In this document: piece by piece, positions 1 to 64,000 of the stretch
How positions within the stretch are numbered: position 1 is the stretch's first letter
Layout of the letters: every line of letters starts with the position of its first letter
Origin: a virus
Taxonomy: Duplodnaviria > Heunggongvirae > Uroviricota > Caudoviricetes
Length of the DNA stretch: 64,000 nucleotides
Virus record (IMG/VR): IMGVR_UViG_3300015214_000024
Span: 9,787-73,786 of that record
Reading direction: 5' to 3' (one strand)
The notes under the pieces: generated by a model
What the model was told of the DNA's origin: nothing
Databases searched by the model: none
The model's input: the letters and a program-made list of their open reading frames with translations, nothing else
Made by a program: the position numbers and the translations under genes

Positions 1-10
1 TAGATGATGG

Positions 11-55
11 TTGACTGGTGGCCAGATTCTGCTAAAAGGATCTGGTAACAAGGAG
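11..55 (+). promoter_or_regulatory. promoter/leader cassette copy A: TTGACT-N16-TGcTAAAAG then conserved leader GGATCTGGTAACAAGGAG carrying the RBS
   Basis: near-identical to cassettes at 2324, 4349 and 9984; -35/-10 spacing 16 nt; palindromic arms CCAGAT/ATCTGG flank the -10. Confidence 0.45.
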
Positions 56-62
56 ACACAAG

Positions 63-311
63 ATGGCAAAGCTTCAGATTGTCGACGGTAGTAAGTTCAC
101 CTGGAAGGGCACTCACGGCACTTCCGAGGCAAGCGACCTGTTGTTCCGGGAATGGCCTGCCAGCTTCTACATTATGTCTCCCAAGACAGGTCAGCAGAAG
201 CTGTTCCTGCAGGGTGAAGCAAAGCGTTGCGGCACTGCTGACAACGAGCTTCAGAGCGTCGACTATTTCAATCCGGGTGGCGGGATCACTGTCACAATCT
301 TCAACGATTGA
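63..311 (+). CDS. hypothetical protein (82 aa)
   Basis: ATG preceded by AAGGAG in conserved leader; intact ORF. Confidence 0.6.
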   Translation: MAKLQIVDGSKFTWKGTHGTSEASDLLFREWPASFYIMSPKTGQQKLFLQGEAKRCGTADNELQSVDYFNPGGGITVTIFND

Positions 312-697
312 TTGGTTGACTTAGCATCAACCAGATGCTAGAAGAAGGAATACAAAGGGGCGGTTGCAAACGTCCTGGAGTTGTCGACAAGCCGAAAGGT
401 TTGGAGCCTGTCGTCTATTAGCCAGCGGTGTTCGAAAGCTTCTGGTTCAGGTAAGACGCCACCTCTTGTATAGGGGAAAAGTGGGGTTCGAAGCCCACCA
501 GGCCTTACGATCTGTGCCCAAGACCACTAGGGCCTTGTTAGGGTGGCACTGAAGGAGAAGGTATTTTTACGTCTTCCCGGAGGTTTTGAAAGGGTGTGTA
601 GAAACCGGCCAGCCATCAATGGCTCGTGGAGGAAGCCTCATCTTAGGTTGAGTGCAGGTACATAGAAGCGTGTGCCGGACCCACTTTTTAGGAGATT

Positions 698-979
698 GTG
701 ATGCGAGTTATTCTTTTTGCTTTGGCAGCACTAGCACTTATCCCAGCAGGGATTTGGCTCGAATTTGTCCATCCGGTCAATTCGATCACTGCTGACTTGG
801 AAGCCGATGGGGTAACTGATATCAATCTCCAGTATCGTATGTTCAGCGGCACGATTTTTACCCGCTGCAACCACGAACACGCAACCATCCGTTCGTTCAC
901 CGGCATCAAAAATGGCCGCTATGTGCAGGGTATTTCCTGCTATGCGCCTCTTTGGGGTTCCACACATTGGTTTGATTGA
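698..979 (+). CDS. hypothetical small protein with hydrophobic N-terminus (93 aa)
   Basis: AGGAG 7 nt upstream; N-terminal signal/TM-like segment. Confidence 0.5.
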   Translation: MMRVILFALAALALIPAGIWLEFVHPVNSITADLEADGVTDINLQYRMFSGTIFTRCNHEHATIRSFTGIKNGRYVQGISCYAPLWGSTHWFD

Positions 980-1026
980 CTAACTTCCAAAACTGTAGTA
1001 TTAAAAGCGGGAAATGGAGGTTAGTT

Positions 1027-1386
1027 ATGTATCAGATTGTCGTCAGCGTAATGCCCAAGTTTTTCGATGCATTCAATGGTCCTGCTGGAAATAGTGGCCG
1101 GCCCCACTCGTGGGTTTCGGCTTCCGGCGATGAACTTCCGGATATGATCCAAAGCCTGCGTAAGCACGCTGCTCGTGATATGAAAATGTCCGATGACGAG
1201 CTGGGCTTGATGGAACGTCTTGTCCTCAATGCTTGGACCAATCAGCTCAAGAACTCCATAGCAGTGTTCAGCAGCGATGAATTTGTCAACATCTCCATAT
1301 TGGATGCTGAAGACATTGCTGCCCGTGATGCAGCCTTGGCTGAGCTTGGCTTTGGTGGGTTCAGCACAGGAGGTACTATCCATTGA
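1027..1386 (+). CDS. hypothetical protein (119 aa from internal ATG)
   Basis: GGAGG RBS before ATG at 1027; track ORF 976..1386. Confidence 0.55.
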   Translation: MYQIVVSVMPKFFDAFNGPAGNSGRPHSWVSASGDELPDMIQSLRKHAARDMKMSDDELGLMERLVLNAWTNQLKNSIAVFSSDEFVNISILDAEDIAARDAALAELGFGGFSTGGTIH

Positions 1387-1571
1387 AAGTGCTGGCAGAT
1401 TTCGAAACCCGTGCTGGGGATTATGAGATCGTCGAATTTCCTGACGGTACTTACAGGATACGATGCGATAGGGTTGACAAGCACGGCATATGCACAGCTA
1501 ATGATGTAATAGCTTGGCTCAGTAATGCTCTGCACAATGCAGAATTCCTACTCAACAAGCACAATATCTAA
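1383..1571 (+). CDS. hypothetical protein (62 aa), non-ATG (TTG/GTG) start overlapping upstream stop
   Basis: ORF with TTGA overlap coupling; no internal ATG; followed by terminator. Confidence 0.35.
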   Translation: MKVLADFETRAGDYEIVEFPDGTYRIRCDRVDKHGICTANDVIAWLSNALHNAEFLLNKHNI

Positions 1572-1572
1572 A

Positions 1573-1593
1573 GGGGCCCAGGCCCCTTTTTTT
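1573..1593 (+). terminator. rho-independent terminator GGGGCC-ca-GGCCCC followed by T7
   Basis: perfect GC hairpin followed by TTTTTTT. Confidence 0.7.
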
Positions 1594-1712
1594 ATTCATC
1601 ACCATTAACTATATCTGTTAAAGTTAATTTTTAGGCATAAATTTGTGACCTTTTTTTGTTGACCGCATCTTTTTTTCTGCTAGAAGGATGGGGTAACGAA
1701 GGAGATGTTAAG

Positions 1713-2120
1713 ATGCTCAATGCTGCTGAAATCGCCGCCCTCGAGAACAACATCGACAACGTGTGGTCGCTGGCTGACTACCTCTCCTACCTCAATGCCG
1801 ATGCGCGCAAGCGTATGGCTGAAACTCCCGGCCTGTGGTGCTCGGAATTCACCGAGGACCTGTCGCACTGGGCTGAAGTTAACATCACCACAGCTCGCGA
1901 TCTCGCGAACTATCTCGACGCTTGCTTCCAGCGAGAAGTTCAGAAGTCAATGTATGACTATGATCGGTTCGATGATGAAATCGAGGCTTCGCGCAAAGAG
2001 CAGGCACGTCGTGATAATGTTGAACGACGTGCCCTGAAAGCCCAATATGTGAATGTGGCACCTGAGCCCAACAATGCTATCGGGAATGCTCTCCTGCAGG
2101 CATTGGGGGTCAAATGCTAA
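1713..2120 (+). CDS. hypothetical protein (135 aa from internal ATG)
   Basis: AAGGAG before ATG 1713; track ORF 1656..2120. Confidence 0.6.
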   Translation: MLNAAEIAALENNIDNVWSLADYLSYLNADARKRMAETPGLWCSEFTEDLSHWAEVNITTARDLANYLDACFQREVQKSMYDYDRFDDEIEASRKEQARRDNVERRALKAQYVNVAPEPNNAIGNALLQALGVKC

Positions 2121-2293
2121 CTAATCCCAAGTTGGGCCAGGAGGTAATCTTCACCTCGCGAATCCGTGGCATCTGCTATAAGCGGGCCATTGTGGTCAGA
2201 GTCGATGGTGCTTGGGCAGTCAAGCTAAAAGAAGACGGTGATACGTTCTTTGTTGATTTGGCTGATGAAATCGAAAATGTGCGTGGTACGTGA
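2114..2293 (+). CDS. hypothetical small protein (59 aa), start overlaps upstream stop (ATGCTAA)
   Basis: uninterrupted frame, GGGGG 8 nt upstream; below ORF-track length cutoff. Confidence 0.3.
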   Translation: MLTNPKLGQEVIFTSRIRGICYKRAIVVRVDGAWAVKLKEDGDTFFVDLADEIENVRGT

Positions 2294-2323
2294 AAAAAAG
2301 ACCTGTTAACTACCTTTTTTTTG

Positions 2324-2351
2324 TCGACCAGGCCAATAATTCTGCTAAAAG
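2324..2351 (+). promoter_or_regulatory. promoter cassette copy D (TcGACC-N16-TGcTAAAAG)
   Basis: same -10 region CTGCTAAAAGGG as copies A/B/C; upstream of 2388 gene. Confidence 0.4.
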
Positions 2352-2387
2352 GGTGGCAGTTAAACGCAAACGCAAGGAGATACGAAG

Positions 2388-2978
2388 ATGGCTACTGCAA
2401 TTGAAAAGCTTCAGAATGTTATCGCCAAGGTCGGTGATGTCGACAACGCCGGCGAGATGATCGCACAGGGCATCAAGGCTCGCAAGAAGGCGGACCTGAA
2501 GGTGTTGGGCTTCACTGCAATGTCGGCGACGGTGGCAACGGACGAAGGCGACACGCTTCGCATCGTGTCCAAGCGTGATGCGGCTGATGCTCAGTTCCAG
2601 GGCTTTACGAAGCGCAAGACGTCCGTTATGTTACCCAAGACCGAGACGGTGGCGGACCTGGATGGTTTCCGGATCGACAAGATCGAGCAGCTGGTGCCGC
2701 TGAAGACTGTCATCGGCGACGACAATGATGCATTCAACAGCTGGCTGGCTCGCTATGCAGGTGCTCGTTCGACGGGCAAGGCAACTCGCGGCGCTCGCGA
2801 TGAAGCTGCTCCGGCATCCGTTCAGAACATCGTCCACGTCGGCAACCTGCGCGGTCTGGTCAACAAGATGGTCCAGTTCAATGCCGGCGCAATGGCGATG
2901 ACGTTCGATCGCTTCTCGGTCCGCGAGAACCAGGACGGCACGAAGCAGATCGTGATTACCGATCCCTTCAACGCCTGA
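2388..2978 (+). CDS. hypothetical protein (196 aa), strong RBS, GC-rich codon usage
   Basis: AAGGAGAT RBS; clean ORF; 9-bp hairpin GGGAGTCAA/TTGACTCCC downstream (2985-3030). Confidence 0.7.
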   Translation: MATAIEKLQNVIAKVGDVDNAGEMIAQGIKARKKADLKVLGFTAMSATVATDEGDTLRIVSKRDAADAQFQGFTKRKTSVMLPKTETVADLDGFRIDKIEQLVPLKTVIGDDNDAFNSWLARYAGARSTGKATRGARDEAAPASVQNIVHVGNLRGLVNKMVQFNAGAMAMTFDRFSVRENQDGTKQIVITDPFNA

Positions 2979-3052
2979 AACAAAATGGGAGTCAATGAAA
3001 TAAAGTAGTTGACTCCCATTCATCCAGGCCATAGAAGACGAATATCAAATGG

Positions 3053-3173
3053 GCCCGCGTAGCACAAGCGGCTAGTGCGCTCTTAGACTTTACCCGAGGT
3101 AGGCCACCGAGGGGCTTGGATAGGCCATCCAATGCGTCTGAGTGAGATTCCAGTTCGAATCTGGACGCGGGCA
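3053..3173 (+). ncRNA. tRNA-like RNA (121 nt): 7-bp acceptor stem, D-arm, T-arm with TTCGAAT loop, but 47-nt insertion in place of anticodon loop
   Basis: GCCCGCG...CGCGGGC acceptor pairing; GCAC/GTGC D-stem with GG loop; TCCAG-TTCGAAT-CTGGA T-arm; 9-bp extended anticodon-like helix 3080-3088/3136-3144. Confidence 0.45.
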
Positions 3174-3332
3174 GCAGTATAGAAGGCCGAAAGGCAGAAG
3201 TAAAACGAGGCGACTGAGCGCGCCTATCCACGGGACGGACGACTACGCGCGGTAGGTAATCAGCCCTTGGAGGACTATACTGGCACCCATATCCGTGGAT
3301 GGGCTTCCACGGAAGCACGTGGATGGAGAACA

Positions 3333-3554
3333 ATGGCGAAGCGATCATTTTGGCAGCCAACTGGTGGCGGCTACAATGTGTTCTATGCGGAATACAGATC
3401 CCGCGAGGATCCTACAATCAAACTGTGGAAACGATGCTCCTCCGGCAAGGAACGTGAGGAGTTCATTCGTGAGCAAAGCTTGATCATTCGGCGGTTTGAG
3501 ACTGAGAAAGAGTATCTGGATTTCTACAACTTTCTGTCGACATTAGTGGCATAG
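3333..3554 (+). CDS. hypothetical protein (73 aa), TAG stop
   Basis: internal ATG with GGAG-like RBS; preceded by TCCGTGGA hairpin; ends in rare TAG. Confidence 0.45.
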   Translation: MAKRSFWQPTGGGYNVFYAEYRSREDPTIKLWKRCSSGKEREEFIREQSLIIRRFETEKEYLDFYNFLSTLVA

Positions 3555-3583
3555 CCTGCTAGTACGATTCAAAGGAGATTCAT

Positions 3584-3934
3584 ATGCAGGTTGAAACTAA
3601 ATTCATCGCCAAGGATGGCAAGAAGTTCGACACTCAGCCTGAAGCTGAAGCCTACGAGGCTGAGCTGGATCGGAAAGCTGATGAGCGCTATACCAAATAT
3701 CTGACCAGCTCTGCTGGCAAGCGGCTGCTCCAGGACCACAGTTCCACGGAAGAGGGTTATTGGCACGCCATTGGAGAGAGCGACGATCCTGGGATTGGCG
3801 GTGGACGAGGACCTGACCTTGGAATCTACAAGGGCCGGCTCGTTGATGTTATTCGCAAGGTAACGGCTATGAATGCCTTCTGGTCCTGGGGTGGCGGTGG
3901 CTACATTACCAAGGTCAATGTGACCGAACTCTAA
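3584..3934 (+). CDS. hypothetical protein (116 aa), Gly-rich C-terminus
   Basis: AAGGAG RBS. Confidence 0.65.
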   Translation: MQVETKFIAKDGKKFDTQPEAEAYEAELDRKADERYTKYLTSSAGKRLLQDHSSTEEGYWHAIGESDDPGIGGGRGPDLGIYKGRLVDVIRKVTAMNAFWSWGGGGYITKVNVTEL

Positions 3935-3993
3935 ATTGACAAAATGTAAACTGAATGTTACCATTCGGTTGAATACTTTTGGAGATTTCAGAG

Positions 3994-4158
3994 ATGGAAA
4001 CTAAGGTTGTCAAGCCTTTTACTAGTTCAGAGCTAGAACGAATCAAGAAGCTTGCGAACGAATACCGACCCTCAATGGATAAAACAGTTGTCCACGCTTG
4101 GGGCGAAGACGTTGCTAAGCTTCTTAGAAGCTATCTCACGCGCATTGGAGAGCAGTGA
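3994..4158 (+). CDS. hypothetical small protein (54 aa)
   Basis: GGAG 9 nt upstream; TGATG coupling to next ORF. Confidence 0.4.
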   Translation: METKVVKPFTSSELERIKKLANEYRPSMDKTVVHAWGEDVAKLLRSYLTRIGEQ

Positions 4159-4346
4159 TGTTCAACGTGTATCCTTGCGAGCTAACGTACACTAGAACTA
4201 CGAAGACGGGCATTCTAGCAGGCATTCCGTGCCCTTGCATTATCGGTGTCGCGTCCAAGAAGGACGGTGAGAAACTGTTTGCTGATTTGGTCAAGAACAA
4301 TCCAGACATCTCATTTACAAATCCAAAGATCAATGAGCGAAAATAA
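4158..4346 (+). CDS. hypothetical protein (62 aa)
   Basis: ATG overlapping upstream TGA. Confidence 0.5.
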   Translation: MFNVYPCELTYTRTTKTGILAGIPCPCIIGVASKKDGEKLFADLVKNNPDISFTNPKINERK

Positions 4347-4348
4347 TT

Positions 4349-4394
4349 CTTGACCTAATTCCAGATCCTGCTAAAAGGGTCTGGTAACAAGGAG
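4349..4394 (+). promoter_or_regulatory. promoter/leader cassette copy B (TTGACC-N16-TGcTAAAAG + GGTCTGGTAACAAGGAG)
   Basis: near-identical to copy A. Confidence 0.45.
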
Positions 4395-4400
4395 AAAGAA

Positions 4401-4718
4401 ATGTCTCGCACTCATCGCCGGCATCATCCTAAGACCACCAAGTGGGCTCGACGCGAAGTCGAAGGTTACACGTTCTGTGGTTGCCGCTATGCTTTCGAGG
4501 ATAACAGCGATATGAGCCAGCGCCACACGCTCAGCATCCTGCGCGGTGATGATGGCCGTATCCGCTACGACAAGTGCGCTGGTGCTGTCTCGGACAACGA
4601 GGGTAACTGGAAGCTCAACACTTGGGACGAGTCCCCTAGCAAGCACAATGATGCCCACCGTCACCGCCGCCGCGCTGACAAGAAGCTCATTCGCAGCCAG
4701 CTCAAAGATATGGATTGA
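4401..4718 (+). CDS. hypothetical basic His/Arg-rich protein (105 aa)
   Basis: conserved leader + RBS. Confidence 0.6.
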   Translation: MSRTHRRHHPKTTKWARREVEGYTFCGCRYAFEDNSDMSQRHTLSILRGDDGRIRYDKCAGAVSDNEGNWKLNTWDESPSKHNDAHRHRRRADKKLIRSQLKDMD

Positions 4719-4751
4719 CAACCCGTGTGTAAGAACGTAATCAAGAACACG

Positions 4752-5492
4752 ATGGCCCGTCTGCCCTGGGAGAAGAAGGCAGAGTTCAATATCCGGCTCA
4801 CGCTAGTGCGGGCTGCTAAGCGGCAGCGGCTCTGGGTAGAGCAAGATGGCAAATGTCACTACTGCGATCAAGAAACAGTATTGCCCAGGCCAGGACAAAA
4901 CAACCGTGGCGGCAATCTGGCAACGTTAGACCACATCATTACACAGAGCAATGGTGGGACTGATAGCCTCAACAATCTGGTCGTCGCCTGCCATACTTGC
5001 AACAGCAACCGCCTTGATATGGATTATGAAATTTTTTATAATCTAATGAAGACTCCTGGTGCTTGGAAAGAACATTGTGCTGAAATGGCCCGGCAGAAAG
5101 CGGCTCGTGATGAAGAACGTCGCAAAGCAAACCTTCGCCGTCACGAAGAACTCCTGGCAATGGAAAAAGCTGCCGCATCTGCTCGCCAAATGGAACGGCT
5201 CCGCAAACACGCTCCGAATGTGATCAAATTTGCTCAGCGTGAGGGTTTTATTCTTCCTACTGATCCTGAAGAGCGTATCCAATGGGCTATCAATTATCAT
5301 CTTGAACAAGCTCGGCTCCACAAAATGTTCGGTCCTAATGGTGACAACCTTTTGAAGGATTGGCTCCATCGATCAAACTTCGCACCACGGAAGGATGGCC
5401 GTGGATGGGTAGCTATCCAGGAATGCTCTTCCAGGGACCCTCTTCCGTGGAGGGACTTGACTGGAGAGACGGAATTCTATATTATGAATTAA
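4752..5492 (+). CDS. HNH homing endonuclease
   Basis: CHYCD...LDHIITQSNGGTDSLNNLVVACHTCNSNR HNH motif; ends 3 nt before tRNA. Confidence 0.7.
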   Translation: MARLPWEKKAEFNIRLTLVRAAKRQRLWVEQDGKCHYCDQETVLPRPGQNNRGGNLATLDHIITQSNGGTDSLNNLVVACHTCNSNRLDMDYEIFYNLMKTPGAWKEHCAEMARQKAARDEERRKANLRRHEELLAMEKAAASARQMERLRKHAPNVIKFAQREGFILPTDPEERIQWAINYHLEQARLHKMFGPNGDNLLKDWLHRSNFAPRKDGRGWVAIQECSSRDPLPWRDLTGETEFYIMN

Positions 5493-5494
5493 TC

Positions 5495-5572
5495 GCAGGC
5501 GTAGTGCTCAGTGGCAGAGCCGGGGTCTCTAAAACCCGTCGGTCGTGGGTTCGATGCCCACCGCTTGCACCA
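5495..5572 (+). tRNA. tRNA with anticodon CUA (candidate amber suppressor), CCA encoded; atypical 4-nt spacer between acceptor and D stems
   Basis: acceptor GCAGGCG/CGCTTGC (one G-U), D-arm GCTC-AGTGGCA-GAGC, anticodon loop CUCUAAA, T-arm GTGGG-TTCGATG-CCCAC, A73-CCA, then T5. Confidence 0.5.
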
Positions 5573-5587
5573 TTTTTAGGAGGTTGA

Positions 5588-5821
5588 ATGGTTGACATTA
5601 AAATCGTTTTTGACCGAAAACTAGACATTGTTGAGCTAGAAGTCTTAGCGGCGAAATTTCGGTCTGGAATGTCAACCCATACTTCTTATAAAAAAAAGCC
5701 ATATGTATCTGGTTTAGCCAACACTGCGGTTATTTCAATACCCAAAAAGCATCTTTATAGTGTTATTAACTATCTTCTTACTTTCCCTGAAATCAAATAT
5801 GCGGATCCAATGTATGACTGA
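5588..5821 (+). CDS. hypothetical protein (77 aa)
   Basis: AGGAGG RBS. Confidence 0.6.
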   Translation: MVDIKIVFDRKLDIVELEVLAAKFRSGMSTHTSYKKKPYVSGLANTAVISIPKKHLYSVINYLLTFPEIKYADPMYD

Positions 5822-6197
5822 AAATGATGTCGTAAACAGTCAAGCATTCAAAGTCATCAACCTGATGATTGACCAGAAGGCTGAAGAACTCAAGCGATAT
5901 ATGCTCGGTCTCAAGGACCGTACTGAGATTCTGTTCCGTGAACAGAAATATCCTCCAGCCGTTCGCACTCGCATCCATTGTGAAAATCCTCGCAATAGTG
6001 GTGCCTACACAGCACTTCCAGCCCACCCCCACGAGGTCAAAGACCTTCAGCACTACCTAGATTCAATCGCCACGTTGGAGAAGGAAATCAACGAACTCCA
6101 GAAGATGAAATGTCGCTTGACTGGCGACTGGGATTTCACTAATGGTGATACATCCGATATGGAAGCCGTTTTTGGCGAAAAGATTGAAGGTATGTGA
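5814..6197 (+). CDS. hypothetical coiled-coil protein (127 aa)
   Basis: ATGACTGA overlap with upstream stop. Confidence 0.5.
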   Translation: MTENDVVNSQAFKVINLMIDQKAEELKRYMLGLKDRTEILFREQKYPPAVRTRIHCENPRNSGAYTALPAHPHEVKDLQHYLDSIATLEKEINELQKMKCRLTGDWDFTNGDTSDMEAVFGEKIEGM

Positions 6198-6772
6198 TGT
6201 ACATCAAGAATTTCCTTAACAAGAATATGTGCTCGAAGTATTTCGAGATGTTCTGGAATGACCTTGATTGGGAGCGTCGTCCGGATGCTCCGCGTCGCGA
6301 ATATTGGACTAACCTGTATGACCGCGATTATACATATGGCCGAGGTGCTGGCATTCGCACCTATCAGGCCCGTGAAGGACACCCAGATATTTGGGCTATC
6401 GGAACCTATTCAGAAATGGAAGCCTTTGACCACGGTATGATGGACAATGGCCAGATGTTTGAGGGGTGCTTCCTCAATGGTTACGAAGGGGCAAGGGACT
6501 GGCTGGGCTGGCACGCCGATGACGATCCAGCTATCGATCACAGTAAGCCTATCGCCATCGTGACACTGTATCGTGAGCCCGAGAAGAAGCCGCGTGTAAT
6601 CCAGTTCAGGGACAATGCTACGCAGACAGTTGAATCTGTCGAACTACACCACGGCTCCTTGTATTTGATGCCGCCCGGTTTTCAGTTTACACATCAGCAT
6701 CGAATCCCTAAAGCGGGATTTGAATGCAGTGACCGGATCTCCCTCACATTCAGGGGCTTAGTAAAAAACTAA
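6197..6772 (+). CDS. alkB: AlkB-like 2OG-Fe(II) dioxygenase (nucleic acid demethylase)
   Basis: HxD (GWHADDD), distal His (FTHQHRIP) and RISLTFR motif; TGATG coupling. Confidence 0.75.
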   Translation: MYIKNFLNKNMCSKYFEMFWNDLDWERRPDAPRREYWTNLYDRDYTYGRGAGIRTYQAREGHPDIWAIGTYSEMEAFDHGMMDNGQMFEGCFLNGYEGARDWLGWHADDDPAIDHSKPIAIVTLYREPEKKPRVIQFRDNATQTVESVELHHGSLYLMPPGFQFTHQHRIPKAGFECSDRISLTFRGLVKN

Positions 6773-6776
6773 GCCC

Positions 6777-6804
6777 TTGACTTTCGCTATAGTTAATGTA
6801 TGCT
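6777..6804 (+). promoter_or_regulatory. sigma70-like promoter TTGACT-N16-TATGCT
   Basis: consensus -35, 16-nt spacer; preceded by hairpin GGGCTTAG/CTAAGCCC (6756-6778). Confidence 0.4.
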
Positions 6805-6833
6805 TGCGTGGAGATAACTACGTGAGGTAAATT

Positions 6834-7145
6834 GTGGCGAAAACCCCATCGTGGAGAAAACGCGAACCCGTCGAGGCTCTAGAAGACCTAAGGGACGACT
6901 GTATCGCAATTGTCATCAATTCGAAGATGACATTCAAGCAAGTCCACGAACAGGGCGGGCCAACTCCTACAACCATCAGCAAATGGCTGTACAGGGAAAC
7001 GAAGTTCCCTAGATTAACGACCATACGGGCAATATTAAATGCCTGTGATCACGATTTAACAATAACATCACGTGGTGATCGTGTCAAGAGATATGGGCAC
7101 GAAGGAATCCAATATCCTCCGAACAAAACTCGTCGCAAAAAATAA
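6834..7145 (+). CDS. HTH-type DNA-binding protein (103 aa), GTG start
   Basis: GAGGT RBS; helix-turn-helix-like segment TISKWLYRETKFPRLTTIRAIL. Confidence 0.45.
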   Translation: MAKTPSWRKREPVEALEDLRDDCIAIVINSKMTFKQVHEQGGPTPTTISKWLYRETKFPRLTTIRAILNACDHDLTITSRGDRVKRYGHEGIQYPPNKTRRKK

Positions 7146-7195
7146 TCATTGACATTTCTCCGTAATCAGCTATCAGTCTGGTGACGGAGGAACAA

Positions 7196-7717
7196 ATGAA
7201 TCTTTTGGCGTACGAAATTCGTGGTGCCCAGGTCCACATCAAAGCAGCCACGAGCGTTAAGAAAGACGGATCGTTCCGCCTCAAGGAAACATACGGGATT
7301 GGTGGTAATCCGCAAGGAGTTCGCGGTTCTGAAAAGCATATCAAAAAGCTGAATCAAGTTTCCACCATCTTCTCAAATGCTACTGGCGATGACTGGGACA
7401 TTGGTGAGTTAGTTTACATTGATTCTCCCCGCCAATATTATGGCTACATTACAAATGGGGAGGATAAACTTCTCTATATGTATATCGCCACCCACGCACC
7501 GGGCAGTGGGCAACAGTATTTCTTCTCACCACATTTAAGCCCGACACGGGTATTGAACTCCAATTTCAATCCCGAACTGGCAGCTTGGATTATCAAAAGT
7601 CGGTTTTCCAAAGATTATCAGAAAATCGGTTGGAATGATCAGCAAATAATGATTGACCTACTCCGCCAAGGTGTTACAGCTGATGTTGTAAACACCGCGC
7701 TTGCCGTAATGCGCTGA
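7196..7717 (+). CDS. hypothetical protein (173 aa)
   Basis: GGAGG 6 nt before ATG. Confidence 0.6.
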   Translation: MNLLAYEIRGAQVHIKAATSVKKDGSFRLKETYGIGGNPQGVRGSEKHIKKLNQVSTIFSNATGDDWDIGELVYIDSPRQYYGYITNGEDKLLYMYIATHAPGSGQQYFFSPHLSPTRVLNSNFNPELAAWIIKSRFSKDYQKIGWNDQQIMIDLLRQGVTADVVNTALAVMR

Positions 7718-7728
7718 GGAGGTTATAA

Positions 7729-8016
7729 ATGAAACCGACGGTTAAGGAACGCACGAAGGTTATTGGTGATACCCGTATCACGTCTTTGGTTTCGACCACC
7801 AAAGCTACCTGGAAGCGAATCTCGACTTACTGGCGATTGCCTTGCGGATGTGTCAATCCAGATATTTGGACCTCGGATGATCTCCACCAGTCAGAATGCA
7901 CGGATTGCGGGCGACGATGGAAGCATATGACCACTACTTGCGAAATGCTCGATGGGCAGCCGCAAGGTCCTGAAGTGTATGTGCTGACTGAAAAGATGAT
8001 CTTCAATGGTGTCTGA
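7729..8016 (+). CDS. hypothetical Cys-rich protein (95 aa)
   Basis: GAGGAGG RBS. Confidence 0.55.
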   Translation: MKPTVKERTKVIGDTRITSLVSTTKATWKRISTYWRLPCGCVNPDIWTSDDLHQSECTDCGRRWKHMTTTCEMLDGQPQGPEVYVLTEKMIFNGV

Positions 8017-8314
8017 GGACTTATCAGCTGGTGATCGGCAGGGTATTATTGATGCCCTGAACAAAGCTATTATGAACCTCTATGAACAAGCGAAGGATTG
8101 TGTAAATGATCCCGAGTTTGCTGACTTGGAGGATATGTATAAGGGCGATGCCTCTGATCACGAAGGAATTCTCGAGCGGTTTATCGCCGGGGATTACAAG
8201 TCAGCAGCCCGTCAATTCCAATATATGGACACTGCATCAAGGGACAATGTGTTCGCGTTCTTCCAAAGCAAACAACACGAGCGGGCATTCATTTACTTTC
8301 TGGAGAACAGTTAA
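8006..8314 (+). CDS. hypothetical protein (102 aa)
   Basis: overlapping start. Confidence 0.5.
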   Translation: MVSEDLSAGDRQGIIDALNKAIMNLYEQAKDCVNDPEFADLEDMYKGDASDHEGILERFIAGDYKSAARQFQYMDTASRDNVFAFFQSKQHERAFIYFLENS

Positions 8315-8592
8315 TGTTCAAATGGGTTGAGGGTCGACAGAACAGTGGCTATTTCAAAATGCTTCTGTTTCGATCCAAACTGCTCAAAATGGATATGTAC
8401 CTTCTCAAATTTGAAGAAGGGGTCGTAGTGCCTTGGCATAAGGACCCTGCCAAAACTGGTCAACATTTTCGTTTCAATTTATATCTCACTCGTCCTGGTG
8501 GTGGCGAGCTTCTAATAGAAAAAAATAAGAAGGCTATTTTTCCAATCGACTTTGTCACCTGTTTCGTGCAGATGATATTCAACACGCAATGA
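8314..8592 (+). CDS. hypothetical protein (92 aa)
   Basis: TAATG coupling. Confidence 0.5.
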   Translation: MFKWVEGRQNSGYFKMLLFRSKLLKMDMYLLKFEEGVVVPWHKDPAKTGQHFRFNLYLTRPGGGELLIEKNKKAIFPIDFVTCFVQMIFNTQ

Positions 8593-8644
8593 CGCAGGTA
8601 GAAGGTGGAACCCTCTATATGCTCTCTATCGGGAAGGTTATATA

Positions 8645-9004
8645 ATGTTTGGCATCATGTTTTTGATCGGTCTTTTTCTGTGTCTAGTTCTATTTGTGTG
8701 CTATACATTTTATGACGGATCAGTATGGCAAGCATCGCGCAACCCGGACAAATATACAGTCATCGACGTCCGAACTGCCAAGACTCCAGTCAAGCATGGA
8801 GTTGCCGTTGTGCAATATGATGCTTGGGGTGACCCATATGTCGACTTTGGTATTTCTGGCAGTTACCCACTCACTGGTACTTTGAAGGTGCTAGAGAACG
8901 GTAAGATCCAGGAGCTGTACCACAACACTGAATGGCGTTTGCGTTCTGGTCCAGAGATCATTTGGCCGAACAATTCTGGCCGCAAAGCATTTGATGGATT
9001 TTAA
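8645..9004 (+). CDS. hypothetical membrane-anchored protein (119 aa)
   Basis: N-terminal TM helix. Confidence 0.55.
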   Translation: MFGIMFLIGLFLCLVLFVCYTFYDGSVWQASRNPDKYTVIDVRTAKTPVKHGVAVVQYDAWGDPYVDFGISGSYPLTGTLKVLENGKIQELYHNTEWRLRSGPEIIWPNNSGRKAFDGF

Positions 9005-9066
9005 TTTTTTCTATTGACTGCTTTCTAAATTTTGCTATTGTCCTGACATAGCAAACGGAGATTCCA

Positions 9067-9783
9067 ATGACTGACCTCAACGCAACCTGGAACGAAGCAC
9101 AGCGTGGTCCACGTATGTCAGAAGCAACTGGCAAGGTAATGTTCAAGTATCAGATGCCCGTTAAGGAACAGTTCACTATGGAACTCCCTACCGGCGCACA
9201 GATTATCCGTATGCAGGATATGGATGGCTTCTTCTGGCTGTGGGCAGTCGTCGATACTGACGCGCCGACCGAGAAGCGTTTCTTTCGTGCGTTCAAGACC
9301 GGCGCCAAGATTCCCGACGATTTCGACACCAGTCACTACGTTGGCTTCTGTGCCGTGTTCGTGCAGATGGAACTGGGCCTCTACATTTTCGAAGATCGTG
9401 CAGCGTATGACCAGCTGAATCGAATCAAGGACCGTTTCCAGGTCGAGGATGCTCCTATCACAAAGAGTGCCACGCTTCGTGAGATCGCACAGAATGCTGG
9501 TAAGAAGGTGATTGACATCAAGCTGTCCAGTCAAAGTGCTGAAGACTTTGCTGGCATTCCCTCTTTTCACGTCAACGAAGAAAACGCCCGCAAGTGGTTC
9601 AAAGAAGCAACCGCTTGGATGTATGAGGATCCGAAGAAGCAACTGAAGCTTGACATTGACGAAGTGCTGTCAGAATTCGAAGATGTACTACGGCCGATCA
9701 TTTTTCCCACTGTTAAAAAGCTGACCCAAAAGCTCATCGACGAAATCGAAGCGGCTGGCGGTTTCGAGGAGGACGAGGAATGA
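9067..9783 (+). CDS. hypothetical protein (238 aa)
   Basis: GGAG RBS; promoter TTGACT-N16-TATTGT upstream. Confidence 0.65.
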   Translation: MTDLNATWNEAQRGPRMSEATGKVMFKYQMPVKEQFTMELPTGAQIIRMQDMDGFFWLWAVVDTDAPTEKRFFRAFKTGAKIPDDFDTSHYVGFCAVFVQMELGLYIFEDRAAYDQLNRIKDRFQVEDAPITKSATLREIAQNAGKKVIDIKLSSQSAEDFAGIPSFHVNEENARKWFKEATAWMYEDPKKQLKLDIDEVLSEFEDVLRPIIFPTVKKLTQKLIDEIEAAGGFEEDEE

Positions 9784-9980
9784 AAGTACATCTCCATTCG
9801 GAACAATTTGACGGCTACTTACACGCCGCCTGTTACCGAGCACCATTTGATCCTCCGGCTCCTGATCCCAGAATTGTCGGCGAAGATGATTTTGAGAAAC
9901 TGCCAAGAGCGGCCAGGTGTCATTACTGCACTCGAATCAATTGGCCGCGTGGTGGAGATCCTATCAACGGTGAAATTTAA
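9780..9980 (+). CDS. hypothetical protein (66 aa)
   Basis: ATGA coupling. Confidence 0.45.
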   Translation: MKVHLHSEQFDGYLHAACYRAPFDPPAPDPRIVGEDDFEKLPRAARCHYCTRINWPRGGDPINGEI

Positions 9981-9983
9981 TTA

Positions 9984-10029
9984 TTGACTCTTATGCCATT
10001 TCCTGTAAAAGGGACTGGTAACAAGGAGG
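9984..10029 (+). promoter_or_regulatory. promoter/leader cassette copy C (TTGACT-N16-TGtAAAAG + GGACTGGTAACAAGGAGG)
   Basis: same architecture as A/B. Confidence 0.45.
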
Positions 10030-10031
10030 CA

Positions 10032-10688
10032 ATGATGCGTTACGGAAATCTTCCCACTGATCTCGGCCTAGTGGATATCTCTCCCAAGGAGATGATGTTC
10101 CATATGTATATGCCAATCAGTCTTCCAGGATCGGATCAAGTATATCTTCCTGAGCACCTCGAAGTGTTCAAGCCCCTCGTTGTCAAGGCGTGGGAAGATG
10201 AGCGCGAACGTTTCCGCGAAGAATATGTTTACCTGACTGCCAAGACCCTTTGGGTCAGCGGCCAGTATATTGGTAATCGGCCCGGATGGCACTCAGATGG
10301 ATTCGGCACAAACGACCTCAATTATATTTGGGCCGATCGAGCGCCGACTGATTTCCTCCACAGCCGCGAGGGTTTTGAATTTGAAGGTCACAATTGTGAC
10401 CACTTCTACACCTTGTGCGATATTATGGAAGAAGATACGTGGCGGCGGGACTGTGGTCGATCCTGGAGTATCAAGCAGTTTGCTGACAAGCATTTGCTCA
10501 AGTTGGATCCGAGCGTGATCCATCGTAGCCCAGTCGACTTTGAAGATGGAATGCGTTCCTTCGCCAAGGTCAGTATCTCTCCTGACCAGTATAATCTGGA
10601 GGGTAATGCCAGCAATTACCTTTTGGATCTTGACTGGAAGATGAAACCGCGTAATGTAGATCGCAATCATCCCAACAAAAGAGACTGA
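10032..10688 (+). CDS. hypothetical protein with HxD...H motif (possible cupin/2OG-oxygenase-like)
   Basis: GWHSDG and downstream His; assignment tentative. Confidence 0.55.
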   Translation: MMRYGNLPTDLGLVDISPKEMMFHMYMPISLPGSDQVYLPEHLEVFKPLVVKAWEDERERFREEYVYLTAKTLWVSGQYIGNRPGWHSDGFGTNDLNYIWADRAPTDFLHSREGFEFEGHNCDHFYTLCDIMEEDTWRRDCGRSWSIKQFADKHLLKLDPSVIHRSPVDFEDGMRSFAKVSISPDQYNLEGNASNYLLDLDWKMKPRNVDRNHPNKRD

Positions 10689-10689
10689 T

Positions 10690-10881
10690 ATGATTTTCAA
10701 AATCACTCCCAAAACTGCGCACGAGCGAAATCGTGTGCGTGAACACGGAAATCTTTGGGAGACCTACTCTGGCAATTGTGTCACCAAAGGTGATTCAAAA
10801 CTCCTAACGTCTACCCAGACTGGATACAGCCGTTGGTGGATGAACGATCAGATAGAAAAAGTAGTTGACAACGAGGGTTGA
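10690..10881 (+). CDS. hypothetical protein (63 aa)
   Basis: overlapping start. Confidence 0.45.
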   Translation: MIFKITPKTAHERNRVREHGNLWETYSGNCVTKGDSKLLTSTQTGYSRWWMNDQIEKVVDNEG

Positions 10882-11065
10882 TTTAGCTACATTGACCTTA
10901 CCAGCGGCGGGGACGCTCAATCAACCCGGTCCTAAGCATCTGCGGACTAAAGAGGATGGCCTTACGGTGTTGGGTGTCAACACTGCCCGGGACACTGGAG
11001 GAAAGTGTGTCGCTTGTTTTGGGATCAAGATTCAAAAACCGAGGGCGAGAGTCCTGGACGAGGCA

Positions 11066-11102
11066 AAAGTCCAAGGGGAGGCAACGTGGTAAACTGCCTC
11101 CC
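11066..11102 (+). terminator. rho-independent terminator GGGGAGGCA...TGCCTCCCC + ATTTTCTT
   Basis: 9-bp GC stem plus T-rich tail. Confidence 0.7.
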
Positions 11103-11148
11103 CATTTTCTTGACTTGACTCCTTGTTGGTTTGTGCTATCAATCAAAT

Positions 11149-11478
11149 ATGAAATATCAATTCATCCTCGTCGAAATGAATGTCCCTCTGGATGACGTGA
11201 TTGGGTTCATACGTGACGATGAACGCAATTATAATCGAGTAGAAGAACCCCTCCAAATCGAAGCCGTGAAGGCTTGGCCTGGGTGTCTGGAATATATGGC
11301 AAAACCATCAAAAGCAGTCCAGGAAGCAGCCATTAGGCACAACCCAATCAACATTGGGCGCATCCGAAAACCGACCAAAGAGATTCAATTACTGGCAGTG
11401 CAGCTAGATCCTAGGGCGATCGAAATGATTGAAAAGCCTTGTGACGAAGCTAAGTCATTGGCAACACTTTTAGCTTGA
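11149..11478 (+). CDS. DUF4116-like repeat protein (109 aa)
   Basis: repeats of P..E.Q..AV...P.ai.yi pattern as in the 27.8-31.1 kb array. Confidence 0.5.
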   Translation: MKYQFILVEMNVPLDDVIGFIRDDERNYNRVEEPLQIEAVKAWPGCLEYMAKPSKAVQEAAIRHNPINIGRIRKPTKEIQLLAVQLDPRAIEMIEKPCDEAKSLATLLA

Positions 11479-11529
11479 CGGGAAATTTGTTTTTGCTATA
11501 AGCCTTGTACCAACTAGAGGAGAATGGTA

Positions 11530-11724
11530 ATGCGTACCCCCGATCAGGTCATTGCAGATCTCAAGAAGGCCGAAAAGACTGTCGAAGATGCTATCGCTGC
11601 TCGAGATCGTCTTAAGCAGGAACTGCTTGATATGGCAAAGCTCGTCAATGATGAAGTTGCGGCTATGAAGCCCAAGCCGGTTCTGGTTGCCCGGAATCAA
11701 GGCCGCACGAAGGCAGCGGCTTGA
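11530..11724 (+). CDS. hypothetical coiled-coil protein (64 aa)
   Basis: GAGGAG RBS. Confidence 0.45.
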   Translation: MRTPDQVIADLKKAEKTVEDAIAARDRLKQELLDMAKLVNDEVAAMKPKPVLVARNQGRTKAAA

Positions 11725-11748
11725 CAAATATCAAATCCGTGTTACAAT
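11721..11748 (+). promoter_or_regulatory. sigma70-like promoter TTGACA-N16-TACAAT
   Basis: near-consensus; ATG of next ORF at about +1 (leaderless). Confidence 0.5.
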
Positions 11749-11754
11749 GGTAAT

Positions 11755-12003
11755 ATGGATTTAAGTGATTTTTATGAAGAGTGCGGGAAATTGTTAGGGG
11801 TTGGCCATCAAGGCCAACCCTTTCCTTATTATAAAAGAACTCGATGGAATAACCGCACGCCTGGTCAGGGTCGATATCCTGGTCGTGGTATAATTCGAGT
11901 TTATGGTGATGTTGTCCACATTGCCCTGCAGAATCCTTCCCTATATAAAATATGCTCTCAACAAGAATGTTTGGACATATTGAGAGCTCTTGACTTGGCT
12001 TAA
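11755..12003 (+). CDS. hypothetical protein (82 aa), possibly leaderless
   Basis: ATG 7 nt after -10. Confidence 0.4.
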   Translation: MDLSDFYEECGKLLGVGHQGQPFPYYKRTRWNNRTPGQGRYPGRGIIRVYGDVVHIALQNPSLYKICSQQECLDILRALDLA

Positions 12004-12042
12004 TTTCTCCATTATGCGATGTGAATCGTAACGGAGATTCGT

Positions 12043-12213
12043 ATGAGCAAAATTTCAAGATCACTAATTATCGGTGCTTGTATGATTGCACCTGGTGGTC
12101 TTATTGCTCTAACTGCATTGGCGGTCGTCGATAAAGAGACAAGAAAGAAACTCATCGATATGAAAGACCAAGCCATCAACTATTTGAAGGAACGTGGAAA
12201 TGACAAAGATTAA
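12043..12213 (+). CDS. small membrane protein (56 aa)
   Basis: GGAG RBS; single TM; below track cutoff. Confidence 0.45.
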   Translation: MSKISRSLIIGACMIAPGGLIALTALAVVDKETRKKLIDMKDQAINYLKERGNDKD

Positions 12214-12964
12214 AGCGGCTGTTGCCATTGCCCTCTTGTGTGTTTCCACTTCTGCTATTGCCAAGAGCAGGGAGTTTTCCGATATGGAACGACTTGCCAG
12301 ACGTGGTGATATGGATGCTGAATATCGAATTGGTCTTGCATATAGGACTGGGACTGATGATGTCAGGGTGAATCCTGAAAGAGCATTGGATTGGATCCGT
12401 AGAGCAGCCCAACAGGGCCATCCAGGTGCTATTGCATTGTACGGGCTAATGCTCTATGAAGGCGATATGAAGGAACAGTCAGAGTACTGGCTTAAGATGG
12501 CTGCAACCAACGGAGATGCTCGCTCTCAGTATGTGCTCGGGCTCGAATACTGGAATGGCGGCATTGTGGAAAAAGACCCGCAAGCTGCTGTCTATTTTTT
12601 GAAACGAGCAAGTGACCAAGGGCTTGAACCAGCGCAAAAGGCTTATAACGAAGTGATGGAGGTCCTTCACCCAACGCCTGTTATCGAAACCCAAGTGGTG
12701 GAACTTGACGACACGTTGGCTGGGCAAACAACTGGCAATTATTATATCCAGCTAGGCGCTTTTAGCATCAAATCAAATGCCACAACATATTGGGATCAAA
12801 TTAAAGCCCAAATTGCTTTTGGCGATCACGAAATGAGAATTGATGACCAACGGCTTCACTTCTTGAGGGTTTACGGCTATCAAGCAGCTCAAGCCCGGAA
12901 CATTTGCAATCAGATCAAATCGCTTGGCAAAGATTGTTTAGTTAACCGCAATAAAAGCAATTGA
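12200..12964 (+). CDS. secreted Sel1-repeat protein with C-terminal SPOR (peptidoglycan-binding) domain
   Basis: signal peptide; Sel1-like repeats (AEYRIGLAY...GHPGA); SPOR-like YYIQLGAF... Confidence 0.65.
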   Translation: MTKIKAAVAIALLCVSTSAIAKSREFSDMERLARRGDMDAEYRIGLAYRTGTDDVRVNPERALDWIRRAAQQGHPGAIALYGLMLYEGDMKEQSEYWLKMAATNGDARSQYVLGLEYWNGGIVEKDPQAAVYFLKRASDQGLEPAQKAYNEVMEVLHPTPVIETQVVELDDTLAGQTTGNYYIQLGAFSIKSNATTYWDQIKAQIAFGDHEMRIDDQRLHFLRVYGYQAAQARNICNQIKSLGKDCLVNRNKSN

Positions 12965-13031
12965 CATTATTAGACACTAATGTAGGTTGGAACTGTAACG
13001 CAGTGTTACACTCTTAGCAAGGAGAAGTTGA

Positions 13032-13244
13032 ATGGAAATTGGTTCGAAGATTGATTACAAGACCCCTGGCAGTGGCCGCGGCCGTCCCTCGAGCGGCACC
13101 ATTACTGGCAAGGGCGATATGCTTACCATCGTTACCCGTCTCGGCGCCACCCTCGAAATCGACCCCAACTGGGTCATCGGAGCACACAAGGGCTCCTATG
13201 CTCGCAAGACGATCGAATCGACGGAAGCTGCGACGGCTGCCTAA
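13032..13244 (+). CDS. hypothetical protein (70 aa)
   Basis: AAGGAG RBS. Confidence 0.5.
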   Translation: MEIGSKIDYKTPGSGRGRPSSGTITGKGDMLTIVTRLGATLEIDPNWVIGAHKGSYARKTIESTEAATAA

Positions 13245-13400
13245 AAACAGCCTCAAATGACGAAGAGGGTCGGTAGAAATGCCGGCCTTTTTTGTGACTA
13301 CGTGATGGATTTGTTAACGTTAATTGATAGGGTTAATGAAAATATCCATTGACTAGACTCCTTATTTTCTTTAATGCTGGCATACAGGAGGAAATTAAGA

Positions 13401-13589
13401 ATGGATAAAGTGAAGGTTACGAACACCAACAATGGGCGGACTGTTGAGGCAGAAGTTCTCCAGCGCTCAGACAAGCGTCTCCGCGTTGTCCTTGTTGGGA
13501 CCAGCATTACCCTCACGATGACCCGAGAGGACACTCGTCGAGCATATGTGGGCAATTCCAACGGCCTCGAATTTACGAGTATGGGCTAA
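13401..13589 (+). CDS. hypothetical protein (62 aa)
   Basis: AGGAGG RBS; TTAACGTTAA palindrome upstream at 13320. Confidence 0.5.
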   Translation: MDKVKVTNTNNGRTVEAEVLQRSDKRLRVVLVGTSITLTMTREDTRRAYVGNSNGLEFTSMG

Positions 13590-13813
13590 TGGAGGAGCCC
13601 AGAACTGACTATAAACACGGAGTGAGCTTAACGCTCGTCGGACTTATGAACCGCTTCGAGCAGGGTGAAGTTACCAAAGAACAATACCTGACTGTCGTCG
13701 ACGCTCTCCAAGCAGTTTCAGTAGACGATCAGCAGAGGGATTTCTTCGACGCCATCAAGGCGCTCCTGGATAAGGTTGAAAAAGCAGTTGCTGGGGTTGA
13801 CACTGACGACTAA
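13589..13813 (+). CDS. hypothetical protein (74 aa)
   Basis: TAATG coupling. Confidence 0.5.
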   Translation: MEEPRTDYKHGVSLTLVGLMNRFEQGEVTKEQYLTVVDALQAVSVDDQQRDFFDAIKALLDKVEKAVAGVDTDD

Positions 13814-13830
13814 TATGTTAGGATGGGATT

Positions 13831-14133
13831 ATGAAAAAATTTGGGCTTATGTTGTTGGTTGTTTGGTCGTGCTATACGACCTTACTATCTATTAAGTTTG
13901 TGTTTTTCACGCACGTTCCAGCCTATAGTCATTCTGACATTGATGAAGAGATAGCAACACAAAACATAAAAAAATTCACAATGGCTACTAAACAAAATGA
14001 TAAATCTTGGGCGTGTGTTTTATCTCGAGATTTATCTGATTATTATATGAGTAAGGTAGATCAACATAATTATGATGTATGGGAAAATAACGAAAAGAAA
14101 TGGTGTGCTGACTTTAACGCATTATCCATCTAA
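13831..14133 (+). CDS. hypothetical membrane/secreted protein in AT-rich island
   Basis: low GC relative to flanks. Confidence 0.4.
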   Translation: MKKFGLMLLVVWSCYTTLLSIKFVFFTHVPAYSHSDIDEEIATQNIKKFTMATKQNDKSWACVLSRDLSDYYMSKVDQHNYDVWENNEKKWCADFNALSI

Positions 14134-14833
14134 ATCCTCCAGCTTTTAATGGATGGCCAGATTTTGTTTTCTTATTAATAGCATTTGAAATGGCGCCTTG
14201 TCCAATCCCTAAGGTTTGAGCTGCTTGTTTCATAGACTCCCATTCCTTTATAACTTCTCCAGATAAATCACACTGATAAACTCTCATACGCTGCGATTGG
14301 GCGTTCTTTCTACACAGTGCCCGAGTTTGTTCTAATTTGGATCCAGAAAGAGGTTGTGCCCAAGTTCCGTTTAAGAGCTTTGTCGCCTTGATTTTGTCTC
14401 TAACAGCTTGCCCCTTAACTGGATCATTATAAGTGGCCCTAACTGAGTCAGATCGTTTTTGAATTATTTTATCACATTCTGGATGATCGCCAATAGTATT
14501 TCCACCAGTTCCTCCTGATGTGATATTCATCAATGTTCCGTTTTTGTCAATACCCTTTCTACCATATTGAGATATCAATTCCATTTCAAAATTTAAGGCT
14601 TGCTCTTTGGATTCAAATTCAGTATAAGAGTATTCAACAGAACGTCCTTCTTTAAGGAGTTTTTTAATCTTGCGAGTTTTTCTTGGATTATAATCTTCCC
14701 CTAACCCATATCCAAGATCCTTGTCGCCCCTGGCGAATTTTTCGTGTGAATACATTCTATCACCAGTGCCGTATCCCACATAGAACGGCGTGCCTTGATC
14801 TGATAAAATATATGTATAATAAACTTTCGCCAT
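14114..14833 (-). CDS. GIY-YIG homing endonuclease with C-terminal DNA-binding region
   Basis: VYYTYIL...PFYVGYGTGDRMYSHE GIY-YIG motif; AT-rich; opposite strand to flanks. Confidence 0.75.
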   Translation of the reverse strand: MAKVYYTYILSDQGTPFYVGYGTGDRMYSHEKFARGDKDLGYGLGEDYNPRKTRKIKKLLKEGRSVEYSYTEFESKEQALNFEMELISQYGRKGIDKNGTLMNITSGGTGGNTIGDHPECDKIIQKRSDSVRATYNDPVKGQAVRDKIKATKLLNGTWAQPLSGSKLEQTRALCRKNAQSQRMRVYQCDLSGEVIKEWESMKQAAQTLGIGQGAISNAINKKTKSGHPLKAGGFRWIMR

Positions 14834-14867
14834 TGACTCAAGTTCCTTTCAATGTTATTGTGTATTT

Positions 14868-15548
14868 ATGACAGAAGTATCCCGCTACCCTCGAACACTA
14901 CACTGGCCAACTAGCCCTGGGGTGCAGTCCGATGACAAGATTCATCGAGACATTGATCGCCTGATCGGGATGCCGGTCACTATCACGGAAAAGATGGACG
15001 GCAGCAACGTAACTCTCTGCAATGGAGAAGTTTATGCTCGTTCCACAGCCGTATCTAGTCAACACGCTTGGCACGGTATGGTGCGAAAGCACCACGCTTG
15101 GAAGACTCAAGAGCTTGGTCCAGACTATAAAATCTGTGGCGAAGATATGTATGCCATCCATTCAATTGAATATGATGGCTTCCGAGAAGATGAGACTTTT
15201 CGAGTCTTTAATATCCTCTACAAAGATACTTGGCTGTCGTTTGCTGATCGAGCTGCTCTTTGCCAACAGCTTGGGCTTATGATGGCCCCTGTTTGGATTA
15301 CTGGGGCCGTGTTCCAGAATCAAAAAGACGTCGACAAATGGTTCGCAAATGTTATGAAGATGGGAAGCAAGCTCGGCCCTGTCAGCGAAGGATTTGTAAT
15401 TCAGATCGAAGACGCCTTTCATAAAGATGATTTTCGAAATTGTGTTGCGAAATACGTTAGGGCTGGCCACGTTCAAACAGATCAACACTGGTCAAGGAAC
15501 TGGAAGCCTTGTAGGCTACTTCGTCCGTCGACGGACTTCCATCCGTGA
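14868..15548 (+). CDS. ATP-dependent RNA ligase-like nucleotidyltransferase (PF09414-type)
   Basis: motif I TEKMDGSN, III GEDMYA, IV EGFVIQ, V KYVRAGH. Confidence 0.6.
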   Translation: MTEVSRYPRTLHWPTSPGVQSDDKIHRDIDRLIGMPVTITEKMDGSNVTLCNGEVYARSTAVSSQHAWHGMVRKHHAWKTQELGPDYKICGEDMYAIHSIEYDGFREDETFRVFNILYKDTWLSFADRAALCQQLGLMMAPVWITGAVFQNQKDVDKWFANVMKMGSKLGPVSEGFVIQIEDAFHKDDFRNCVAKYVRAGHVQTDQHWSRNWKPCRLLRPSTDFHP

Positions 15549-15580
15549 GCTTCCATCCGTGGAAGCTCTTCCACGGAGAC
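15539..15580 (+). promoter_or_regulatory. hairpin/repeat element TCCGTGGAAG-ctc-TTCCACGGA (member of CCACGGA family)
   Basis: perfect inverted repeat just upstream of RBS of 15599 gene. Confidence 0.35.
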
Positions 15581-15598
15581 ACTTGAAAGGAAATGTAG

Positions 15599-15967
15599 AT
15601 GGCATTTTGGGATCGTTCTAAAACCAATCGGCTGAAGAAGCCGAAAGGTGTGAAATTAGCATATATGACTGATCCAAATGTCATCAATAAAACTCGCACT
15701 ACTTTCTACGGCTGTCCTTGGCCAAATCTGGGCGATTATGTGTTTGTCGGTAATAGTCCAAGTGCTGGCACTGTAGGCCGCGTTCGCCGATATGAGACTG
15801 GGTATGAATGCCACGGCGGCCCCGCAATTGAGATTGAAATGCTCTCTGGAGAGATCAAGACTGAATGGGTTTCTTATTCCCTAGTGATTGATTATGCCGC
15901 CGTCCAGGAAGTCAAAGATTTCTACATTGCTGACGGTCGTCCGCAGCGAATTCAAGTGCCTTGGTGA
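15599..15967 (+). CDS. hypothetical protein (122 aa)
   Basis: RBS AAGGAAATG. Confidence 0.55.
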   Translation: MAFWDRSKTNRLKKPKGVKLAYMTDPNVINKTRTTFYGCPWPNLGDYVFVGNSPSAGTVGRVRRYETGYECHGGPAIEIEMLSGEIKTEWVSYSLVIDYAAVQEVKDFYIADGRPQRIQVPW

Positions 15968-16029
15968 TTTTTTCCTGTTGACTGTATAGTCCAAGTGCCG
16001 TATAAGAATACAAATTTTCGGAGGTTTAT

Positions 16030-16689
16030 ATGAGCGTTTTGGACAAGATCAAAGAAGCCAACAAGCAGGGCAAAGTGTATCGTGTAAGTGACCCTTCCGA
16101 ACTGGTTGAACAGCTTCCTGACGGTCGTTCAGTCATCGTTGTCCTTAGCCAGGGCAAGTATGAAGACTCGAATATGAAAACGAGTCGCTATATGGGCCCG
16201 TTCCGCAGCGAACCTGCCGTTTTACTCAAGCCCCTCAAGTATGTTGTCCGCGGCGGCCCAAAGGGTGGCATCACCTCCAAGGGCACGTATCAGGCTGGTG
16301 AAGCAGTGCGTATTATGGGTTGGCCTGGCTTTACGGACAAGACTTGCTGCGATCTCATTACTCTGCTGGGAGACCAAGACCTTCCTAAGGGTGAAGGCGC
16401 CCGCGAGGATCTGTATTCTCGAATCATTTCCTGCAAAGAAGGAACTTACGTTAACCTTCAGGAAGGCGTTGATTTTGAATATACTGGTGCGGCTCCGATC
16501 TCTGCTGCTAAGACGAAAGTCGATGCTATTGCGGTGCGAGATATTGATTACGTGGACGAGATGTTTTGCGATGGTACCATCTATGCAATGACTTCTGTTC
16601 ATCTTTGCACACAGTTCGGCGAAACTTTCCTGGAATACGAAGGAACTCGAATCCTCGACAATCCAGTTGAAGGCGAGGACTACATCTAA
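16030..16689 (+). CDS. hypothetical protein (219 aa)
   Basis: GGAGG RBS; promoter TTGACT-N17-TATAAG upstream. Confidence 0.65.
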   Translation: MSVLDKIKEANKQGKVYRVSDPSELVEQLPDGRSVIVVLSQGKYEDSNMKTSRYMGPFRSEPAVLLKPLKYVVRGGPKGGITSKGTYQAGEAVRIMGWPGFTDKTCCDLITLLGDQDLPKGEGAREDLYSRIISCKEGTYVNLQEGVDFEYTGAAPISAAKTKVDAIAVRDIDYVDEMFCDGTIYAMTSVHLCTQFGETFLEYEGTRILDNPVEGEDYI

Positions 16690-16809
16690 TGTCAGTCTGC
16701 CACGAAGGATACGATACCGTCTGTGGCAAATTCTGTACGTATCCGGAGTGTATGAGACTTCGCCATCTCTCCGATCCAGGCCCGTATGATAAATCCAACG
16801 AGGAAGAAG

Positions 16810-17016
16810 ATGAAAACGTATCAGGATATGTTCAACGGCCCAGTTGATTATGAAGTCGGAGAACTGATCAAACTTCTTCGAAAAAGTCATCTCGAATCTG
16901 GCGGAGATCCTGTTGACTTCCCGGCATTTCTTGCTAAACAAGGGATAACAGCCGTTGGCCCATTCATCAAAATCGATGATAACGCCAAGTCCATTATCGC
17001 TTTGTTGAAGGATTAA
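16810..17016 (+). CDS. small protein (68 aa), paralog of the next gene
   Basis: GAGGAAG RBS; shares RKS.LESGGD..DFP.FL..GI motif with 17022..17228. Confidence 0.5.
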   Translation: MKTYQDMFNGPVDYEVGELIKLLRKSHLESGGDPVDFPAFLAKQGITAVGPFIKIDDNAKSIIALLKD

Positions 17017-17021
17017 ATTTG

Positions 17022-17228
17022 ATGGATCAATTTTTTAGCCAATTCGGAGAGAAAGGTTGTTTTGACCTTAGTGCTAAGGTACGACTCTTCCGCAAGTCGT
17101 TCCTGGAAAGCGGTGGCGATCTTGCCGATTTTCCAAAATTTCTGGAAGAAAATGGTATTAAGGCTGATGGGGCATCGATTACTGTCGACGATCGTGCTAA
17201 TACTCTGGAACAATTTTTGAAGGATTGA
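17022..17228 (+). CDS. small protein (68 aa), tandem paralog of 16810..17016
   Basis: sequence similarity to preceding gene. Confidence 0.5.
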   Translation: MDQFFSQFGEKGCFDLSAKVRLFRKSFLESGGDLADFPKFLEENGIKADGASITVDDRANTLEQFLKD

Positions 17229-17231
17229 AAG

Positions 17232-17702
17232 ATGCTTATTCACGCTAAGGGTAATCTTCTCGCTATGGCCGCCGAAGGCCAATTTGATGTTATCGTCCAC
17301 GGCTGCAACTGTCAGGTTGATATGGGTGGCGGGATTGCTAAGCAAATTGCAGAGCAGTATCCGGAAGTGGCTGATTTGGATGCCAGCTTCAATGAAATGT
17401 TCGTCCACAAAGCTCTAATGCTTGGCAACATTGAATGGACTGATGTCGACGATGATGCTTTTACCATCGTCAACGGATATACCCAATTGATGGGCGGAAG
17501 TGGCACTTTCAGCTATGCTGCTCTGGAACTGGTGCTGATGAAAGTCGGAGCCGTATTTGCCGGTAAGCGCATTGGACTTCCTTACATCGGCTGTGGCATC
17601 GCCGGCGGGGACCAGAACAAAGTCGTTGACTTGTTCGAACTATTTGCTATAAAGGCTGCAAAGGACGGGACGAAAGTGACGCTCGTCGAATTTGCCCCGT
17701 AA
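17232..17702 (+). CDS. macro-domain (ADP-ribose binding/hydrolase)-like protein
   Basis: DVIVHGCNCQ..MGGGIAKQI and IGLPYIGCGIAGG resemble macro motifs. Confidence 0.5.
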   Translation: MLIHAKGNLLAMAAEGQFDVIVHGCNCQVDMGGGIAKQIAEQYPEVADLDASFNEMFVHKALMLGNIEWTDVDDDAFTIVNGYTQLMGGSGTFSYAALELVLMKVGAVFAGKRIGLPYIGCGIAGGDQNKVVDLFELFAIKAAKDGTKVTLVEFAP

Positions 17703-17711
17703 GGAGATAAA

Positions 17712-18206
17712 ATGCCCCATTACCTATACATTCTAACTGTTACGAAGGATATGCCTTCGATGGGTCGCGGTAAGAGCGTTGCTCACGCTGCCCACGCTGC
17801 TAATTTGTTCACGTATGATCATTACGTAACAACGGACAATGACAATCCGCCATTGGATGAAGTAGTGGAATGGCACGAAAGTGCTAATGGTTTCGGCACC
17901 ACCATTGCCTTGGATATTGGCACTGTTGCTGAAATGGAAGCTATTATTGCAGAATCAAAGGGTCACGAATGTCTGTCTGGCATTGTAGTCGATCCCACAT
18001 ATCCGTATTTTGTGGATGCTGAGATCGTATCGCTGATCCAGCCGGAACTCCACACAATGGAACCAATTCGGTTGGATACTGGCTCGTATCTCTGCCACCG
18101 CAAGCAGGCAACTGCTGCTTATATTTTCGGCGACAAGGAGGCTCTTGCGCCGCTGTTGAGCAAATATAATCTGCTGTCCAATGACACAGTGCCTCGCGCT
18201 CGCTGA
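17712..18206 (+). CDS. peptidyl-tRNA hydrolase, PTH2 family-like
   Basis: MGRGKSVAHAAHAA matches PTH2 GKGK..AQ.AHAA motif. Confidence 0.6.
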   Translation: MPHYLYILTVTKDMPSMGRGKSVAHAAHAANLFTYDHYVTTDNDNPPLDEVVEWHESANGFGTTIALDIGTVAEMEAIIAESKGHECLSGIVVDPTYPYFVDAEIVSLIQPELHTMEPIRLDTGSYLCHRKQATAAYIFGDKEALAPLLSKYNLLSNDTVPRAR

Positions 18207-18268
18207 TCGCCTTATGGGGAATTACATCCTGCTCCGTCATTGACGGAGCAGGACCCCTCAATGGTAAG

Positions 18269-18487
18269 ATGACATTTGAGCGTCGATTTAATATGGATCA
18301 CGTTCAGATTGTTGCTGGGGCTGCTCTCAAGAAGCTAGAGGCTGGCGAGCCTCATACTAATGTCGGTGTTGAGTTCATCATTGAGCAGCTACTGGTGGAA
18401 AAAGACTGGGCTGGCTTGGGCCTAGATCCGTATGTGGCTCCTATCAATTACGAAGCCGTTGAGGAACTGAAAAAGTACCTTACTTAA
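18269..18487 (+). CDS. hypothetical protein (72 aa)
   Basis: ORF; 9-bp hairpin CCTGCTCCG/CGGAGCAGG upstream. Confidence 0.45.
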   Translation: MTFERRFNMDHVQIVAGAALKKLEAGEPHTNVGVEFIIEQLLVEKDWAGLGLDPYVAPINYEAVEELKKYLT

Positions 18488-18752
18488 TTTTACCGCCACA
18501 TTCTACAAAGCTGGCTTCAAGTTCAATAACATACTCTTTGAGTTGAGCCAACGATTTTCTCATAACAGTGTTTTGCTCTTCTAAATGCATACCAGTTCGT
18601 GCGCGGTCTAAATCTGTTGATTTTCTTTTAACAGTAACATCACATATTACAACTTGAGCTGTTGGGATTGGTTGCACAACAGGATGACTTTTCGGTGTCG
18701 ATGCACACGCTGCCAGTAAACTAATGACTGGTATGATTATCCATTTTTTCAT
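18480..18752 (-). CDS. lipoprotein (o-spanin-like or exclusion lipoprotein), 90 aa
   Basis: signal peptide with lipobox LLAAC; 4-nt overlap with upstream membrane protein. Confidence 0.55.
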   Translation of the reverse strand: MKKWIIIPVISLLAACASTPKSHPVVQPIPTAQVVICDVTVKRKSTDLDRARTGMHLEEQNTVMRKSLAQLKEYVIELEASFVECGGKIK

Positions 18753-19264
18753 TTATTAGCGCTCCAATCTATGATGAATTGATCATTAATCTGTTCTTCA
18801 GTTTCAACTCGTTGTGCTGGTGTCTTACCACTTGGGGCTGGGCGGCTATATTTTCTAACTAAATGCTGGTAATAAGTCTTTTCTCTGCGTAGCTGGGCTG
18901 CTTCTTGCTTAGATTCAGCTATTTCCTGCTGTAATTGCTGAACCGTTACATTGACTACTTTTACTTTACCAGGAAGCCTAACAGTGCGTTCTTTAACTTT
19001 ATAAGTTTCGATAACTTTAGCTTGTTCCTGGATGATTTTAGTCTTTTCCTGGATAATGTATCTTGTTTCAACCAATGTACCAATAGTAACTACCCAAACA
19101 CAGCAAAGAACTACGGCTAAAGTCATAAGGAATGCTTCTGCTTCTGAAGCTGGTGTTTTAATTATTCGCTTTCGGGCCCATTGCCAGATAGCTTTCAAAA
19201 ATTTCCCCACCATTCGAAATGGAAAAAGTAAAGCTGATAAAACCTTTTTAAAATTTATTTTCAT
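18749..19264 (-). CDS. membrane protein with N-terminal TM and long coiled coil (i-spanin-like), 171 aa
   Basis: GAGGA RBS; TM + coiled coil; paired with lipoprotein. Confidence 0.55.
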   Translation of the reverse strand: MKINFKKVLSALLFPFRMVGKFLKAIWQWARKRIIKTPASEAEAFLMTLAVVLCCVWVVTIGTLVETRYIIQEKTKIIQEQAKVIETYKVKERTVRLPGKVKVVNVTVQQLQQEIAESKQEAAQLRREKTYYQHLVRKYSRPAPSGKTPAQRVETEEQINDQFIIDWSANK

Positions 19265-19349
19265 AAATTTTCCTCGCCTTTCGCGTATTTATTTCATTTG
19301 ACTGGCTGACGCACTTATGCTATTGGTTCAATATACACAAGGAGACAAT

Positions 19350-19424
19350 AATGATTGCTATTAAGTATTATGCTTACCAGGTGGCATTCTTCCTCACAAA
19401 ATATGTCAATCCCTGGTTGCCGTG
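19350..19424 (+). CDS. 24-aa leader ORF, strong RBS, GTGA-coupled to next gene
   Basis: AAGGAG 7 nt upstream of ATG. Confidence 0.25.
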
Positions 19425-19787
19425 AAACAGGTTTACACAATTGGCGGTCTGAATCGTGGATCGTTCAGGCGCAGCCTACAGGCCTACAGTATCCACTATG
19501 TGGAGGACAAAGGTTTGTTAGATAGTCAATTTGTAGTTGACGCAACACCAGCACAGCATCAGGCTATTATGGATCACATCGACCAAATCAATTATCAGGC
19601 AGAATTTTCATTCTTCACTTTCAAAATCAAAAATGGTGGAGAAGCGAACGAATTCGAAGCTTATGTGGAAATGTTTCCAGAAGCAAAGATGACAAAAAAG
19701 AAAGGCTGGTTCAAGACCACCTTTGATATCTTTTGTCATCCGACTAATGCCAAACATTTTCAGAATATGGCATCCGAATTGAGTTGA
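19422..19787 (+). CDS. hypothetical protein (121 aa), GTG start
   Basis: ORF coupled to leader peptide. Confidence 0.45.
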   Translation: MKQVYTIGGLNRGSFRRSLQAYSIHYVEDKGLLDSQFVVDATPAQHQAIMDHIDQINYQAEFSFFTFKIKNGGEANEFEAYVEMFPEAKMTKKKGWFKTTFDIFCHPTNAKHFQNMASELS

Positions 19788-19812
19788 CATCGACGGGTCA
19801 ACTCACTATAAT
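19784..19812 (+). promoter_or_regulatory. consensus sigma70 promoter TTGACA-N17-TATAAT
   Basis: perfect -35 and -10. Confidence 0.6.
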
Positions 19813-19941
19813 GGAATCATAGTGTTGTTGAGCTGGCCTCCAACACTATGAGGGGATGGGGTGGAGTTGAGCTTAGGTTCCTCCACCCCAATGTTTATAA
19901 TTAATAATAAATATTCCTATACTATTAAGGAATATTCCCCT

Positions 19942-20658
19942 ATGAACGACGAAGATTTAGTTAAGCGCGTTGTCAAGATGATTGAGGATTTAAGATCACT
20001 TGGTGGATCTGATCGTCTCTATATCTTCTCGCCTTATTTCAAACCAATCGACATCAGTATGCCAACATTGTTCGGTGCATTGATGAACTTCACCAATTTC
20101 CAGGACTTTTCAGAAGACAAAGTCCAAGGCTTCAAGAAAATTGTCAATGATAATGAAGACATTCTAACTGGATATGTACGCATCGGTAATTCAGTTTATA
20201 AAGCTGAAATGGATCACGAATACAAGACTCTTCCAGAAACAAAAGGCCGCGAACTCATCAAGGCATTAGTAAGCCGCGCTGTTAAAGTTGGCCGCTTTGA
20301 TTTGTCAATGTTAAATCCTGGTTGGCTTAAAAACAACGAAGCGCACAACACGGTCGAAGCAGATCCGCATCATACAATGCAGGAAGCTACTTGGGCGCAC
20401 GATGAAGTTCCTATCCACGATGTAGCTAATGAGCCAGGCGAAGCTGTGCAGACAGCTCTTAAAATGCTAACTGAAGTATTTGGTCAATGCACTCATAACA
20501 ACATACAGGTCCAAGAAATGGAAGAGATGTTGGAAGACGCAGTTGCTCCTTACCACATCGAACTCACTCCTAGCAAAGACGGTATTCAAATCGTTGGTCA
20601 GAATCACGTCGGAGTTATGCTATATAACAACGACGGTGAACTTTACTGGGAATTCTAA
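19942..20658 (+). CDS. hypothetical protein (238 aa)
   Basis: AAGGAA RBS; two hairpins in leader. Confidence 0.55.
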   Translation: MNDEDLVKRVVKMIEDLRSLGGSDRLYIFSPYFKPIDISMPTLFGALMNFTNFQDFSEDKVQGFKKIVNDNEDILTGYVRIGNSVYKAEMDHEYKTLPETKGRELIKALVSRAVKVGRFDLSMLNPGWLKNNEAHNTVEADPHHTMQEATWAHDEVPIHDVANEPGEAVQTALKMLTEVFGQCTHNNIQVQEMEEMLEDAVAPYHIELTPSKDGIQIVGQNHVGVMLYNNDGELYWEF

Positions 20659-20694
20659 TTGACTTCACATTAGTCCACGTGTAAGTTAGACATT

Positions 20695-21537
20695 ATGAAA
20701 TTTGATCTTATGTCTGACCTTCACGTGGACCTTTCTCCGAGTTTTAGACTCGATTATGGTTCTATGGCAACTAGCCCTATTGCAATTGTTGCTGGTGATA
20801 CTTCAAACGATCCAGATACTACAATCTTCGAACTAGAACGAATCGCTTCCCATTATGAGCAAGTATTGTTCATTGACGGGAACCACGAACATTATGATAA
20901 TCGTGATGAGACTCGTCGCCGCTCAGACAGGATGCCTGAGTGGGTATATGCTTACCTGCATAGCAACTTTAGGGATCACCCTAATATCACGTATCTGGGC
21001 TCTGGAATCAAGCCTGTCATTATTGGCACTACCGCATTTGTTGGTGCTAATGGATGGTACGACTTTAATTGGTTGTCTACTCCTCAGGATTATTGCATCC
21101 AGAACTGGTACAGCAAAATGAATGATTCTTATTGGGCGAACATTGATCACGGCTGGGTCTTGAATGAGTGTACAAGGCTAACAAATAACATCGTGCAGAC
21201 AGTCGATCAACTAAACCAAGACCCAGCAATTAAAGATATTGTGTTGGTAACCCACACGATTCCTATTGAAGCTGGGGTTTATTATCACCCCACAGATCCG
21301 ACTTGGAATGCACTCAACGGGTGCTATTTGAACTCACAAATCAAAGCAGCACACAAAGGCAAAGTACGTGTCCATTGCTTTGGACACACTCACAGAAGGC
21401 AATTGTTCAACATCAATGGCATCGACTTTGCCTGCAACCCACGAGGCTATCAAGGCGAGCCTGGATTTGCCAGCTGGACTCCTATGGAGATAGATCTTGG
21501 GAGCTTTAAAGTTTCAGCTTTTGGAGAGATTGAATGA
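20695..21537 (+). CDS. calcineurin-like metallophosphoesterase
   Basis: GDTSND ... GNHEHYD motifs. Confidence 0.7.
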   Translation: MKFDLMSDLHVDLSPSFRLDYGSMATSPIAIVAGDTSNDPDTTIFELERIASHYEQVLFIDGNHEHYDNRDETRRRSDRMPEWVYAYLHSNFRDHPNITYLGSGIKPVIIGTTAFVGANGWYDFNWLSTPQDYCIQNWYSKMNDSYWANIDHGWVLNECTRLTNNIVQTVDQLNQDPAIKDIVLVTHTIPIEAGVYYHPTDPTWNALNGCYLNSQIKAAHKGKVRVHCFGHTHRRQLFNINGIDFACNPRGYQGEPGFASWTPMEIDLGSFKVSAFGEIE

Positions 21538-21701
21538 GCCCGTTTTGGAAAGGATTCTTTAGCATTTTTAGCTTTGGGGCTCCAATGAAAGATCCTTATG
21601 TGAAATACAAACAAAAGGAATTTCAATGGTATCACAAGGGTGAATGGTGGGAACATCCTATGTGGGGCGATACTTGGACAAAGAAAAAGGACCGGGATTA
21701 A
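21534..21701 (+). CDS. small Trp-rich protein (55 aa)
   Basis: ATGA coupling; followed by terminator. Confidence 0.4.
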   Translation: MSPFWKGFFSIFSFGAPMKDPYVKYKQKEFQWYHKGEWWEHPMWGDTWTKKKDRD

Positions 21702-21714
21702 CCGGTCCTTTTTT
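21689..21714 (+). terminator. rho-independent terminator GGACCGG-gattaa-CCGGTCC-T6
   Basis: end of plus-strand block. Confidence 0.75.
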
Positions 21715-21933
21715 ATTGCCTTACTTTACAGTCTCTCGACCTCGCATACTCTACACTAATGGCCATCTAAGGGCTTCACAAGAGCGCTTTTGATCTAACC
21801 AGTAATGCTCGTAACTTAAGGCTTTCCAATACACCAATAGAGGTGGGGATGATTGAAATCATCCCCCACATATCAAAGGGTTGGCTTACTTGATACCCCA
21901 GCCCGTATGCACAGTCTACCTCGAGAAAGGCAA

Positions 21934-22335
21934 TTAACGATCGCGGCGGTAATAACCCCGGCGGCGATCATATTCACGATCACGATTTCGATAGTAGTGA
22001 CGATAGCCGTAGCCATTGTCCTGATACCAACGATCCCGATAATAATAGCCGTCTTCGCGGTAATAGTAGCCCTGATACCAGTAGCATCCTTCTGAGAAAT
22101 AACGACTCTCATAGGGAGAACGTAAATGCTCCCATTGATCATAGCCATCACGCTCACGTTGATTGGATAATGCCAGTCCGAGAATTACACCAGCAACACC
22201 AACTGCAACGACCGTTCCAGCATCTGCACGGCCACGATGATCGTGATATGGATTTTGCTGCCAGCGTTGATGAGCCATAGCAGGAGTTGTCAGTGCTACT
22301 GATGCCATAAGGGCTAAAGCGACGAGTTTTTTCAT
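21934..22335 (-). CDS. secreted low-complexity Arg/Tyr/Gly/Asp-rich protein
   Basis: signal peptide MKKLVALALMASVALTTPAMA; GGAG RBS; YYYRDRWYQDNGYGYRHYY repeats. Confidence 0.55.
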   Translation of the reverse strand: MKKLVALALMASVALTTPAMAHQRWQQNPYHDHRGRADAGTVVAVGVAGVILGLALSNQRERDGYDQWEHLRSPYESRYFSEGCYWYQGYYYREDGYYYRDRWYQDNGYGYRHYYRNRDREYDRRRGYYRRDR

Positions 22336-22392
22336 AAACCTATCTCCTATACGTTTATCGTATATAGTAGCACTGACAACTTTAATCAAGCC

Positions 22393-23076
22393 TTAATTGC
22401 CAGCCTCCATTGCTTCATAATCGAGGTCCAGTTTCAGCTTAGTACGAAGGCCATCAAAGCCGTCGTAAAGCATATATGTGGTATGAAGCTCTGGAGTGAA
22501 TTCGATCTTAATTAGCGTCGTCGCTCCTTCAGTCATTTCCTCAACTTGCTCACCTTGCTTGTTGGTTACCATCACCCAAGCATTGCCGGCAGCAGAAAGA
22601 CGATTCAACTTACCCAGCACTGGTTTGTGGGCGCGTTTGGGCTTGCAAATAACCCAATCACCTACCTTGATAGTGTTGCCCAGCATATCAGGCACAGCCG
22701 TTTCCTTAATAACTGCTTTAGGTTTGCCCTTCTCAAACTTGACGACGTGGCCGCCAGTATAACCGACAAGAAATTTATGATTGTTATGGTATGCTTTGAT
22801 ACCAACTTTGATCTGCTTTGCAGGCTTATCACCTTCTGCAGGCGAAACTTCTACCAATATCGACCGATCCAGATAAACATTTCCTGAATATCCGGTTGTT
22901 TGGAATATAGTAGGATCGACCACCTTAGCAATGGAACCTTCCCGGGCACCATCTTGAAATTCGTACCAAATGTCCTCACCATTATTAGCAGCATCAATCA
23001 GCTTTCGATAAGGATGCTCTTCCGGCTTACCATAATGGTACGTCTGCCGCGCGGTCACAATAACTGATTCAACCAA
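22393..23076 (-). CDS. hypothetical protein, paralog of 49050..49844
   Basis: shared GAR.GSIA.V..P..IF...TGY.G and C-terminal motifs. Confidence 0.6.
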   Translation of the reverse strand: MVESVIVTARQTYHYGKPEEHPYRKLIDAANNGEDIWYEFQDGAREGSIAKVVDPTIFQTTGYSGNVYLDRSILVEVSPAEGDKPAKQIKVGIKAYHNNHKFLVGYTGGHVVKFEKGKPKAVIKETAVPDMLGNTIKVGDWVICKPKRAHKPVLGKLNRLSAAGNAWVMVTNKQGEQVEEMTEGATTLIKIEFTPELHTTYMLYDGFDGLRTKLKLDLDYEAMEAGN

Positions 23077-23371
23077 TTGTTTTCTCCTGAAAATGCCAGA
23101 TCCTTATAGCAAATCTGGCATACATATGCAAGCCAAAACTTATTCTTGGTGTTCTGCAGGGGAGGTTTTGACCTTAATTGATGCCTTTGGGAATTCCTCC
23201 AAAATATTTTTCTTGGCGATTCTTACTTGCTGTTCTGAAAAACAAGTAATTACGTGCAAGACTTCATTATTAGGACCGTAAGCAACTACGGCGTGAATTA
23301 AGGCAGACATCAACAGGCCTCCAGAGGGTTGTAGTTCAATATCTATACTACAGTTTTGTTACAATGTCTAC

Positions 23372-24136
23372 TTAGTTAGTCAATCCGACGTGGAAATGTA
23401 CCGGATAAATGCTCATATCGTGATCAGTCATCTGCATAGCAGTTGCCAGACTTTCATCAACGTCAATTTTAACACCGTAGATAGTGTTGGTAATTTCCTT
23501 GCCGCCGGAATTGAGCCCAACCCGGATAACTGTGCCGCCTTCAGTAGGACGACACCCATTAACTGTGAGGGCGTCGTCGTGCATTTTCACGTAGGTAAAT
23601 TGTGCTTGCTTCTCAGAGCGTTTCCCGGTGTAGCGAAGCATCCTGAACGGGCTTCCAGTTTGCTTTAACTCAAACGGGCCACTATACATAAGGACATAGT
23701 CACCGTCTACAATTTCACGGCCGAAAAAGTCAACCAAGTTTTTGGCTGCGTTCTTTTCCTTCTTGACGATTTCTGTTTGGCGATCACCACCAATGACAAT
23801 CGAGAAAGGGTATTCGCGGCCATAGCGCGGTATTGCTTTCCGGAGACGGAATTGGAAGTTCCGATTAGTTCCTTCAGCAGTTCCTTCCCAATAATGGTCT
23901 TCGTTAATGTTGGGGCCATATTGGACGCTTCTGAACACTTTAGCAAGGTCGGACGGTCGTCGATACTTATTCACCTTCAAGCGCACAGTTGAACCGGCGA
24001 AAGTGCCATATGGTACAGTGAAATATACAGGAACATCTGCCTCGATGGCTTCCTGGATTATCGCATTGATATTCGTCAGATCTTCAATCTTTTTGCGACA
24101 AAAATTACGATCAACGTGAAATACTTTTTCTTCCAT
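23372..24136 (-). CDS. hypothetical protein (254 aa)
   Basis: AAGGAG RBS before MEEKVF; terminator upstream. Confidence 0.6.
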   Translation of the reverse strand: MEEKVFHVDRNFCRKKIEDLTNINAIIQEAIEADVPVYFTVPYGTFAGSTVRLKVNKYRRPSDLAKVFRSVQYGPNINEDHYWEGTAEGTNRNFQFRLRKAIPRYGREYPFSIVIGGDRQTEIVKKEKNAAKNLVDFFGREIVDGDYVLMYSGPFELKQTGSPFRMLRYTGKRSEKQAQFTYVKMHDDALTVNGCRPTEGGTVIRVGLNSGGKEITNTIYGVKIDVDESLATAMQMTDHDMSIYPVHFHVGLTN

Positions 24137-24217
24137 ACCAATCTCCTTTGCATTATTCATACAAAAAGGGCCGGCACGTGTCAATCACGAACCGACCCTA
24201 TTGGAAAGGTAACGATA

Positions 24218-24892
24218 TTAGTCGTTATTGCTGAAAATACCCATAATGCGCAGGATATACAGGAACATATTGACAAAGTCCAGATAAAGCTCGAGAGCGC
24301 CGGAAATTGCCATCACGTCATCGCCGTAACCTTGATTATAAAGGTCCTTGATCTTCTGTGTATCATAAGCTGCAAGTCCGGCAAATAGCAACACGCCAGC
24401 AAAAGAAACAGCAAGTGTAAACACAGTGCTAACGATAAACATATTGAGGATCAAGAGACCAATCATACCAAACAGTGCAATGGTAAAGAAAGATCCAAGG
24501 CTGCTCATATCAATCTTAGTCGTATAACCAAATAGACTCGTACCAGCAAAGCCGACAGCAGTAGCAAAGAATGCCTGAGCGATCAGTCCCAGCTTGTATG
24601 TGAGAAAGATAGTAGACATACTGGCGCCCATTGCTGCCGCCAGAGCAAGAAACAGAGCGCCGTGGACCATTGGATCACGTGGCAAAAGCCACATACCCAA
24701 AAGTGCAGCAAATGGTGACAGGATGACAGCCCAAGTCATTACCGGCGATGCCAGCATCGCAACAGTAGCACCGCTGGTGAACATAGCCCAAGCAACGCCA
24801 CCAGTGAGAACGAGACCAAGTGTCATCCAATTGTAGACCTTGAGCATAAAGCTGCGCAAGCCTGAATCATAGGAAACAGTAGCAGTAGTCAT
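24218..24892 (-). CDS. Bax inhibitor-1/YccA family membrane protein
   Basis: 7-TM; C-terminal AAYDTQKI..LY..G.......ALELYLDF.N.F family signature. Confidence 0.7.
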   Translation of the reverse strand: MTTATVSYDSGLRSFMLKVYNWMTLGLVLTGGVAWAMFTSGATVAMLASPVMTWAVILSPFAALLGMWLLPRDPMVHGALFLALAAAMGASMSTIFLTYKLGLIAQAFFATAVGFAGTSLFGYTTKIDMSSLGSFFTIALFGMIGLLILNMFIVSTVFTLAVSFAGVLLFAGLAAYDTQKIKDLYNQGYGDDVMAISGALELYLDFVNMFLYILRIMGIFSNND

Positions 24893-24906
24893 TTTCAAAT
24901 TCCTCC

Positions 24907-25569
24907 TTAAAGGATAATTGTGCAGATAATCAGTGCAGAGATGCCAGTAGTAATAAGACCGCCAAGTGCGCCGCTCCACCAAATTTCATCGGCATCGCGG
25001 TATTGGTATTCTGTCACATACTTCTTATTCATTAGTCCAAACAACACAGGCTTGGTCTCGAATGCTTTCGGAGTGCGACGAAAAGTATTCCACACCTTAA
25101 AGAAAGCGAACCAAATCGTGATCACGAACGGAATGCCGATGACAATCCCGCCCAGCTTAGACCAGAAAAGATAAATGGTAATGAGGATGCCGGCTGGTGT
25201 GCGAAGGAAGTCATTGACTGCAATGCCTAGTTCCTTTGCAGTCTGCCCAATAGCCGACCCAAACTCCTTGGCAAGGCCTGCCCATTCCCTGACATTATCA
25301 GGACTCAAAGTCTCACCAACAGGGGCGGCTGCCTTGACTGAATCGCAGGCGCGGCGGACATTGATAATGTCCTGATCTGACATCTGGCTGATATCGAGAG
25401 CATTACAATTAAGTGATGCACCGTCTGGCCCTTTAACCATAGCGGTTGCAACCGTACCAACAGCAGCGCCAGCAGCAGCCGAAACAGCAGTAGATGTGTC
25501 ATCAGCAAAAGCTGGAGTGGTGATGGCCATAGCAGCAGCCAACATAGAAATCAGAGCAAACTTACGCAT
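24907..25569 (-). CDS. secreted/membrane-anchored protein (signal peptide + C-terminal TMs)
   Basis: MRKFALISMLAAAMAITTPAFA signal. Confidence 0.55.
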   Translation of the reverse strand: MRKFALISMLAAAMAITTPAFADDTSTAVSAAAGAAVGTVATAMVKGPDGASLNCNALDISQMSDQDIINVRRACDSVKAAAPVGETLSPDNVREWAGLAKEFGSAIGQTAKELGIAVNDFLRTPAGILITIYLFWSKLGGIVIGIPFVITIWFAFFKVWNTFRRTPKAFETKPVLFGLMNKKYVTEYQYRDADEIWWSGALGGLITTGISALIICTIIL

Positions 25570-25625
25570 TTCATCTCCTTGCAAATATTCATTTTATCTA
25601 TACATTGTGTTGGCCCATTAGTCAA

Positions 25626-25979
25626 TCATTTTTGGATGATCAACCTACACCCTTCCTTGCAAGCATCGACTAGCCGATCATAAACGTCAGGCATAATGTT
25701 AATGCATCCATTAGTCACTCGAACTCTGACTGTTGGGTTATTAGCTTGGAGCCTCCAAACTCGACGCTCACTCGGCCTAAGTGTCCAAACACGATGAATA
25801 GCAAAAACTGTGGAAGGAGATTCATCATACTTCAAGACATCGCCACCATATCCAGGCGATTCAGTATAGCGACGGATGATCTGATACGTTCCAGGAGTCG
25901 TGCGATCGCCCACCAATGCTGGGTAGCACTGATGGGCGAAGCATAGGGTCGCAGCAGTTAAGCTAACGAAAATGTCCAA
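25626..25979 (-). CDS. L,D-transpeptidase (YkuD) catalytic-domain protein
   Basis: TPGTYQI...AIHRVW...TNGCINI motif. Confidence 0.6.
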   Translation of the reverse strand: MDIFVSLTAATLCFAHQCYPALVGDRTTPGTYQIIRRYTESPGYGGDVLKYDESPSTVFAIHRVWTLRPSERRVWRLQANNPTVRVRVTNGCINIMPDVYDRLVDACKEGCRLIIQK

Positions 25980-27770
25980 TTACTGGCCCACCGGCTTGGC
26001 TGGGACCTCGCGTTCGACTGGTACATACTTGACAGTACCAACTTCACACTGGGCAACCTGGATGTTAGTGACCAAGCGAGTGTTGCTTGAGCTGGTACCA
26101 AAGCCACCCTGTCCCCAGGATTGGTTGCCACCACCGCCACCAATTGCGAGGTTACCACCACCGCTGATGCCGATCACAGTTGAGAACATCACAACCTGGC
26201 TGCCGAAGAGACGGTAGCCTGAACCATCTGGAAGTGCAACCTGACGGTAGTCGACAATGTTGCCATCCTTGTCAGTGTATGGTGCAAGGTCGTAAGTGAA
26301 TCCCTGGTCAACCTTGGACTTGCCAATGAGACCACTACGGGTTCCGACAATCGGAGTCTTCACGACAGTCTGGAGCGGACCACAAGCAAGGGTTTCCTTG
26401 ATGATGTTACCGATAGCAACCTGGCTTGGCGGAGTTGCTGGAACGACTGGCGGGATGAACAGCGTCTTGCTTGAATAGTTCGTAACACTGCGGTCAGATG
26501 CATCAACGCTGGTGGTGTTACCCTGAGCGGCATTTGACGAATTATTGCCGGCGTTCGTCTGGGTTGACTTGCTGTTATTGCCAGCGTTTGACTGGTTGGT
26601 CGAATTTGACGAATTGTTACCAGCGTTGGTCTGAGATGCCGAAGCATTTTGCGTTGCCTTGCTGTTATTGCCTTCGTTCGTCTGCGACGTAGCACCAGTG
26701 GTCATCGATGCGTTGTTACCAGCATTGGTCTGCGTAGTAGCACCTGTGCTCACAGCAGTGTTCTGCTTATTACTGTTGGCGCTTGATGCATCAACATTGT
26801 TGCGCTGATCAGCAGTAGTGTTGTTAGACACTTCAGTATTCTGACCCTGAGCATTAAGCTGGCCTTGTGTGTTACCACCAGAGTAACTGTTGCCCGAATC
26901 CTTTACAGCACCACCGGCTGAATAGCTGTTGCCACCAGTGAGTGTTTGGTCACCACCAGTTACACGAGTATCGCCTTCGAGGATAGTGGTGTCGACGCCC
27001 AGCTTAACATCCTGGCTACCAGCAACAGTGTTGCCCGAACCGTTACCATTGGCGTTAGCGTTCTGCATCTGGCCCTGGGCGTTACCGAGGGTGTTTCCGC
27101 CGGAGTTGGAACCGCTGATCGACTTAGAGTCGTTGTTGAAGTCGTTGCCTGAACCGTTGCCATTGCCGCTGTTCGCGCCAGCGCCGGCCCCAGCTAGAGC
27201 ACCTGCCCCGGCGCCTGCATATTGACCAGCATTCTGGCCGGCGTTCTGACCAGCTTGAGTGCCAACATTACCGACTGACGAATTACCACCAAAGCCAATA
27301 CCGCCAGTTGCGTTGCCACCTTCAGCCTTGCCACCGGTTACCGTGCCATTGAAGTCGGAAGAGCCGCCATTACCGCCCATACCAACACCAACTCCGAGGC
27401 CGCCTGCGCCACCATTGGCTGTATTAGTGTTATTGATGTCGTTGCTGGAATTTCCAGACCCAATAGTGCCAGAAATGGCGCCGCTGGATGAATTAGATCC
27501 TGCAATTGCCCCTGCAGCCGCGCCAGCATTAGCATTTGATGTACCACCGGCTCCACCGTGACCGCCCTGGCCGCCGGTTCCACCATTACCACCATTACCA
27601 CCATTACCATCAGATGGCGGAGTAGGGGTCTGACAATGAGGATTGCCAGTATGCTTACCGTTACCACAAACGGAATCTGGCTTGTCACTGTCATTACCAT
27701 AAGTTGCATAGGCCGGTGAAGCAACTGCAAGAGCAGCCGTAGAAGCCATAAGAATTAAAATTGATCGCAT
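25980..27770 (-). CDS. large secreted Gly/Asn/Ser/Thr-rich low-complexity protein with structured C-terminal domain (596 aa)
   Basis: signal peptide MRSILILMASTAALAVASPAYA; GGNGGNGGTGG-type repeats; RBS. Confidence 0.6.
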   Translation of the reverse strand: MRSILILMASTAALAVASPAYATYGNDSDKPDSVCGNGKHTGNPHCQTPTPPSDGNGGNGGNGGTGGQGGHGGAGGTSNANAGAAAGAIAGSNSSSGAISGTIGSGNSSNDINNTNTANGGAGGLGVGVGMGGNGGSSDFNGTVTGGKAEGGNATGGIGFGGNSSVGNVGTQAGQNAGQNAGQYAGAGAGALAGAGAGANSGNGNGSGNDFNNDSKSISGSNSGGNTLGNAQGQMQNANANGNGSGNTVAGSQDVKLGVDTTILEGDTRVTGGDQTLTGGNSYSAGGAVKDSGNSYSGGNTQGQLNAQGQNTEVSNNTTADQRNNVDASSANSNKQNTAVSTGATTQTNAGNNASMTTGATSQTNEGNNSKATQNASASQTNAGNNSSNSTNQSNAGNNSKSTQTNAGNNSSNAAQGNTTSVDASDRSVTNYSSKTLFIPPVVPATPPSQVAIGNIIKETLACGPLQTVVKTPIVGTRSGLIGKSKVDQGFTYDLAPYTDKDGNIVDYRQVALPDGSGYRLFGSQVVMFSTVIGISGGGNLAIGGGGGNQSWGQGGFGTSSSNTRLVTNIQVAQCEVGTVKYVPVEREVPAKPVGQ

Positions 27771-27838
27771 TAACAAATACCTTTCCCTGTTACAATCGTC
27801 TGCTCGTATAATTTCTTTCGTATCGTTTGTCAATCGTT

Positions 27839-28513
27839 TTAGGCAACAAAAACGCAATAAGATTTCATTTCTGGGGTCGGACTATTGACATATTGAATAT
27901 ATCTAGGATCGTATTCCAACGCTTTCCATATGTCATCTTCTGTCTGATCAGACAAATATTGGAAATAAGATGTATCGTTTTCAAAGGCTTCGCGGCGAGC
28001 GCGTGGGCACCATTCAATTCTTCGATCACATATTAGTGAAGGCTTCTTGCGAATAGCAATGATTTGGAATTCTTCGTCAGCCGTCGCAGAATTTAAAATA
28101 GTGTCTGGATTTTCTTCAAACAGCAACTTCCAAAGACTACGTGATGGATTTTTGATCTTTTTAAACACCTGACCAGCAGTCAAGGTCCCGTGCTTTGCGG
28201 CTGCCATCTGAACCGTCTCTGTTGGCTCATCAATAAAGCCAATCAGACCAGGGTCTTCATAGATCGCCTTCAGGCATTCATCCTCGGTAGGATTTGCAAT
28301 GTATTGGATATTGGCGTGGTTGATCGCAAGAAGAATCTGTCTCAAAATAGGAGTGCGATCAACCTTTTCTTTTTTCGAAATCCATTCAGTCAGCTTATCA
28401 GCTTCGTGCTTAGTAAGCTGATTTGGCGGGACCATTTTGTTCACCAGATATTCCAGTCCTGCCTCAGGCAGGATGGTTATCATATTAAAAAGATCTCGAA
28501 TGGACATCGTCAT
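27839..28513 (-). CDS. DUF4116-like repeat protein (paralog 1 of 5)
   Basis: repeats; C-terminal PEMKSY motif shared with neighbours. Confidence 0.6.
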   Translation of the reverse strand: MTMSIRDLFNMITILPEAGLEYLVNKMVPPNQLTKHEADKLTEWISKKEKVDRTPILRQILLAINHANIQYIANPTEDECLKAIYEDPGLIGFIDEPTETVQMAAAKHGTLTAGQVFKKIKNPSRSLWKLLFEENPDTILNSATADEEFQIIAIRKKPSLICDRRIEWCPRARREAFENDTSYFQYLSDQTEDDIWKALEYDPRYIQYVNSPTPEMKSYCVFVA

Positions 28514-28544
28514 ACATCACCTATATGGTGACGCGTGTCATATG

Positions 28545-29333
28545 TCAACCACAAATAATAGCAGTAGCAATCATTTCTGGAGTTGGATCGTTTATAAAAT
28601 CAATCGACTTAGGTTGGTTCATAATAGCTGACCACTTGACTGACCGGCTAGGAGATTTAACTCGTGAAATGTTAGATGGGCCGTGCTTGACATATTCTAT
28701 TGATGCTGCCTCTGGCGGGTTTTTGATTTTGAGATAATAGCTAGGGTCATTGGCAATAGCAATAACCATAGCTTCTGGACAAGGACGACGTATTGAACGA
28801 ATAAGATGATGATTCTTATTCATTGCATAAAGTTGTTCAGCTACAGTTGGATTACTAATGTGCTGGATGTTTTCTGGATAACGCTCAAGTGCTATCTTAC
28901 GCACAGTTTTGGTTGGATGCTTGAAGAAACAAAACGACATCGGTGCCGAACGTAATGCAAGCATCTGTAATTCAGTCGTCTGTTGCTTAACAAACTGAAT
29001 TGCGTTACCGTCATTACCTACCGCAGCAAAAATCATCGCCTTCGTAGGATTACGAAAGTTTTGAAGATTCATACCATACAACGCACAAGATTTAACAAGT
29101 GCGTCTGGATGAATGTTCCGAATCATCTTATAAGCATTCTTTGGATCTTTTTCAATAGCAAAGAGCTGAAGATCTGTCTCAGGATAGCGGATGAACTGAA
29201 TTGCTTTCCAGTTGTTAGTTACTGCTACAAGCTGGACTGGTCGTGGAGGATTCTTCATCCACTTGATAGCGAGCGGATCAGAAGCCAATTTCAGTATAGC
29301 TTGCTCAATCTCCGTCTGAGACCAGCTTTGCAT
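28545..29333 (-). CDS. DUF4116-like repeat protein (paralog 2)
   Basis: NPPRPVQLVAV..NWKAIQFI repeats. Confidence 0.6.
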   Translation of the reverse strand: MQSWSQTEIEQAILKLASDPLAIKWMKNPPRPVQLVAVTNNWKAIQFIRYPETDLQLFAIEKDPKNAYKMIRNIHPDALVKSCALYGMNLQNFRNPTKAMIFAAVGNDGNAIQFVKQQTTELQMLALRSAPMSFCFFKHPTKTVRKIALERYPENIQHISNPTVAEQLYAMNKNHHLIRSIRRPCPEAMVIAIANDPSYYLKIKNPPEAASIEYVKHGPSNISRVKSPSRSVKWSAIMNQPKSIDFINDPTPEMIATAIICG

Positions 29334-30048
29334 AGCTTACCATCTCCGGTGAAGGATTTCGAATCTTCTTGATGAGAGTCCCATCAGCGTAGAGAGCAGC
29401 CCAACAGCATTCTTCAGTCTGATTGACCATAAGCTCAATCTGATCAGGGTATTCAGTAATATGACGCAGAGCAATGTCTTCGTCAATCTCGTTCAAATAA
29501 TGGATGCCATCATCTGGACGTTCTTTGAGGATGAATTCCTGATGATCACGATGAGGATGCTTAACCCATTCAATTGAACAAGGATTTTCCTTGATCATCA
29601 TCGCGACCATTTCATATGTAGGCTCATTGATGAACTGAGCATTTTTGTGATCGTGTCCAATCGCAATTACTTGCAACACGTGATCTGGATTCTGAATGTG
29701 CTTGATGGCATCACCATCACGAGTAACTGCTCGATGCTGTTGAGCGTACGAAGGATTTTCGATGAGGCTAATACAATTGCCATTGATACTAATGGCTGAA
29801 TCAAGGACCTTCTGATCAATGTCAGAGATCATTTCGACCAATTCAAAGATACCATCGCGATCGATATAGCCCTGTGCCTTGATGGCTTCCTGCTGCTCAA
29901 GCACAGTAGGATTATCAAAATACTGGATAGCTGTAGGAGAACGCTGGATAGCCGCCATACGGAAATCTTCGTCAATTAGATCCTTGGGGACCATCCTGAC
30001 GAGGTTACCATTTTGTTTGATCAAGTTCAGGGCGTATTCGCGGTCCAT
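29305..30048 (-). CDS. DUF4116-like repeat protein (paralog 3)
   Basis: LIKQNGNLVRMVP...AIQRSPTAIQYF repeats. Confidence 0.6.
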   Translation of the reverse strand: MDREYALNLIKQNGNLVRMVPKDLIDEDFRMAAIQRSPTAIQYFDNPTVLEQQEAIKAQGYIDRDGIFELVEMISDIDQKVLDSAISINGNCISLIENPSYAQQHRAVTRDGDAIKHIQNPDHVLQVIAIGHDHKNAQFINEPTYEMVAMMIKENPCSIEWVKHPHRDHQEFILKERPDDGIHYLNEIDEDIALRHITEYPDQIELMVNQTEECCWAALYADGTLIKKIRNPSPEMVSYAKLVSDGD

Positions 30049-30096
30049 AACAATTCCTCTAAATTTCCATATCTATACTGGATTAATTGTTATGCG

Positions 30097-30750
30097 TCAA
30101 CCACAAAGTATAGCGTAGCTTTTCTGTTCTTTGGTCAGGTTCATAATTCCATATTCTTGCGGGAATTCTTGAACCAAATCCCACCATTGATCAGTGGTTA
30201 GATTGTGATTCTTGAGATCAATTTTGCCGCGGCGGAATGATTGATTCTTACCCATAGCTATTGCCAGCTTGATAGCATAGACATCGGCATTAACAACCTC
30301 ATTGATTAAAGAATAATTATCATCCAATGCCAATAGTTGGGCATCAAGGCACGGATGTTTGATTCGAGTTATAGCTTTCGAAATGTTGGCTACTGCTGCC
30401 TTTTGAACAGTTTCAGACGGTTCTACGATCAAACCAACTAAAAGGCCATTCTTTGAAATAGCCTCAAGCTGGACTTCTTCATCCGGATCTGGAATATATT
30501 TGAGAGCTCGGGGGTCATTCCTGACAGCAAAGAGCTCAATAGACTTATCCTGTTTCGGGAGGCCACGCAAAGCAACGATATTTCGTTTGATGGCCAACTT
30601 GACCAATTCGGGACTCGGATTGTCCAGATGCCAAATGACCTGATAATTGATTTCAACAGCCTTAACCAGGAACTCTGGCGAGGGGTTTTGTATTCGAGAA
30701 ATTTGGGTCGGATCATTCCGTATCCGACCCAGCTGTAACGTTTTCAACAT
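30097..30750 (-). CDS. DUF4116-like repeat protein (paralog 4)
   Basis: repeats; C-terminal EQKSYAILCG. Confidence 0.6.
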   Translation of the reverse strand: MLKTLQLGRIRNDPTQISRIQNPSPEFLVKAVEINYQVIWHLDNPSPELVKLAIKRNIVALRGLPKQDKSIELFAVRNDPRALKYIPDPDEEVQLEAISKNGLLVGLIVEPSETVQKAAVANISKAITRIKHPCLDAQLLALDDNYSLINEVVNADVYAIKLAIAMGKNQSFRRGKIDLKNHNLTTDQWWDLVQEFPQEYGIMNLTKEQKSYAILCG

Positions 30751-30751
30751 A

Positions 30752-31144
30752 TTAACTCATGATGGTGGCTGCGGCTTTCATTTCCTCGGAAATGTTCTGC
30801 ACGTGGTCAGCCAGGGAAGGATCTGCACACAATACGGCCCAAACCGTATCATCGCTGGGCTTCTTGATGAAACGGATAACTGAGGCATTTTGAAGGACAG
30901 CTCGGTGCCACATTTCATCAGTAGCCGTATCTCGGAACTGGAGGATAGCCAAGCCCTGCACATCAACGAGAGCAAGTCGAACTGCTTCATTTTCCTGCAA
31001 TGCTTCAGGCAGGTAGCGGAACGAATCTATATCCGTCTGTACGGCGAGGACCGCAGCATCTTCCGTAAGGTTACCAATGTTGGCAACAGCAAACGGATTG
31101 GCAGTGATCTTCTTGATCTGGACCTCAGGCTTGTAATTGCGCAT
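30752..31144 (-). CDS. DUF4116-like repeat protein (paralog 5, short)
   Basis: EDAAVLAVQTD...EAVRLALVDVQGLAILQF. Confidence 0.55.
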   Translation of the reverse strand: MRNYKPEVQIKKITANPFAVANIGNLTEDAAVLAVQTDIDSFRYLPEALQENEAVRLALVDVQGLAILQFRDTATDEMWHRAVLQNASVIRFIKKPSDDTVWAVLCADPSLADHVQNISEEMKAAATIMS

Positions 31145-31199
31145 TGTTATCTCCTTTACCTCCGCACAATAGCACGAAACGTACCGCAGTCAAGAAAAA

Positions 31200-31481
31200 T
31201 TAGGTGAAAATTTCACCATAACACATTGTGAAGACCATCTTATCCTGAGGGTCTGTAAAATAGAACACAACGTCCTTGGTATGATCAGTCCAGCTTCGAC
31301 GCTCTTTAGTGATATAAAAAGGCGAAATGCAATTGGCTTCCAGCCATTTCACAATAGGTCTAAGCTGCTCTTTAATTTGGGCTTGCGTAGGGCGCACGTC
31401 GACTGGGCGGCGATGAAAGCTTTCTTTACCAAACTGTTTACACAGTTGTTCAAATTGTGCAGTTGTTAACTGGCTAACCAT
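31200..31481 (-). CDS. hypothetical protein (93 aa)
   Basis: AAAGGTGA RBS before internal ATG. Confidence 0.5.
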   Translation of the reverse strand: MVSQLTTAQFEQLCKQFGKESFHRRPVDVRPTQAQIKEQLRPIVKWLEANCISPFYITKERRSWTDHTKDVVFYFTDPQDKMVFTMCYGEIFT

Positions 31482-31582
31482 TCGTTCACCTTTCACAGGA
31501 CGATTTATGTGTTAGCAAAAGTATGGTTTTTAGTCAAGAAAAAAGGGCGGGGTTACCGCCCTTAATTCCAAAGCCCCAGGGC

Positions 31583-32413
31583 TTACTTAATGTTGATGAA
31601 CGGGGTCGTTCCAGGACCAGCAATGACCTGCGGCACATCGCCGTTCCACTTCTTGATCGCTTCCTGCTGGAGGATCTCAGGATTGGTGCGGATAGCTTCA
31701 CCGCGGACTCGCATAGCTTCAGCCTCACCAGTTGCTTCTGCAACCTTCGATTCTGCTTCTGCCTTCGCCTTAGCGACGTTTGCCTGAGCAGCAAGAGCAG
31801 CCTGTTCGTTGGCGATCTTCTGGTTGATCTGAGCCTGCACCTGCTTCGGCATACGAATGTCCGACGCCCAATACAGTTCGTCAACTACCAGGCCTTGCTT
31901 GGCGAAGTATGCACGAACCCTCACCAGGGCCTTCGCGATCAGCTCAGCCTTACGAGGACCATAAATTTCCTCAACGCCCATCTGCGATGCTTCCTGCACA
32001 ATCGCATTGCGGATGTTATTGCGCATCGGGCCGGCGACCAAGCGATCCATTTCCATACGATATGTAGTGAACAGCTTTGGAGCCAGGGCAGGATCGACTC
32101 GATAGGCCACCGAAACATCAGCGCTCAGGCCGAGACCGTTCTTGTCCTGGAACGTGAATGCTTCGCTGTTCGGGCTCTGGTCAGTTGAATCAGCTGTCCA
32201 GGCGTAAGTGTTGGTGAAGGTCGGATATTCGTACATATTCACGCCTGGAGGGGTGAAGTACCAACCAACACCCTTGGCGACTTCGTCAACGCCACCGCCG
32301 AGGTTGCTGACCTTGATACCAACATAGCCCGGAGTGACTCGGGTAAAGCTGCACGAACCGACGAGCAGCACGATAAAAAGTGCAATAGCACCAAGAACAA
32401 ACTTAAAATTCAC
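31583..32413 (-). CDS. SPFH/band-7 (prohibitin/HflC-like) membrane protein
   Basis: N-terminal TM, SPFH core, C-terminal Ala/Glu-rich coiled coil. Confidence 0.65.
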   Translation of the reverse strand: MNFKFVLGAIALFIVLLVGSCSFTRVTPGYVGIKVSNLGGGVDEVAKGVGWYFTPPGVNMYEYPTFTNTYAWTADSTDQSPNSEAFTFQDKNGLGLSADVSVAYRVDPALAPKLFTTYRMEMDRLVAGPMRNNIRNAIVQEASQMGVEEIYGPRKAELIAKALVRVRAYFAKQGLVVDELYWASDIRMPKQVQAQINQKIANEQAALAAQANVAKAKAEAESKVAEATGEAEAMRVRGEAIRTNPEILQQEAIKKWNGDVPQVIAGPGTTPFINIK

Positions 32414-32416
32414 GTG

Positions 32417-32644
32417 TTAACCTTCCTTGGATTTGTCAGCAAAATCCTGGGCAATAACTTTAAGTGCAGGAGTGAGCCGACGGGCAGAGATATATGCAGT
32501 GACAGGGATGCTAATGATCCACATCAAAGCAAGCGGTACGAGGATCGATCCGTGACTGGAGAGCATCCCCATAATTGTAAATATTGCCACAGCGTGGTAC
32601 ACAACCACTACTGCCAGCAATATATAACTTCTAAGAAGAGACAT
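32417..32644 (-). CDS. small 2-TM membrane protein, SPFH partner candidate
   Basis: immediately upstream of SPFH gene, same strand. Confidence 0.5.
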   Translation of the reverse strand: MSLLRSYILLAVVVVYHAVAIFTIMGMLSSHGSILVPLALMWIISIPVTAYISARRLTPALKVIAQDFADKSKEG

Positions 32645-32795
32645 TAATTTTCCTTCGTCTTCAAATGTGACGTTGGCTTTATGATATCTTTCAATTTATG
32701 TCAATGGAAAAAGGGAAGAACTGAATAAGTTTTTAGAATCTGAAAACTTCCTAATGTGGTGGTGATTGGTCTCGAACTGCCAACCGATAAATAAG

Positions 32796-32870
32796 TGGTG
32801 CGGGGTGAGGGATTCGAACCCCCAACCTACCGGTTATGAGCCAGCTGCTCTACCGTTGAGCTAACCCCGC
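32796..32870 (-). tRNA. tRNA-Met (anticodon CAU; elongator or Ile-lysidine type)
   Basis: cloverleaf: GCGGGGT acceptor, D GCTC/GAGC, loop CUCAUAA, T-loop TTCGAAT, CCA encoded. Confidence 0.85.
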
Positions 32871-32904
32871 ATCGTATGTTTATTTATACTGGAAAACCTT
32901 AACA

Positions 32905-33351
32905 ATGTCAACGTGCCATCACCCAAATTGTGAAAAAGTTTTATCTGGCCATCAAAAGAAATATTGCTCTAAAAGTTGTGCTACAAAAATGAATAATACT
33001 GGGAAACGGCGACACGGAAAACCAGTCAACATTTGCCCAGTTTGTTTATCACCTACAAAAAGATCATCAAGCACTTATTGTTCAAACAAATGCCAAAATT
33101 CGGTAAGAAGAAAATCCGAAAAAGAATTATTATCAAATAATGCTGCTCGACAATCAACATACCGAGCGAAAGGCTACAGAGCCATTGCCCCCAATGCTGA
33201 TCGTGATTTAATTAAAGAAATATATAAAAACTGCCCTGAAGGATATGAAGTGGATCACATCACACCAGTATCAAAAGGTGGTTTACACCACCAAGATAAT
33301 CTTCAATATCTAACGATTAGTGGAAATCGTGCTAAAGGAAATCGAATTTAA
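32905..33351 (+). CDS. HNH endonuclease
   Basis: EVDHITPVSKGG..HH.DNLQ HNH motif; adjacent to tRNA. Confidence 0.7.
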   Translation: MSTCHHPNCEKVLSGHQKKYCSKSCATKMNNTGKRRHGKPVNICPVCLSPTKRSSSTYCSNKCQNSVRRKSEKELLSNNAARQSTYRAKGYRAIAPNADRDLIKEIYKNCPEGYEVDHITPVSKGGLHHQDNLQYLTISGNRAKGNRI

Positions 33352-33629
33352 CGTCTTGTTGCGACTTTTTCAGTAAATTTGGTTTTTTGTATGCGTAGTA
33401 TTTCTGCGGTAATTGCTTTAAGCTCTTGGATTGTATTTTCCAAGTCGCTAGTTTTATCACACAATTCGTCAAACTTCTTATCGCATTTTTTCACAGATTC
33501 ATTCCTTTTAGGAATATCGATGTTTCTATTTATTATTTTTTTAAGCGATATACTCTTCCAGCGCCAGCATTTTAAGTTGAACACGATCCAGATCGTGCTG
33601 ACACGCATTACGCTCACGAAGCTCAGCAT
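33348..33629 (-). CDS. hypothetical coiled-coil protein; start uncertain (overlaps 3' end of HNH gene)
   Basis: ORF only. Confidence 0.3.
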   Translation of the reverse strand: MLSFVSVMRVSTIWIVFNLKCWRWKSISLKKIINRNIDIPKRNESVKKCDKKFDELCDKTSDLENTIQELKAITAEILRIQKTKFTEKVATRR

Positions 33630-34005
33630 ACCAAAGAGCCATCTTATAATATTTATTGATCAAAACTTGGCGACATTTGTACCGACGAGTAGACGGATCA
33701 TAGCCTAGCTTTTCATTAACTCTCTCGAGCATCTCGATCTCGAAATCAGTCGGCAAACGTTCGCCTTTATCCTGATTGCAGTCATAATGACTGAGTAGTA
33801 GATTACCAGCATTGACTTGATACAAATGAAGAGGATAGACGTGATCAACCGTGACATCGTTTGATACAAGTCGTTCTCTGCAAATCGGACAGGTATGATC
33901 CTGCGCTTTAAGCATCAAAGGAACACCAACATTGGCTACAATCAATCGAGCCTGGTGCCGAAGCTTCCTATACTTTGCTTGGTTTATCTTTGCCATAGCA
34001 CACAA
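33541..34005 (-). CDS. HNH endonuclease
   Basis: CPICRERL...VDHVYPL...NLLLSHYDCNQDKG. Confidence 0.65.
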   Translation of the reverse strand: MCAMAKINQAKYRKLRHQARLIVANVGVPLMLKAQDHTCPICRERLVSNDVTVDHVYPLHLYQVNAGNLLLSHYDCNQDKGERLPTDFEIEMLERVNEKLGYDPSTRRYKCRQVLINKYYKMALWYAELRERNACQHDLDRVQLKMLALEEYIA

Positions 34006-34041
34006 CTATGGCAAAGATATAAGTCAGTCAAGTCCTACTTT

Positions 34042-34551
34042 TCAATATCCTTTAGAAAAATAGTCATCAATCAACTCTTGGACCATCTCAACCATTCGGA
34101 TATCTCCGTCGCGCAAAACCTCCAAGAGATCACGCTTCTCACGGAAATAAACTTTGGCGAAATTCGGATCGCTGACCCGAATATCCTTCAAGTTATCGTA
34201 AGAATCAATCAGCTTAACTGTCTTAATAACAGTCGGTGCCTGAGCGATATGGTTCTTATCGATCAGCTTTCGGGCTTTGCGATTTCCATCTTCCGGCTTG
34301 GATTGGTCACTCAGCCACCACACACCTTGAGATGCATCGTTGCCGAACAAGACTGACAAAAGCTCAAACGGAACATCTTGATCCTCGTGACTGTCGTGCA
34401 AATATGCTGCAATAACAGCCCACTCTGTAAGTCCCAGCCACATAGCCATATCGCCCACAGCCTCAGTGTGAGTCGTATATGCCTTACCAGTGAACTTACG
34501 AACCTGGTCGCGGTGGACATAACGTCCAAACAGGATAGCATTTTGAATCAT
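34042..34551 (-). CDS. HD-domain phosphohydrolase resembling SpoT/RelA (p)ppGpp hydrolase domain (small alarmone hydrolase-like)
   Basis: RYVHRDQ...H...LHDSHEDQD HD motifs. Confidence 0.55.
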   Translation of the reverse strand: MIQNAILFGRYVHRDQVRKFTGKAYTTHTEAVGDMAMWLGLTEWAVIAAYLHDSHEDQDVPFELLSVLFGNDASQGVWWLSDQSKPEDGNRKARKLIDKNHIAQAPTVIKTVKLIDSYDNLKDIRVSDPNFAKVYFREKRDLLEVLRDGDIRMVEMVQELIDDYFSKGY

Positions 34552-34581
34552 ACCTCCTATTAGGACATTTCCAGGACAGTG

Positions 34582-34773
34582 TCAACCCGGAATGAAGAAA
34601 CTTACCTCGACTTGAATTATGTTACCATTGCTGGCAAAACGATTCGTCTTTGCACCGCGGTACGTTTTGAATGTGCGAGCAGATTCAATGTGCCGAGTCA
34701 TTCGACCGCGGCGATGACAGGTGACATACCCTTGTGGGGTTTTAATCACATACCGGGTGTAAGTTTCATTCAT
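34582..34773 (-). CDS. hypothetical basic protein (63 aa)
   Basis: GGAG RBS. Confidence 0.35.
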   Translation of the reverse strand: MNETYTRYVIKTPQGYVTCHRRGRMTRHIESARTFKTYRGAKTNRFASNGNIIQVEVSFFIPG

Positions 34774-34782
34774 TCTCCAGCC

Positions 34783-35058
34783 TCAATAACTAGTGTGTGA
34801 TACTCGCTCAGAAATAAAGAGCTCAGTATCATCAACAATGCCTTCATCGTTCAAAAGATGAAGTTCGTCCGGACAATCACGGATCGAAGCTGCCTCGACT
34901 TCAAAAGTGACCATAACTTCTGACGGCTCAATAACATCCATCTCGATGAATTCCATATCAGTATTTTCATACTCAGACAGATATGCTTCCAGGTCTGACA
35001 GATCAATATCACTGTCGTCGCGAGTCTTGACTGAGAAGGTAAGTTCAAAAGTTTTCAT
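34783..35058 (-). CDS. hypothetical acidic protein (91 aa)
   Basis: ORF, coupled. Confidence 0.45.
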   Translation of the reverse strand: MKTFELTFSVKTRDDSDIDLSDLEAYLSEYENTDMEFIEMDVIEPSEVMVTFEVEAASIRDCPDELHLLNDEGIVDDTELFISERVSHTSY

Positions 35059-35488
35059 AAGTCTCCTGTATATGCTTTAAATTTGGAATCTGGTCGCTTG
35101 GCCAACAAGGCTCAAGGGTGAAATCAATTACTTCTTGGGGGGTTCTCAGTCGTGCTACAATGTCCTCCCAAAAATATTCTTTAGCCCTACGCCGGCTCAT
35201 TACAATAACATCAGGTATGTATTTGTCACTACCATATCGAAATTGAGTTGCGGTAACATCAATAACGTGGTGTTGAGTCATCACAAATGCGTGTTGGCCA
35301 CCAGGAATTTTTGAGATAGCCACATACGCATTGATTGATTCTTCCTGGAGGCGATGGAGAATGTAAGTAGATGCCCAAGCGCAAGCCCCACAAAAGTCTT
35401 TACCAAAATTACTACGACTGAGATTTCTTTCAATCCAACTACGCCCCTTCATCGCAGCAATGTTGACTTTTGAACGCACCTCTGACAC
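35045..35488 (-). CDS. hypothetical protein (147 aa)
   Basis: ORF. Confidence 0.5.
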   Translation of the reverse strand: MSEVRSKVNIAAMKGRSWIERNLSRSNFGKDFCGACAWASTYILHRLQEESINAYVAISKIPGGQHAFVMTQHHVIDVTATQFRYGSDKYIPDVIVMSRRRAKEYFWEDIVARLRTPQEVIDFTLEPCWPSDQIPNLKHIQETYENF

Positions 35489-35780
35489 TTTTCATCCTCG
35501 CTAAAGAACGTTGAAACCATACCAAATCGGATTTGTGGTACATAAGCAAATGTTTGGAAACTGTCAACGCCAAGTTAATGTTTTTCTGAACTTTTGACAC
35601 AGTTTCATCATCAAAGACTGTTAGAAATTCGTCAGCCATCTGAGCAACTGGTTCCCTGTTCACACAGCATTTGAACACAAACGAGTCTGGATCAATTTTC
35701 ATATCCCACGTGATGAGAATGGGCATATCCTGACGAAGGATATTGTAGAACAGGGGTCGGTTGATAGTCTTACTAATCAT
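35439..35780 (-). CDS. hypothetical protein (113 aa)
   Basis: ATGA coupling with upstream gene. Confidence 0.45.
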   Translation of the reverse strand: MISKTINRPLFYNILRQDMPILITWDMKIDPDSFVFKCCVNREPVAQMADEFLTVFDDETVSKVQKNINLALTVSKHLLMYHKSDLVWFQRSLARMKSVRGAFKSQHCCDEGA

Positions 35781-36160
35781 TTCAGGATATGGAAAAGAAC
35801 AGCGCCGCTATCAATTGCGTCATTCACAGTCTTTTCATCCATTACTGCACTGTCTTCGAACCAGTGTTCCGTTGCACCAGTTTCTTCAGAAGTCCAAGAT
35901 GCATTATTAGTTACTTCAAATGGGCCGTAGAAATTGATTATTGACCCAGAATCATACGCACTGATGGGAGTTTCTTTTTTATAACGTTCCCTCAATCCAT
36001 AGCAGTAGGCCAGCAATTCTTCTTTAGTATCTCGGGTGATGACTTCAGTCTCATTAAATTCATTGACAGAATGATAGCGCGAGTCTGAGTTCTCACGAAC
36101 ATTAACCAGCACAGTAATCATCATCCAAGATGTTGTGCGAGTCACGCAAACTGTGACCAA
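35777..36160 (-). CDS. hypothetical protein (127 aa)
   Basis: ORF. Confidence 0.5.
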   Translation of the reverse strand: MVTVCVTRTTSWMMITVLVNVRENSDSRYHSVNEFNETEVITRDTKEELLAYCYGLRERYKKETPISAYDSGSIINFYGPFEVTNNASWTSEETGATEHWFEDSAVMDEKTVNDAIDSGAVLFHILK

Positions 36161-36408
36161 TTTTCGTCAATGTATGATTTGATATCATAGGGAGTGACTA
36201 CGTGGCGTTCGATCGGATTGCGAGGATAGCCCATCAATTCGCTGGTAGTGATCTCAATAGATTTGCGAATATCTTTGATAATCACAACAAACCCATCAGT
36301 CATCCAGAACAGTTCTCGGCCATTGACTTCAATAGACCTGTATCCTTTGGGCTTTTTCATCCGGTTCAGGTTAGGATCATCACCACGAACTTTACGACGT
36401 TTTTCCAT
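36142..36408 (-). CDS. hypothetical protein (88 aa)
   Basis: ORF. Confidence 0.45.
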   Translation of the reverse strand: MEKRRKVRGDDPNLNRMKKPKGYRSIEVNGRELFWMTDGFVVIIKDIRKSIEITTSELMGYPRNPIERHVVTPYDIKSYIDENWSQFA

Positions 36409-36409
36409 T

Positions 36410-36760
36410 TCACTTCCTTATATAAGTTGGCTTCGGTGAAGTCGGTTTCACATATTCCCACTTACCTAAAAGGCCAGGAACACTTGCTACTTTTTTCTCC
36501 ACATATGGCGCCGCCAACAAGTCATATTCACCATTAGCACCATATCGGTTCGGATTCAACCAAAAAGCTGATGGATTTTCAAGATATAGTTCTTTTTCTC
36601 GTTGATCATCAGCAGCCGTCCAGAGATCAGGTAGTGCTGGAGTTGGGGAGGATTTAAGCTCTGTCTCTAAAGTGTCCGCAATATTGAGCAATGGCAACAA
36701 ATAGGATAAAGCGAGAGATCCTATAACCACTGCGGTGAATATAAAAACGAACGTAAGCAC
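36410..36760 (-). CDS. hypothetical protein with N-terminal TM/signal (116 aa)
   Basis: hydrophobic N-terminus. Confidence 0.5.
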   Translation of the reverse strand: MLTFVFIFTAVVIGSLALSYLLPLLNIADTLETELKSSPTPALPDLWTAADDQREKELYLENPSAFWLNPNRYGANGEYDLLAAPYVEKKVASVPGLLGKWEYVKPTSPKPTYIRK

Positions 36761-36866
36761 AAGATCCTCATAAAAAAGGACATTTTCATCAACCCCTCCC
36801 TCCTTGAGGGGTCAGCGACCTGTATGTCCAAACGCAAACTTGATTTATTATATTTGGATCACCGTG

Positions 36867-37415
36867 TCAAGCACAAATCGTCATAGCCATCTTTTGATCT
36901 TCAGATAGTGTTTGGTGGAATGACGAGGGCATAACTGGACCTATACCAGCCATAATGATTTTGTAAATCAATTCGTCGTCATATTTGATCAAAGTCGACA
37001 CTCGTTCAAAATACAGCATCTCACTTTGGATCTTGTAAGCAACCATATCTGGATCGTGTGACCAATTTGTCAAGAATTGCTCAAGAGCCCACCGAGCAAC
37101 TACAGGACATTGAAGAATCCTGGATCCAAGAAAATGAGATGAGCTTAAATTATATTCGTGAATCAAATCCAAAGGAGGGAAACGGCAATAGAGGATAGGG
37201 TTAGTGTCCAAAGGACGTAATGCGCTCCTGGTGCCGTTCACGGTGCGATGTTCCCAGCACTCCAAGGCGTGCTTGAGCAGGTGGCGGTGCTCATTATCCT
37301 TGTAGATGGCAAGCATATATGGATGTAGTTCAACATCCTTCAGTTTTTCACGCATACCAACCATTAGAATATTCCCGCCTTCTGTAACATACTGTTCCAC
37401 TGATCTTCGACCCAT
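36867..37415 (-). CDS. hypothetical protein (182 aa)
   Basis: ORF. Confidence 0.5.
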   Translation of the reverse strand: MGRRSVEQYVTEGGNILMVGMREKLKDVELHPYMLAIYKDNEHRHLLKHALECWEHRTVNGTRSALRPLDTNPILYCRFPPLDLIHEYNLSSSHFLGSRILQCPVVARWALEQFLTNWSHDPDMVAYKIQSEMLYFERVSTLIKYDDELIYKIIMAGIGPVMPSSFHQTLSEDQKMAMTICA

Positions 37416-37696
37416 TTCTGGATTTCAGTGTAGTCACCAAGCATAGCTGCGGTGCCGATTCGTTTATATGCGACAGGATTGCCAAGATATGTGGCAAAGT
37501 TTTTGCGGGTTTTAATCACAGCAGACGTGGCAGAAAGTTCATTGAAGTGGCGATCACCGCCTTCATCGTAAAAGAATGATGCATTGATCCACCCAATACG
37601 AAAATCTTTGACCCAAGCTTCAAAGATCAGAGTTTCATAAAGGGCGCGATCGCCCTTTTGGGTCTTAGCAGGTAACGCCTTCCAATGAATCTTCAC
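37364..37696 (-). CDS. hypothetical protein (110 aa)
   Basis: ORF. Confidence 0.45.
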   Translation of the reverse strand: MKIHWKALPAKTQKGDRALYETLIFEAWVKDFRIGWINASFFYDEGGDRHFNELSATSAVIKTRKNFATYLGNPVAYKRIGTAAMLGDYTEIQKWVEDQWNSMLQKAGIF

Positions 37697-37714
37697 TGCT
37701 ACGTTTTCCTAAAT

Positions 37715-37797
37715 TGGTGCCCCTGGCCGGACTCGAACCAGCACTCCGAAGAATTCGATTTTGAGTCGAACGCGTCTACCAATTTCACCACAGGGGC
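37715..37797 (-). tRNA. tRNA-Leu (anticodon CAA), long variable arm
   Basis: acceptor GCCCCTG/CAGGGGC, anticodon arm TTCGA-CUCAAAA-TCGAA, T-loop TTCGAGT, CCA encoded. Confidence 0.8.
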
Positions 37798-37840
37798 TCT
37801 GTGTCTGTTGTCCCCATATTAGTTGAACAGGGAGCATCAG

Positions 37841-38566
37841 TCAACCAAATTCTTTAAGCGTTTCCTCAATGTATTCAAGGGCATTGACTCGTTGCTTTTG
37901 TGAACGGCGAGTCATAAAATCAACCATATCGCCAGTATATTCCAATCCATATGCCGCAGAGAACGCTTCATCGCTTTCATAGCGATCACGCTGTTTGTAC
38001 ATATCAGCCAAATACTGTGCATCTTTTTGAGGCTTGTCTGAAGGGTAAGCGCCCCAATATCGGTTACTGTCCGGGGACAAAAACCAATCACGGCATTTAC
38101 CATAATACCAAACAGCAGCGTTAACCCACTCGTCTCCAGCAACCTTGCGAAAATTTGGAAACCAAATGGCTGAGTATTGCTTTTGGAAATTTGGATACGG
38201 TGTCCATCGGCAATAGCTACATTCCATCCAATGTTTGACTTCCGGATGCTCGTCGCGTTCCCAATCGCCAACAGTAATAGATTCACCTTCCCCAATGGGG
38301 AAATCGCCAATCATTCTGACCTCAAGGTAGCCATAATAGGCCTGCTCGCCATTACAGAATCGAATGGCCCGCTCTCGATCAAATTGGTGAGCTTTGAGTT
38401 CAGCTGCCAGTTCATCTTCATCCCGGATGCCATTACCAATGACATTGAAGAACTGGTCATAGACCCGAAGCTTCGCTTCATCAAAAGTCTTGGCCGAATA
38501 CAATGAAGGATATTGATCCACACGGGCCAACACCATTTCCTCAGGTGTAAAAATCTTCCTTGCCAT
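37841..38566 (-). CDS. hypothetical protein (241 aa)
   Basis: TGATG coupling with upstream small ORF. Confidence 0.6.
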   Translation of the reverse strand: MARKIFTPEEMVLARVDQYPSLYSAKTFDEAKLRVYDQFFNVIGNGIRDEDELAAELKAHQFDRERAIRFCNGEQAYYGYLEVRMIGDFPIGEGESITVGDWERDEHPEVKHWMECSYCRWTPYPNFQKQYSAIWFPNFRKVAGDEWVNAAVWYYGKCRDWFLSPDSNRYWGAYPSDKPQKDAQYLADMYKQRDRYESDEAFSAAYGLEYTGDMVDFMTRRSQKQRVNALEYIEETLKEFG

Positions 38567-38745
38567 CAGAGTTCCTTGATAAAGACGCGGTGGCAGCAAA
38601 TGTCCAACTTAGGGCTGAACATTGCATTGACCCAAGCAGCACGGGCAAGCTCATAAGTCTCGAATGGACCATAATGCTCTTCAGTGCCTGGCTCCAGGTC
38701 TTTGAATTCCGTCGATGTATAAATTCCGCCTTCGACGATATACAT
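38566..38745 (-). CDS. hypothetical small protein (59 aa) not in ORF track
   Basis: GAGGA RBS 8 nt upstream; MYIVEGGIYTSTEFKDLEPG... Confidence 0.45.
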   Translation of the reverse strand: MYIVEGGIYTSTEFKDLEPGTEEHYGPFETYELARAAWVNAMFSPKLDICCHRVFIKEL

Positions 38746-38746
38746 T

Positions 38747-38974
38747 TCAATTCCTCTTTTTCAGTCGGACATCAAGCTGGCGAAGATTTCGCCGGCGGCG
38801 GAAAGGACGAGTGAGCTTTTCATAAACGTAGGCCAGGAGGATCAAACAAAATCCACCAACTGCGGCGGCGATCAATGCAAGCATCCCAAGCAGTATGACC
38901 CACAGCGGCCACGTAATATAAACTGCTATGATCACAACAGCAATTGCAATAACAGTCGTCGGGTCCATCAACAA
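38747..38974 (-). CDS. small 2-TM membrane protein, holin candidate
   Basis: 75 aa, two TM helices, charged C-terminus, directly downstream of endolysin. Confidence 0.5.
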   Translation of the reverse strand: MLMDPTTVIAIAVVIIAVYITWPLWVILLGMLALIAAAVGGFCLILLAYVYEKLTRPFRRRRNLRQLDVRLKKRN

Positions 38975-39021
38975 TTCCTTTCAACGACGGAACTATATGA
39001 TAGCCAGCACCTTGTCAACGG

Positions 39022-39504
39022 TTATCTTTTGAAGATGTGAGCGCCAATAATTGCAGTAGTCTGCCGATGGCGACCAAGATTTGGTGAAACTCGTCGATTG
39101 TGAAAATACAATGCGCCGTTGGATGGGTCATCGTACTTAGCTGATAAAATTTGACGAGCAAGTGCAATACTGCGGGCCCAAGCAACTGGATTCAATTTAA
39201 CGCCGCGGCGCACTGATGGTTGTATCCACGAGAATTGGCTACGTTGAAAGACAACTCCGCATACTGTTGACGGGAATTGTGGATTTTCAACTCGATTCAT
39301 CACAACAGCACCAACAGCCAGACGGCCTTGCTCGCTCTCGCCTCGGGCTTCATAATAAATCACGCAAGCCATACAGGACAAATCATTTCCTGTATTATAT
39401 GGACAATCTCTAAAAACTAATGTGTTATCTACTTCTTGCGCAAACGCGGACGTCGACGCAAACAACATTAAGATTGCCATCATTGTTGAAATGATGGTTC
39501 TCAT
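39022..39504 (-). CDS. secreted cell wall hydrolase, SleB/CwlJ family (endolysin candidate)
   Basis: AAGGAG RBS; signal peptide; CMACVIYYEARGE...AVGAVVMNR family signature. Confidence 0.7.
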   Translation of the reverse strand: MRTIISTMMAILMLFASTSAFAQEVDNTLVFRDCPYNTGNDLSCMACVIYYEARGESEQGRLAVGAVVMNRVENPQFPSTVCGVVFQRSQFSWIQPSVRRGVKLNPVAWARSIALARQILSAKYDDPSNGALYFHNRRVSPNLGRHRQTTAIIGAHIFKR

Positions 39505-39885
39505 AATTCTTTCTCCTTTTCTCAAAGGACGAAGATAGCTAAACGCCAGCAAGACAGAGTCTTACTGGGTTGAAAGGCCTATATTCAAACGCTTTGATGA
39601 AGGAGAATTCCTTCTACGAACGGATCCCGGACAAGCCGGTCAGGAGAGTTCAAGTCCTATGACACTTCAGTGTTCCGCACGATTTCTTGGTTGTAAGGGC
39701 TAACCCTAACTGGCTGTCTATCAGTTACCTGTTAGACAATTGCGTTTTCATCGCCAAGCAATCTATGTTTCATCCTTAGTTGTTTCGGTAACAGTTATAT
39801 TTATACGATATTGACGTGAGTTAGTCAAGTAGATATTGCGTCGCAGCAAATAGGATCAAACATTCGAACGTTAAATCAGCACGGT

Positions 39886-40452
39886 CTATCTTTTCTTTTT
39901 TTGCTTCTTATCCAAAATGCGAGCCATACGGGCATTTCGATATTCTTTCAGGTGAGTAACTTCTTCACCCAGCCAGAATGGAATTCGTATAAACCGATCA
40001 GGCTTATCGAGCTCAATCTCAGCTAATGCCAGGCCTTTAAACTCTGGATTAAGGAACTCATCAACTTCCCAAGCGAATCGTCGCTCTTCACCATATGTGA
40101 TGCGATGACGATTTTTAATCAATGCCGGAGTGGTAAGAGTGCGGTCTTTGGCCAAAAACTTGAAAGACTTTTTATCAATCTTTTCTTCAAGCTCAATTGA
40201 AGTGCGATCATCAATCCGCTTCTTCATAGTCTGATAATAATGGTAAACTTCTTCACCATTGAGCCACTCTTTGATCTGGCGCACACGGATTGCCCAATCA
40301 CCAGTCTTTTTTAGATAGTGTTGAGTTATTTCCGTTGTGATCCAGATCTCACCGTGCTGGCCATCATAAAGGTCGCTGTTAGTATTGGTCGCCTGTATCA
40401 GGTAATCAATATCAACGTTGACCTTAAATTTGCGTTCGATTTCGTGACTCAT
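39886..40452 (-). CDS. CYTH (CyaB/thiamine triphosphatase-like triphosphate tunnel) domain protein
   Basis: N-terminal HEIERKFKV (ExExK) signature. Confidence 0.6.
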   Translation of the reverse strand: MSHEIERKFKVNVDIDYLIQATNTNSDLYDGQHGEIWITTEITQHYLKKTGDWAIRVRQIKEWLNGEEVYHYYQTMKKRIDDRTSIELEEKIDKKSFKFLAKDRTLTTPALIKNRHRITYGEERRFAWEVDEFLNPEFKGLALAEIELDKPDRFIRIPFWLGEEVTHLKEYRNARMARILDKKQKKKR

Positions 40453-40817
40453 CTTGTAATCTTCCACCAAATCCGACCCGGGGCCATCCAAAGTTCAGCC
40501 ACCACAACCAATACAAGCCAAGTTACAGACCCGGCTGCAATTGACATAAGAATGCAGTAGAACGGATTGATCATAAAGCCCGCAATGCCATAAGAGAAAA
40601 CAATCCCTAATAGCCAAAAGACCACACAGGCCCCATAAAGTGTAAACACTCTAACGAAAAACTTAATCAGGATGGCAGCACCGAAGATATAAACGAATGC
40701 CATCAACCAGGAGGGGTCAAAGTTATCCAGTTCCTCCCAATGGATTTGTGGGATAGGATCAGCCTGCGACACTGTCGCGTGATGCTGTTCAACCCGGGGT
40801 ATCTGATATTCAGTCAT
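40449..40817 (-). CDS. membrane protein (3-4 TM), 122 aa
   Basis: ATGA coupling to CYTH gene. Confidence 0.5.
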   Translation of the reverse strand: MTEYQIPRVEQHHATVSQADPIPQIHWEELDNFDPSWLMAFVYIFGAAILIKFFVRVFTLYGACVVFWLLGIVFSYGIAGFMINPFYCILMSIAAGSVTWLVLVVVAELWMAPGRIWWKITR

Positions 40818-41082
40818 TGTGCTCTCGTATCTTGATAAAATCGATTACGACATCATCATACACGAAATCATCTGGGATGCCAATAGGAAAATTCAAACCA
40901 GATTTACGAATCAATTCCAGCTCTGCTTTAAGCTCTGCTCTATCTGTGAATTCGTAAACTTCCGGATCAAATGCATCTGGACGCCAAAAGGTCATCTCGT
41001 CAGCAGCCGGGTCACAATCAGAGCCTTCCCAGCCAGCGAAATAGTATTCTTCATTGCCATCATCAACGACAATAACGTACAT
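40810..41082 (-). CDS. hypothetical acidic protein (90 aa)
   Basis: AAGGA RBS before MYVIVVDD. Confidence 0.45.
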   Translation of the reverse strand: MYVIVVDDGNEEYYFAGWEGSDCDPAADEMTFWRPDAFDPEVYEFTDRAELKAELELIRKSGLNFPIGIPDDFVYDDVVIDFIKIREHND

Positions 41083-41113
41083 ACAGTTGCATCCTTTCAA
41101 TGAAAGAAGTAGC

Positions 41114-41392
41114 CTATTTCTCGTTGTCAGTCAAGTTACGAAGCCAAGGCGTCTCTAACATTTCAATTTCTTCTTCCATCCATTCCAAAAACTTATTTTG
41201 GTCAAAGGATGAATCAATGATTGCCAAGCCAGGTAACATATGCTTAATAAAATTAAGCAAGAAGCCCGCCTCGCGTTCTGTTTCTGTTGACTTAAAGAAG
41301 GATATGGCTACAACTTTAGCCAACTGTTTATAAAACTGATCGCCTTTGTCGCCAGAGGGCATCGTGTCGTGATGGATTTTATAATTACTCAC
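41114..41392 (-). CDS. hypothetical protein (92 aa)
   Basis: ORF. Confidence 0.45.
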   Translation of the reverse strand: MSNYKIHHDTMPSGDKGDQFYKQLAKVVAISFFKSTETEREAGFLLNFIKHMLPGLAIIDSSFDQNKFLEWMEEEIEMLETPWLRNLTDNEK

Positions 41393-41799
41393 GTGTGAAC
41401 CACCTTCTTAATTCCATAGTGATGGATCGCTGCTGCGCATCCAGTGCAAGGCTTGGCGGTGCCAATGTGTTCCATATCTTCACCAAAGACCCGTCCAACA
41501 TACAACGTCGCATTAACCAAATCTTCTGGATCATTGTTACGAAGAAAATTCACCAAACAATTGATTTCAGCGTGTTGAAAGATGGCATCTGGACGCCGGG
41601 CAAATCTCTTCTGCAAAGGATGGGTCTTGTACATATTTTGACCCATTGATACAACCCGGTTACCAATAACCAACAAAGCGCCCAGGCGTGCTCCACCCAC
41701 ACGCTCTCCAGCCCTTGCAAGCTGGAGAGCTTCATCAATGTACTTAGTGTCGCGTTGGTTCATATGTCGCACGGTAGACATTTTCATCACCATAGTCAA
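41389..41799 (-). CDS. CDA-fold nucleotide/nucleoside deaminase (dCMP/cytidine deaminase-like)
   Basis: HAEINCL ... PCTGCAAAI zinc-binding motifs. Confidence 0.65.
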   Translation of the reverse strand: MTMVMKMSTVRHMNQRDTKYIDEALQLARAGERVGGARLGALLVIGNRVVSMGQNMYKTHPLQKRFARRPDAIFQHAEINCLVNFLRNNDPEDLVNATLYVGRVFGEDMEHIGTAKPCTGCAAAIHHYGIKKVVHT

Positions 41800-42990
41800 T
41801 TACTGAAGTTCAGTCGTTTCACCCTTGCGTGTCAGATAATCAGGTGATACCATCTTAAGCATCTTGCGGCCAATGAAGCCAGTATCAGCATTGTCGTCAT
41901 CACGGATGACAATACCTTCCTTGAGAGTCTTACCGTCAATTGACGACTTGCCATCACGCAGTGTGATCAGGTCAGCATCACCATATCGGCCCTTGAACAG
42001 TAGCGGAACCGTTTCAACACCCAAGCTCTTGGTGACTTTTTCAAAATTCCGATATGAATCAACCTCGCCGTCAGACACTGTATCAAATGCCAGGAACTTC
42101 GGCGGAGTGCTGTAGCCAAGATCCTGAATGCCTTGGCCAAAAGTTTCGCCAAGAATCAGGAATGCTGATTCGTTTTCAGTCTCACCATACAGGTTAGCAA
42201 GCTGCTCAGAGGTTCGCGAATCAAGGAACGTCTTGAGCGACCTCATATAGAGATTCTTGGCCAAGTTCGTTTCGTTGGCCCTGAAGCAGAGCCCCTTAGA
42301 ACCAAGGCCCTTACTATATGCAGTAGCATACAAGGTGCCTTCCTCAGTCACAACTTCCAAGAAATCTTCACGCTTTTCAGTCGTAAAGATGAAACCGGTA
42401 AAAGTGCCGTGAAGCTTTTCAGTAATATTCACAATGTCGTCAGGGAAGAAGACATTTTCGAACTTCTGAGCATTTTCAATGTCGAACTTGTAGATGAGAT
42501 CATACGAATGACTGAACACTTCACCACCCATACTGGCTGGAATAGGCGGCTCATACTTCGTGATGCCAAGCTGTTCAGCAACGTCCCAGCCGATGCCCAC
42601 CTTGTGGATTTCGCCATCAGCCATACGCATCCACTTGCGGTAATGCGTACCAGTTTCTTCGTTAGTGATGCCACAGCAGGGATAGATAACACCCTGGCTC
42701 AAGATGCCGCGCAGCCGCATTGCCTTGATACGATCGCCGTTAGATCCGTTAAGACGGCCTTTGCCCTTCTCATCGTCCCAAAAATCCAACTCCTTGAGGA
42801 GCCATTCAGGAAGCACTGAGCCTTCCGGGATATATGCAACAGGATCACCATCCTTATAGCGATGGCTCCCATCTTCCAGCTTCGCGCTAATACACGTAAA
42901 GCCGTTGATATCAAGAAGGCTTAGCCTGTCAGCATTCGGATGATCACGAACGTTCTTGACCTGCTCAACCAGCACTTCAAACTTAGACAT
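41800..42990 (-). CDS. RNA ligase (Rnl2/PF09414 family) fused to N-terminal tRNA-binding (EMAP/Myf-like) domain
   Basis: N-term VEQVKNVRDHPNADRLSLLDI...MRLRGILSQG; ligase motifs I EKLHGT, III LILGETFG, IV EGIVIR, V KMLKMV. Confidence 0.7.
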   Translation of the reverse strand: MSKFEVLVEQVKNVRDHPNADRLSLLDINGFTCISAKLEDGSHRYKDGDPVAYIPEGSVLPEWLLKELDFWDDEKGKGRLNGSNGDRIKAMRLRGILSQGVIYPCCGITNEETGTHYRKWMRMADGEIHKVGIGWDVAEQLGITKYEPPIPASMGGEVFSHSYDLIYKFDIENAQKFENVFFPDDIVNITEKLHGTFTGFIFTTEKREDFLEVVTEEGTLYATAYSKGLGSKGLCFRANETNLAKNLYMRSLKTFLDSRTSEQLANLYGETENESAFLILGETFGQGIQDLGYSTPPKFLAFDTVSDGEVDSYRNFEKVTKSLGVETVPLLFKGRYGDADLITLRDGKSSIDGKTLKEGIVIRDDDNADTGFIGRKMLKMVSPDYLTRKGETTELQ

Positions 42991-43096
42991 ATAAACTCCT
43001 CAAATTTCCTGTCCGCTTATATATGAAGGAGTGGCAGTGTCAACCCAAAAAGTTTAGGCTTGACGGTTTTTTTCCACTTACGTAAAAGCAGGACCT

Positions 43097-43654
43097 ATGG
43101 TAATGCGTAATCCCTCCTTGGCTGCCAGAGCCCTTGCCCAACTAGTAGATGGGTGGTCCATCTACAGCCACGGCGAGCACCTTTCTGGACATCTCAGTTT
43201 GGCTGGGTTTGAAGTAGTTAACCACGGAAATTTTGCATCAGTGGTGAACGGTTTGCCTAATCAGGTAATCAAGATTTTTGGTTTGAATGATATTGGCTAT
43301 CAGCAGTTGCTTCACGAATTCATCCATAACAAATCAGATCATTATCCAGCAGTGTACTCTTTTACTACCAGCGGTAATTATGGCATCGTGGAAATGGAAA
43401 AGCTAACACACAACACTAAAACGGCTGTTGCTATTTCAAATTACGCAGATCGTCTGAAGAGCGGTTGCTCACTTAAAAGCCATAAATGGGGAATTACGTT
43501 CAAGGATGCAGTGTTGCATCTTGATATGAAAAGTAAAGAATACAATAAGAAGCTCAAAGCAGTACAGCTTCATTGGGATGGTCACGAAGACAATATTATG
43601 TTTCGTGGAACCATCCCTGTGTTGTGTGACGTATTCTATGGTGAAAAAAATTAA
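43097..43654 (+). CDS. small protein-kinase-fold protein (PK-like; substrate unknown)
   Basis: Gly-rich loop VNHGNFASVV, Lys in VIKIFG, catalytic HxDxxxxN (HWDGHEDN), DVF(Y)G. Confidence 0.45.
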   Translation: MVMRNPSLAARALAQLVDGWSIYSHGEHLSGHLSLAGFEVVNHGNFASVVNGLPNQVIKIFGLNDIGYQQLLHEFIHNKSDHYPAVYSFTTSGNYGIVEMEKLTHNTKTAVAISNYADRLKSGCSLKSHKWGITFKDAVLHLDMKSKEYNKKLKAVQLHWDGHEDNIMFRGTIPVLCDVFYGEKN

Positions 43655-44142
43655 TTAGCGATTTGGGTATGATACTTGTTTGCTACAAGATATAGTGAAC
43701 GAGCATAATCCATCAAGGTCACAATTGATTCGTTGGATATTTTAAAAGTTCCAAGACTTGAATTAAAAGCGTGTTCTGGTTCTTTAGCGTTGTGGTACAT
43801 ACCAGTCGATTGTTTGACTACTCTGTCAGGGATCTGTTTTGTTTTAACACTTTCAATATGCACTAAGAAATCTTCCAACATCCTTTTAACTAATTCTGGA
43901 TCAAGATCAAAACTTTCTTTCATAACTTGATCAGCAGCACTCTTGATTGCCTTGACTGGTATCGGCACCTTGACATTTAAAATATTGTTGATTTTATGGA
44001 TACCGGCGCGTGCAGCCTTAGTCTTAATTGCTTGAACCAAATTCTTCACACCTTGCTTTTTGGCAATAGGATCAGCAGCCCATTCAGATTCAGGTATGCT
44101 TGCACTTACGATTTTTGTCAATTCAACTAATGGGTGCTTCAT
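43651..44142 (-). CDS. hypothetical protein (163 aa)
   Basis: ORF. Confidence 0.5.
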   Translation of the reverse strand: MKHPLVELTKIVSASIPESEWAADPIAKKQGVKNLVQAIKTKAARAGIHKINNILNVKVPIPVKAIKSAADQVMKESFDLDPELVKRMLEDFLVHIESVKTKQIPDRVVKQSTGMYHNAKEPEHAFNSSLGTFKISNESIVTLMDYARSLYLVANKYHTQIAN

Positions 44143-44513
44143 TTTACAGTTCCTGCCTTTTAGTTTTATTTATTTTCACAAGATATAGTAAAAAACAGCC
44201 GATTTAAACACAATCAGTAGATTATCTACTACATTTAGTAGTATGACACTACATCTATGTACTACATATAGTAGTGGCTCAAATAATTAAAATTCTTGCA
44301 TTTTTCACGTATCGATACATAGGATTTTTGACATTTTTTACCACATACTATATGTTGTGGTGAATAGTGCTGATTCAACACGATATAGCACAAGATATAG
44401 TAGCTAGATCTAGTTTTTGGCTTATTTCAATTTTTTTTCGTCATATTAGAAAAATCTGTTGACTCGTTCCGGCATTCATATAGAAGGGCTTGGTAATCCA
44501 AGAAGGAATCAAA

Positions 44514-45686
44514 ATGTTCAAGTTTGTCCACATTTACCACCTCGACGACGTGCGTCACGCGATCTCGGAAGACTTCTTCCTGGCAGAGCGCGATTGGGGA
44601 TATGTGATCAACTATCACATCAACGCTTTTCCGGAAATCAAGGACGAGATGAGCGACGAGGAAAAGGCGCTTGAATATGCTCGTCGTGAATTCCGCGGCA
44701 TCAAGTTTGCCAAGGATGGTACGCTGCTGGCTCGTCCGTTCCACAAGTTTTTCAACTGGGGTGAGAAGGAAGCTGAGATGGCTCAGTTCGACTTCGATAT
44801 GCCTTTCGTGATTATGGACAAGCTGGATGGTTCGATGATCCATCCGATGTTGGTGGATAACAAGATCGTGTGGTGCTCCAAGATGGGCCCGACGGATGTT
44901 GCCCTACAGGCCGAAGCGTTTGTGGGAACCCATCCGGAATATGTGGAGTTTGTGCTGGCTGCTATGGGCGGCGGCTATACTCCGATTTTTGAATGGTGCT
45001 CGCGTAAGCAGCGCATTGTGGTCGACTATCCGGAAGATGCACTGATCCTGACTGCCATCCGCGACAACCGGACTGGCGAATATGTGGGTATGCCGTCAAT
45101 GAAAGCGAAGGCTGAGCATTACGGTATCCCGGTGGTGAAGACCTGGAATGGCACCTTCAACGGCATCACGGACTTTATGGAAGCCGTTGGTGGTGAAGAG
45201 CAGTGTGAGGGTTATATCATCCGGTTCGAGAATGGCCATATGGTCAAGCTCAAGAACGCCTGGTACTTGAATCTGCACCGTGCCAAGGATCAGCTGAGCA
45301 ACGAAAAGAATGTCTACCGTCTAGTGCTCAGCGAGCATCACGATGACCTCTTGCCGCAGTTGGATCCGGATACCCGCAAGGCTCTGGAAAACTTTGCTTC
45401 TGACCTGAGCAACGCTGTGAAGGTACAAGCTGCTACGCTGGCCAACGCTGTGGCTGAGAATTGGAAGCTCTACAGCAACCGCCGTGATTTTGCTCTCAAC
45501 TTTGGTAGCAAACAGGAACTCTCCGCCGTGGTCTTCAAGATCCTGGATGGTAAGGATTCCTACGAAGCTCTTGTTGATTGGCTGCTGGCTCAGACGTCGA
45601 CTCAAGCCAAGCTGGATGCTGCTAAGAAGAAGTTCGGTCAGCTCAACTGGTCGGAATATTATTACGCGGTGGATATGGATGGCTAA
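44514..45686 (+). CDS. rnlA: RNA ligase 1 (T4 RnlA-like)
   Basis: collinear similarity to T4 Rnl1: FRGIKFA, PFHKFFNWGE, motif I IMDKLDGSM, DNRTGEY, EGYIIRFENGHMVKLKNAWY. Confidence 0.8.
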   Translation: MFKFVHIYHLDDVRHAISEDFFLAERDWGYVINYHINAFPEIKDEMSDEEKALEYARREFRGIKFAKDGTLLARPFHKFFNWGEKEAEMAQFDFDMPFVIMDKLDGSMIHPMLVDNKIVWCSKMGPTDVALQAEAFVGTHPEYVEFVLAAMGGGYTPIFEWCSRKQRIVVDYPEDALILTAIRDNRTGEYVGMPSMKAKAEHYGIPVVKTWNGTFNGITDFMEAVGGEEQCEGYIIRFENGHMVKLKNAWYLNLHRAKDQLSNEKNVYRLVLSEHHDDLLPQLDPDTRKALENFASDLSNAVKVQAATLANAVAENWKLYSNRRDFALNFGSKQELSAVVFKILDGKDSYEALVDWLLAQTSTQAKLDAAKKKFGQLNWSEYYYAVDMDG

Positions 45687-45745
45687 GGCTCGAGCCTTTA
45701 TGCTTAATGTGATGATGGTCATTATTGTGGTCATCATCACATTCA
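45676..45745. repeat. two palindromes: AAGGCTCGAGCCTT and 12-bp arms AATGTGATGATG/CATCATCACATT
   Basis: perfect inverted repeats downstream of rnlA stop. Confidence 0.45.
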
Positions 45746-46086
45746 TATTCTAATCTATAAGAGATAATGATTCATTATATCAGATCGAATGTTATCGATC
45801 TGTCAGAGTCAAATGTCGAGTGATCTGTGTGAGTGAATCAGTAAGATGAGTGTATGATTATATTCGAATCAATGGTCCTGCTCAACACCGTATCAAAAAA
45901 TATAAAATTTTTTTCACGGCCCGCAGGCCCATTATACAGTATGAAAAAATACTGTCAATAAAAAAAGGCAAAGAAAATAGAGCTTTATTCACTTTTTTTA
46001 GCAGAATTTCGAACTTTAGTCAATAAAATACGCTGGATGAATACAACTTTTTCATCCAGTCAAACTTTTAGTAATGCGAGGAAAAA

Positions 46087-46160
46087 TGTTGGTCAATGTT
46101 AGTAGATGGTGGCCAATGTTAGTAGGTGTTAGTAGAACAGAGTAGGTGTTAGTAAGTACA
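46087..46160. repeat. iteron cluster: about 5 direct repeats of GTTAGTAG
   Basis: CAATGTTAGTAG x2, GTGTTAGTAG, AGAGTAG, GTGTTAGTAAG. Confidence 0.45.
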
Positions 46161-46244
46161 TTATTATATAGCACGTCTGAAGGAAATATTTCAACCTTGT
46201 TAACGTTATTTTGTAGGGTTAACGAAAAAAAATGAAAAAAGTCA

Positions 46245-46277
46245 TTGACGGCCCTTGGTACATTTTATATAAGGGCG
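46245..46277 (+). promoter_or_regulatory. sigma70-like promoter TTGACG-N17-TATAAG(GGCG)
   Basis: upstream of MoxR-type gene. Confidence 0.4.
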
Positions 46278-46390
46278 ATGTAACGACGCAGATGCACTAA
46301 AAAATTTGCAAAATGCAAAATTAGGTGCTGACGCAGAGTTACCGAATGCGTATAACGCAATTGTTCAACCATTGAGAAGGAAGAAGTTTA

Positions 46391-47512
46391 ATGCGTCCCA
46401 TCGAAGTTTCTGAAGCAATTAGCGTTTACGCTACTGCTAACGTCCCCGTTATGCTGTGGGGACAGCCGGGCGTTGGCAAGTCGGACGTTGTCCGCCAGCT
46501 TGCTGCCAAGACCCCGGGCAAGTTCCTCAACCCGCTGACGGGCAAGAAGGAACGCAAGGTTTTCGACGTTCGCCTCGCACTGCTGGATCCGACCGACCTG
46601 CGCGGCATTCCCTACTACGACCCCGAGATGAAGACCGCCCGCTGGGGCCAGTCCTGCATCCTTCCGATGATGGGCCGTGAGGAAGACGAGGATGCTATCC
46701 TGTTCCTCGACGAGATCAACTCCGCTCCCCCGGTTATCCAGGCAGCCGCTTACCAGCTTGTCCTCGACCGCAAGGTTGGCGAATACGAGCTTCCGAAGGG
46801 CGTGACGATTATCGCTGCTGGTAACCGCCAGTCCGACAAGGGCGTGGTGTTCCAGATGCCCACTCCGCTGCTCAACCGCTTTGCCCACATTGACTTTACG
46901 GTCAGCAACGACGACTGGATCGAATTCGCGGTCGGCGCCGGCATCCACCCCAGCATCATCGGCTTCATCAACTTCAAGAAGGATATGCTCAACAAGTTCG
47001 ACAGCCGTGGCAAGAACTCCGCGTTCGCTACCCCGCGCGCCTGGGCGTTCCTGGACCGCGTTATCCGGGCTGCTGAAGCTGCTGGCACCAAGGACACGAT
47101 GATCCGCAAGCTCGCAGACGGCGTGGTTGGTGAAGGCGCTGCTGTTGAGTTTATGAGCTACCGCAAGTCCGCGGAGAAGCTTCCGAACCCGGACAGCATC
47201 CTCGATGGAACGCTGAAGAAGCTTCCGGAAGATGTCAAGCAGGATATCAGCATCCACTTTGCGCTCGTGACCAGCCTGGTTGCGGCCATCAAGGAACGCT
47301 TCGAGAACGCCAACAAGAACCCCAAGGACGAGAAGTTCGCGAAGGCTGGTGGTAACTTCCTCAAGTTCCTTAACACGGAACTCAAGGACGAGCTGACGCT
47401 GTTTGGCATCCGTTCAGCAATGAAGACTCACCAGGTTATGCTTGCTACTCTTCCCGAGTTCCGCACTGACGTTAACCAGAAGTTCCAGAAGGTGCTCTCA
47501 ATGGTTGGCTAA
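46391..47512 (+). CDS. MoxR/CbbQ/CobS-type AAA+ ATPase (AAA_5)
   Basis: Walker A GQPGVGKS, Walker B ILFLDEIN, sensor AAGN. Confidence 0.8.
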   Translation: MRPIEVSEAISVYATANVPVMLWGQPGVGKSDVVRQLAAKTPGKFLNPLTGKKERKVFDVRLALLDPTDLRGIPYYDPEMKTARWGQSCILPMMGREEDEDAILFLDEINSAPPVIQAAAYQLVLDRKVGEYELPKGVTIIAAGNRQSDKGVVFQMPTPLLNRFAHIDFTVSNDDWIEFAVGAGIHPSIIGFINFKKDMLNKFDSRGKNSAFATPRAWAFLDRVIRAAEAAGTKDTMIRKLADGVVGEGAAVEFMSYRKSAEKLPNPDSILDGTLKKLPEDVKQDISIHFALVTSLVAAIKERFENANKNPKDEKFAKAGGNFLKFLNTELKDELTLFGIRSAMKTHQVMLATLPEFRTDVNQKFQKVLSMVG

Positions 47513-47526
47513 TCCCCAACTATGTT

Positions 47527-47562
47527 GAGGGGTGGGGTTAATTTCTCCACCCCTCCTTTTTT
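47527..47562 (+). terminator. rho-independent terminator GAGGGGTGG...CCACCCCTC-T6
   Basis: 9-bp GC stem plus T-run. Confidence 0.75.
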
Positions 47563-47565
47563 GTA

Positions 47566-47594
47566 TTGACTGAGTTGGCTTGTCACTGTATAAG
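47566..47594 (+). promoter_or_regulatory. sigma70-like promoter TTGACT-N17-TATAAG
   Basis: upstream of vWA gene. Confidence 0.5.
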
Positions 47595-47622
47595 ATAAGT
47601 CTAACAAGCAAAGGAACGCTAA

Positions 47623-48870
47623 ATGAGTAATCCTACCGCATCCGAGATTATGACCGCAGGCCGGTTTTTTATGATGCAGAAGTTTCCGTTCTTCGCTTAC
47701 CTGCTCTTCAACCTCGAAGTTATTGAGCTCGGCGAGGATAACAATCCCTGGAAGCTTCAGACCGCTGCTGTTGACGGAAAGCGCTTCTGGTATAACCCTA
47801 GCTTCATCCAGGAAATTTACCAGGAAGGGCTCAAGGAGAGCAAGGAAATTGGTAACCACAAGGTGGCCTTCCTTTGCGCCCACGAAGTGATGCACTGTGC
47901 CCTTGGTCACTTGGGCCGCCGAATCGACCGCGATCCTGAAATCTGGAACCAGGCGGCAGACTACGCCATCAACGCGATGCTCGTTGAGGCGAAGCTCACT
48001 ATGCCCAAAATTGGTCTGTATGACAAGAAATACAGCGGTTGGTCGGCAGAAGAGATTTATGACGACCTGCTCAAGAATCCGGACAAGACCAAAGGTAAGT
48101 CCACGCTGGACGTTCACGCTGGCCAACCTGGCTTCCCTGGCGAGGGTGATGGCCAGGGCCAGGATCCTAATGGCGGCGGCGACCCGGCTGATGCCCTGAG
48201 CCCTGAAGAGCTTCAGGACCTCAAGGACCAGTGGGAAGAGAATATGGTCCAGGCTGCCCAAAACTGCAAGGACGCTGGTAACATTCCGGCCGGCTTTGAG
48301 CGACTGATCAAGAAGATCACTGAGCCCAAGGTTAAGTGGAACGAATATATCGAGACTGTCATCAAGTCGCTCGTGCGTTCGGACTACACCTGGCGCATTC
48401 CGAACAAGCGGGTGTTCGCTAACGGCATTACTATGCCCAGCTTGGACTATGATGACTCCGTGGAGATTGGCATTGCGATCGATATGAGCGGATCCATTAG
48501 CGACGAAGAAGCGGCTGTTTTCCTTGGGGAAATTAAGTCCATTATGGGACAGTTCACTAACTTCAAGATCCACATCGCTTGCTTCGATAGCGCTCTCCAC
48601 GCGCCCGCAACGCTGGAGAGTGAGGAAGACCTGGATAACTACGAACCCAAGGGCGGTGGCGGTACCACCCCTATGGCGTGGTGGAACTGGGCTATGAAGC
48701 AGGATTGGTACGATACGGTCGGTACTGTGATTATGTTCACGGACGGCTACATTGGTGGTCCAGAGCACTGGGGTCCGGGTGAGGAGAAGAGCCCTAACAC
48801 GATTTGGCTCGTGAAGGGCAGTGACTACGAGGGCCCATACGGTACCACGATCCTCTACGAAAAGCTCTAA
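47623..48870 (+). CDS. vWA-domain protein with N-terminal zincin-like HExxH domain (DUF2201/CobT-like partner of MoxR ATPase)
   Basis: HEVMHCALGH; MIDAS-like IAIDMSGSISDEE. Confidence 0.7.
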   Translation: MSNPTASEIMTAGRFFMMQKFPFFAYLLFNLEVIELGEDNNPWKLQTAAVDGKRFWYNPSFIQEIYQEGLKESKEIGNHKVAFLCAHEVMHCALGHLGRRIDRDPEIWNQAADYAINAMLVEAKLTMPKIGLYDKKYSGWSAEEIYDDLLKNPDKTKGKSTLDVHAGQPGFPGEGDGQGQDPNGGGDPADALSPEELQDLKDQWEENMVQAAQNCKDAGNIPAGFERLIKKITEPKVKWNEYIETVIKSLVRSDYTWRIPNKRVFANGITMPSLDYDDSVEIGIAIDMSGSISDEEAAVFLGEIKSIMGQFTNFKIHIACFDSALHAPATLESEEDLDNYEPKGGGGTTPMAWWNWAMKQDWYDTVGTVIMFTDGYIGGPEHWGPGEEKSPNTIWLVKGSDYEGPYGTTILYEKL

Positions 48871-49049
48871 CGGGCTCTCCATAGGGGCTTTCCCGTGCGC
48901 AAGTTAGCGTGGATGGGGCTGGCAGGTAACTGTCGGCCCCATCGTTTTGGCTTGTGCTTTATCCACAGAAATGCACAACTCGCCCTAAAATACTCATTGA
49001 CTCGTCGTTGGCATCTGCTATGTAGAAGATGCGTAGGAGGCGCACATCA

Positions 49050-49844
49050 ATGGATAATAAAGAATACAGTCTTAAAATTTTGACTAAGACTGGGAGTAAC
49101 ATTTTAGATCCAGATTATTTCGGATATAAGTCGCTGGAAAGGAAGCTCGGACGCGCCCCTATCCTCTCAGATTTTGATCGGTTTAGTCTCAACTCGTATG
49201 CTGAATATCAGGCAATCAATGAGCTCAAAGCCATATTGTCTGATCCCAGCAACACTATTCACATTCGTTTCAACCACGGTGCCCGCGCCGGATCGATTGC
49301 TCGCGTGTCTAACCCTGCTGATATTTTCAGGTCAGATACTACTGGGTATCGTGGCAGCGTTATGTTGGATTGGGATTGCAAGCTGGAAGTCGTCTGGGAC
49401 GACAAGAAAACTTGGAAGTTCAAGTTCACTCGCCACGTTGATGACAAGGTTATTGGTGAAGGCAAGCATCACGATTTCTTGATCAATTACGCCGGGCCTA
49501 GCGTCAAATCCTTTGAAAAGAAGGAACGAGTCGAACTCCCGCCAGCGTATGTTGAAGACGCATATGGTCGTGAAATCCAAGTAGGCACTTGGGTTTTGGA
49601 CAACCGGTTCAAGCTGGGCCGCATTGAGCGGATCAGTCACGCAGGCACCCTGTGGATTGATTTCCTCCAGCAATCTCTTGGATCCAAGTATGCAGTCAAG
49701 GGCCACGTGCAACAGTTTGGGCGTTCCCCTAGGGAATTGCTGGTGATGGAATTGCCTGATGGTTTCGAGACTACTGCAATCATTATGGACAAGGACATTC
49801 GGGATTTCGTAATCACGCCCACATTCAAGTTTGGCTACGAATGA
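49050..49844 (+). CDS. hypothetical protein, paralog of 22393..23076
   Basis: AGGAGG RBS; shared motifs. Confidence 0.55.
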   Translation: MDNKEYSLKILTKTGSNILDPDYFGYKSLERKLGRAPILSDFDRFSLNSYAEYQAINELKAILSDPSNTIHIRFNHGARAGSIARVSNPADIFRSDTTGYRGSVMLDWDCKLEVVWDDKKTWKFKFTRHVDDKVIGEGKHHDFLINYAGPSVKSFEKKERVELPPAYVEDAYGREIQVGTWVLDNRFKLGRIERISHAGTLWIDFLQQSLGSKYAVKGHVQQFGRSPRELLVMELPDGFETTAIIMDKDIRDFVITPTFKFGYE

Positions 49845-50224
49845 CCAAGGAAGAATTCCTTGAGAAATACGAACACCGGAGACCATTCCTAGAATGGTGC
49901 TCCGGTGGGATGGATGGTGGCAATTGCTGGGGTGACGAGGCCACTGAAATCTACCCGGATGAAGAACCCAAAATTGACGATGCCATCTGGGATTTCTTGA
50001 ATCTATTCACAGACAATGTATCTGACCAGGAGTTTGCGGCTATTAAATATGCGCCCGGGCTTGAGGTAGAAAAGGAATGGACAGATAACGAGTATTATGG
50101 TAACTATTACTACCGCCATTCTAAAACTATTGACCTTGAGGTAATTTGGCCCTTCATTGAATTAATCATTGACGTGCCTGAATCAGATGCTAGAAAGGCG
50201 CATTATATTTTGATGGAGGATTGA
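49841..50224 (+). CDS. hypothetical acidic protein (127 aa)
   Basis: ATGA coupling. Confidence 0.5.
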   Translation: MTKEEFLEKYEHRRPFLEWCSGGMDGGNCWGDEATEIYPDEEPKIDDAIWDFLNLFTDNVSDQEFAAIKYAPGLEVEKEWTDNEYYGNYYYRHSKTIDLEVIWPFIELIIDVPESDARKAHYILMED

Positions 50225-50225
50225 T

Positions 50226-50510
50226 ATGAAGAAATACAATCGGAATATCAATGTGAAAATTTACCACTCTGTGGAAGAAATTTATGACTCCGTCAACAAC
50301 GACCCCAAGCGCCCTGGCTTCCAGATAGCTTATCTGGATCGCTCCTCTAACACTAAAACCAAACAAGCCTGGATGCAGCACCTTATTCAAAATGGTTACT
50401 CTGTTGCAGAGATAGCAGAGAAACGGCCCCACCTCGGTAACGAGGAATATGTCGCACTCATCATCAAGGCTGGCCCTGCTGATGTGCTGGCTTTGAAATT
50501 TTGTTTCTGA
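50226..50510 (+). CDS. hypothetical protein (94 aa)
   Basis: coupled. Confidence 0.5.
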   Translation: MKKYNRNINVKIYHSVEEIYDSVNNDPKRPGFQIAYLDRSSNTKTKQAWMQHLIQNGYSVAEIAEKRPHLGNEEYVALIIKAGPADVLALKFCF

Positions 50511-50574
50511 TTTTTGTTGACGCTCGTAGCAAAAACAAATAGACGGGTGGCATAGCAAGCAAGGAGTAATTGAA

Positions 50575-51411
50575 ATGGCACGTATGAATTTCGTTACCGC
50601 AGTCAAGACCGGCCTCACGATCGACCAGATCCGCGAAGCCGCCCCCTCAGTGTTCAACCTTCACGCTCACGAAAGCCGTAGCGAGCGTTACAATGTGGCG
50701 CCCACTGTCGAGGTCGTGGAAGCTATGATGGCTGATGGCTTCAAGGTTGTCCTTGCAGGGCAGCAGCGGAGCCGCTCTGCAGACAAGCTGCTCTTCACTC
50801 GCCACGTGCTGCGCCTCCGTAAAGACGGCGTCCACAGCATCAATGATTGCTTCCCTGAAGTGATCCTCACTAACAGCCACGATGGCTCCTCGAGCTATCG
50901 CCTGATGTTCGGTATGTTCCGCTCGCTTTGCCAGACCCAGCTGTCGGTAGGTGATGCGACGATTGCCGGCCAGAAGGTCACTCATAGCGCCAAGGACACT
51001 GCTGAAAAAGTGGTTGAAGGTGCAAATGATGTGCTGGCCAAGACCCCTGTCCTCAAGGAAGCTATGGACAAGTGGCTGGGTATTGACCTCACGGAGAAGG
51101 AGCAGGAACTCCTTGCCAAGCAGGCACTGACTCTCCACTATGGCGATCGCGTCCCTCCGATTACTGAGCACGAAGTCCTGCGCGCGACTACTCGTTACGA
51201 TGAAGGCGCCAGCCTCTGGAACACCTTTCTCCGGATCCAGAAGAATCTCACGGAGGGCGGCATTGTTTACCAGCGCACTGGTGGTAAGCACAAGCGCGGC
51301 ACCACTCGTGGCATCCGGGGCATTCACCGTAGCCTCCAGTTCAACCGCAAGCTCTGGGACCTGGCATCGGCTACTGCTGAGATGGCGCCGTCTTCGACTC
51401 CAGCAGTATAA
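50575..51411 (+). CDS. DUF932-like phage/plasmid protein
   Basis: NSHDGSSSY signature; AAGGAG RBS. Confidence 0.5.
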   Translation: MARMNFVTAVKTGLTIDQIREAAPSVFNLHAHESRSERYNVAPTVEVVEAMMADGFKVVLAGQQRSRSADKLLFTRHVLRLRKDGVHSINDCFPEVILTNSHDGSSSYRLMFGMFRSLCQTQLSVGDATIAGQKVTHSAKDTAEKVVEGANDVLAKTPVLKEAMDKWLGIDLTEKEQELLAKQALTLHYGDRVPPITEHEVLRATTRYDEGASLWNTFLRIQKNLTEGGIVYQRTGGKHKRGTTRGIRGIHRSLQFNRKLWDLASATAEMAPSSTPAV

Positions 51412-51420
51412 CAATTAAAA

Positions 51421-51447
51421 AGGAGGGTTAACGCCCTCCTTTTTTTC
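51421..51447 (+). terminator. rho-independent terminator AGGAGGG-ttaacg-CCCTCCT-T7
   Basis: stem plus T-run. Confidence 0.75.
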
Positions 51448-51572
51448 TGATCATCCATCTGTTAACTTTACTAATTAACGTTAACAAAAATCAGAAGGTT
51501 TTTTCGTCGCAAAAACAAATTAGGATTGACTCTGCTTCGAATTAGCTTATAACTCTTGAACAAGGAGATTTT

Positions 51573-52313
51573 ATGAGCACCCTCGAACGTTTAAAGGCGC
51601 AGTTCAATGTGATGGAGGATATCGTTGGCAAAGTTGCCTCCGGTAACCTCCGCGGGCTCATCATTACTGGTCCTGCTGGCATTGGTAAAACCTTCAACGT
51701 CCTCAAAACCCTCAAGGATTATCAGCTCTATGTCGCTCCCCTAGCTGGCATCCAGGCTGAGATTGAGGTTTGTGCCGGGCATATGACGACCGTAGGGCTA
51801 GTGCAAGCGCTGTGGCGTAATCGCCAAGAGGCTAACACCTTAGTGCTTGATGATATCGACACTGTGCTTGATACGCTCGATGCTATCAACATTCTCAAGG
51901 CGGCGCTTGATACTGGCAGTCAGCGTCACGTGTCGTATATGACTCAGAATGCTGCATTGCGTAAAGCAGGCATCCCTCAGCATTTCAATTTCAATGGTGC
52001 AATTATCTTGATCACAAACCAGGATATGGAAAATTGCAAGGGCAAGATGGCTCCCCATTTCAAGGCATTGGTGAGCCGCTGCTTCTATTTCGATCTCGGC
52101 TTTGAGGGTCGTGAAGACTGTATGACTTGGATCCAGCACGTTTCCGAAACTACTGGTATGCTGGGTGATGCAAAGAAAACTTCGGATATCCTCCGTTATA
52201 TGCGTCGCAACTTGAAGGACATTCGCGAGCTTAGCTTGCGCACTGCCGTCAAGCTTTCGTCCATTTACGGCAAAGGCTGGAAGGAAGTGGCTGATTTTAC
52301 GGTGTTGACATAG
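51573..52313 (+). CDS. AAA-family ATPase (P-loop NTPase)
   Basis: Walker A GPAGIGKT, Walker B LVLDDID. Confidence 0.6.
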   Translation: MSTLERLKAQFNVMEDIVGKVASGNLRGLIITGPAGIGKTFNVLKTLKDYQLYVAPLAGIQAEIEVCAGHMTTVGLVQALWRNRQEANTLVLDDIDTVLDTLDAINILKAALDTGSQRHVSYMTQNAALRKAGIPQHFNFNGAIILITNQDMENCKGKMAPHFKALVSRCFYFDLGFEGREDCMTWIQHVSETTGMLGDAKKTSDILRYMRRNLKDIRELSLRTAVKLSSIYGKGWKEVADFTVLT

Positions 52314-52361
52314 GATTCAAAATATTATATCAGCCGTGATATTGCTACAAGGAAAGGAAAT

Positions 52362-52520
52362 ATGAAGTACAATTATCGCCAGTACGATGAGGAAGATTAC
52401 AGCCTGGGTGATGAATACCGGGATAGTAAGCGTTCCCGTCGTGACAAGCGCGCTCGTGGCAAATATCGCCGCGACTCATTTGAAGGTCGTGATCGCGATG
52501 ATGATTGGGGATGGAACTGA
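52362..52520 (+). CDS. small highly charged Arg/Asp/Tyr-rich peptide (52 aa)
   Basis: AAGGAAAGGAAA RBS; TGATG coupling to next gene. Confidence 0.35.
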   Translation: MKYNYRQYDEEDYSLGDEYRDSKRSRRDKRARGKYRRDSFEGRDRDDDWGWN

Positions 52521-52987
52521 TGGAAATCGTCCCCAGCCCGCCAATTCCAGCCCCTGAGCTGCCACCGGTCAAGGTGTACAAACATCCTTTCCTTATGAGA
52601 ACGATGTTCGCTCTCGGACTGGGTTTGATCGGCGCGGCGATAACTTTCGCATTTGGATACTATTTGGTCCTAGGTGCAGCACCATTGATGATGAACTATG
52701 TCATCACGATGTCTGGTATTGCTTTTGTGCTGATGGGCTCAATGTATTTTTGGATGGATCTCTCCAAGCCTACAGTTACCCTGGAAGAGATGTGGTTCCG
52801 TAAACGCTTGGATCAAGCCCGCCATTGCGACACTCGTGTTGCTCAACTCAAAGCAGACTATGCTTTGCTGGAAGCGGCTGCTGATAGTCTGTATAATTCC
52901 CTAGGCAAGGAAGGCTTTGCAAAGCTGAAGGATGCTGACATCATCAATCACGCTGTCGAACTTGCTCGCAAAAAAACTGTTGACTGA
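52520..52987 (+). CDS. membrane protein (3 TM)
   Basis: hydrophobic helices. Confidence 0.5.
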   Translation: MEIVPSPPIPAPELPPVKVYKHPFLMRTMFALGLGLIGAAITFAFGYYLVLGAAPLMMNYVITMSGIAFVLMGSMYFWMDLSKPTVTLEEMWFRKRLDQARHCDTRVAQLKADYALLEAAADSLYNSLGKEGFAKLKDADIINHAVELARKKTVD

Positions 52988-53041
52988 CATTTCTGCCCTG
53001 CTATAAGGGCAAGGTATTCCACGCTAAACAAAGGATTAGTA

Positions 53042-55354
53042 ATGAAGATTGAAGAAGCAGGCGTTGAGACTTTCTCGCTTGGTCAGAAGGAAGTTTCCGT
53101 TGCCAAGATCCAAGCAAGTGCCAAAGCGTTTGAGATCCTGAGCTCAAGCCTTTATTCCAACAACATTCTCGCAATCATCCGTGAGCTTTCTGCAAATGCG
53201 AAGGACTCGCACAAGGCTGCTGGCTGCCCTGAGAAGCCGTTTGACATTCAGCTGCCCAATAAGCTGGACCCTAGCTTCAAGGTTCGTGACTACGGTGTAG
53301 GTATGGATCATCAATTCGTGATGACTCGCCTGAACACTTACTTCGATTCTACCAAGAACGACAGTAATGAAGAAATCGGCGGCTTCGGTCTCGGCATCAA
53401 GTCAGGCTTCAGCTATACTTCCAGCTATATGATCGTCACATTCGACGGCACGACACGCCGTGTCTACGCTTTCCAGATCGGCGCCAGCGGACTTCCTGAG
53501 ATCAGCTTCCTGGCTGAAACTCCGTCGACTGAGCCTCGCGGTGTTGAGCTCAGCATTCCGGTTATGGACAAGGACTATGACCGCTTCCGCGAAGAAGCTA
53601 TCGAAGCTCTGACGTTCTACGAACCCAAGCCCAACATCAGCGGCGTTGATGCTTCCGCGTTCGACATTAAGCCTTTGTTCCAAGGCACTGGCTGGAAGAT
53701 TTACCAGAATCCTGGCCGCCTCAAGAATGAAAACTATGTCGAGATGGGCAATGTGATCTATCCGGTCATTGAAGAAAACAATCCTTACGACGAATCTCGC
53801 CACTACCGCCACCATCGCCGCGGCCGCGGCGCAGATATGATTATGGTCTATAGCGCCGGCATTGGTGAGATTGACATCACTCCGAACCGCGAGCAGATCA
53901 AGCTGACCGATCGATCCAAGGCCCGAATCACCAAGTTTGAAGAAACGGTAACTGAAGAATTGATGGCCACTATCCAAGGCTGGCTGGATAAGGAAACTGG
54001 TACGCTTTGGGAAGTCCTGCGCGGCGATACGGTGCGCCGTATCCACGACCAGTCCTACTTCTTCGAGAGCCGCAAGGTTGATCTGAAGAAGCTCAAGTAT
54101 AAGGGCTATCAGATTATGGTCGGCGAGTTCCGTTATACTGAAAAGAGCCCGGCTGCTGACAAGGTGGTAAAAGGTCACACCTTGCAAGAGCAGTATGGCG
54201 AGATTCGTATGGATGAGCATCGGATGGCTCATTATGGCATCCAAATCTCAGCCCGGCATTCGGAAAGCGTTGGTATCATTATTGGCACTCCTGGTTGGAC
54301 GGCGAAACTGAACCAAGCCGGCGCTCGTAAGTTGATCAATCAGACAAAGAAGGTGCTTTATCTGCTCGACGTCAAGGCTGCTGATCAGGCCGATGTTATT
54401 GCCGGTCTCAATAAAACCTTCCCGGACTTTGCTGATAACATTTACAATTGGGATGATTTCAAAGCTGGGATCAAGGCAGCCAAGCCGGAAAATGACTACT
54501 ATACTTATGACCTGAAGGATGGTAACTCACGTTATTATAATGAAGGTAATAAGAAGGAGTTCAATATCAAGGACTTCAGCAAGAAGAAGACCATTTATTA
54601 TGGCACGTATAAGCCTAAGGCAAATAACCTTAGGAATTACCATTACAACCGCGAGTCGACGCGAATTCAGGAAATCTTGAGTAGCTGTTATGACGAGACC
54701 TATGATGAGATCCTGGCCAAGCTGAACGGCGAGAAGGTTGTATATGCTTTCCTTGAATCCCAGGTCAAGGAACTGGAAGCTGCAGGATTCAAGCTGGTGG
54801 ACTTTGTTACCACTTTCGAAGAACTGCTCCATCAGGTCGCCGTTGAATTTGCTGCTGAACGTCCTACAATGACGCTGAAGGAATACCTGAAGCCGTTGCA
54901 GGAAAAGAACCCTGAGATTAGCATCTCCACGTTCTACAAGGCAGTGAAGCGTTGGGCCCGCGAATGCGGTATGGAGGACGAGTATCAGCTTCTCCTCAAG
55001 CTGAACGACCCGTCATCATCCTCTTACCGTGCCTCGGCTAATGACCAGCTGTTCCGCCAGGTTCACAAGATGACCATCAAGGAATATGTGAAGAAGCACA
55101 ACCTCAAGCCGGCCAAGCCGACCAGTAACCAGTTCGCGATCGACCTCCGTGACAAGGCCCCGCTGCTCAGCTACTTGATCACTCGCTATAGCGTCCCTGA
55201 TGTTATTGATTATGTGAAGAAGGAAGTGGCTGGTATTGTGAAGGCTCCTGCTCCGGCTGCTACCGTGAAGGCTCCGCCAAAGCGTAAGCCTAGGCCGCAA
55301 CCGGTGGTGATTCAGACCATCAACCCGTTGTCGCTTATCCCGACAGCACAGTAA
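53042..55354 (+). CDS. rIIA: rIIA-like protein (GHKL ATPase N-domain), paralog 1 (770 aa)
   Basis: collinear with T4 rIIA: ASAKAFEILSSSLYSN, IRELSANAKDS (N-box), VRDYGVGM (G1), IGGFGLGIKS (G2). Confidence 0.8.
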   Translation: MKIEEAGVETFSLGQKEVSVAKIQASAKAFEILSSSLYSNNILAIIRELSANAKDSHKAAGCPEKPFDIQLPNKLDPSFKVRDYGVGMDHQFVMTRLNTYFDSTKNDSNEEIGGFGLGIKSGFSYTSSYMIVTFDGTTRRVYAFQIGASGLPEISFLAETPSTEPRGVELSIPVMDKDYDRFREEAIEALTFYEPKPNISGVDASAFDIKPLFQGTGWKIYQNPGRLKNENYVEMGNVIYPVIEENNPYDESRHYRHHRRGRGADMIMVYSAGIGEIDITPNREQIKLTDRSKARITKFEETVTEELMATIQGWLDKETGTLWEVLRGDTVRRIHDQSYFFESRKVDLKKLKYKGYQIMVGEFRYTEKSPAADKVVKGHTLQEQYGEIRMDEHRMAHYGIQISARHSESVGIIIGTPGWTAKLNQAGARKLINQTKKVLYLLDVKAADQADVIAGLNKTFPDFADNIYNWDDFKAGIKAAKPENDYYTYDLKDGNSRYYNEGNKKEFNIKDFSKKKTIYYGTYKPKANNLRNYHYNRESTRIQEILSSCYDETYDEILAKLNGEKVVYAFLESQVKELEAAGFKLVDFVTTFEELLHQVAVEFAAERPTMTLKEYLKPLQEKNPEISISTFYKAVKRWARECGMEDEYQLLLKLNDPSSSSYRASANDQLFRQVHKMTIKEYVKKHNLKPAKPTSNQFAIDLRDKAPLLSYLITRYSVPDVIDYVKKEVAGIVKAPAPAATVKAPPKRKPRPQPVVIQTINPLSLIPTAQ

Positions 55355-55433
55355 AAATAGTTCAATTTAAGGCTTGCAATTGGTGCCCCGTCCTGTATAA
55401 GGGCGGGGTAAACCATTCAACAAGGGATTAGAA

Positions 55434-57608
55434 ATGAAGATTGAAGAGCAGAAGGTTCCCACGTTCAATGTTGGACGCAAGGAAACGGCAGTTGCCTCGA
55501 TCCAGGCCAGTGCGAAGGCTTTTGAAATCCTTAGCTCGGGCCTCTACAGCGATGCTGAGTTTGCCATCGTGCGCGAGATTGCTGCTAACGCTTGGGATAG
55601 CCACAAGGCTGCTGGTTGCCCCGAGAAGCCCTTCAAAGTGCAGGTCCCTAACGGACTTGATCCTCGTTTCTGTGTCCGCGACTACGGCACAAGTATGTCA
55701 CACGAGTTTATGATGACTCGGGTTAACCGCTATTTCGATTCTACGAAGGCGGAAAACAACGACGAAATTGGCGGCTTTGGACTTGGCATCAAGAGTGTGT
55801 TCAGCTATGCCTCCAGCTTTATGATTTCCTGCTATATGGACAGCGTCCGCCGCGTTTATGTTTACCAGATTGGCGAAAGTGGCCTGCCTGAGATCAGCTT
55901 GATGGCTGAGACTGAGACTGACGAGCCAAATGGCGTGGAAGTCAGCATTCCGGTCAAGAGCGAAGACTATCAGAAGTTTTCAATCGCTATCCAGAAAACG
56001 TTTGCCTTTTATAAGGTCAAGCCTGAAATTGCTGGCGTGGAACTGGCCATTCCGGAATTTGACAAGCTTCTGGAAGCTGACGACTGGTTCGTTTGCCGTT
56101 GTCAGAGCATTTTCAATAAGGCTTCTTATATCGAGATGGGCGGCATTGCTTATCCGCTGGACGAACAGCTGACTGGCCTGCGTTCCTATTACAGTAACCA
56201 CCACACTCTGTTCATCAAGGCAGAGATTGGCGATGTTGATATCACTCCGAACCGTGAACAGATCAAGATGACTGAGCGCACTCGCAGATTTGTCAAGGAC
56301 AAGTTGAAGACCATTAACGACCAGGCTGAGAGCATTATCCAGGATCTGATCGATGCCCAAGGCCACACGTATTATTGGGACTTCATTGCTGAAGTGGTCA
56401 AGTATGATATTGATCTGCTCCGCAGCATCGGCTTCTCCAAATCCAAGATCACGTTCAATGGAAAGAAGTTTGACGACAATACGTTCACTATCCGTATTGC
56501 TCCCAAGCCGGCTCCTGAAGATCCAATGGATCCTAATTCGCCGATCAAGCAGCCTACCCTTACGCCGGAAATGGTCGAAGGCATCACCCGCTTTGGTGAA
56601 TGGTCACTGCACGATAGTGGTCGAGTTAAGAAGGATGAAGATCGCTGGAGTTATCAGAATGCTTGGAATTTTGATCGCTTCAACAAGCCGCGTCCGATTG
56701 TGGTCGCTGACGAAGCTTCAGTTCGTCGTATTGCCCCTTGGATGCGTTACAGCGATACTGACAAGATCATCCTGGTCAAAGTCGAGCCCGGTAAGATCAC
56801 TGATGTGATGGCCGCAATCAAGGAGCGTCTTCAGGACTTCAACAACATCCACGATGCTTCCACCGTGCATTTCGAGAAGGCACCGAGGGCTGCGGCTGCT
56901 GAGCGCAAGTATTATATGTACCACACCAGCACTTGGAATGAAGTTGTCCGCAAGGAAATGGATCTCGGTTCACTACCTAATGAGATCTACTATTTCCAGA
57001 CCGATGGCCGCCAGCGTAGTGAAGTGTTTGGCCGCACTACGGACTTTAACAAGGATGCGTCATTCATTGCAGTGGCTAGGACTTGGATCCCGAATGTTAG
57101 CTTTTACTTCCTCACAGAAGCAATGATCAAGAAGATTGAAAAGGCCAATCCTTCGGCAGTTTTGATCGAAACATCTGCCAAGCTGGCTGAAATGCTTGAC
57201 GACAAGGTTCGTGAAGCTGGGCAGAATTATGTTTCCCGCAGCCTTGAGGATATCAAGGCACCATTTGCTCGCTCGGGCGGCAGCTGGCGGACAGCATCTG
57301 CTCTTGACTTTTGGGCCAAAGAGTTCAATTTGTCCGATTATGAACAGGCAAAGAAGGATCTCGAAACCCACAAGCCGGATAGCAGCCTTGAGAAGATGTG
57401 CAAGCTGATCAAAGGCAAGACCATCTTCGAAATGTTCACAGAGCTTGGTGTCAATACGCGCAACGTCACTGTACCGAGCTTTGATAATATGCTGGCAAAG
57501 ATGCCTTATGTCTTTGCAATGGTTGATGACTATTCCGAGGAAGAAGTTGTGAACCATATTGGCGAAACGATGGGCTGGAAAAGAAACACCCAGCCTGTCA
57601 CAATTTGA
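55434..57608 (+). CDS. rIIA: rIIA-like protein, paralog 2 (724 aa)
   Basis: same GHKL motifs; similarity to paralog 1 is strongest in the N-terminal region that was compared. Confidence 0.8.
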   Translation: MKIEEQKVPTFNVGRKETAVASIQASAKAFEILSSGLYSDAEFAIVREIAANAWDSHKAAGCPEKPFKVQVPNGLDPRFCVRDYGTSMSHEFMMTRVNRYFDSTKAENNDEIGGFGLGIKSVFSYASSFMISCYMDSVRRVYVYQIGESGLPEISLMAETETDEPNGVEVSIPVKSEDYQKFSIAIQKTFAFYKVKPEIAGVELAIPEFDKLLEADDWFVCRCQSIFNKASYIEMGGIAYPLDEQLTGLRSYYSNHHTLFIKAEIGDVDITPNREQIKMTERTRRFVKDKLKTINDQAESIIQDLIDAQGHTYYWDFIAEVVKYDIDLLRSIGFSKSKITFNGKKFDDNTFTIRIAPKPAPEDPMDPNSPIKQPTLTPEMVEGITRFGEWSLHDSGRVKKDEDRWSYQNAWNFDRFNKPRPIVVADEASVRRIAPWMRYSDTDKIILVKVEPGKITDVMAAIKERLQDFNNIHDASTVHFEKAPRAAAAERKYYMYHTSTWNEVVRKEMDLGSLPNEIYYFQTDGRQRSEVFGRTTDFNKDASFIAVARTWIPNVSFYFLTEAMIKKIEKANPSAVLIETSAKLAEMLDDKVREAGQNYVSRSLEDIKAPFARSGGSWRTASALDFWAKEFNLSDYEQAKKDLETHKPDSSLEKMCKLIKGKTIFEMFTELGVNTRNVTVPSFDNMLAKMPYVFAMVDDYSEEEVVNHIGETMGWKRNTQPVTI

Positions 57609-57663
57609 TTGACGCATTAAACAAAATGCCGTATTACGGTAGCACCAACTAAGGAGGTTTTGA

Positions 57664-59184
57664 ATGACAATTCTTGCAGTTTCTTTTTCGGGTGGCACGG
57701 AAAAGGCTATCGGTAGCCTTGTAGTCACCACCGACTCCCGAGTGTTTACGCTCACAAATGATCACAAGGATTTCGACGATATCCTTGCTCTGCTCAAGTC
57801 AGGCGATCACGCCCAGGCTGAACTTCGTCTGGACCGCGCTATGCACGTTCGCGCCGCAGTTGCCGACACGGCATTCAGCATTAACGGCAACGTCGTTACT
57901 TACAACGGCCGCCAGTTGCCGGCGGTGATGGCGCAGTACATTATCCGACTCAATACTGAAGGTTTCGACCTCTCGCCGCTCGAGAAGTTCACCGCCAATC
58001 TGTTCGCCAACCCCAGCTATCGCGCCACGCAGGAATGCTTCAAGTTCCTCGAAGCCAATGAGATGCCGATCACGGAAGACGGCTGCTTTATCGCTTACCG
58101 CTCTGTTACGCTGGACTACAAGGATCACCGCACTGGTACGTTCGACAATAGCGTCGGCGCCGTTTGTAAGGAAGACCGCAACCTGGTCGATGAAGATCCG
58201 AACAACACCTGTTCCAAGGGTCTGCACGTTTGCGCTCTCGGCTACATCCACGGCCCTGAATCGCACGGCTACGGCGGCAGCCGTTCGCACTGGGTGATTG
58301 TCAAGGTCAACCCGCGTGATGTGGTCGCTGTACCGCACGATTACAAGAACACCAAGATGCGCGTTTGCGAATTTGAAGTGGTCGGCCAGCTGGACAAGAG
58401 CAAGATCGCTCCTACGGCCAAGAAGTCCTACGCTGAAGACAATGTGGTCTACAAGCCGGCACCGAAGGCTGCTCCTGCTGCTCCAAAGGCTGAATCCGAT
58501 CAGTCGATGATCCAAGCTGGTAAGTTCTACGAACTCGGCCAGAAGCACGCCGCTCGTAATGACGAGCGCGGTAGCGGTGATCCGCTCACGTCGGTCAGCT
58601 TCAATAGCAGCACCAGCTATGAACTTTATATGGCCGGCTACGAAGGTCGTCCCCGACCGACTGCGGTGATGACGGCTGTCCCGGCTGCCGGCGGCAACGC
58701 AGGCATTGCCCGTCAGATGTTCAACGAGGGCCGCTATACTGACCTGATGCGTTTCAAGAAGGAAAAGCGCGTTGGTTTTGGGCGCCTCGGCTTTACGGCT
58801 GCTGAAGAGGCGATCATTGAGCAGAACCGTAATCAGAACGGCACTGTCTCATCGCCTGCCACCTACACCGACTCGCTGGGCTTTATTGTTCCCGCCAAGC
58901 TGGTGTTCGATGCTCACGGCTATGATCAGTTCGGCTTCCGCCGCTCGGGTAAGAACCGCAAGGGACAGACCCGCGGTGATCTTGGCTTTACCCGCACCAC
59001 TGCACCGCTTGCTCAGGTAAGCACCACAATCGCTTCGCCGGCTGCTACTTCTAATCAGTCAGCCAAGTATCAGGAAGGCTACCGTGATGGTCAGGCTGCT
59101 ACCAGCTTCAAGCCTCTCCAGGTTGGTAATGAATACTGGTCAGGCTACACGGCTGCTTGGAATGTGAATCCGAATCGCAAGTAA
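57664..59184 (+). CDS. rIIB: rIIB-like protein with long low-complexity C-terminal extension (506 aa)
   Basis: ITEDGCFIAYRSV..TFDNSVG..CSKGLHVC..VKVNPRDVVAVPHDY..KMRVCEFEVV matches T4 rIIB core. Confidence 0.75.
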   Translation: MTILAVSFSGGTEKAIGSLVVTTDSRVFTLTNDHKDFDDILALLKSGDHAQAELRLDRAMHVRAAVADTAFSINGNVVTYNGRQLPAVMAQYIIRLNTEGFDLSPLEKFTANLFANPSYRATQECFKFLEANEMPITEDGCFIAYRSVTLDYKDHRTGTFDNSVGAVCKEDRNLVDEDPNNTCSKGLHVCALGYIHGPESHGYGGSRSHWVIVKVNPRDVVAVPHDYKNTKMRVCEFEVVGQLDKSKIAPTAKKSYAEDNVVYKPAPKAAPAAPKAESDQSMIQAGKFYELGQKHAARNDERGSGDPLTSVSFNSSTSYELYMAGYEGRPRPTAVMTAVPAAGGNAGIARQMFNEGRYTDLMRFKKEKRVGFGRLGFTAAEEAIIEQNRNQNGTVSSPATYTDSLGFIVPAKLVFDAHGYDQFGFRRSGKNRKGQTRGDLGFTRTTAPLAQVSTTIASPAATSNQSAKYQEGYRDGQAATSFKPLQVGNEYWSGYTAAWNVNPNRK

Positions 59185-59190
59185 GCCTCC

Positions 59191-59721
59191 TTAGCTTGTG
59201 CGAGTGTGATGGGGTGGGACAAAATCCTGCCCCATCTTTTTTCTGTATTCGATTTGATGAATCGTTAACCCAGTGGCTACTGCTAATTCAGTCTTGGTCA
59301 AGTATTGACCATTATAAAAGAACGTTCTATATCGGTCCCTAAGTTTTTCTTTGTGATTTGACGACAATGTTCTACCAGCCATTGCTTTGGAAATTTTAGA
59401 TTTATGATCATCATCCATAGCCCCTCTCGTATAGCCACCGTTTCCTTTTCCTTTAGACTGGCCTTTATTATGTGCTGGCTTTCCTCGTTTTGCTTTTGAT
59501 ATTTTATTTCTAATTTCATTATTTTGGATAATGGCTCCGCTGACATTTTTATTTAACCATCGTTGATCTGATAGAAAATTATAAAATTCAGTCATTACTC
59601 GGAGCTCATTATGTAAAGCTTCTTCAGCAGTGGCGCAAGGAAATGACCATTTTACGTCAGGTAAACCATACTGCTCAATCATATTGTGGACATAAGTAGA
59701 CGATGTAAAATAAGTAGTCAT
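59191..59721 (-). CDS. homing-endonuclease-like protein with NUMOD3 repeats (possibly degenerate)
   Basis: ISKAKRGKPAHNKG and ISKAMAGRTLSSNHKEKL NUMOD3-like; AT-rich; opposite strand. Confidence 0.45.
   Translation of the reverse strand: MTTYFTSSTYVHNMIEQYGLPDVKWSFPCATAEEALHNELRVMTEFYNFLSDQRWLNKNVSGAIIQNNEIRNKISKAKRGKPAHNKGQSKGKGNGGYTRGAMDDDHKSKISKAMAGRTLSSNHKEKLRDRYRTFFYNGQYLTKTELAVATGLTIHQIEYRKKMGQDFVPPHHTRTS
59208..59242 (+). terminator. rho-independent terminator GATGGGG...CCCCATC-T6
   Basis: stem plus T-run after rIIB. Confidence 0.6.
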
Positions 59722-59921
59722 TAAATCTTTCGGGTTAGCTTTCTGCTTACCGTTAGTAATTCGACAACCAACATACCAGCGGTCTATCAGACCAACCGAT
59801 TATATAGAAATATGGTATATAAATATTCATAGCTGATGCTCCCTAAAGCATTAGGGCCCTTGGATGTTGACGCATCGCGAAGGGCATTTCATACCTATTT
59901 ATCTATTGACTCTTCCTTCGT

Positions 59922-60383
59922 ATGTGTTATTCGTCGCAATATCAAATGGAGGTTGAATTGGCTACTAGCTTGGTTGATGATTATGTTTTGAACTCGCGGG
60001 TGTATCGCGATGTTAAGGCTGACATCAAACTCCAAGATGACAGTAGCCGACTCTGTTACGATGCTGAAGGCATCATCTGGGCAACAGAGCAGATCGACTC
60101 AGACATTTATTGTCCGCTCCAAGCTCTGCAGATCGACAAGGGCATTATGTATAGTGATGCTGAGGTGGATGATTCCACATATATGGCAGAACTGATGGTC
60201 AACCTAGCCACTCTTTGTGGGGGCAATTTTGCACAAGATACCTTGTGCCAATATATGTTTGATTCTGAAATGCGTGTTTGCCAAATGCGAGTAGCTGAGT
60301 CATATAAACATTTCTTTGACAAAGTATCAGATCGCAGTACAGTGTTTCCTGAGGTAGAAAGCTATCTAAAGGTGATGTCGTGA
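59922..60383 (+). CDS. hypothetical acidic protein (153 aa)
   Basis: ORF. Confidence 0.45.
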   Translation: MCYSSQYQMEVELATSLVDDYVLNSRVYRDVKADIKLQDDSSRLCYDAEGIIWATEQIDSDIYCPLQALQIDKGIMYSDAEVDDSTYMAELMVNLATLCGGNFAQDTLCQYMFDSEMRVCQMRVAESYKHFFDKVSDRSTVFPEVESYLKVMS

Positions 60384-60760
60384 CCCCGGGACAAATACAG
60401 CTCATTGTGCATAGAAGCTTGCTTCACAAGCGCACACATCGTGAAATTCAAAACAGCGAAACTATTAACTGCAATGTAAGCATTTTATTCCAGCTAATGG
60501 TTGGTGATGCTGCTGCGGTGTTTCCTGATGCAGACCATACTGCAATATTTGACCAAAGCCCATTCATTTTAGATTATGTTGATAAAATTTGTGCTCAGAG
60601 CGATCACCGCTCGGCGAAAGAGTTTATCGTCGATTTAGGATATCTTGGTTTCTACAATTTACATTATAATCTGGTATGTAAGTGGCACCAAGCCTTTAGC
60701 AAATATGAGTTTCAAAAATTACAAGAAGAAGCTCGCAATCTGATGGTGTTGATCCGATGA
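60380..60760 (+). CDS. hypothetical protein (126 aa)
   Basis: coupled. Confidence 0.5.
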   Translation: MTPGQIQLIVHRSLLHKRTHREIQNSETINCNVSILFQLMVGDAAAVFPDADHTAIFDQSPFILDYVDKICAQSDHRSAKEFIVDLGYLGFYNLHYNLVCKWHQAFSKYEFQKLQEEARNLMVLIR

Positions 60761-61101
60761 ACCCTCAGACGATTGATATGATCAATGATTGGTATGATCA
60801 TTTACCTAATGGCTACCAGGCAACATCGTCTGAATCAATCAATGAGCTTCTAGGCCTGATTGACCACTGTGTTACAGTTCTTGATCCAGACCATTCCGTA
60901 TGGCGCGAACTTGACGAATGTGAAGACTTTGTCGAGTTTATCAGTGTTGTTTCTTCCTACTGTAATATAGAAGGCACCCAATGTCTGGCAATTTTTTGCC
61001 TTGACAGGGGTCTGTCAAACTGCCAGATGGAATTTCACGAAGAAATTTACCCAGAGTATTGGTGCTCTGAAGTAGCAACGTATAGGAAGCTAGTTAGCTA
61101 A
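60757..61101 (+). CDS. hypothetical Cys-rich protein (114 aa)
   Basis: coupled. Confidence 0.5.
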   Translation: MNPQTIDMINDWYDHLPNGYQATSSESINELLGLIDHCVTVLDPDHSVWRELDECEDFVEFISVVSSYCNIEGTQCLAIFCLDRGLSNCQMEFHEEIYPEYWCSEVATYRKLVS

Positions 61102-61102
61102 G

Positions 61103-61495
61103 ATGAACAAGGACAGATTGTTTGAGCGTATGCAAGGCTTACAAGACGACATTTTCGCTCGTCTGAAAGCTTCTGACAAGCGTCACGGTGGCGATCCTTA
61201 CCCTATGATAGGGCGCAAGTTTGATAATCTTATCAACTTTATGAAATCGCTCAACATTGATCCGGATACTGATGAAAATTTTACCGTGCTGGTAGACACG
61301 CTCGGACAGACGGTTTCGCGTGAGAAGTATATGGGCCCCACTGCAATGCTAGTTTGGGTTCTGACGCTCTTAGACAAGCATTCGCTATATGAACAGATGT
61401 GGTACGTGTACCAACATTCGGATGCAAAGCATCAGCCCTCATTAGTATCGTTCCTGCCTCCGCATTATCAATCTGCTGCGATTGTTATGCGATGA
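61103..61495 (+). CDS. hypothetical protein (130 aa)
   Basis: ORF. Confidence 0.5.
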   Translation: MNKDRLFERMQGLQDDIFARLKASDKRHGGDPYPMIGRKFDNLINFMKSLNIDPDTDENFTVLVDTLGQTVSREKYMGPTAMLVWVLTLLDKHSLYEQMWYVYQHSDAKHQPSLVSFLPPHYQSAAIVMR

Positions 61496-61881
61496 AAGCA
61501 GACAAAATCATCTCAATGCTGTTGACGCAAAACCAGCAATCCTGGAAGCGACGACAGCTCTGGGGTCAAGTTCAAATTCTGGAACGGGCTATGAGCCAGT
61601 GGGAGAACCTCAAAAAGGTTTCTCCCCGCCAGCATCACATATGGTCAAAGAAATTTTGGGATATGTGCGAATGGTTTTGCATTGAGTTGACTGACCACCT
61701 TGAAATCTACAAGGCGGCTCAATTTAAAGCCCCAGGGCGGCAGCCGCCCAACTATCCCCGTTTCCTGAAAAAGCTCTACGAATTCGACTCTGACAGAGCG
61801 CATCAGCTTATGATGAAACAACCTCTTGCCTTCTCTATTGTAGAAGAGGATTGGGCGCTCTGGACCAGGATCGTTATATGA
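61492..61881 (+). CDS. hypothetical protein, tandem paralog of next gene
   Basis: shared C-terminal LYEFD...LMM..P.A motif. Confidence 0.5.
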   Translation: MKADKIISMLLTQNQQSWKRRQLWGQVQILERAMSQWENLKKVSPRQHHIWSKKFWDMCEWFCIELTDHLEIYKAAQFKAPGRQPPNYPRFLKKLYEFDSDRAHQLMMKQPLAFSIVEEDWALWTRIVI

Positions 61882-62291
61882 CGCAAGATATAGTTGAGTT
61901 AGCCTGGAAGGATCTTGATCAGATAGTTGGCCGCTATTACCGCGAGTCATTAAATGACCAAAGATTTCGCTATACCGTAGCAAAGCTGATGCCTCATATG
62001 ATTCAAATAATTGATTGGTATGGGGATCACAAAGACTACGTTGATTTCAAAACCTATCTCATAATGACGGGCGTGATAATCACTAACTACGTTGAAGTTC
62101 TTGGTGCTGCTAAAAACCTCTGTCTGGAACGTGATGGAGCGATATCAAGTCACATTAGATCCCACGATGCTCTGCTGGAACTCCTTTACGAGTTTGACGA
62201 GCAATACAGCCTTGAGCTTATGATGCAATATCCTAAAGCATATGTGGGCATCAAAGGCGAATGGGTCAATCCAGCAAAGTTCTGCCTCTAA
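61878..62291 (+). CDS. hypothetical protein, tandem paralog of previous gene
   Basis: ATGA coupling; shared motif. Confidence 0.5.
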   Translation: MTQDIVELAWKDLDQIVGRYYRESLNDQRFRYTVAKLMPHMIQIIDWYGDHKDYVDFKTYLIMTGVIITNYVEVLGAAKNLCLERDGAISSHIRSHDALLELLYEFDEQYSLELMMQYPKAYVGIKGEWVNPAKFCL

Positions 62292-62294
62292 TTT

Positions 62295-62615
62295 TTTCCT
62301 GATCAGATTAACTATATTTGTTAACGTTAACCTTTAATCCTGATTGTTAACGTTAATAAGTAACGTTAACAAAAAACCGGCTTGACTTCCAGAAAAATCC
62401 TGCTAGGCTGGACCAATGAGCTCAATCTGGGCTCGTTAACTATTGGCATTAAGGATTGGTATGGTCTGATTAACTATATTGGTTAACGCTAATGAACAGG
62501 GTTAACACAGACCGTGGTCTGATTAACTATATTGGTTAATAGTAAACGTTAACTATTAACGTTAAGGACCGCCCCTATAGTTAACCACCGCCCGATCGCC
62601 CGATCGCCCCTTGAC
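62295..62615. repeat. iteron/operator cluster: multiple TTAACGTTAA palindromes, two 24-bp direct repeats GGTCTGATTAACTATATTGGTTAA (plus a 25-bp variant with one extra T), and a CGCCCGAT triplet
   Basis: repeats visible directly; 320-bp noncoding region. Confidence 0.5.
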
Positions 62616-62968
62616 TGACTTGTAATTAATTAATTATTTTCGGCCAGCGAAGCTCTGGCCCACTTCCTGCTTGGGATGTTGAAAAGGAAAGCCCCAGAAG
62701 AACGAATGTCCTCTGGGGCTCCTTAGCAAGGAGGTTGTCACACTTGACGCTATCATTTTTCCTTAAAAGGTAATGTTTAGCTATGACTCCTACAATATAT
62801 GGCAACCTTTGAAGTCTGTCAAATAGATTTTCACCTTTTATTATTTTGAAAATAAAGAATAAAGTCGCCACCAGTCTGACTTAATTTTCGTCGCAAAAAC
62901 AAATCTACATTTAAATCAGTCAATACAGTCATTGACACACAAATCATTTTCCTATATAGGAAGCTGTA

Positions 62969-63205
62969 ATGATTGGTGTATTTTTATATGAATGGTTGAC
63001 TGATATGATTAGAAAAAGTGATGCTGAGAAAATTATAAGAAAAGTGTCTTTAAACTCAGCTCGGTCTTCAGGACGCAAAATCAATACTTGGGTTTCCAAT
63101 ATAATTAATAATGCCAGCTGGCCGCCCACGGAGGCGGGCTCCTCCACGGAAGGGCCTCCACGGATGGACACGTCTCCACGGAAGAGCCTCAATGGAGACG
63201 TATGA
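62969..63205 (+). CDS. hypothetical protein (78 aa); C-terminal part coincides with CCACGGA direct repeats
   Basis: GGAAG RBS; promoter TTGACA-N17-TATAGG. Confidence 0.35.
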   Translation: MIGVFLYEWLTDMIRKSDAEKIIRKVSLNSARSSGRKINTWVSNIINNASWPPTEAGSSTEGPPRMDTSPRKSLNGDV

Positions 63206-63611
63206 ACCCATATTCACCCAAGTTGATGTAGCTGGGGAGGTTATAGATTGCCCCCAGACAGAACACGAATGGCTCTACCCAGATGAGTATGTGGGAAAGA
63301 ACATAATTTGGTTTATGGCCCATCACATTTGTTTAAACGATTTTGTCAGCACGGAAACGATTAACCGTTTTTTCCGAGTAGAAGGAAGTTGGAAACTTTT
63401 AAGTCAGATTCTTTCAATGGCCAATGGTCACGAATATCTTAATATAATTGACAATGCAAGAGAACACGTGACTGATTTGGATTTGCAGGAGCCATTGATT
63501 AGGATTATACTGGACAAACACAATTCAGGTTTGTACGAAGTATTTGTCAAAATGACAAAAAACCCATATTTAAAAACCGCTCGCCACAACATATGGAATT
63601 TCTTGAAATGA
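63192..63611 (+). CDS. hypothetical protein (139 aa)
   Basis: GGAAGAG RBS; 4x CCACGGA repeats immediately upstream. Confidence 0.5.
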   Translation: METYEPIFTQVDVAGEVIDCPQTEHEWLYPDEYVGKNIIWFMAHHICLNDFVSTETINRFFRVEGSWKLLSQILSMANGHEYLNIIDNAREHVTDLDLQEPLIRIILDKHNSGLYEVFVKMTKNPYLKTARHNIWNFLK

Positions 63612-63859
63612 ATGAGGAAGATGCAAACAAAATACTTTTCTACAATGGTTTCACGTGGGAATTTAATAAAGAATATCCGTCCACAATCAGTCTTCAGACG
63701 GTAATGGAATTGACTGATCCAAACATACAGGAAGGTATTGTCCACATTCTAAAGGCAAGTTTTAATGAGCCCAGAATAATTGAAAAATTTATTGACCAAC
63801 TTTCTCCCACGGAAGAACTAAAACAACTGAGGATGACTATATGGCAAATGATTCGCTAG
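63608..63859 (+). CDS. hypothetical protein (83 aa), TAG stop
   Basis: coupled; rare TAG terminator. Confidence 0.45.
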   Translation: MNEEDANKILFYNGFTWEFNKEYPSTISLQTVMELTDPNIQEGIVHILKASFNEPRIIEKFIDQLSPTEELKQLRMTIWQMIR

Positions 63860-63873
63860 AAGGACATATTTTG

Positions 63874-64000
63874 ATGGCTTGGATTAATGATCCAAGTTTT
63901 ATACAGGATACTGATAAGCAGGAACATTTTGCTGAACGATTCCTACATTGTCCCTTCACGGATCAATATAAGCTTATGGCCCATATGTTCAGTAATTTGA
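63874..64000 (+). CDS. hypothetical protein, 5' partial (runs off window)
   Basis: AAGGA RBS; open to window end. Confidence 0.35.
   Translation, partial: MAWINDPSFIQDTDKQEHFAERFLHCPFTDQYKLMAHMFSNL

Follow-up and report, generated by a model that had tools for sequence, protein, structure and literature searches.

Repeated promoter cassettes in the early-gene region of a ~465-kb phage place the -10 element in a predicted RNA hairpin

Predicted promoter cassettes in the early-gene region

The stretch of DNA analysed here (the window, 64,000 nt) is part of a 465,559-bp phage contig, and the ~465-kb phage encodes rIIA (two copies), rIIB and RNA ligases. Its early-gene region contains repeats that are compact cassettes of a promoter and a ribosome-binding site, located in a plastic stretch of co-directional small ORFans (Table 1). 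Each cassette spans ~55 nt, is intergenic, runs from a stop codon to a start codon and has an A/T-rich stretch directly 5' of the -35 hexamer. The stop codon upstream of cassettes A, C and D lies inside the -35 hexamer or 0-5 nt from it; in cassette A, the TGA (12-14) of the preceding ORF falls within the hexamer.

A first-pass annotation had listed four near-identical cassettes. Measured over the 45 nt from the -35 element to the Shine-Dalgarno sequence, this description fits the copies at 11-55, 4350-4394 and 9984-10029 (A, C and D), which are 77-85% identical and almost invariant between the -10 element and the Shine-Dalgarno sequence, but not the copy at 2324-2380 (B), which reaches only 58-61%. 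Copy B has TCGACC as its -35 element and a leader ~10 nt longer, and it resembles A, C and D less than does an unlisted promoter at 1659-1705 (67-68%). An A7G...CT8 stem right behind the upstream stop codon precedes copy B, which has orthologues at L016 2443 and L021 3091. The degenerate 27-mer of the annotation matches exactly at 29-55 and 4368-4394 and in 0/100 shuffles; the copy at 9984-10029 is missed by this ungapped search because of a 1-nt deletion (CTG-TAAAAG). The fourth true copy, 91% identical to A, is found 592 nt upstream of window position 11 (locus L014 5019-5063). A start codon does follow each listed copy (ATG 63, 2388 and 4401), and for cassette D ATG 10035 is likelier than ATG 10032, since homologues begin MRYGN.

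Table 1. Promoter cassettes, related promoters and predicted hairpins (window coordinates)
Feature	Position	Strand	Details
Promoter of same type	316..344	+	TTGACT-N17-TAGAAG; precedes non-coding stretch 345-690
Cassette A	11..65	+	-35 TTGACT 11-16; TG 30-31; -10 TAAAAG 33-38; predicted start G45; Shine-Dalgarno AAGGAG 50-55; ATG 63; 82-aa ORFan 63-311
Cassette A hairpin	21..46	+	10-bp stem, 21-30 with 37-46; arms CCAGAT 22-27 / ATCTGG 40-45; 6-nt loop holds -10 core
Hairpin-embedded promoter	976..1029	+	-35 976-981; -10 TATTAA 999-1004; ATG 1027
Unlisted cassette, same type	1659..1715	+	TTGACC; -10 TAGAAG 1681-1686; GGGGTAACGAAGGAG; ATG 1713
Copy B, looser relative	2324..2390	+	-35 TCGACC 2324-2329; -10 TAAAAG 2346-2351; longer leader; Shine-Dalgarno 2374-2379; ATG 2388
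Promoter of same type	3009..3037	+	TTGACT-N17-TAGAAG; precedes tRNA-like gene 3053-3172
Hairpin-embedded promoter	3936..3996	+	-35 3936-3941; -10 TACCAT 3959-3964; ATG 3994
Cassette C	4350..4403	+	-35 TTGACC 4350-4355; -10 TAAAAG 4372-4377; predicted start G4384; Shine-Dalgarno 4389-4394; ATG 4401; 105-aa ORFan
Cassette C hairpin	4359-4387	+	CCAGAT 4361-4366 / GTCTGG 4379-4384
Promoter of same type	5457..5485	+	TTGACT-N17-TATTAT; precedes CUA-anticodon tRNA 5495-5572
Hairpin-embedded promoter	7149..7198	+	-35 7149-7154; -10 TATCAG 7171-7176; ATG 7196
Cassette D	9984..10037	+	-35 TTGACT 9984-9989; -10 TAAAAG 10006-10011; predicted start G10018; ATG 10035; 217-aa protein, phrog_1843
Cassette D hairpin	9994-9998/10016-10020 and 10000-10004/10010-10014	+	Register shifted 1 nt
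Promoter beyond the first-pass range	11721..11775	+	TTGACA-N16-TACAAT; ATG 6 nt on (leaderless type)

Judged by sequence, the cassettes belong to a large family of putative sigma-70-like promoters, TTGAC-N16/17-(TGC)TAnAAG, which has at least 12 members within the first 10 kb and which A, C, D and the upstream copy match best. The family extends well beyond the four copies listed at first, which are those nearest to the consensus, and it also precedes tRNA-like genes. Sites of the same layout (TTGAC-N16-18-TAnnAn) number ~29 in the window, including those at 316, 976, 1659, 3009, 3936, 5457 and 7149, and a separate consensus scan added a site at 9014. The shared grammar consists of a TTGAC -35 element, a 16/17-nt spacer, TG at -15/-14, a TAnAAG -10 hexamer, which in most strong copies ends in G where the canonical base is T, and a G-rich discriminator. 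The seventh nucleotide past the -10 element is a purine in 78% of 126 sites and is followed by T-A-A, so the predicted start is the G of GTAAC and the leader would be 18-20 nt long, room for AAGGAG plus spacer and little else. These statistics support the earlier proposal of a promoter joined to a fixed short leader with a Shine-Dalgarno sequence, at the level of predicted start sites and probable promoter activity.

The -10 element lies in the loop of a predicted hairpin

In the predicted fold the spacer (-24 to -15) forms the 5' arm and the discriminator with the start region (-8 to +2) the 3' arm, the -10 core occupies the loop, and -35-proximal bases often pair additionally with the Shine-Dalgarno sequence. 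Stems are 9-13 bp and loops 6-8 nt long. The arms CCAGAT and (A/G)TCTGG, which the annotation had assigned to its first two copies, are present in the first and third but absent from copy B. Cassette D has a lower stem in which 9988-9992 pairs with the Shine-Dalgarno region (10024-10028). Folded as sense RNA, A, C, D and the upstream copy reach -15.8 to -18.2 kcal/mol with z scores of -2.4 to -3.1 (-18.2 kcal/mol and z -2.9 for A).

Several other promoters are embedded in hairpins. At 976, bases near the -35 element pair in a 13-bp outer stem (-19.4 kcal/mol, z -5.7) with GGAGG and with the sequence as far as ATG 1027. At 7149, UUUCUCCGU pairs with ACGGAGGAA, which contains the Shine-Dalgarno sequence (-17.2 kcal/mol, z -3.0 to -3.4). 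At 11721, a 12-13-bp hairpin (~11733-11762; z -3.0 to -3.5) places the -10 element in the loop and the ATG in the 3' arm, and at 3936 the hairpin spans 3949-3970. Pairing in the 1659 cassette, which a clear intrinsic terminator (1570-1589) precedes by ~70 nt, is non-specific (spacer-shuffle z -0.4). No hairpin encloses the -10 element at 316, 3009 or 5457, and the promoters of tRNA or other RNA genes lack one altogether (0/7); at 3009, a 12-bp hairpin (2984-3020) uses the -35 hexamer as its 3' arm. Across the family, z fell below -2 at 25% of the promoter sites (n = 126) and in 8.7% of random same-locus windows (n = 150; Mann-Whitney p = 6e-4); the promoters were chosen by regular expression and include related sequences, so such p-values overstate independence. 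Significant promoters numbered 26 on the sense strand versus 16 on the antisense strand.

We consider it improbable that the inverted repeat acts in DNA, as a hairpin or cruciform that exposes the -10 element in the style of N4 virion RNA polymerase or as a recombination hot spot. The symmetry is centred on the -10 element, and in N4 the early promoters are hairpins with a centre near -12. Indel junctions among relatives that are 97-99% identical do fall on the cassettes, and the authors who described PeSL units speculated that stem-loops might be recombination targets (PMC2839356). The junctions, however, are located at the -35 hexamer or right behind the -10 element, not at the arms. Moreover, folds computed with DNA parameters are weak (-3.3 to -6.7 kcal/mol, with the bottom strand weakest; -5.8 and -3.7 kcal/mol for A) and do not beat shuffles (z -0.2 to -1.9), a nearly invariant T-G wobble lies inside the stem, the loops, at 6-8 nt, exceed the 3 nt of N4 hairpins, and canonical -35/TG/-10 elements at 16/17-nt spacing explain recognition without a hairpin.

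The arms are specific to each promoter and covary

Native units are more stable than chimeras in which one promoter's left half is joined to another promoter's leader (mean -10.8 vs -7.9 kcal/mol, Wilcoxon p = 4e-6). Shuffling the spacer only gave a mean z of -1.3, with 25/78 promoters below -2 where ~2 were expected, and values of -4.5, -3.1 and -2.2 for A, C and D. In orthologous promoters of related phages the stem is kept through compensatory changes (CCAGAT/GTCTGG, CCATAT/ATATGG, CCATTT/AAATGG and CGGATC/GATCC). Orthologous promoters of the cassette-C gene retain 7-9 of 9 stem pairs and carry double changes at three positions, from A-U to G-C, G-C to U-A and A-U to U-A.

Our main covariation test compared a 12-sequence fixed-register alignment with shuffles. 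Paired cells made up 85.8% (74.8 +/- 2.4 in shuffles), part of which could be a by-product, as promoter function (T at -17, G at -6) limits variation in stem columns 17-20 and 27-30 as well. Double-change cells numbered 13 (5.5 +/- 1.6 in shuffles), the variable stem positions 14:33, 15:32 and 16:31 held 12 compensatory cells, and the covariation score was 0.394 against 0.227, with 0/500 shuffles attaining 0.394. Slid registers gave at most 63% paired cells and scores of at most 0.173. Wobbles always pair a 5'-arm U with a 3'-arm G, with the exception of three G-U at the outermost pair. When all 27 cassettes were forced into a single register, 59% of cells were paired versus 56% in shuffles and a +1 slide was equally good; RNAalifold on the mixed alignment returned no consensus structure.

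These results bear on two further explanations. One, which we regard as distinctly improbable, is that the units function as promoters only, their likeness coming from recent duplication or gene conversion and their pairing from a spacer rich in T/C that lies opposite a discriminator and Shine-Dalgarno sequence rich in G/A. Pairs 17:30, 18:29 and 19:28 do involve positions conserved for promoter reasons, about two thirds of family promoters lack significant pairing, and recombination clearly spreads cassettes; yet the composition-preserving spacer shuffle abolishes stability, chimeras are 2.9 kcal/mol weaker, and the compensatory cells lie at variable positions.

The other, in our view highly improbable, is that the arms are operator half-sites, with a dimeric phage repressor sitting across the -10 element to shut off co-regulated early genes. 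CCAGAT...(A/G)TCTGG around the -10 element is common to A, C and the upstream copy, and the small ORF at 6834-7145 has a weak Cro/C1-like HTH match, which is sub-threshold at 17.3 bits against a Pfam cut-off of 22. Cassette D, though, lacks the left half-site, and the arms at 976, 3936, 7149 and 11721 of the same genome are unrelated, which argues against a shared operator. Orthologues alter both arms compensatorily and each promoter differently, a signature of base pairing rather than of protein recognition; mismatches are G-U-compatible on the sense strand only; and the half-sites, 18 bp apart centre to centre, are not on one helix face. Between the two options left by the annotation, operator or hairpin, the covariation, chimera and spacer-shuffle tests side with the hairpin; the dimeric-repressor operator is not supported. 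On this sequence evidence the palindromic arms are real and appear to be under selection, and the hairpin is best read as RNA.

Possible consequences in read-through RNA

The predicted start of a cassette's own transcript lies inside the 3' arm, and thus only read-through RNA could fold the hairpin. The transcript begun at the cassette would lack the 5' arm and have an open leader, while RNA begun at upstream promoters and reading through the cassette would form the hairpin. Terminator-like sites were no commoner in the scan than in shuffled sequence; two clear ones stood out, and none is located directly upstream of A, C or D. Translation of each gene, and possibly processing or stability, would then depend on the promoter from which the mRNA originated. 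We put at about an even chance this reading as a whole, a selected RNA hairpin that folds only in read-through RNA and confers origin-dependent control, with the cassettes also serving as recombination linkers.

Predicted accessibility from the Shine-Dalgarno sequence to the start codon is 0.40 in read-through RNA compared with 0.57 in the own transcript and 0.43 with a shuffled spacer (p = 0.013). In A and C a gap of 4-5 nt separates the main stem from the Shine-Dalgarno sequence. Accessibility of the latter responds little to the 5' arm specifically (0.36 vs 0.46 for C and 0.42 vs 0.55 for the upstream copy), so masking of the translation start is convincing only for some promoters (976, 7149, 11721, D and L055 9272). 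The Shine-Dalgarno sequence or AUG itself forms the 3' arm at 976, 7149, 11721, L021 7468, L022 1922 and L055 9272.

A credible though unlikely alternative is that a hairpin genuinely present in RNA serves intercistronic processing or stability instead of gating translation. Once the single-stranded leader had been cleaved, the stem might protect the 3' end of the upstream cistron; it might otherwise be an RNase III- or RNase E-type site or, in some copies, a weak read-through attenuator, that is, a PeSL-type terminator and promoter compressed until they overlap. The uncovered Shine-Dalgarno sequences of A and C and the small accessibility effect fit such a role. PeSL stem-loops are functional terminators (PMC2839356), and RegB cuts T4 early mRNAs at start-region GGAG (PMC3014915), which would leave the hairpin at a new 3' end. 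T-rich tails follow the hairpins at 3949-3970 and 11733-11762, both of which were flagged as terminator-like. Speaking against processing, no U-tract follows the stem in A, C and D (UAACAAGGAG), stems of 9-13 bp are shorter than typical RNase III substrates, and promoters with the Shine-Dalgarno sequence or AUG as 3' arm fit masking better.

Comparison with known systems

The cassettes share with N4 virion RNA polymerase promoters an inverted repeat centred near -11/-12. The hairpins of N4 combine 5-7-bp stems with 3-nt loops, function in DNA form and lack -35/-10 boxes, whereas the cassettes have larger loops, weak DNA folds and canonical boxes. With extended -10 sigma-70 promoters, including strong T4/T7 early promoters, they have in common TTGAC, 16/17-nt spacing, TG 5' of the -10 element, a G-rich discriminator and a purine start 7 nt downstream; most strong copies here have TAnAAG, unlike the near-invariant final T there. 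A -10 element ending in G may resemble alphaproteobacterial consensus sequences such as GCTANAWC.

PeSL cassettes of T4-type phages, described by Arbiol et al. 2010 (PMC2839356) and Comeau et al. 2014 (PMC4122927), are likewise repeated compact intergenic units with sigma-70-like -35/-10 elements, a Shine-Dalgarno sequence and ATG, concentrated in plastic small-ORFan regions and having an A/T-rich stretch 5' of the -35 element. In both systems indel or replacement junctions fall inside the units among close relatives and types are exchanged between genes; here, cassette types are swapped between genes across genomes. The cassettes probably act as PeSL-like recombination linkers, through which types move between genes and ORFs are gained or lost. 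The PeSL stem-loop is a G/C-rich terminator upstream of the promoter, whereas the stem here encloses the -10 element without a U-tract; A, C and D have no room for a PeSL-type terminator because of the position of the upstream stop codon. PeSL phages are 160-250 kb in size, compared with ~465 kb here.

Transcript-specific hairpins control translation of the T4 genes e, soc, 49 and I-TevI, where a promoter is likewise located within the DNA specifying the hairpin's 5' strand. Transcripts from these internal promoters lack the 5' strand and are open, and longer upstream transcripts can fold (PMC3014915). As at several promoters here, the Shine-Dalgarno sequence or AUG forms the 3' strand; the stems of A and C end before the Shine-Dalgarno sequence. 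The internal promoters of T4 belong to the late class (gp55, TATAAATA) and the device serves to delay a few genes (PMC3014915), whereas the promoters here are sigma-70-like and the predicted device recurs in about a third of the promoters of the early-type region.

Predicted promoter cassettes ahead of ORFan genes

Cassettes A, C and D are compact units of promoter, leader and ATG that share 77–85% identity over 45 nt, from the -35 through the Shine-Dalgarno sequence. A 27-nt core, CTGYTAAAAGGRKCTGGYARYARGGAG, has exact matches at 29–55 and 4368–4394 and none in 100 shuffles, and the copy at 9984–10029 has the same core sequence with a 1-nt deletion ahead of the -10. The first-pass annotation had listed four near-identical cassettes, of which these three hold and a further copy, 91% identical to A, lies outside the window, 592 nt upstream of window position 11. 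The copy at 2324, listed second, does not belong with them: it shows 58–61% identity to A, C and D, has a longer leader and is no closer to them than other regional promoters such as that at 1659 (67–68%). The arms CCAGAT and (A/G)TCTGG that had been ascribed to the first two listed copies are present in the first and third (A and C) and absent from the 2324 copy.

Coordinates of the cassettes and of associated features (window numbering unless a locus is named)
Feature	Position	Strand	-35 hexamer	Predicted start	Remark
Cassette A	11–65		TTGACT	45
Cassette C	4350–4403		TTGACC	4384
Cassette D	9984–10037		TTGACT	10018	ahead of MRYGN gene
2324 copy	2324–2380		TCGACC
Upstream copy	L014 5019–5063				outside window
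tRNA, anticodon CUA	5495–5572	+			promoter 5457–5485
tRNA-like gene	3053–3172	+			promoter 3009
Non-coding stretch	345–690	+			~340 nt, after promoter 316
12-bp hairpin	2984–3020	+			directly after stop of gene 2388–2978
Promoters with -10, 6 nt, ATG	11721–11757; 13797–13833	+
Same layout, related phages	L016 14644; L017 14848; L019 15340; L021 14161; L022 9595
HNH endonuclease gene	4725–5492	+			follows cassette C gene
rIIA paralogues, tandem, full-length	53042–55354; 55434–57608	+
rIIB	57664–59184	+			after rIIA pair
Clear terminator-like sites	1570–1589; 11796–11822
Insertions, L060 vs L061	4409–5107; 7146–7837				beside tRNA genes

The window sits within a 465,559-bp metagenomic contig (ENA ERZ27247376, k141_1276970), and loci L014 and L015 show a single-base difference from it. 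Window genes include two rIIA paralogues, rIIB, RNA ligases, an ATPase and an HNH protein. No close relative was present among 50,697 annotated phage records, megablast of window 1–12000 against annotated phages gave no match, and the best rIIA tblastn match to annotated phages was below 40% identity. Window positions 1–20,000 hold small, mostly co-directional ORFs without family matches, and the genes downstream of the cassettes are ORFans. A genome scan found homologues in Rhizobiales at 40% identity only. Host hints conflict, as an identical protein at NCBI is named 'MAG: Gammaproteobacteria bacterium' and the MRYGN protein, encoded behind cassette D, has homologues in genomes of Rhizobiales and in MAGs that bear the labels Sphingobium and Caulobacteraceae.

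The exact cassette pattern had no match in viral contigs or JGI metagenomes. A looser pattern returned 27 loci that were discarded as chance matches without Shine-Dalgarno or ATG, and protein-anchored viral contigs (L001–L013) were dropped as too distant, one being high-GC. Related sites are found all along the syntenic regions of related phages, which were fetched via homologues of two downstream genes. Within the window, A, C and D are the best-matching members of a family of ~29 TTGAC-N16-18-TAnnAn sites, to which a separate consensus scan added a site at 9014.

The promoter set consists of regular-expression matches whose sequences are related to one another; among its 126 sites the spacer is 16 nt in 70 and 17 nt in 53, and alignment on the -10 gave T-17 (65%), T-15 (58%), G-14 (51%) and C-13 (45%). 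The tabulated -35 hexamers are close to TTGACA. TGC precedes the -10 hexamer in A and C, and in D the 1-nt deletion makes TG abut it. A, C and D all have T-12, A-11 and A-8, which the search pattern demanded in the 126-site set. At -7 all three carry G, as do 42% of the 126 sites versus 22% with T, and G stands at -6 in 48%; G at -7 is unusual beside E. coli-type TAnnnT promoters, a comparison consensus that may not be that of the host. Most strong promoters end their -10 in G rather than T (TAAAAG, TAGAAG, TATAAG), and the built-in promoter scan overlooks them because it requires T as the last -10 base.

The seventh nucleotide after the -10 hexamer is a purine in 78% of the 126 sites and C in 6%, followed by T (51%), A and A. 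Since these downstream positions were not used in site selection, the purine peak, at precisely the expected distance, independently supports the sites as real promoters. There is statistical support for the G of GTAAC as the predicted start of A, C and D, and the predicted leader of ~18–20 nt is essentially AAGGAG plus spacer. A tandem second promoter with TGGTAACAA as extended -10 was rejected, there being no -35 hexamer at the proper distance. At the level of sequence, the -35/-10 grammar, the purine start peak and the short leader thus support the earlier proposal of a promoter joined to a fixed leader, and we are confident that the repeats are promoter cassettes. TTGAC-N16/17-TGnTAnAAG with a start at RTAA provides a usable promoter model for these phages.

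The stop codon of the preceding gene is often the TGA within TTGAC (A; L016 6328 and 9950; L017 6558); other upstream stops are the TAA of a recurring AATAAT 3–5 nt before (C, D, 7149 and many relatives). As the stop lies inside or 3–5 nt from the -35, the stop-to-start unit spans only ~55 nt.

The same promoter type stands ahead of a tRNA with a CUA anticodon (5457), a tRNA-like gene (3009) and a non-coding stretch (316). The tRNA, an amber suppressor called by ARAGORN, has a weak tRNA-Sec-like Rfam match (30.8 bits), with related tRNAs at the corresponding site of L021 and L061. The window seems to avoid TAG, which ends none of the 45 genes checked (22 TGA, 23 TAA); together with the CUA tRNA this may hint at recoding of stop codons elsewhere in the genome. 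The tRNA-like gene, missed by both ARAGORN and Rfam, has acceptor, D and T arms and a ~60-nt insertion in the anticodon arm, and is conserved in L017 (after 4491), L022 (after 724) and L019/L020. Within the non-coding stretch, GGGGTTCGAAGCCCAC resembles a T arm. Parts of the stretch are conserved in L021 and L016; it has no Rfam match and folds no better than shuffles. In a further arrangement the -10 (TACAAT or TAGGAT) is followed by ATG after exactly 6 nt. It lies ahead of the PF09414 RNA-ligase gene in all relatives, and judging from this spacing the mRNAs are probably leaderless.

Predicted pairing of spacer and leader within promoters

Folded as sense RNA, A, C, D and the upstream copy gave -15.8 to -18.2 kcal/mol (z -2.4 to -3.1), with a 9–10-bp stem, formed by the spacer and the discriminator plus start region, and a loop that holds the -10 core. 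Hairpins with unrelated arms were found at other promoters, namely 976 (z -5.7), 3936, 7149, 11721, L021 7468 (z -6.6), L019 9953 and L022 1922. Values of z below -2 occurred in 25% of 126 promoter sites versus 8.7% of 150 random windows from the same loci (Mann-Whitney p = 6e-4). When the 16–17-nt spacer alone was shuffled with local composition kept, the mean z was -1.3 and 25 of 78 promoters fell below -2 (A -4.5, C -3.1, D -2.2). Native units were also more stable than chimeras in which the -35 and spacer came from one promoter and the leader from another (-10.8 versus -7.9 kcal/mol; Wilcoxon p = 4e-6). Taken together, the shuffle, chimera and random-window tests show that the complementarity is specific to each promoter. 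Rfam has no family for these hairpins.

For the gene behind cassette C, the orthologous promoters form a gap-free alignment and retain 7–9 of 9 pairs, with double changes at three positions.

Hairpin arms of orthologous promoters of the cassette C gene
Source	5' arm	3' arm
Window	CCAGATCCT	AGGGTCTGG
L021	CCATATTCT	AGGATATGG
L056	CCATTTTCT	AGGAAATGG
L052	ACGGATCCT	AGGATCCAG
L060	ATAGTTTCT	AGGAACTGG

In an alignment of 12 cassettes, selected solely by a spacer ending in CTG[CT], 85.8% of cells were paired compared to 74.8 ± 2.4 in shuffles and 13 cells showed double changes compared to 5.5 ± 1.6. The covariation score of 0.394 versus 0.227 was reached by none of 500 shuffles, and slid registers attained at most 63% pairing and a score of 0.173. 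With all 27 cassettes in one register the signal was weaker and a +1 slide equally good; the D-type cassettes have their register shifted by one base. RNAalifold found no consensus structure in a mixed 19-cassette alignment, which is explained by stems in two registers and promoter-specific arms, for which a single consensus is the wrong model. The covariation supports the hairpin that had been offered as one of two explanations for the palindrome, and leaves us in little doubt that the stem is under selection.

RNA hairpin or DNA element

The other explanation was an operator for a dimeric repressor. A shared operator is unlikely because promoters of a single genome have different arms and, between orthologues, the two arms covary separately for each promoter; the palindrome itself, seen in A and C, provides no common half-site across promoters. 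The HTH protein proposed as a candidate repressor (6834..7145) has a sub-threshold match only.

A DNA hairpin promoter of the phage N4 type would have a 5–7-bp stem and a 3-nt loop and be stable as DNA. In the cassettes the loops are 6–8 nt, and folds with DNA parameters reach -3.3 to -6.7 kcal/mol, z never falling below -1.9, no better than shuffles, the bottom strand being weakest. The N4-like reading was rejected on these grounds. All wobbles in the 12-sequence alignment are U (5' arm)–G (3' arm), except for three G–U at the outermost pair, an orientation in which most would become A–C mismatches on the opposite strand. Significant folds were obtained for 26 promoters on the sense strand versus 16 on the antisense strand. 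The hairpin is thus likely, with less assurance than the selection on its stem, to act as RNA rather than DNA.

Possible role of the hairpin

Since the promoter spacer forms the 5' arm and transcription is predicted to begin within the final 2 nt of the 3' arm, the transcript made from a cassette's own promoter could not fold the hairpin and only RNA reading through from upstream could. Promoter DNA would thereby encode the 5' arm, the promoter's own transcript would remain open, and in read-through RNA the hairpin would hide the translation start region, as in the T4 genes e, soc, 49 and I-TevI. The 3' arm comprises the Shine-Dalgarno or AUG at 976, 7149, 11721, the lower stem of D, L021 7468, L022 1922 and L055 9272, the last with a hairpin of -29.9 kcal/mol. 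Modelled accessibility from Shine-Dalgarno to start was 0.40 in read-through RNA, 0.57 in the own transcript and 0.43 in spacer-shuffled read-through RNA (p = 0.013). Seven promoters that precede genes for tRNA or other RNAs, a small sample, all lacked a hairpin enclosing the -10, which fits a translation-linked role.

A serious rival is that the hairpin serves processing, 3'-end protection or attenuation. The small specific accessibility effect speaks for it, as do T-rich tails on two hairpins and the stems of A and C, in which Shine-Dalgarno sequestration is marginal and the stem ends 4–5 nt short of the Shine-Dalgarno. Intrinsic terminators were rejected for A, C and D, which have no U-tract. 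A scan of positions 1–20,000 gave terminator-like sites no more often than shuffled sequence, with two clear ones and none immediately upstream of A, C or D. Because the specific masking effect is small, we advance control of translation by transcript origin tentatively, as a possibility that may well prove wrong.

Similarly tentative is a general rule for the clade of very large phages, in which about a third of the sigma-70-like cassettes would encode the 5' arm with the -10 in the loop, so that a gene is fully expressed only from its own promoter and read-through RNA is masked, cleaved or differently stabilised. If true, it would make these plug-in gene cassettes insulated from their neighbours without terminators and explain the free shuffling of ORFan modules at these sites. 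Gating of either translation or stability by transcript origin would likewise allow terminator-free insulation of densely packed genes and help to explain how ORFans are exchanged while neighbours are spared.

Gene exchange at the cassettes and comparison with known systems

The region is a mosaic in which homologous genes keep a constant order and small ORFs are gained or lost. Between relatives of the window phage (not variants of it) that are 97–99% identical, five indels were resolved, and in three of them a junction falls on a cassette. A 113-aa ORF and a promoter, present in L019 and absent from L020, have their junction in AAAAAATAnTTGAC, common to the two flanking promoters; in L020 versus L019 a 52-aa ORF is inserted directly after a -10 hexamer; and in L058 versus L059 a 98-aa ORF has its right junction at the TTGACC of the cassette that follows. 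The window phage has a homologue of this 98-aa ORF at a distance of ~14 kb. The remaining two indels concern a GIY-YIG endonuclease and a tRNA region. The 99% identical L060 and L061 differ by a SegE-like GIY-YIG gene and by a zinc-finger ORF with a different tRNA, homing-endonuclease-type mosaicism that exists besides the cassette-linked indels.

Cassette types also change partners. Ahead of the MRYGN gene the window has the D-type (CCAnTTCCTGTAAAAGGGACTGGTAA), which in L017 and L056 stands before the orthologue of the cassette A gene, and an A/C-type cassette (CCAGATCC...GGTCTGGTAACAAGGAG) precedes the MRYGN gene in L022. The window HNH gene lacks a separate promoter; a dedicated cassette precedes it in relatives (L016 6328), and L017 carries two HNH paralogues with near-identical cassettes (6558, 7247).

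The same recombination behaviour has been described for PeSL cassettes (PMC2839356, PMC4122927). Among PeSLs, recombination from one cassette to another also yields mini-circles. Shared with these are a compact sigma-70-like early promoter with Shine-Dalgarno and ATG between small ORFs of a plastic region, and indel or replacement junctions within cassettes of close relatives. The upstream terminator stem-loop that defines PeSLs is missing from A, C and D, where the stop lies inside the -35 or 3–5 nt before it. An upstream stem occurs only at 1659 (the terminator at 1570–1589), the 2324 copy (A7G...CT8) and 3009; the last is a perfect 12-bp hairpin (AATGGGAGTCAA...TTGACTCCCATT) without a T-tract, whose 3' arm is the -35 hexamer of that promoter.

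In T4 e, soc, 49 and I-TevI, a promoter lies within the DNA for the hairpin 5' strand and longer transcripts hide the translation start (PMC3014915). The cassettes share with the gene e-type device a promoter embedded in 5'-strand DNA, an own transcript that, from the predicted start, lacks that strand, and a structure under selection, here by covariation. They differ in that the T4 internal promoter is late (gp55-type), whereas the cassettes have a TTGAC -35 and lack a late-type TATAAATA box. In their proposed mode of action they resemble both PeSLs and the gene e device of T4, and they match the complete definition of neither. Both repeated promoter cassettes in the early regions of phages and single T4 genes with promoter-dependent translation were already known; what is new is their recurrent fusion, with spacer and discriminator/leader co-evolving as hairpin arms in many cassettes of a clade of very large, uncultivated phages.

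Follow-up and report, generated by a model that had tools for sequence, protein, structure and literature searches.

Phage tRNAs and the host nucleases that attack tRNA form an active front in the conflict between phages and their hosts, and few phage noncoding RNAs have a known role there. The tRNA-like stable RNAs of phage T4 have gone unexplained for decades. A 64,000-nt stretch of phage DNA from IMG/VR record IMGVR_UViG_3300015214_000024, referred to here as the window, holds a tRNA-like element with a structured insert in place of the anticodon arm. The question considered here is what a phage might gain from a tRNA body that has lost its decoding end. The element is a clean case, in that its structure is supported by covariation.

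Architecture of the tRNA-like element

The minimum free energy (MFE) fold of the 121-nt RNA is a cloverleaf joined to a fork, with a free energy of -50.9 kcal/mol (z = -2.8). The body has the features of a canonical tRNA, namely a 7-bp acceptor stem, a D arm, a T arm, U8, A14, G18G19 and a UUCRA T-loop, and its arms follow each other in the normal, non-permuted order of a cloverleaf. At the site of the anticodon arm, a long helix leads into a three-way junction with two hairpins, H1 and H2, whose stems are 7-9 bp long and whose AGGCC pentaloops are identical. The long helix measures 8-10 bp among the relatives described below and 9 bp in the window element, where it includes one U.U mismatch (3081.3143) and one G.U pair. 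The coordinates of the element and of its surroundings are collected in Table 1.

Table 1. Features of the tRNA-like element and its flanks, in window coordinates.
Feature	Position	Strand	Basis or remark
Upstream ORF, 196 aa	2388-2978		Stop codon 2976-2978
Perfect 12-bp hairpin past the upstream gene	2984..3020	+	Conserved; compensatory changes in all related loci
Sigma-70-like promoter candidate: TTGACT, 17-nt spacer, TAGAAG (3032-3037)	3009..3037	+	Read by eye
Whole tRNA-like RNA, 121 nt	3053..3173	+	Sequence reading, MFE fold, covariance model, ends in ARAGORN intron mode
Acceptor stem, 5' strand GCCCGCG	3053..3059	+	Partner 3166-3172, CGCGGGC; 7 perfect pairs
U8 A9 (3060-3061), D stem GCAC/GUGC, D loop AAGCGGCUA, G26	3060..3079	+	Invariant columns
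D-arm strands	3062-3065 / 3075-3078	+	Loop AAGCGGCUA, with A14, A15, G18, G19, A21
Long helix, 5' strand	3080..3088	+	Partner 3136-3144; replaces the anticodon stem
47-nt insert	3089-3135	+	Enclosed by the long helix
Three-way-junction strand UUUA	3089..3092	+	MFE fold and consensus
Hairpin H1, CCCGAGGU-AGGCC-ACCGAGGG	3093..3113	+	Pentaloop 3101-3105; stem covaries
Hairpin H2, GCUUGGAU-AGGCC-AUCCAAUGC	3114..3135	+	Pentaloop 3122-3126; stem covaries
Variable loop AGAU (3145-3148), then T arm UCCAG-UUCGAAU-CUGGA	3145..3165	+	
T-arm strands	3149-3153 / 3161-3165	+	Loop UUCGAAU
Discriminator A; next bases GCAG, no encoded CCA	3173	+	Sequence
Separate 123-nt structured RNA, directly 3' of the element	3174..3296	+	RNAalifold, 29 pairs, 10 compensated
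Downstream ORF, 73 aa	3333..3554	+	First ORF past the element

An earlier note, made from the sequence of this locus, had described the acceptor stem, U8, the D arm, the T arm and the discriminator A, and a reading of 2700-3600 placed all of these exactly where it had put them. The 9-bp helix that it drew around a 47-nt insertion has the position and the insert that were claimed for it, but is interrupted by the U.U mismatch and contains the G.U pair. Likewise, the hairpin with an AGGCC loop that it noticed in the insert exists, but is one of two. The surrounding gap, given as 300 bp, GC-rich and noncoding, is indeed noncoding and has a GC content of 54% versus 46% for the window; its size is 354 bp (2979-3332). 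The open reading frame that crosses the element looked spurious to the earlier note, and since the orthologs are 121, 122 or 123 nt long, no ORF can be conserved across it on either strand.

The earlier note could draw no canonical 7-nt anticodon loop with U33, and this was borne out in the window element and in its orthologs: a 5-bp stem with a 7-nt loop and U33 was sought in every variant and none could be derived. Because the element has no anticodon loop and is ~45 nt too long in that arm, we infer that it cannot act in decoding.

A coding reading was also considered. From an AUG at 3050 a frame can be followed in which UAG occurs three times, the pentaloops contributing two of the three. 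The loop-formed UAGs were tempting, as the phage carries an amber suppressor tRNA. This reading was rejected: the AUG is missing in one related locus (L002), the UAGs are unconserved (L005, L013, L008) and the lengths of the variants differ by 1-2 nt.

Relatives of the element

The upstream 196-aa protein was employed as a probe and gave 20 metagenomic homologs with identities of 97-47%, for 14 of which the contigs were fetched. The element is present in every fetched contig whose 196-aa homolog is at least 56% identical, ~70 nt past the stop codon of that gene. The three most distant contigs (L016, L017 and L026; 47-55% identity) have the same slot without the element. The search yielded 10 distinct variants of 121-123 nt, on metagenomic phage contigs and in the same slot throughout. 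All members of the family are contigs that were reached through the flanking protein, and the 10 variants come from one uncultivated phage clade. A covariance model built from the ortholog alignment (R1) found exactly one copy per genome at 103-139 bits, the window element scoring 139 bits.

Additional members were sought in other collections. When the element and the surrounding 3 kb were compared by BLAST with 50,697 phage records, no match appeared. In IMG/VR, neither the exact T-arm/acceptor string nor two degenerate patterns recovered further members, and nothing was found when the flanking proteins were used as probes. Two scans of JGI metagenomes and one of GTDB (one genome per species) returned chance matches only. 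The chance pattern matches in these scans lay in coding regions or in an ordinary tRNA-Pro.

Covariation and conservation

The consensus structure was calculated with RNAalifold from nine aligned variants. It is identical to the single-sequence fold and comprises 35 pairs, 20 of which show at least one double compensatory change. In the model-based alignment, standard pairs occupy 97.8% of the pair cells, versus 26-49% when the 3' partners were slid by 1-3 columns. The slid controls had 2-8 compensated pairs, and none of 500 shuffles reached the observed values of pairing and compensation. Covariation in related phages, which the earlier note had made decisive for its structure, is present at those 20 of 35 pairs and speaks for a real structured RNA.

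Covariation was seen in every helix but the invariant D stem. Acceptor pairs 5-7 change from G-C, C-G and G-C to C-G, U-A and A-U, while pairs 1-4 (GCCC/GGGC) are invariant across the variants. There are compensatory changes at seven of the eight modelled pairs of the long helix and at four of the five pairs of the T stem, where UUCGA is invariant. The tandem G.A of H1 in the window is replaced by A-U/A-U in L011 and L012. The G.U pairs fit an RNA from the + strand only. Moreover, the tertiary 15-48 (Levitt) pair covaries, being A15-U48 in eight variants and G15-C48 in L006 and L007 (position 48 is 3148), and this covariation argues for a true L-shaped fold.

The mean pairwise identity is 0.54 in the long helix, 0.61 in the H1 stem, 0.62 in the T stem and 0.68 in the H2 stem, and 0.91 in loop 2, 0.94 in the variable loop and 0.98 in U8-A9 with the D stem. 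The value for loop 1 is lowered solely by one row that is misaligned by one column. A direct count of the 20 loops in the ten variants gave AGGCC in 17, AGGCU in 2 and GGGCC in 1. Loop 1 is AGGCC, or AGGCU in one variant, and loop 2 is AGGCC, AGGCU or GGGCC. The starts of the two loops are 20-22 nt apart, the distance being 21 nt in most variants. The discriminator A73 is kept in 9 of the 10, L011 having U73. The stems drift via compensatory change and the pentaloops stay AGGCY, a pattern indicating selection for the shape of all helices, for the tRNA core, for the acceptor top and for the two loops.

Genomic surroundings

The 3' arm of the hairpin past the upstream gene carries a -35-like TTGACT (3009-3014), which forms the first half of the promoter candidate, and the tRNA-like element starts 15 nt downstream of that candidate. 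A motif of the form TTGAC(T/C)-N16-17-TAnAnn was found by eye at the same position in every relative. A consensus promoter scanner did not call the candidate because its -10 hexamer is without T6; TTGACy-N16/17-TAnAnn would correspond to a host-type promoter with a weak -10. The candidate sits among early-type genes.

The structured RNA that follows the element had no match in Rfam, and its own model (R2) found one copy per genome and none elsewhere. In L008-L011 the tRNA-like RNA is kept and the downstream RNA is absent; the two are separable adjacent modules. No terminator was found between the element and the downstream ORF, and for this reason the 73-aa ORF is probably co-transcribed with the element.

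The proteins on either side were examined as well. No match to the 73-aa protein was obtained from Pfam, PHROG or PDB sequences or by fold, and the idea that it is a strict partner of the element was rejected, as it is also encoded in L017, which is without the element. The 196-aa protein gave a confident AlphaFold model (pLDDT 89) that resembles the phage protein kinases of the T7 gp0.7 type. As a lead to the function of the RNA it was set aside, there being no evident link.

The source of the window is a large virulent phage with two rIIA paralogs, rIIB, several HNH endonucleases and an AlkB-like oxygenase. The identity of its proteins to those of phages in the reference collection does not exceed ~40%, and jumbo Pseudomonas phages and T4-like phages of Acinetobacter gave the best matches. 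The window encodes an Rnl1-like and an Rnl2-like RNA ligase, and ARAGORN identified three tRNAs: an amber suppressor (5495-5572), Met (32796-32870) and Leu (37715-37797). Rfam at its gathering threshold reported the Met and Leu tRNAs only. No phage CCA-adding enzyme was found among the subset of window ORFs scanned against Pfam and PHROGs. Hairpins with AGGCY loops are not enriched elsewhere in the window (11 vs 8.2 +/- 2.8 expected). A pair of such hairpins at 25750-25778 on the - strand was considered as an operator-like site and rejected, as it lies inside an ORF.

Proposed function

The element is probably the gene for a stable, non-decoding, tRNA-shaped noncoding RNA that resembles a natural version of the engineers' 'tRNA scaffold'. 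The structure is secure; the function can be suggested in outline. In the tRNA scaffold, as in the element, the body retains its acceptor, D and T arms, and a structured insert caps a lengthened anticodon stem. Engineered chimeras of this design (Ponchon and Dardel) undergo precise processing and modification in E. coli and are stable there (PMC3753655). The scaffold is man-made, whereas the element is natural, is conserved in a phage clade and has as its insert a two-hairpin fork with AGGCY loops. Evolution has kept the full tRNA body and has exchanged the decoding end for another conserved surface, which is the design of the tRNA scaffold.

In the scheme that we propose, the element, the downstream RNA and the ORF would be transcribed together by the host RNA polymerase from the upstream promoter candidate. 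The tRNA body would make the transcript a substrate for RNase P at G1, for maturation of the 3' tRNA end and for CCA addition. RNase P and the enzymes of the 3' tRNA end recognise substrates in which a 7-bp acceptor stem stacks on a 5-bp T stem and the elbow is intact. Position -1 of the element is G and not U, which counts against the scheme. The tRNA body may furthermore shield the RNA from decay.

The two GGCC loops, held on a rigid fork at near-fixed spacing, would be the working surface. They may bind a two-site (dimeric) protein, or may base-pair, either mutually or with another molecule. A two-site and probably dimeric partner is suggested by identical loops at a fixed spacing, and mutual or intermolecular pairing is conceivable because GGCC is self-complementary. 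In these loops, which hardly vary, the C-to-U changes that were observed would keep G.U pairing.

Two known systems resemble parts of this scheme. The operator of E. coli thrS presents two hairpins with the same loop as two sites for a dimeric tRNA-binding protein, and the pRNA of phi29, a ~120-nt phage RNA, contains a three-way junction and base-pairs from one molecule to another through two 4-nt loops. Neither has a known relation to the element in sequence or context. The hairpins of thrS imitate a genuine anticodon loop, unlike those of the element, and pRNA belongs to the packaging motors of phi29-like phages and is without a tRNA body.

The L-shaped body and the invariant acceptor top may engage a factor that recognises tRNA. 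Most likely, the RNA would be expressed early and would serve as a mimic or decoy, keeping a host tRNA-binding protein occupied or redirecting it. A role of this kind is plausible because the phage has tRNAs and RNA ligases and because host defences grip tRNA. Cas12a3 grips the acceptor stem, the T arm and the tail, and PrrC, VapC and PARIS target the anticodon loop (PMC12851939). Among the options raised in the earlier note, a tRNA-like decoy or mimic or a tRNA-derived regulatory RNA fits the results, and an intron-containing or permuted tRNA does not. A point against a decoy is that, if stoichiometric, it would face competition from a very large pool of tRNA.

The role may be specified further, although only tentatively. 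The RNA could be an effector whose GGCC loops clamp a dimeric host protein that binds or cleaves tRNA, or kiss so that a multivalent mimic is formed, and which in either form neutralises a tRNA-directed defence or takes over a tRNA-handling enzyme early. We consider this version less likely than not. For the question of how a tRNA body is used outside decoding, the element provides a small RNA with mutational handles, namely the two loops and the acceptor top.

Alternative explanations

The main alternative is that the element acts in cis as a punctuation or stability element. The tRNA shape would recruit RNase P and the 3' enzymes and set the 5' end of the downstream RNA, and the excised piece would be without function. 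The position of the element agrees with this explanation. In every locus that has it, the element separates the promoter-like site from the downstream RNA or ORF, and no terminator intervenes; in L011 it directly abuts the ribosome-binding region of the next ORF, and the distant relatives have the same slot without it. However, a processing signal for RNase P needs only an acceptor/T-arm minihelix and the elbow, and here the insert is selected as well, its loops being conserved, its stems covarying and the length held at 121-123 nt. In addition, the invariance of the top 4 bp of the acceptor stem is left unexplained. We consider the cis-acting explanation unlikely.

An aminoacylatable tRNA-like RNA that serves outside decoding is less likely again. 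Such an RNA would be charged independently of the anticodon, via G1-C72...C4-G69 and A73, and would be an amino-acid donor or would bind EF-Tu or another factor. The conservation of the first four acceptor pairs next to covarying pairs 5-7, the presence of A73 in nine of ten variants and the retention of the full L-shape determinants are in its favor. Nevertheless, an encoded CCA is absent in 10 of 10 variants, in which the discriminator is followed by GCA or AGC, unlike the three true tRNAs of the window (Met, Leu and suppressor), all of which encode A-CCA. The element also has neither G3.U70 nor a long variable arm. The discriminator is U73 in L011, the 15-48 pair is changed in L006 and L007, and the scanned ORFs of the window suggest no aminoacyl-transferase partner.

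Membership in a described family of tRNA mimics was considered for T4 species 1, for YrlA and the Y RNAs, and for a piece of tmRNA, and is improbable. T4 has two small non-decoding RNAs of similar size, species 1 (rnaC, 139 nt) and species 2 (rnaD, 119 nt). Like the element, rnaC is a phage RNA, stable in its case, with a UUCGAAU T arm and an acceptor-like stem at its end. However, rnaC folds without a D arm and with an imperfect acceptor stem, whereas the element has both arms and a perfect stem, and the T4 RNAs lie within a tRNA gene cluster, whereas the element stands alone behind its own promoter-like site. R1 gave rnaC 14.8 bits (E = 0.16), and the match was confined to the T-arm end. Homology of the element to rnaC or rnaD was rejected. 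The role of T4 species 1 RNA itself is still unknown (PMC3014915).

YrlA, also a tRNA mimic, has in common with the element its D and T arms, a set of conserved tertiary nucleotides and covariation at the 15-48 pair, and some YrlA RNAs are RNase P substrates and acquire CCA (PMC4201824). Its topology is nonetheless the opposite. YrlA is circularly permuted: the Ro60-binding stem, at the anticodon position, is made from the two ends of the RNA, and the stem that resembles the acceptor is closed (PMC4201824), whereas the element ends at the acceptor stem. The YrlA gene adjoins that of Ro60; no Ro60/TROVE domain was detected in the subset of window ORFs scanned against Pfam or PHROGs. A tmRNA joins its tRNA-like domain to a tag reading frame and pseudoknots; the RNA studied here is only 121 nt long, ARAGORN in tmRNA mode found nothing in the 10 variants and Rfam reported no tmRNA match. 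Indeed, no match to the element was found in Rfam 15 when 2950-3400 was searched to E<=10, at which level chance miRNA-type matches appeared near the element, on the upstream hairpin only.

The element belongs with T4 species 1, YrlA and the viral tRNA-like structures to the general kind of non-decoding tRNA-like RNA. No described family was found that has a complete, non-permuted tRNA core with a conserved two-hairpin fork as its anticodon end.

An intron-containing, split or permuted tRNA, which would give a normal decoding tRNA once processed, is very improbable. ARAGORN in default mode made no call at 3053-3173 in the window; in intron mode it reported a 'tRNA' at exactly these positions. 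The anticodons in this mode differ by ortholog (Arg GCG, Gln UUG, Pro UGG, Asp GUC/AUC and Ser CGA), with the 'intron' starting at positions 33-36. Because the anticodons differ among orthologs, the call is a forced fit; in a real intron-containing tRNA the anticodon would stay constant and the intron would diverge. The opposite is seen here, the loops being the most conserved part of the insert. U33 and a 7-nt loop are missing, and there is no bulge-helix-bulge, because the long helix is continuous and has no 3-nt bulges. The insert had no match to an Rfam intron, and at 47 nt it is far too small for the introns of bacterial tRNAs, which are group I introns of a few hundred nt. A permuted tRNA is contradicted by the order of the strands, which is that of a normal cloverleaf.

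A decaying tRNA pseudogene, the remnant of a tRNA-derived attachment site or a chance resemblance would explain why standard tRNA finders miss the element, but has a negligible probability given compensatory evolution in all five variable helices and a length and loops that are conserved where the flanking protein is only 56-66% identical.

The R1 model could be used to mine phage genomes for RNAs that tRNA finders and Rfam have missed. When it was applied to ordinary tRNAs, R1 gave weak matches of 26-40 bits.

A second structured RNA and the palindromes behind it

The ORF at 3333-3554 (+), the first one downstream of the tRNA-like element, is preceded by a second conserved structured RNA and an array of short palindromes (see table). 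The RNA is enclosed by a closing helix of 8 bp, CAGUAUAG/CUAUACUG. Inside are three further helices, and the long single strands GUAAAACG, ACGACUAC and GGUAGGUAAUCA are invariant. Of its 29 pairs, 10 are compensated according to RNAalifold. The RNA occurs once per genome, is absent from four related metagenomic phage contigs (L008-L011) and had no match when searched against Rfam. A possible role is that of a leader, or of a riboswitch-like element, for the 73-aa ORF.

The palindromes, which read CCATGG in most relatives, look like an array controlling translation or transcription. The final copy shares bases with the ORF's GGAG ribosome-binding site, and the copies are able to pair with one another, giving alternative hairpins. 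They could instead be operator sites on the DNA.

Coordinates of the features (window positions unless a related contig is named)
Feature	Position	Strand	Remarks
196-aa ORF	2388-2978	+	AlphaFold model, pLDDT 89
Conserved structured RNA, ~123 nt	3174-3296	+	directly 3' of tRNA-like element
CCAYGG palindrome, at least 3 copies	3296-3332	+	position shared by every relative, L016, L017 and L026 included
Different conserved sequence, ~75 nt	L016:1401-1480; L017:~690-765		slot after kinase-like gene
GIY-YIG (SegE-like) homing-endonuclease ORF	L007:3989-4687; L008-L010:~3868-4560
Amber-suppressor tRNA	5495-5572	+	anticodon CUA, CCA encoded
Met tRNA	32796-32870	-	flanked by HNH-type endonuclease ORFs 32905-33351 (+) and 33541-34005 (-)
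Four tandem paralogous ORFs	27839-30750	-	217-262 aa
AAA-type ATPase	46391-47512	+	phrog_1297
Protein with DUF2201 metallopeptidase-like and VWA-like domains	47623-48870	+	after AAA-type ATPase
Two rIIA paralogs	53042-55354; 55434-57608	+	adjacent, full-length
rIIB	57664-59184		next after both rIIA paralogs

The kinase-like gene and its downstream slot

The 196-aa ORF had no hit in Pfam or PHROG. Its AlphaFold model matches phage protein kinases of the T7 gp0.7 type (BFVD TM 0.6-0.66), and the product is likely a small host-takeover kinase. In two of the most distant relatives, L016 and L017, the hairpin and promoter-like site seen in the window recur in the slot after this gene. The different conserved sequence found there, CACAGGGCAUYGAUCC...GGGGCGURGUGGAACGGUGUAG..., was detected by neither the covariance model of the tRNA-like element nor that of the downstream RNA.

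tRNA genes and homing-type nucleases

The suppressor tRNA is directly preceded by an HNH endonuclease ORF (4725-5492) and is conserved at the same place in L002, L005, L006, L011 and L012. Since the Met tRNA also adjoins such ORFs, the tRNA genes of this phage tend to neighbour homing-type nucleases. Furthermore, some relatives carry the GIY-YIG ORF as an insertion immediately behind the tRNA-like element, reminiscent of segB within the T4 tRNA cluster; in L008-L010 this ORF stands in place of the downstream RNA and is adjoined by a late-promoter-like box, TATAAATA.

In a crude call of 91 ORFs, a TAG stop was found in only 8, several of them doubtful. Some TAG codons may be read as sense in this clade.

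Other gene arrays

All four tandem paralogs share their matches, PHROGs of unknown function (phrog_5925, 17056 and 25923). The ATPase and DUF2201/VWA-like gene pair also occurs in jumbo phages such as PA5oct, at ~40% identity.

Follow-up and report, generated by a model that had tools for sequence, protein, structure and literature searches.

Phased arrays of a short dyad box recur at gene junctions in the early region of a T4-like jumbo phage lineage: a candidate dispersed cis-regulatory cassette

The DNA analysed here (the window) is a 64,000-nt stretch of a phage genome that matches part of a 465,559-bp metagenomic contig (ENA ERZ27247376 k141_1276970) at 99.99% identity, window position w being contig position 208746-w on the reverse strand. 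We worked with an 80-kb sequence consisting of the window together with ~6.4 kb upstream and ~9.9 kb downstream taken from that contig. The window contains two rIIA genes in tandem, rIIB, three RNA-ligase genes, an HNH endonuclease gene and numerous small ORFans. No near match for 40 kb of the window was found among GenBank phages, where the best rIIA matches are 28-37% identical. The gene content, the size of the contig and the lack of a close GenBank relative together indicate that the window is the early region of a T4-like jumbo phage.

An earlier note on this DNA had described a family of inverted and direct repeats upstream of three unrelated genes. On re-reading of the sequence all of these repeats were present, and the proteins encoded by the three downstream genes have no similarity to one another. 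Overlooked in that first reading were an array at 5384-5451, an array at 1749-1784 of the near-identical contig L049, and the strict 14/18-nt register of the repeats. In total there are four arrays in the window, beginning at 3292, 5384, 15542 and 63125 (referred to here as sites 1, T, 2 and 3), and a fifth (site 0) upstream of it. All five lie in plus-strand blocks of small ORFs near rIIA/rIIB, 9-45 nt before the start of a gene, and the genes downstream of them have no Pfam or PHROG function (Table 1).

Table 1. Positions of the arrays, related boxes and adjoining genes (window coordinates except for site 0)
Feature	Position	Strand	Details
Site 0 array	L049 1749-1784		4.6 kb upstream of window; three boxes
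Degenerate box	3227..3234	+	TCCACGGG; compared with the L222 array at 8698/8712
Site 1 array	3292..3313	+	TCCGTGGA (3292-3299)-tgggct-TCCACGGA (3306-3313); 14-nt register
Site 1 box-like remnant	3316..3328	+	CACGTGGATGGAG; GGAG at 3325-3328 is the SD of ATG 3333
Gene p73	3333..3554	+	73 aa; no known family; downstream of site 1
Single box	3743..3750	+	Inside p116 coding sequence, codes S-T-E
Site T array	5384..5451	+	5384 ACCACGGA; 5398 GCCGTGGA; 5416 and 5430 degenerate; 5444 TCCGTGGA
Promoter-like TTGACT-17-TATTAT	5457..5485	+	Between array T and tRNA; consensus scan only
tRNA gene	5495..5572	+	Anticodon CUA (amber-suppressor type); downstream of array T; L222 counterpart 12495-12570
Site 2 array	15542..15577	+	TCCGTGAG (15542, degenerate), TCCGTGGA (15556), TCCACGGA (15570); register 14/14
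Site 2 tail	15578..15585	+	GACACTTG; matches the GGAACAC-TTG tail (spacer and start codon) of the site 0 cassette
Gene p122	15599..15967	+	No known family; downstream of site 2
Small ORF p78	62969..63205	+	3' third is the site 3 array; 14-nt overlap with p139 start
Site 3 array	63125..63196	+	Boxes at 63125, 63143, 63157, 63175, 63189; register 18, 14, 18, 14
Gene p139	63192..63611	+	No known family; downstream of site 3
Single box	63806..63813	+	CCCACGGA; inside p88 coding sequence (P-T-E), kept as coding in relatives

The repeat unit is an 8-nt dyad box, TCC-RY-GGA, which is asymmetric at its two central bases only and takes the 8-mer form TCCACGGA or TCCGTGGA in the window lineage, where extended dyads such as GCTTCC-RY-GGAAGC are also present. 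An array consists of two to five boxes with a start-to-start register of strictly 14 or 18 nt, and a cassette copy measures 25-75 bp. The surroundings of the box are not symmetric between the strands, i.e. a G is found at +5 in nearly all boxes and the mirror C at -5 in about two thirds. Every array is in the sense orientation with the purine flank stronger than the pyrimidine flank, and the 14-nt register brings the GGAGG of each box to roughly the distance of an SD from the centre of the box that follows. Sites 0, 1, 2 and 3 also have in common a tail, (A)CAC(G/T)T(G/C), which at site 0 is the spacer and start codon. This shared tail suggests that the copies descended from one cassette.

Nine pairs of boxes are spaced at exactly 14 or 18 nt, whereas 200 simulations averaged 0.08 such pairs and never gave more than 1, which excludes chance as the source of the arrays. 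The 7-mer occurs 15 times (5.6 +/- 2.2 expected), a count reached in 0 of 100 shuffles, and the 10-mer with one mismatch or fewer occurs 12 times (3.7 expected). The arrays are located at gene junctions, and single boxes within ORFs (3743, 63806, 48457, 2163 and 43221) were no more frequent than expected by chance. The boxes in p116 and in p88 are probably both coincidental. A relaxed scan of the same 80 kb returned these arrays again and no further ones.

The nearness of the arrays to start codons also held, the arrays of sites 1, 2 and 3 ending 19, 21 and 9 nt before ATG 3333, 15599 and 63192, respectively. At site 1 the span first given, 3290-3322, covers the array, but the hairpin placed at 3296-3318 was off by ~4-5 nt (Table 1); its two boxes give an 8-bp stem with a 6-nt loop. 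The GGAG of the remnant that follows lies 4 nt before the conserved ATG of p73, a start that is confirmed by a homologue of the same length in L222, a diverged relative, beginning at ATG 9486, and in L222 the equivalent of the remnant, CACACGGATGGAG-gcgt-ATG, is found in the same place. Site T has spacings of 14, 18, 14 and 14 nt; it lies at the 3' end of the HNH ORF (4725-5492), in a tail that is poorly conserved, and ends 44 nt before the tRNA(CUA) gene. At site 2 the degenerate first box includes the RNA-ligase stop codon TGA (15546-15548), CCATCCGTG occurs at 15539 and 15553, and TCCGTGGAAGCTCTTCCACGGA occurs at 15556-15577. Two hairpins are possible at this site, which are mutually exclusive.

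At site 3 the first four boxes are all CCACGG-centred (CCACGGA at 63126, 63144, 63158 and 63176), and the fifth, TCAATGGA (63189-63196), is degenerate and includes the start codon of p139. The array as it stands in the window resembles a 32-nt tandem duplication. ATG 63192 is the true start of p139, as five of its seven homologues are 139 aa long, the length of the ORF from this ATG; the equivalents of p78 have been called in relatives as a gene of 66-78 aa. The last box of site 0 reads TCCACGGAGG-aacac-TTG in the window lineage, where a gene of 63 aa begins at this TTG and the start is conserved, and TCCACGGAGG-aacat-ATG in L222, where the ATG starts a different, extra gene of 50 aa. The resulting placement (GGAGG-N5-TTG and GGAGG-N5-ATG) in both lineages identifies the purine half of this box as the SD. 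The purine half of a last box (GGAGG/GGAAG) thus serves as, or abuts, an SD, and the start codon can lie within the last box.

Arrays occupy the same positions in diverged relatives, whose neighbouring proteins have 63-87% amino-acid identity and whose flanking genes are 55-75% identical at the DNA level. The site 3 array is kept in L205, L207, L212, L218 and L219-221 (the contigs of the seven p139 homologues, which are 63-87% identical), and its conservation was counted over six lineages. Mean pairwise identity is 0.77-0.89 in the array versus 0.555 in the body of p78, and conservation at codon position 3 is 0.845 within the array versus 0.465 in the p78 body and 0.534 in p139, i.e. third codon positions are the most conserved ones inside the array. 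The constraint at site 3 is therefore on the nucleic acid and not on the protein. In these relatives the ATG forms the centre of the fifth box (CCC-ATG-GAG), and across relatives the CTCCA half of the box is as invariant as the GGA half.

In L222, which has a p116 homologue 68% identical to that of the window and is syntenic with the window from -5.6 kb to +15 kb, arrays in the 14-nt register occupy the places of sites 0 and 1 and of the tRNA site. The site 1 array (9441/9455) has two TCCATGGA boxes, the counterpart of site T (12438-12490) abuts the tRNA, and an additional array follows a tRNA-like gene. The near-identical contigs L003, L004, L049, L050 and L052 show no variation. The presence of site 2 in L005 was rejected as a sign of selection, as it lies in a mosaic block that is identical over 15399-16058. 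No arrays were found in distant relatives reached via the RNA ligase (33-50% identity, L054-L084) or in one reached via p122 (39%, L001), so the element is lineage-specific. An IMG/VR search with rIIB as query and scans of JGI metagenomes found nothing, IMG/VR scans for inverted and direct box pairs gave only unrelated hairpins, terminators and coding tandem repeats in approximately chance number, and a literature search with the motif string returned only primers. We are highly confident that the arrays are a real, conserved feature that is functional in some cis-acting way.

Comparison of the boxes between lineages is informative about which of their positions matter. The boxes of L207, L212 and L218 are mostly TCCATGGA, a perfect palindrome, and, as read from these sequences, the ancestral box would be this same palindrome. 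The window lineage has no CCATGG (22.9 expected) and has been almost cleared of CATG, with 3 copies in the 80 kb versus 297 expected (3 versus about 247 for the window). This avoidance is graded from lineage to lineage, the observed and expected CATG counts being 55 and 68 in L207, 73 and 68 in L212, 15 and 12.6 in L218, 12 and 74 in L222, and 2 and 63 in L205. Box centres account for 4 of the 12 surviving CATG sites in L222 and for 1 of the 2 in L205, which indicates that the boxes resisted the genome-wide purge. Where boxes were purged, a single transition at one of the two central positions gave CCACGG or CCGTGG. The window boxes are therefore one-transition derivatives of the palindrome, and the two apparent "orientations" of the motif in the window are a result of the purge.

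As only the central positions changed under this pressure, the TCC and GGA halves are the indispensable part of the box. In the fifth box of site 3, which holds a real start codon, it was the C before the ATG that was lost (CCCATGG to TCAATGG or TCTATGG), which argues that the ATG matters in this box and not in the others. At site 1 the AUG x AUG pairing of L222 is replaced in the window by GUG x ACG. Here an A-U pair has given way to G-C, by which both CATG sites are gone and the helix is kept. At window site 3 all four boxes have become ACG, so that the centre of any helix between boxes has two A.C mismatches and pairing is left to the CUCCA/UGGAG cores.

Adjacent boxes are predicted to form helices of 8-10 bp, with stems at sites 0, 1, 2 and T (z down to -3.5) and partial box helices only at window site 3. 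The site 0 folds have energies of -21.4 and -20.9 kcal/mol in the two lineages (z = -3.5 and -3.1), and the minimum-energy pairing is of box 1 with box 2 in one lineage and of box 1 with box 3 in L222, where it buries the SD. Site T folds at -37.8 kcal/mol (z = -2.3). Other folds in the window have weak z-scores (-0.5, -1.75 and -1.4). A second dispersed family that combines a hairpin with an SD, at 22, 4361 and 9995, suggests that this genome makes habitual use of such cassettes. A terminator scan reported none of the arrays, and with no T-run or U-tract after any hairpin there is no canonical intrinsic terminator among them. With Rfam 15 only two tRNAs in the window pass the gathering threshold, and at E up to 1 over positions 2950-5650 nothing was found at the arrays there; for sites 2 and 3 the search was made at the gathering threshold. 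The DnaA box, sigma-54 promoter, MotA-type middle promoter, integron attC and Chi site were considered from the sequence as identities for the motif and rejected, as their defining bases or spacing do not fit.

It had been proposed in the earlier note that the repeats are a translational operator or riboregulator that sequesters the RBS region, or a binding site for a phage regulator. What stands of the translational proposal is that there is a conserved family of cis-elements on initiation regions; a general RBS-sequestering riboregulator is not supported. In favour of a role at initiation regions are the SD within the last box of site 0, the GGAAGRG of box 4 of site 3 located 7-8 nt before the ATG, and the burial of the start codon in the helices predicted for two site 3 relatives (z = -2.7 and -4.6). 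However, the main hairpin of sites 1 and 2 in the window does not include their SD and AUG, the window site 3 boxes all have the same orientation and so have no centre-to-centre pairing, a tRNA gene, for which there is no RBS, follows one of the arrays, and two copies lie within a promoter-like TTGACA-17-TAnnnN frame. Covariation in the site 3 helices was also no better than in shuffled controls (225/500), and the RNAalifold covariation term for the site was ~0.

The alternative is that the boxes are read as DNA. By consensus match, site 0 contains TTGACA-17-TATCCA, conserved in two lineages, and site T of L222 contains TTGACA-17-TACCGT (-10 = TACCGT) within the arrangement TTGACA-N4-box-N6-box-N6-box. 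A sigma-70-like -35 element is found only at these sites and at window site T, where the promoter-like site comes after the array and not on it; the consensus scan gave no convincing promoter at sites 1, 2 or 3. The arrays could then be operators for a dimeric, sequence-specific DNA-binding regulator, with one dimer per TCC-NN-GGA box, and arrays over promoters and the starts of genes would turn a small regulon, made up of early ORFans and the suppressor tRNA, on or off, in a manner that might be likened to MetJ boxes or the heptad arrays of the omega repressor. Such a regulator would explain why the box is an exact palindrome in the lineages without CATG avoidance, why the CTCCA and GGA halves are invariant and the central two positions drift independently from box to box, and why arrays that are unable to form box-to-box hairpins, as at window site 3, are still conserved. 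The geometry TTGACA-N4/5-box-N6-box-N6-box, seen at site 0 of both lineages and at L222 site T, places box 1 within the spacer, has the -10 covered by box 2 and leaves box 3 just downstream, and before a tRNA gene only transcriptional control makes sense.

This explanation is the main rival to the one we prefer, although we consider it rather unlikely, and several observations speak against it. The 14-bp centre-to-centre register does not amount to whole turns of the helix, a promoter can be recognised at only a minority of the arrays, and array T of the window is upstream of its promoter-like site. The strand asymmetry of the box flanks, the uniform sense orientation of the arrays and the presence of SD-like purine halves at SD distance from start codons also count against it, and Pfam and PHROG searches of the ~20 neighbouring ORFs found no regulator and no DNA-binding (HTH/RHH-type) domain. 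MetJ met-boxes, the omega repressor heptads of pSM19035 and the Arc/Mnt operators are short operator boxes bound cooperatively by small repressors. The present arrays are like these in being tandem boxes (7-8 bp, 2-10 per site, direct or inverted, over promoters of several unlinked genes in those systems), but the boxes of those systems are contiguous at 7-8 bp spacing, in contrast to the 14 or 18 bp seen here, and most arrays here are on ribosome-binding regions and not on promoters.

A further possibility is a trans-acting factor that binds or cleaves the mRNA at the boxes, e.g. a CsrA/RsmA-type protein, a RegA-like repressor or a RegB-like endoribonuclease, for which the arrays would shut off, or titrate, the translation of selected early genes. 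CsrA/RsmA-type proteins bind several A(N)GGA motifs located 10-60 nt apart, one of them on the SD, and a spacing of 14-18 nt is within the range reported for dual-site binding by CsrA; RegA and RegB are regulators of T4 early genes, and a RegB-like endoribonuclease cuts GGAG in early-gene SDs. Every box has A(C/U)GGA(A/G/U)G on the sense strand, with ACGGA, AUGGA or GUGGA in each, there are five to six GGA motifs within ~75 nt at site 3, the last motif overlaps the SD or the start codon, the box spacing of 14-18 nt would suit CsrA, and the phage is itself T4-like. The resemblance to CsrA/RsmA leaders and to sponges of the CsrB/RsmZ type therefore lies in the series of GGA motifs ~14-18 nt apart with the last on the SD. 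On the other hand, a factor reading GGA only does not explain why CTCCA is equally invariant, GGA is predicted in stems rather than in loops, a search of the 80 kb and of loci from the relatives found no CsrA homologue, and a tRNA gene is what follows one of the arrays. The sites of T4 RegA are, in addition, AU-rich. We consider an mRNA-binding factor of this kind improbable.

In a broader form, which we also regard as unlikely, the boxes would be the operator code of a novel sequence-specific regulator, either a protein or a ribonucleoprotein, that governs a scattered regulon of early ORFans and an amber-suppressor-type tRNA in a co-ordinated way. If this were true, one and the same element would, through the placement of GGAGG by the 14-nt register, be readable both on DNA, through promoter occlusion, and on mRNA, through ribosome access, and the CATG purge would serve as a natural mutagenesis series for the indispensable positions of the box.

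The arrays are associated with exchange of the genes around them. At site 0 the cassette forms an island of 58 bp with 89.7% identity, AATCCTTGACA...GGAGGAACA, comprising the TTGACA, the boxes and the SD; the genes upstream of it have no similarity between the two lineages and the gene downstream is different. The cassette can thus have unrelated genes as its flanks. A 230-aa gene that is bracketed by two arrays in L222 is absent from the window, which has one array and the remnant at 3227, and this remnant is probably what is left of the second array, the one that precedes the 230-aa gene in L222 (8698/8712). Such events could be taken to mean that the arrays are selfish or structural repeats with no regulatory role, i.e. 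recombination joints, slippage duplications of the start region, or chance. The cassette-level gene replacements that adjoin arrays, the duplication-like layout of window site 3 and the occurrence of other indels between relatives without arrays count in favour of this. We nevertheless judge it very improbable, since position, register and box halves are kept while the flanking genes diverge as described above, the boxes are among the last CATG survivors of a strong genome-wide purge, and the phased pairs are far too many for chance.

The explanation that we prefer, with a probability of roughly 0.45, is that the arrays are a portable stem-loop/RBS cassette, sometimes with a promoter, that gates expression of the downstream gene and is similar to the PeSL elements of T4-type phages. 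The repeats would be copies of one dispersed cis-regulatory cassette in a lineage of T4-like jumbo phages, each array being placed where two genes meet, immediately 5' of an early ORFan or, in one case, of a suppressor-type tRNA gene. In the mechanism we infer, the pyrimidine half of one box (CUCC/CUUCC, which is anti-SD-like) pairs in the mRNA with the purine half of another, and the alternative stem-loops formed just upstream of, or across, the SD and AUG would gate initiation at the downstream cistron. At site 3 this gating would tie p139 to the translation of p78, which overlaps it. As one array serves a tRNA gene, the gating of translation cannot be the sole role. The stem-loops may in addition shield or punctuate polycistronic early transcripts; where TTGACA lies upstream, the stem-loop would occupy the spacer and -10 region of a sigma-70-type promoter; and the conserved repeats may double as joints for the exchange of gene cassettes.

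[quoted passage not shown] 2010, PMC2839356; Comeau et al. 2014, PMC4122927). The original work used reporter assays to show that the PeSL stem-loop terminates transcription and that the promoter is active, and recombination between PeSL copies yields mini-circles. The arrays resemble them as repeated, lineage-specific intergenic motifs of plastic early regions that lie immediately upstream of ORFans, as stem-loops that in some copies lie in a promoter-like frame (site 0 and L222 site T read TTGACA-17-TA(T/C)CC(A/G...)), and as motifs that are kept while the flanking genes are replaced, inserted or deleted. They differ in that a PeSL is one G-run/C-run stem-loop whereas an array is a phased series of 2-5 short dyad boxes with a 14/18-nt register, in that the present cassette includes the SD and sometimes the start codon, and in that a recognisable sigma-70 promoter is found at only some copies. 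Copies are also rare here (~5 in 80 kb).

The proposed gating at site 3 also has parallels in phage translational coupling. Initiation-region hairpins and coupling are familiar from the coat and replicase genes of MS2 and from T4 early genes with overlapping stop and start codons, and at site 3 the AUG is 11 nt before the upstream stop and is predicted to lie in a helix, so that a ribosome finishing the upstream ORF would open the helix around the AUG. Unlike in those systems, where one helix suffices, there are five phased boxes at site 3, and the boxes recur where there is no overlapping upstream ORF and before a tRNA gene. Likewise, the conservation of both box halves, the predicted pairing of GGA and the lack of a nearby CsrA gene set the arrays apart from CsrA/RsmA targets.

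The early regions of giant T4-like phages hold many ORFans, and some of those in this genome are marked by a compact, conserved control element with a precise grammar, i.e. a box, a register and an embedded SD or start codon. The set marked in this way is small and consists of early genes and a suppressor-type tRNA gene. The loss of CATG shows how a restriction-avoidance sweep can reshape a regulatory motif without destroying it. If the PeSL-like reading is right, the idea of the mobile regulatory cassette would be extended from T4-like phages of 170-250 kb to a phage of 465 kb.

Comparison of the window with the relative L005 revealed that a block of 660 bp (15399-16058), which takes in both the CCACGGA array at 15542-15577 and the whole of the gene downstream of it, p122, is identical in the two phages but for one base. 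The L005 genes flanking this block are ~6% different from those of the window, mostly at third codon positions, and because the block is near-identical while its flanks differ to this extent, the comparison indicates that a segment the size of a gene was recently exchanged by recombination. Cassette-level indels were also seen, i.e. two minus-strand genes (18480-19264) are missing from L005 (indel region 18477-19339), and L222, a diverged relative, carries two additional small genes between its homologues of p62 and p105 (L222 10774-11331). The junctions of these indels lack a CCACGGA array.

Other repeat families are dispersed in the window (see table). Copies of the GTTAACGTTAAC-type family occur in both direct and inverted orientation, at least five of them packed into the large non-coding stretch 62291-62968, and this family could represent the promoters or operators of a different expression class. 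The second cassette consists of a hairpin (CCAGAyyCTGCTAAAAGGrTCTGG), followed by TAACAAGGAG and then a start codon; stem differences between its copies are G.U-compatible.

Coordinates of tRNA-like genes, repeat families and the rII block.
Feature	Window	L222	Remarks
tRNA-like gene, Arg (GCG)	3053-3173 (+)	~8515-8645	ARAGORN, introns allowed; kept in the diverged relative
tRNA, anticodon CUA	5495-5572 (+)	12495-12570	Amber-suppressor type; ARAGORN label Pyl; conserved in the relative
GTTAACGTTAAC-type repeats	1597-1647, 13311-13342, 46197-46228, 51459-51490, 62300-62565		Intergenic
Second dispersed cassette	22-61, 4361-4400, 9995-10034	4358-4396, 4737-4776	
Third repeat, TTTTTCGTCGCAAAAACAAAT...	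51500-51536, 59927-59963, 62884-62920		Three copies
rIIA paralogue 1	53042-55354		First in order
rIIA paralogue 2	55434-57608		Second in order
rIIB	57664-59184		Third in order

The tRNA-like Arg (GCG) gene was missed by standard tRNA scans and by Rfam scans, and its anticodon loop holds a 48-nt insertion. The L222 copy keeps the insertion too, and the changes in its T-stem are compensatory. Since three RNA ligases are among the proteins encoded by the phage, protein-dependent splicing or repair of this putative tRNA is a lead. For the CUA tRNA, the Rfam search gave no match to the tRNA family and only a weak tRNA-Sec match under the gathering score; this tRNA may allow TAG read-through or recoding.

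Both tandem rIIA paralogues match one and the same PHROG over their full length, and the rIIA-rIIA-rIIB order is also kept in the relatives L205, L207 and L213.

The protein P0008, identical to that encoded at window 3584-3934, is present in NCBI under the title 'MAG: hypothetical protein M0R77_12925 [Gammaproteobacteria bacterium]'. It follows that at least part of this phage's genome has ended up in a bacterial MAG, which could reflect mis-binning or else give a clue to the host.

CATG occurs only three times in the whole window (8656, 8795 and 30758) against ~247 expected, and the count is still three, against 297 expected, in the 80-kb sequence obtained by extending the window at both ends from a near-identical contig. 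CCATGG is absent (22.9 expected), and GTGCAC, GTATAC and GCTAGC likewise have no copies, with 6-8 of each expected. The strength of the avoidance is graded among relatives: counts against expectation were 2 vs 63 in L205 and 12 vs 74 in L222, and showed no avoidance in L207, L212 and L218. Judged from these counts, the near-absence of CATG is a very strong signature of restriction avoidance.
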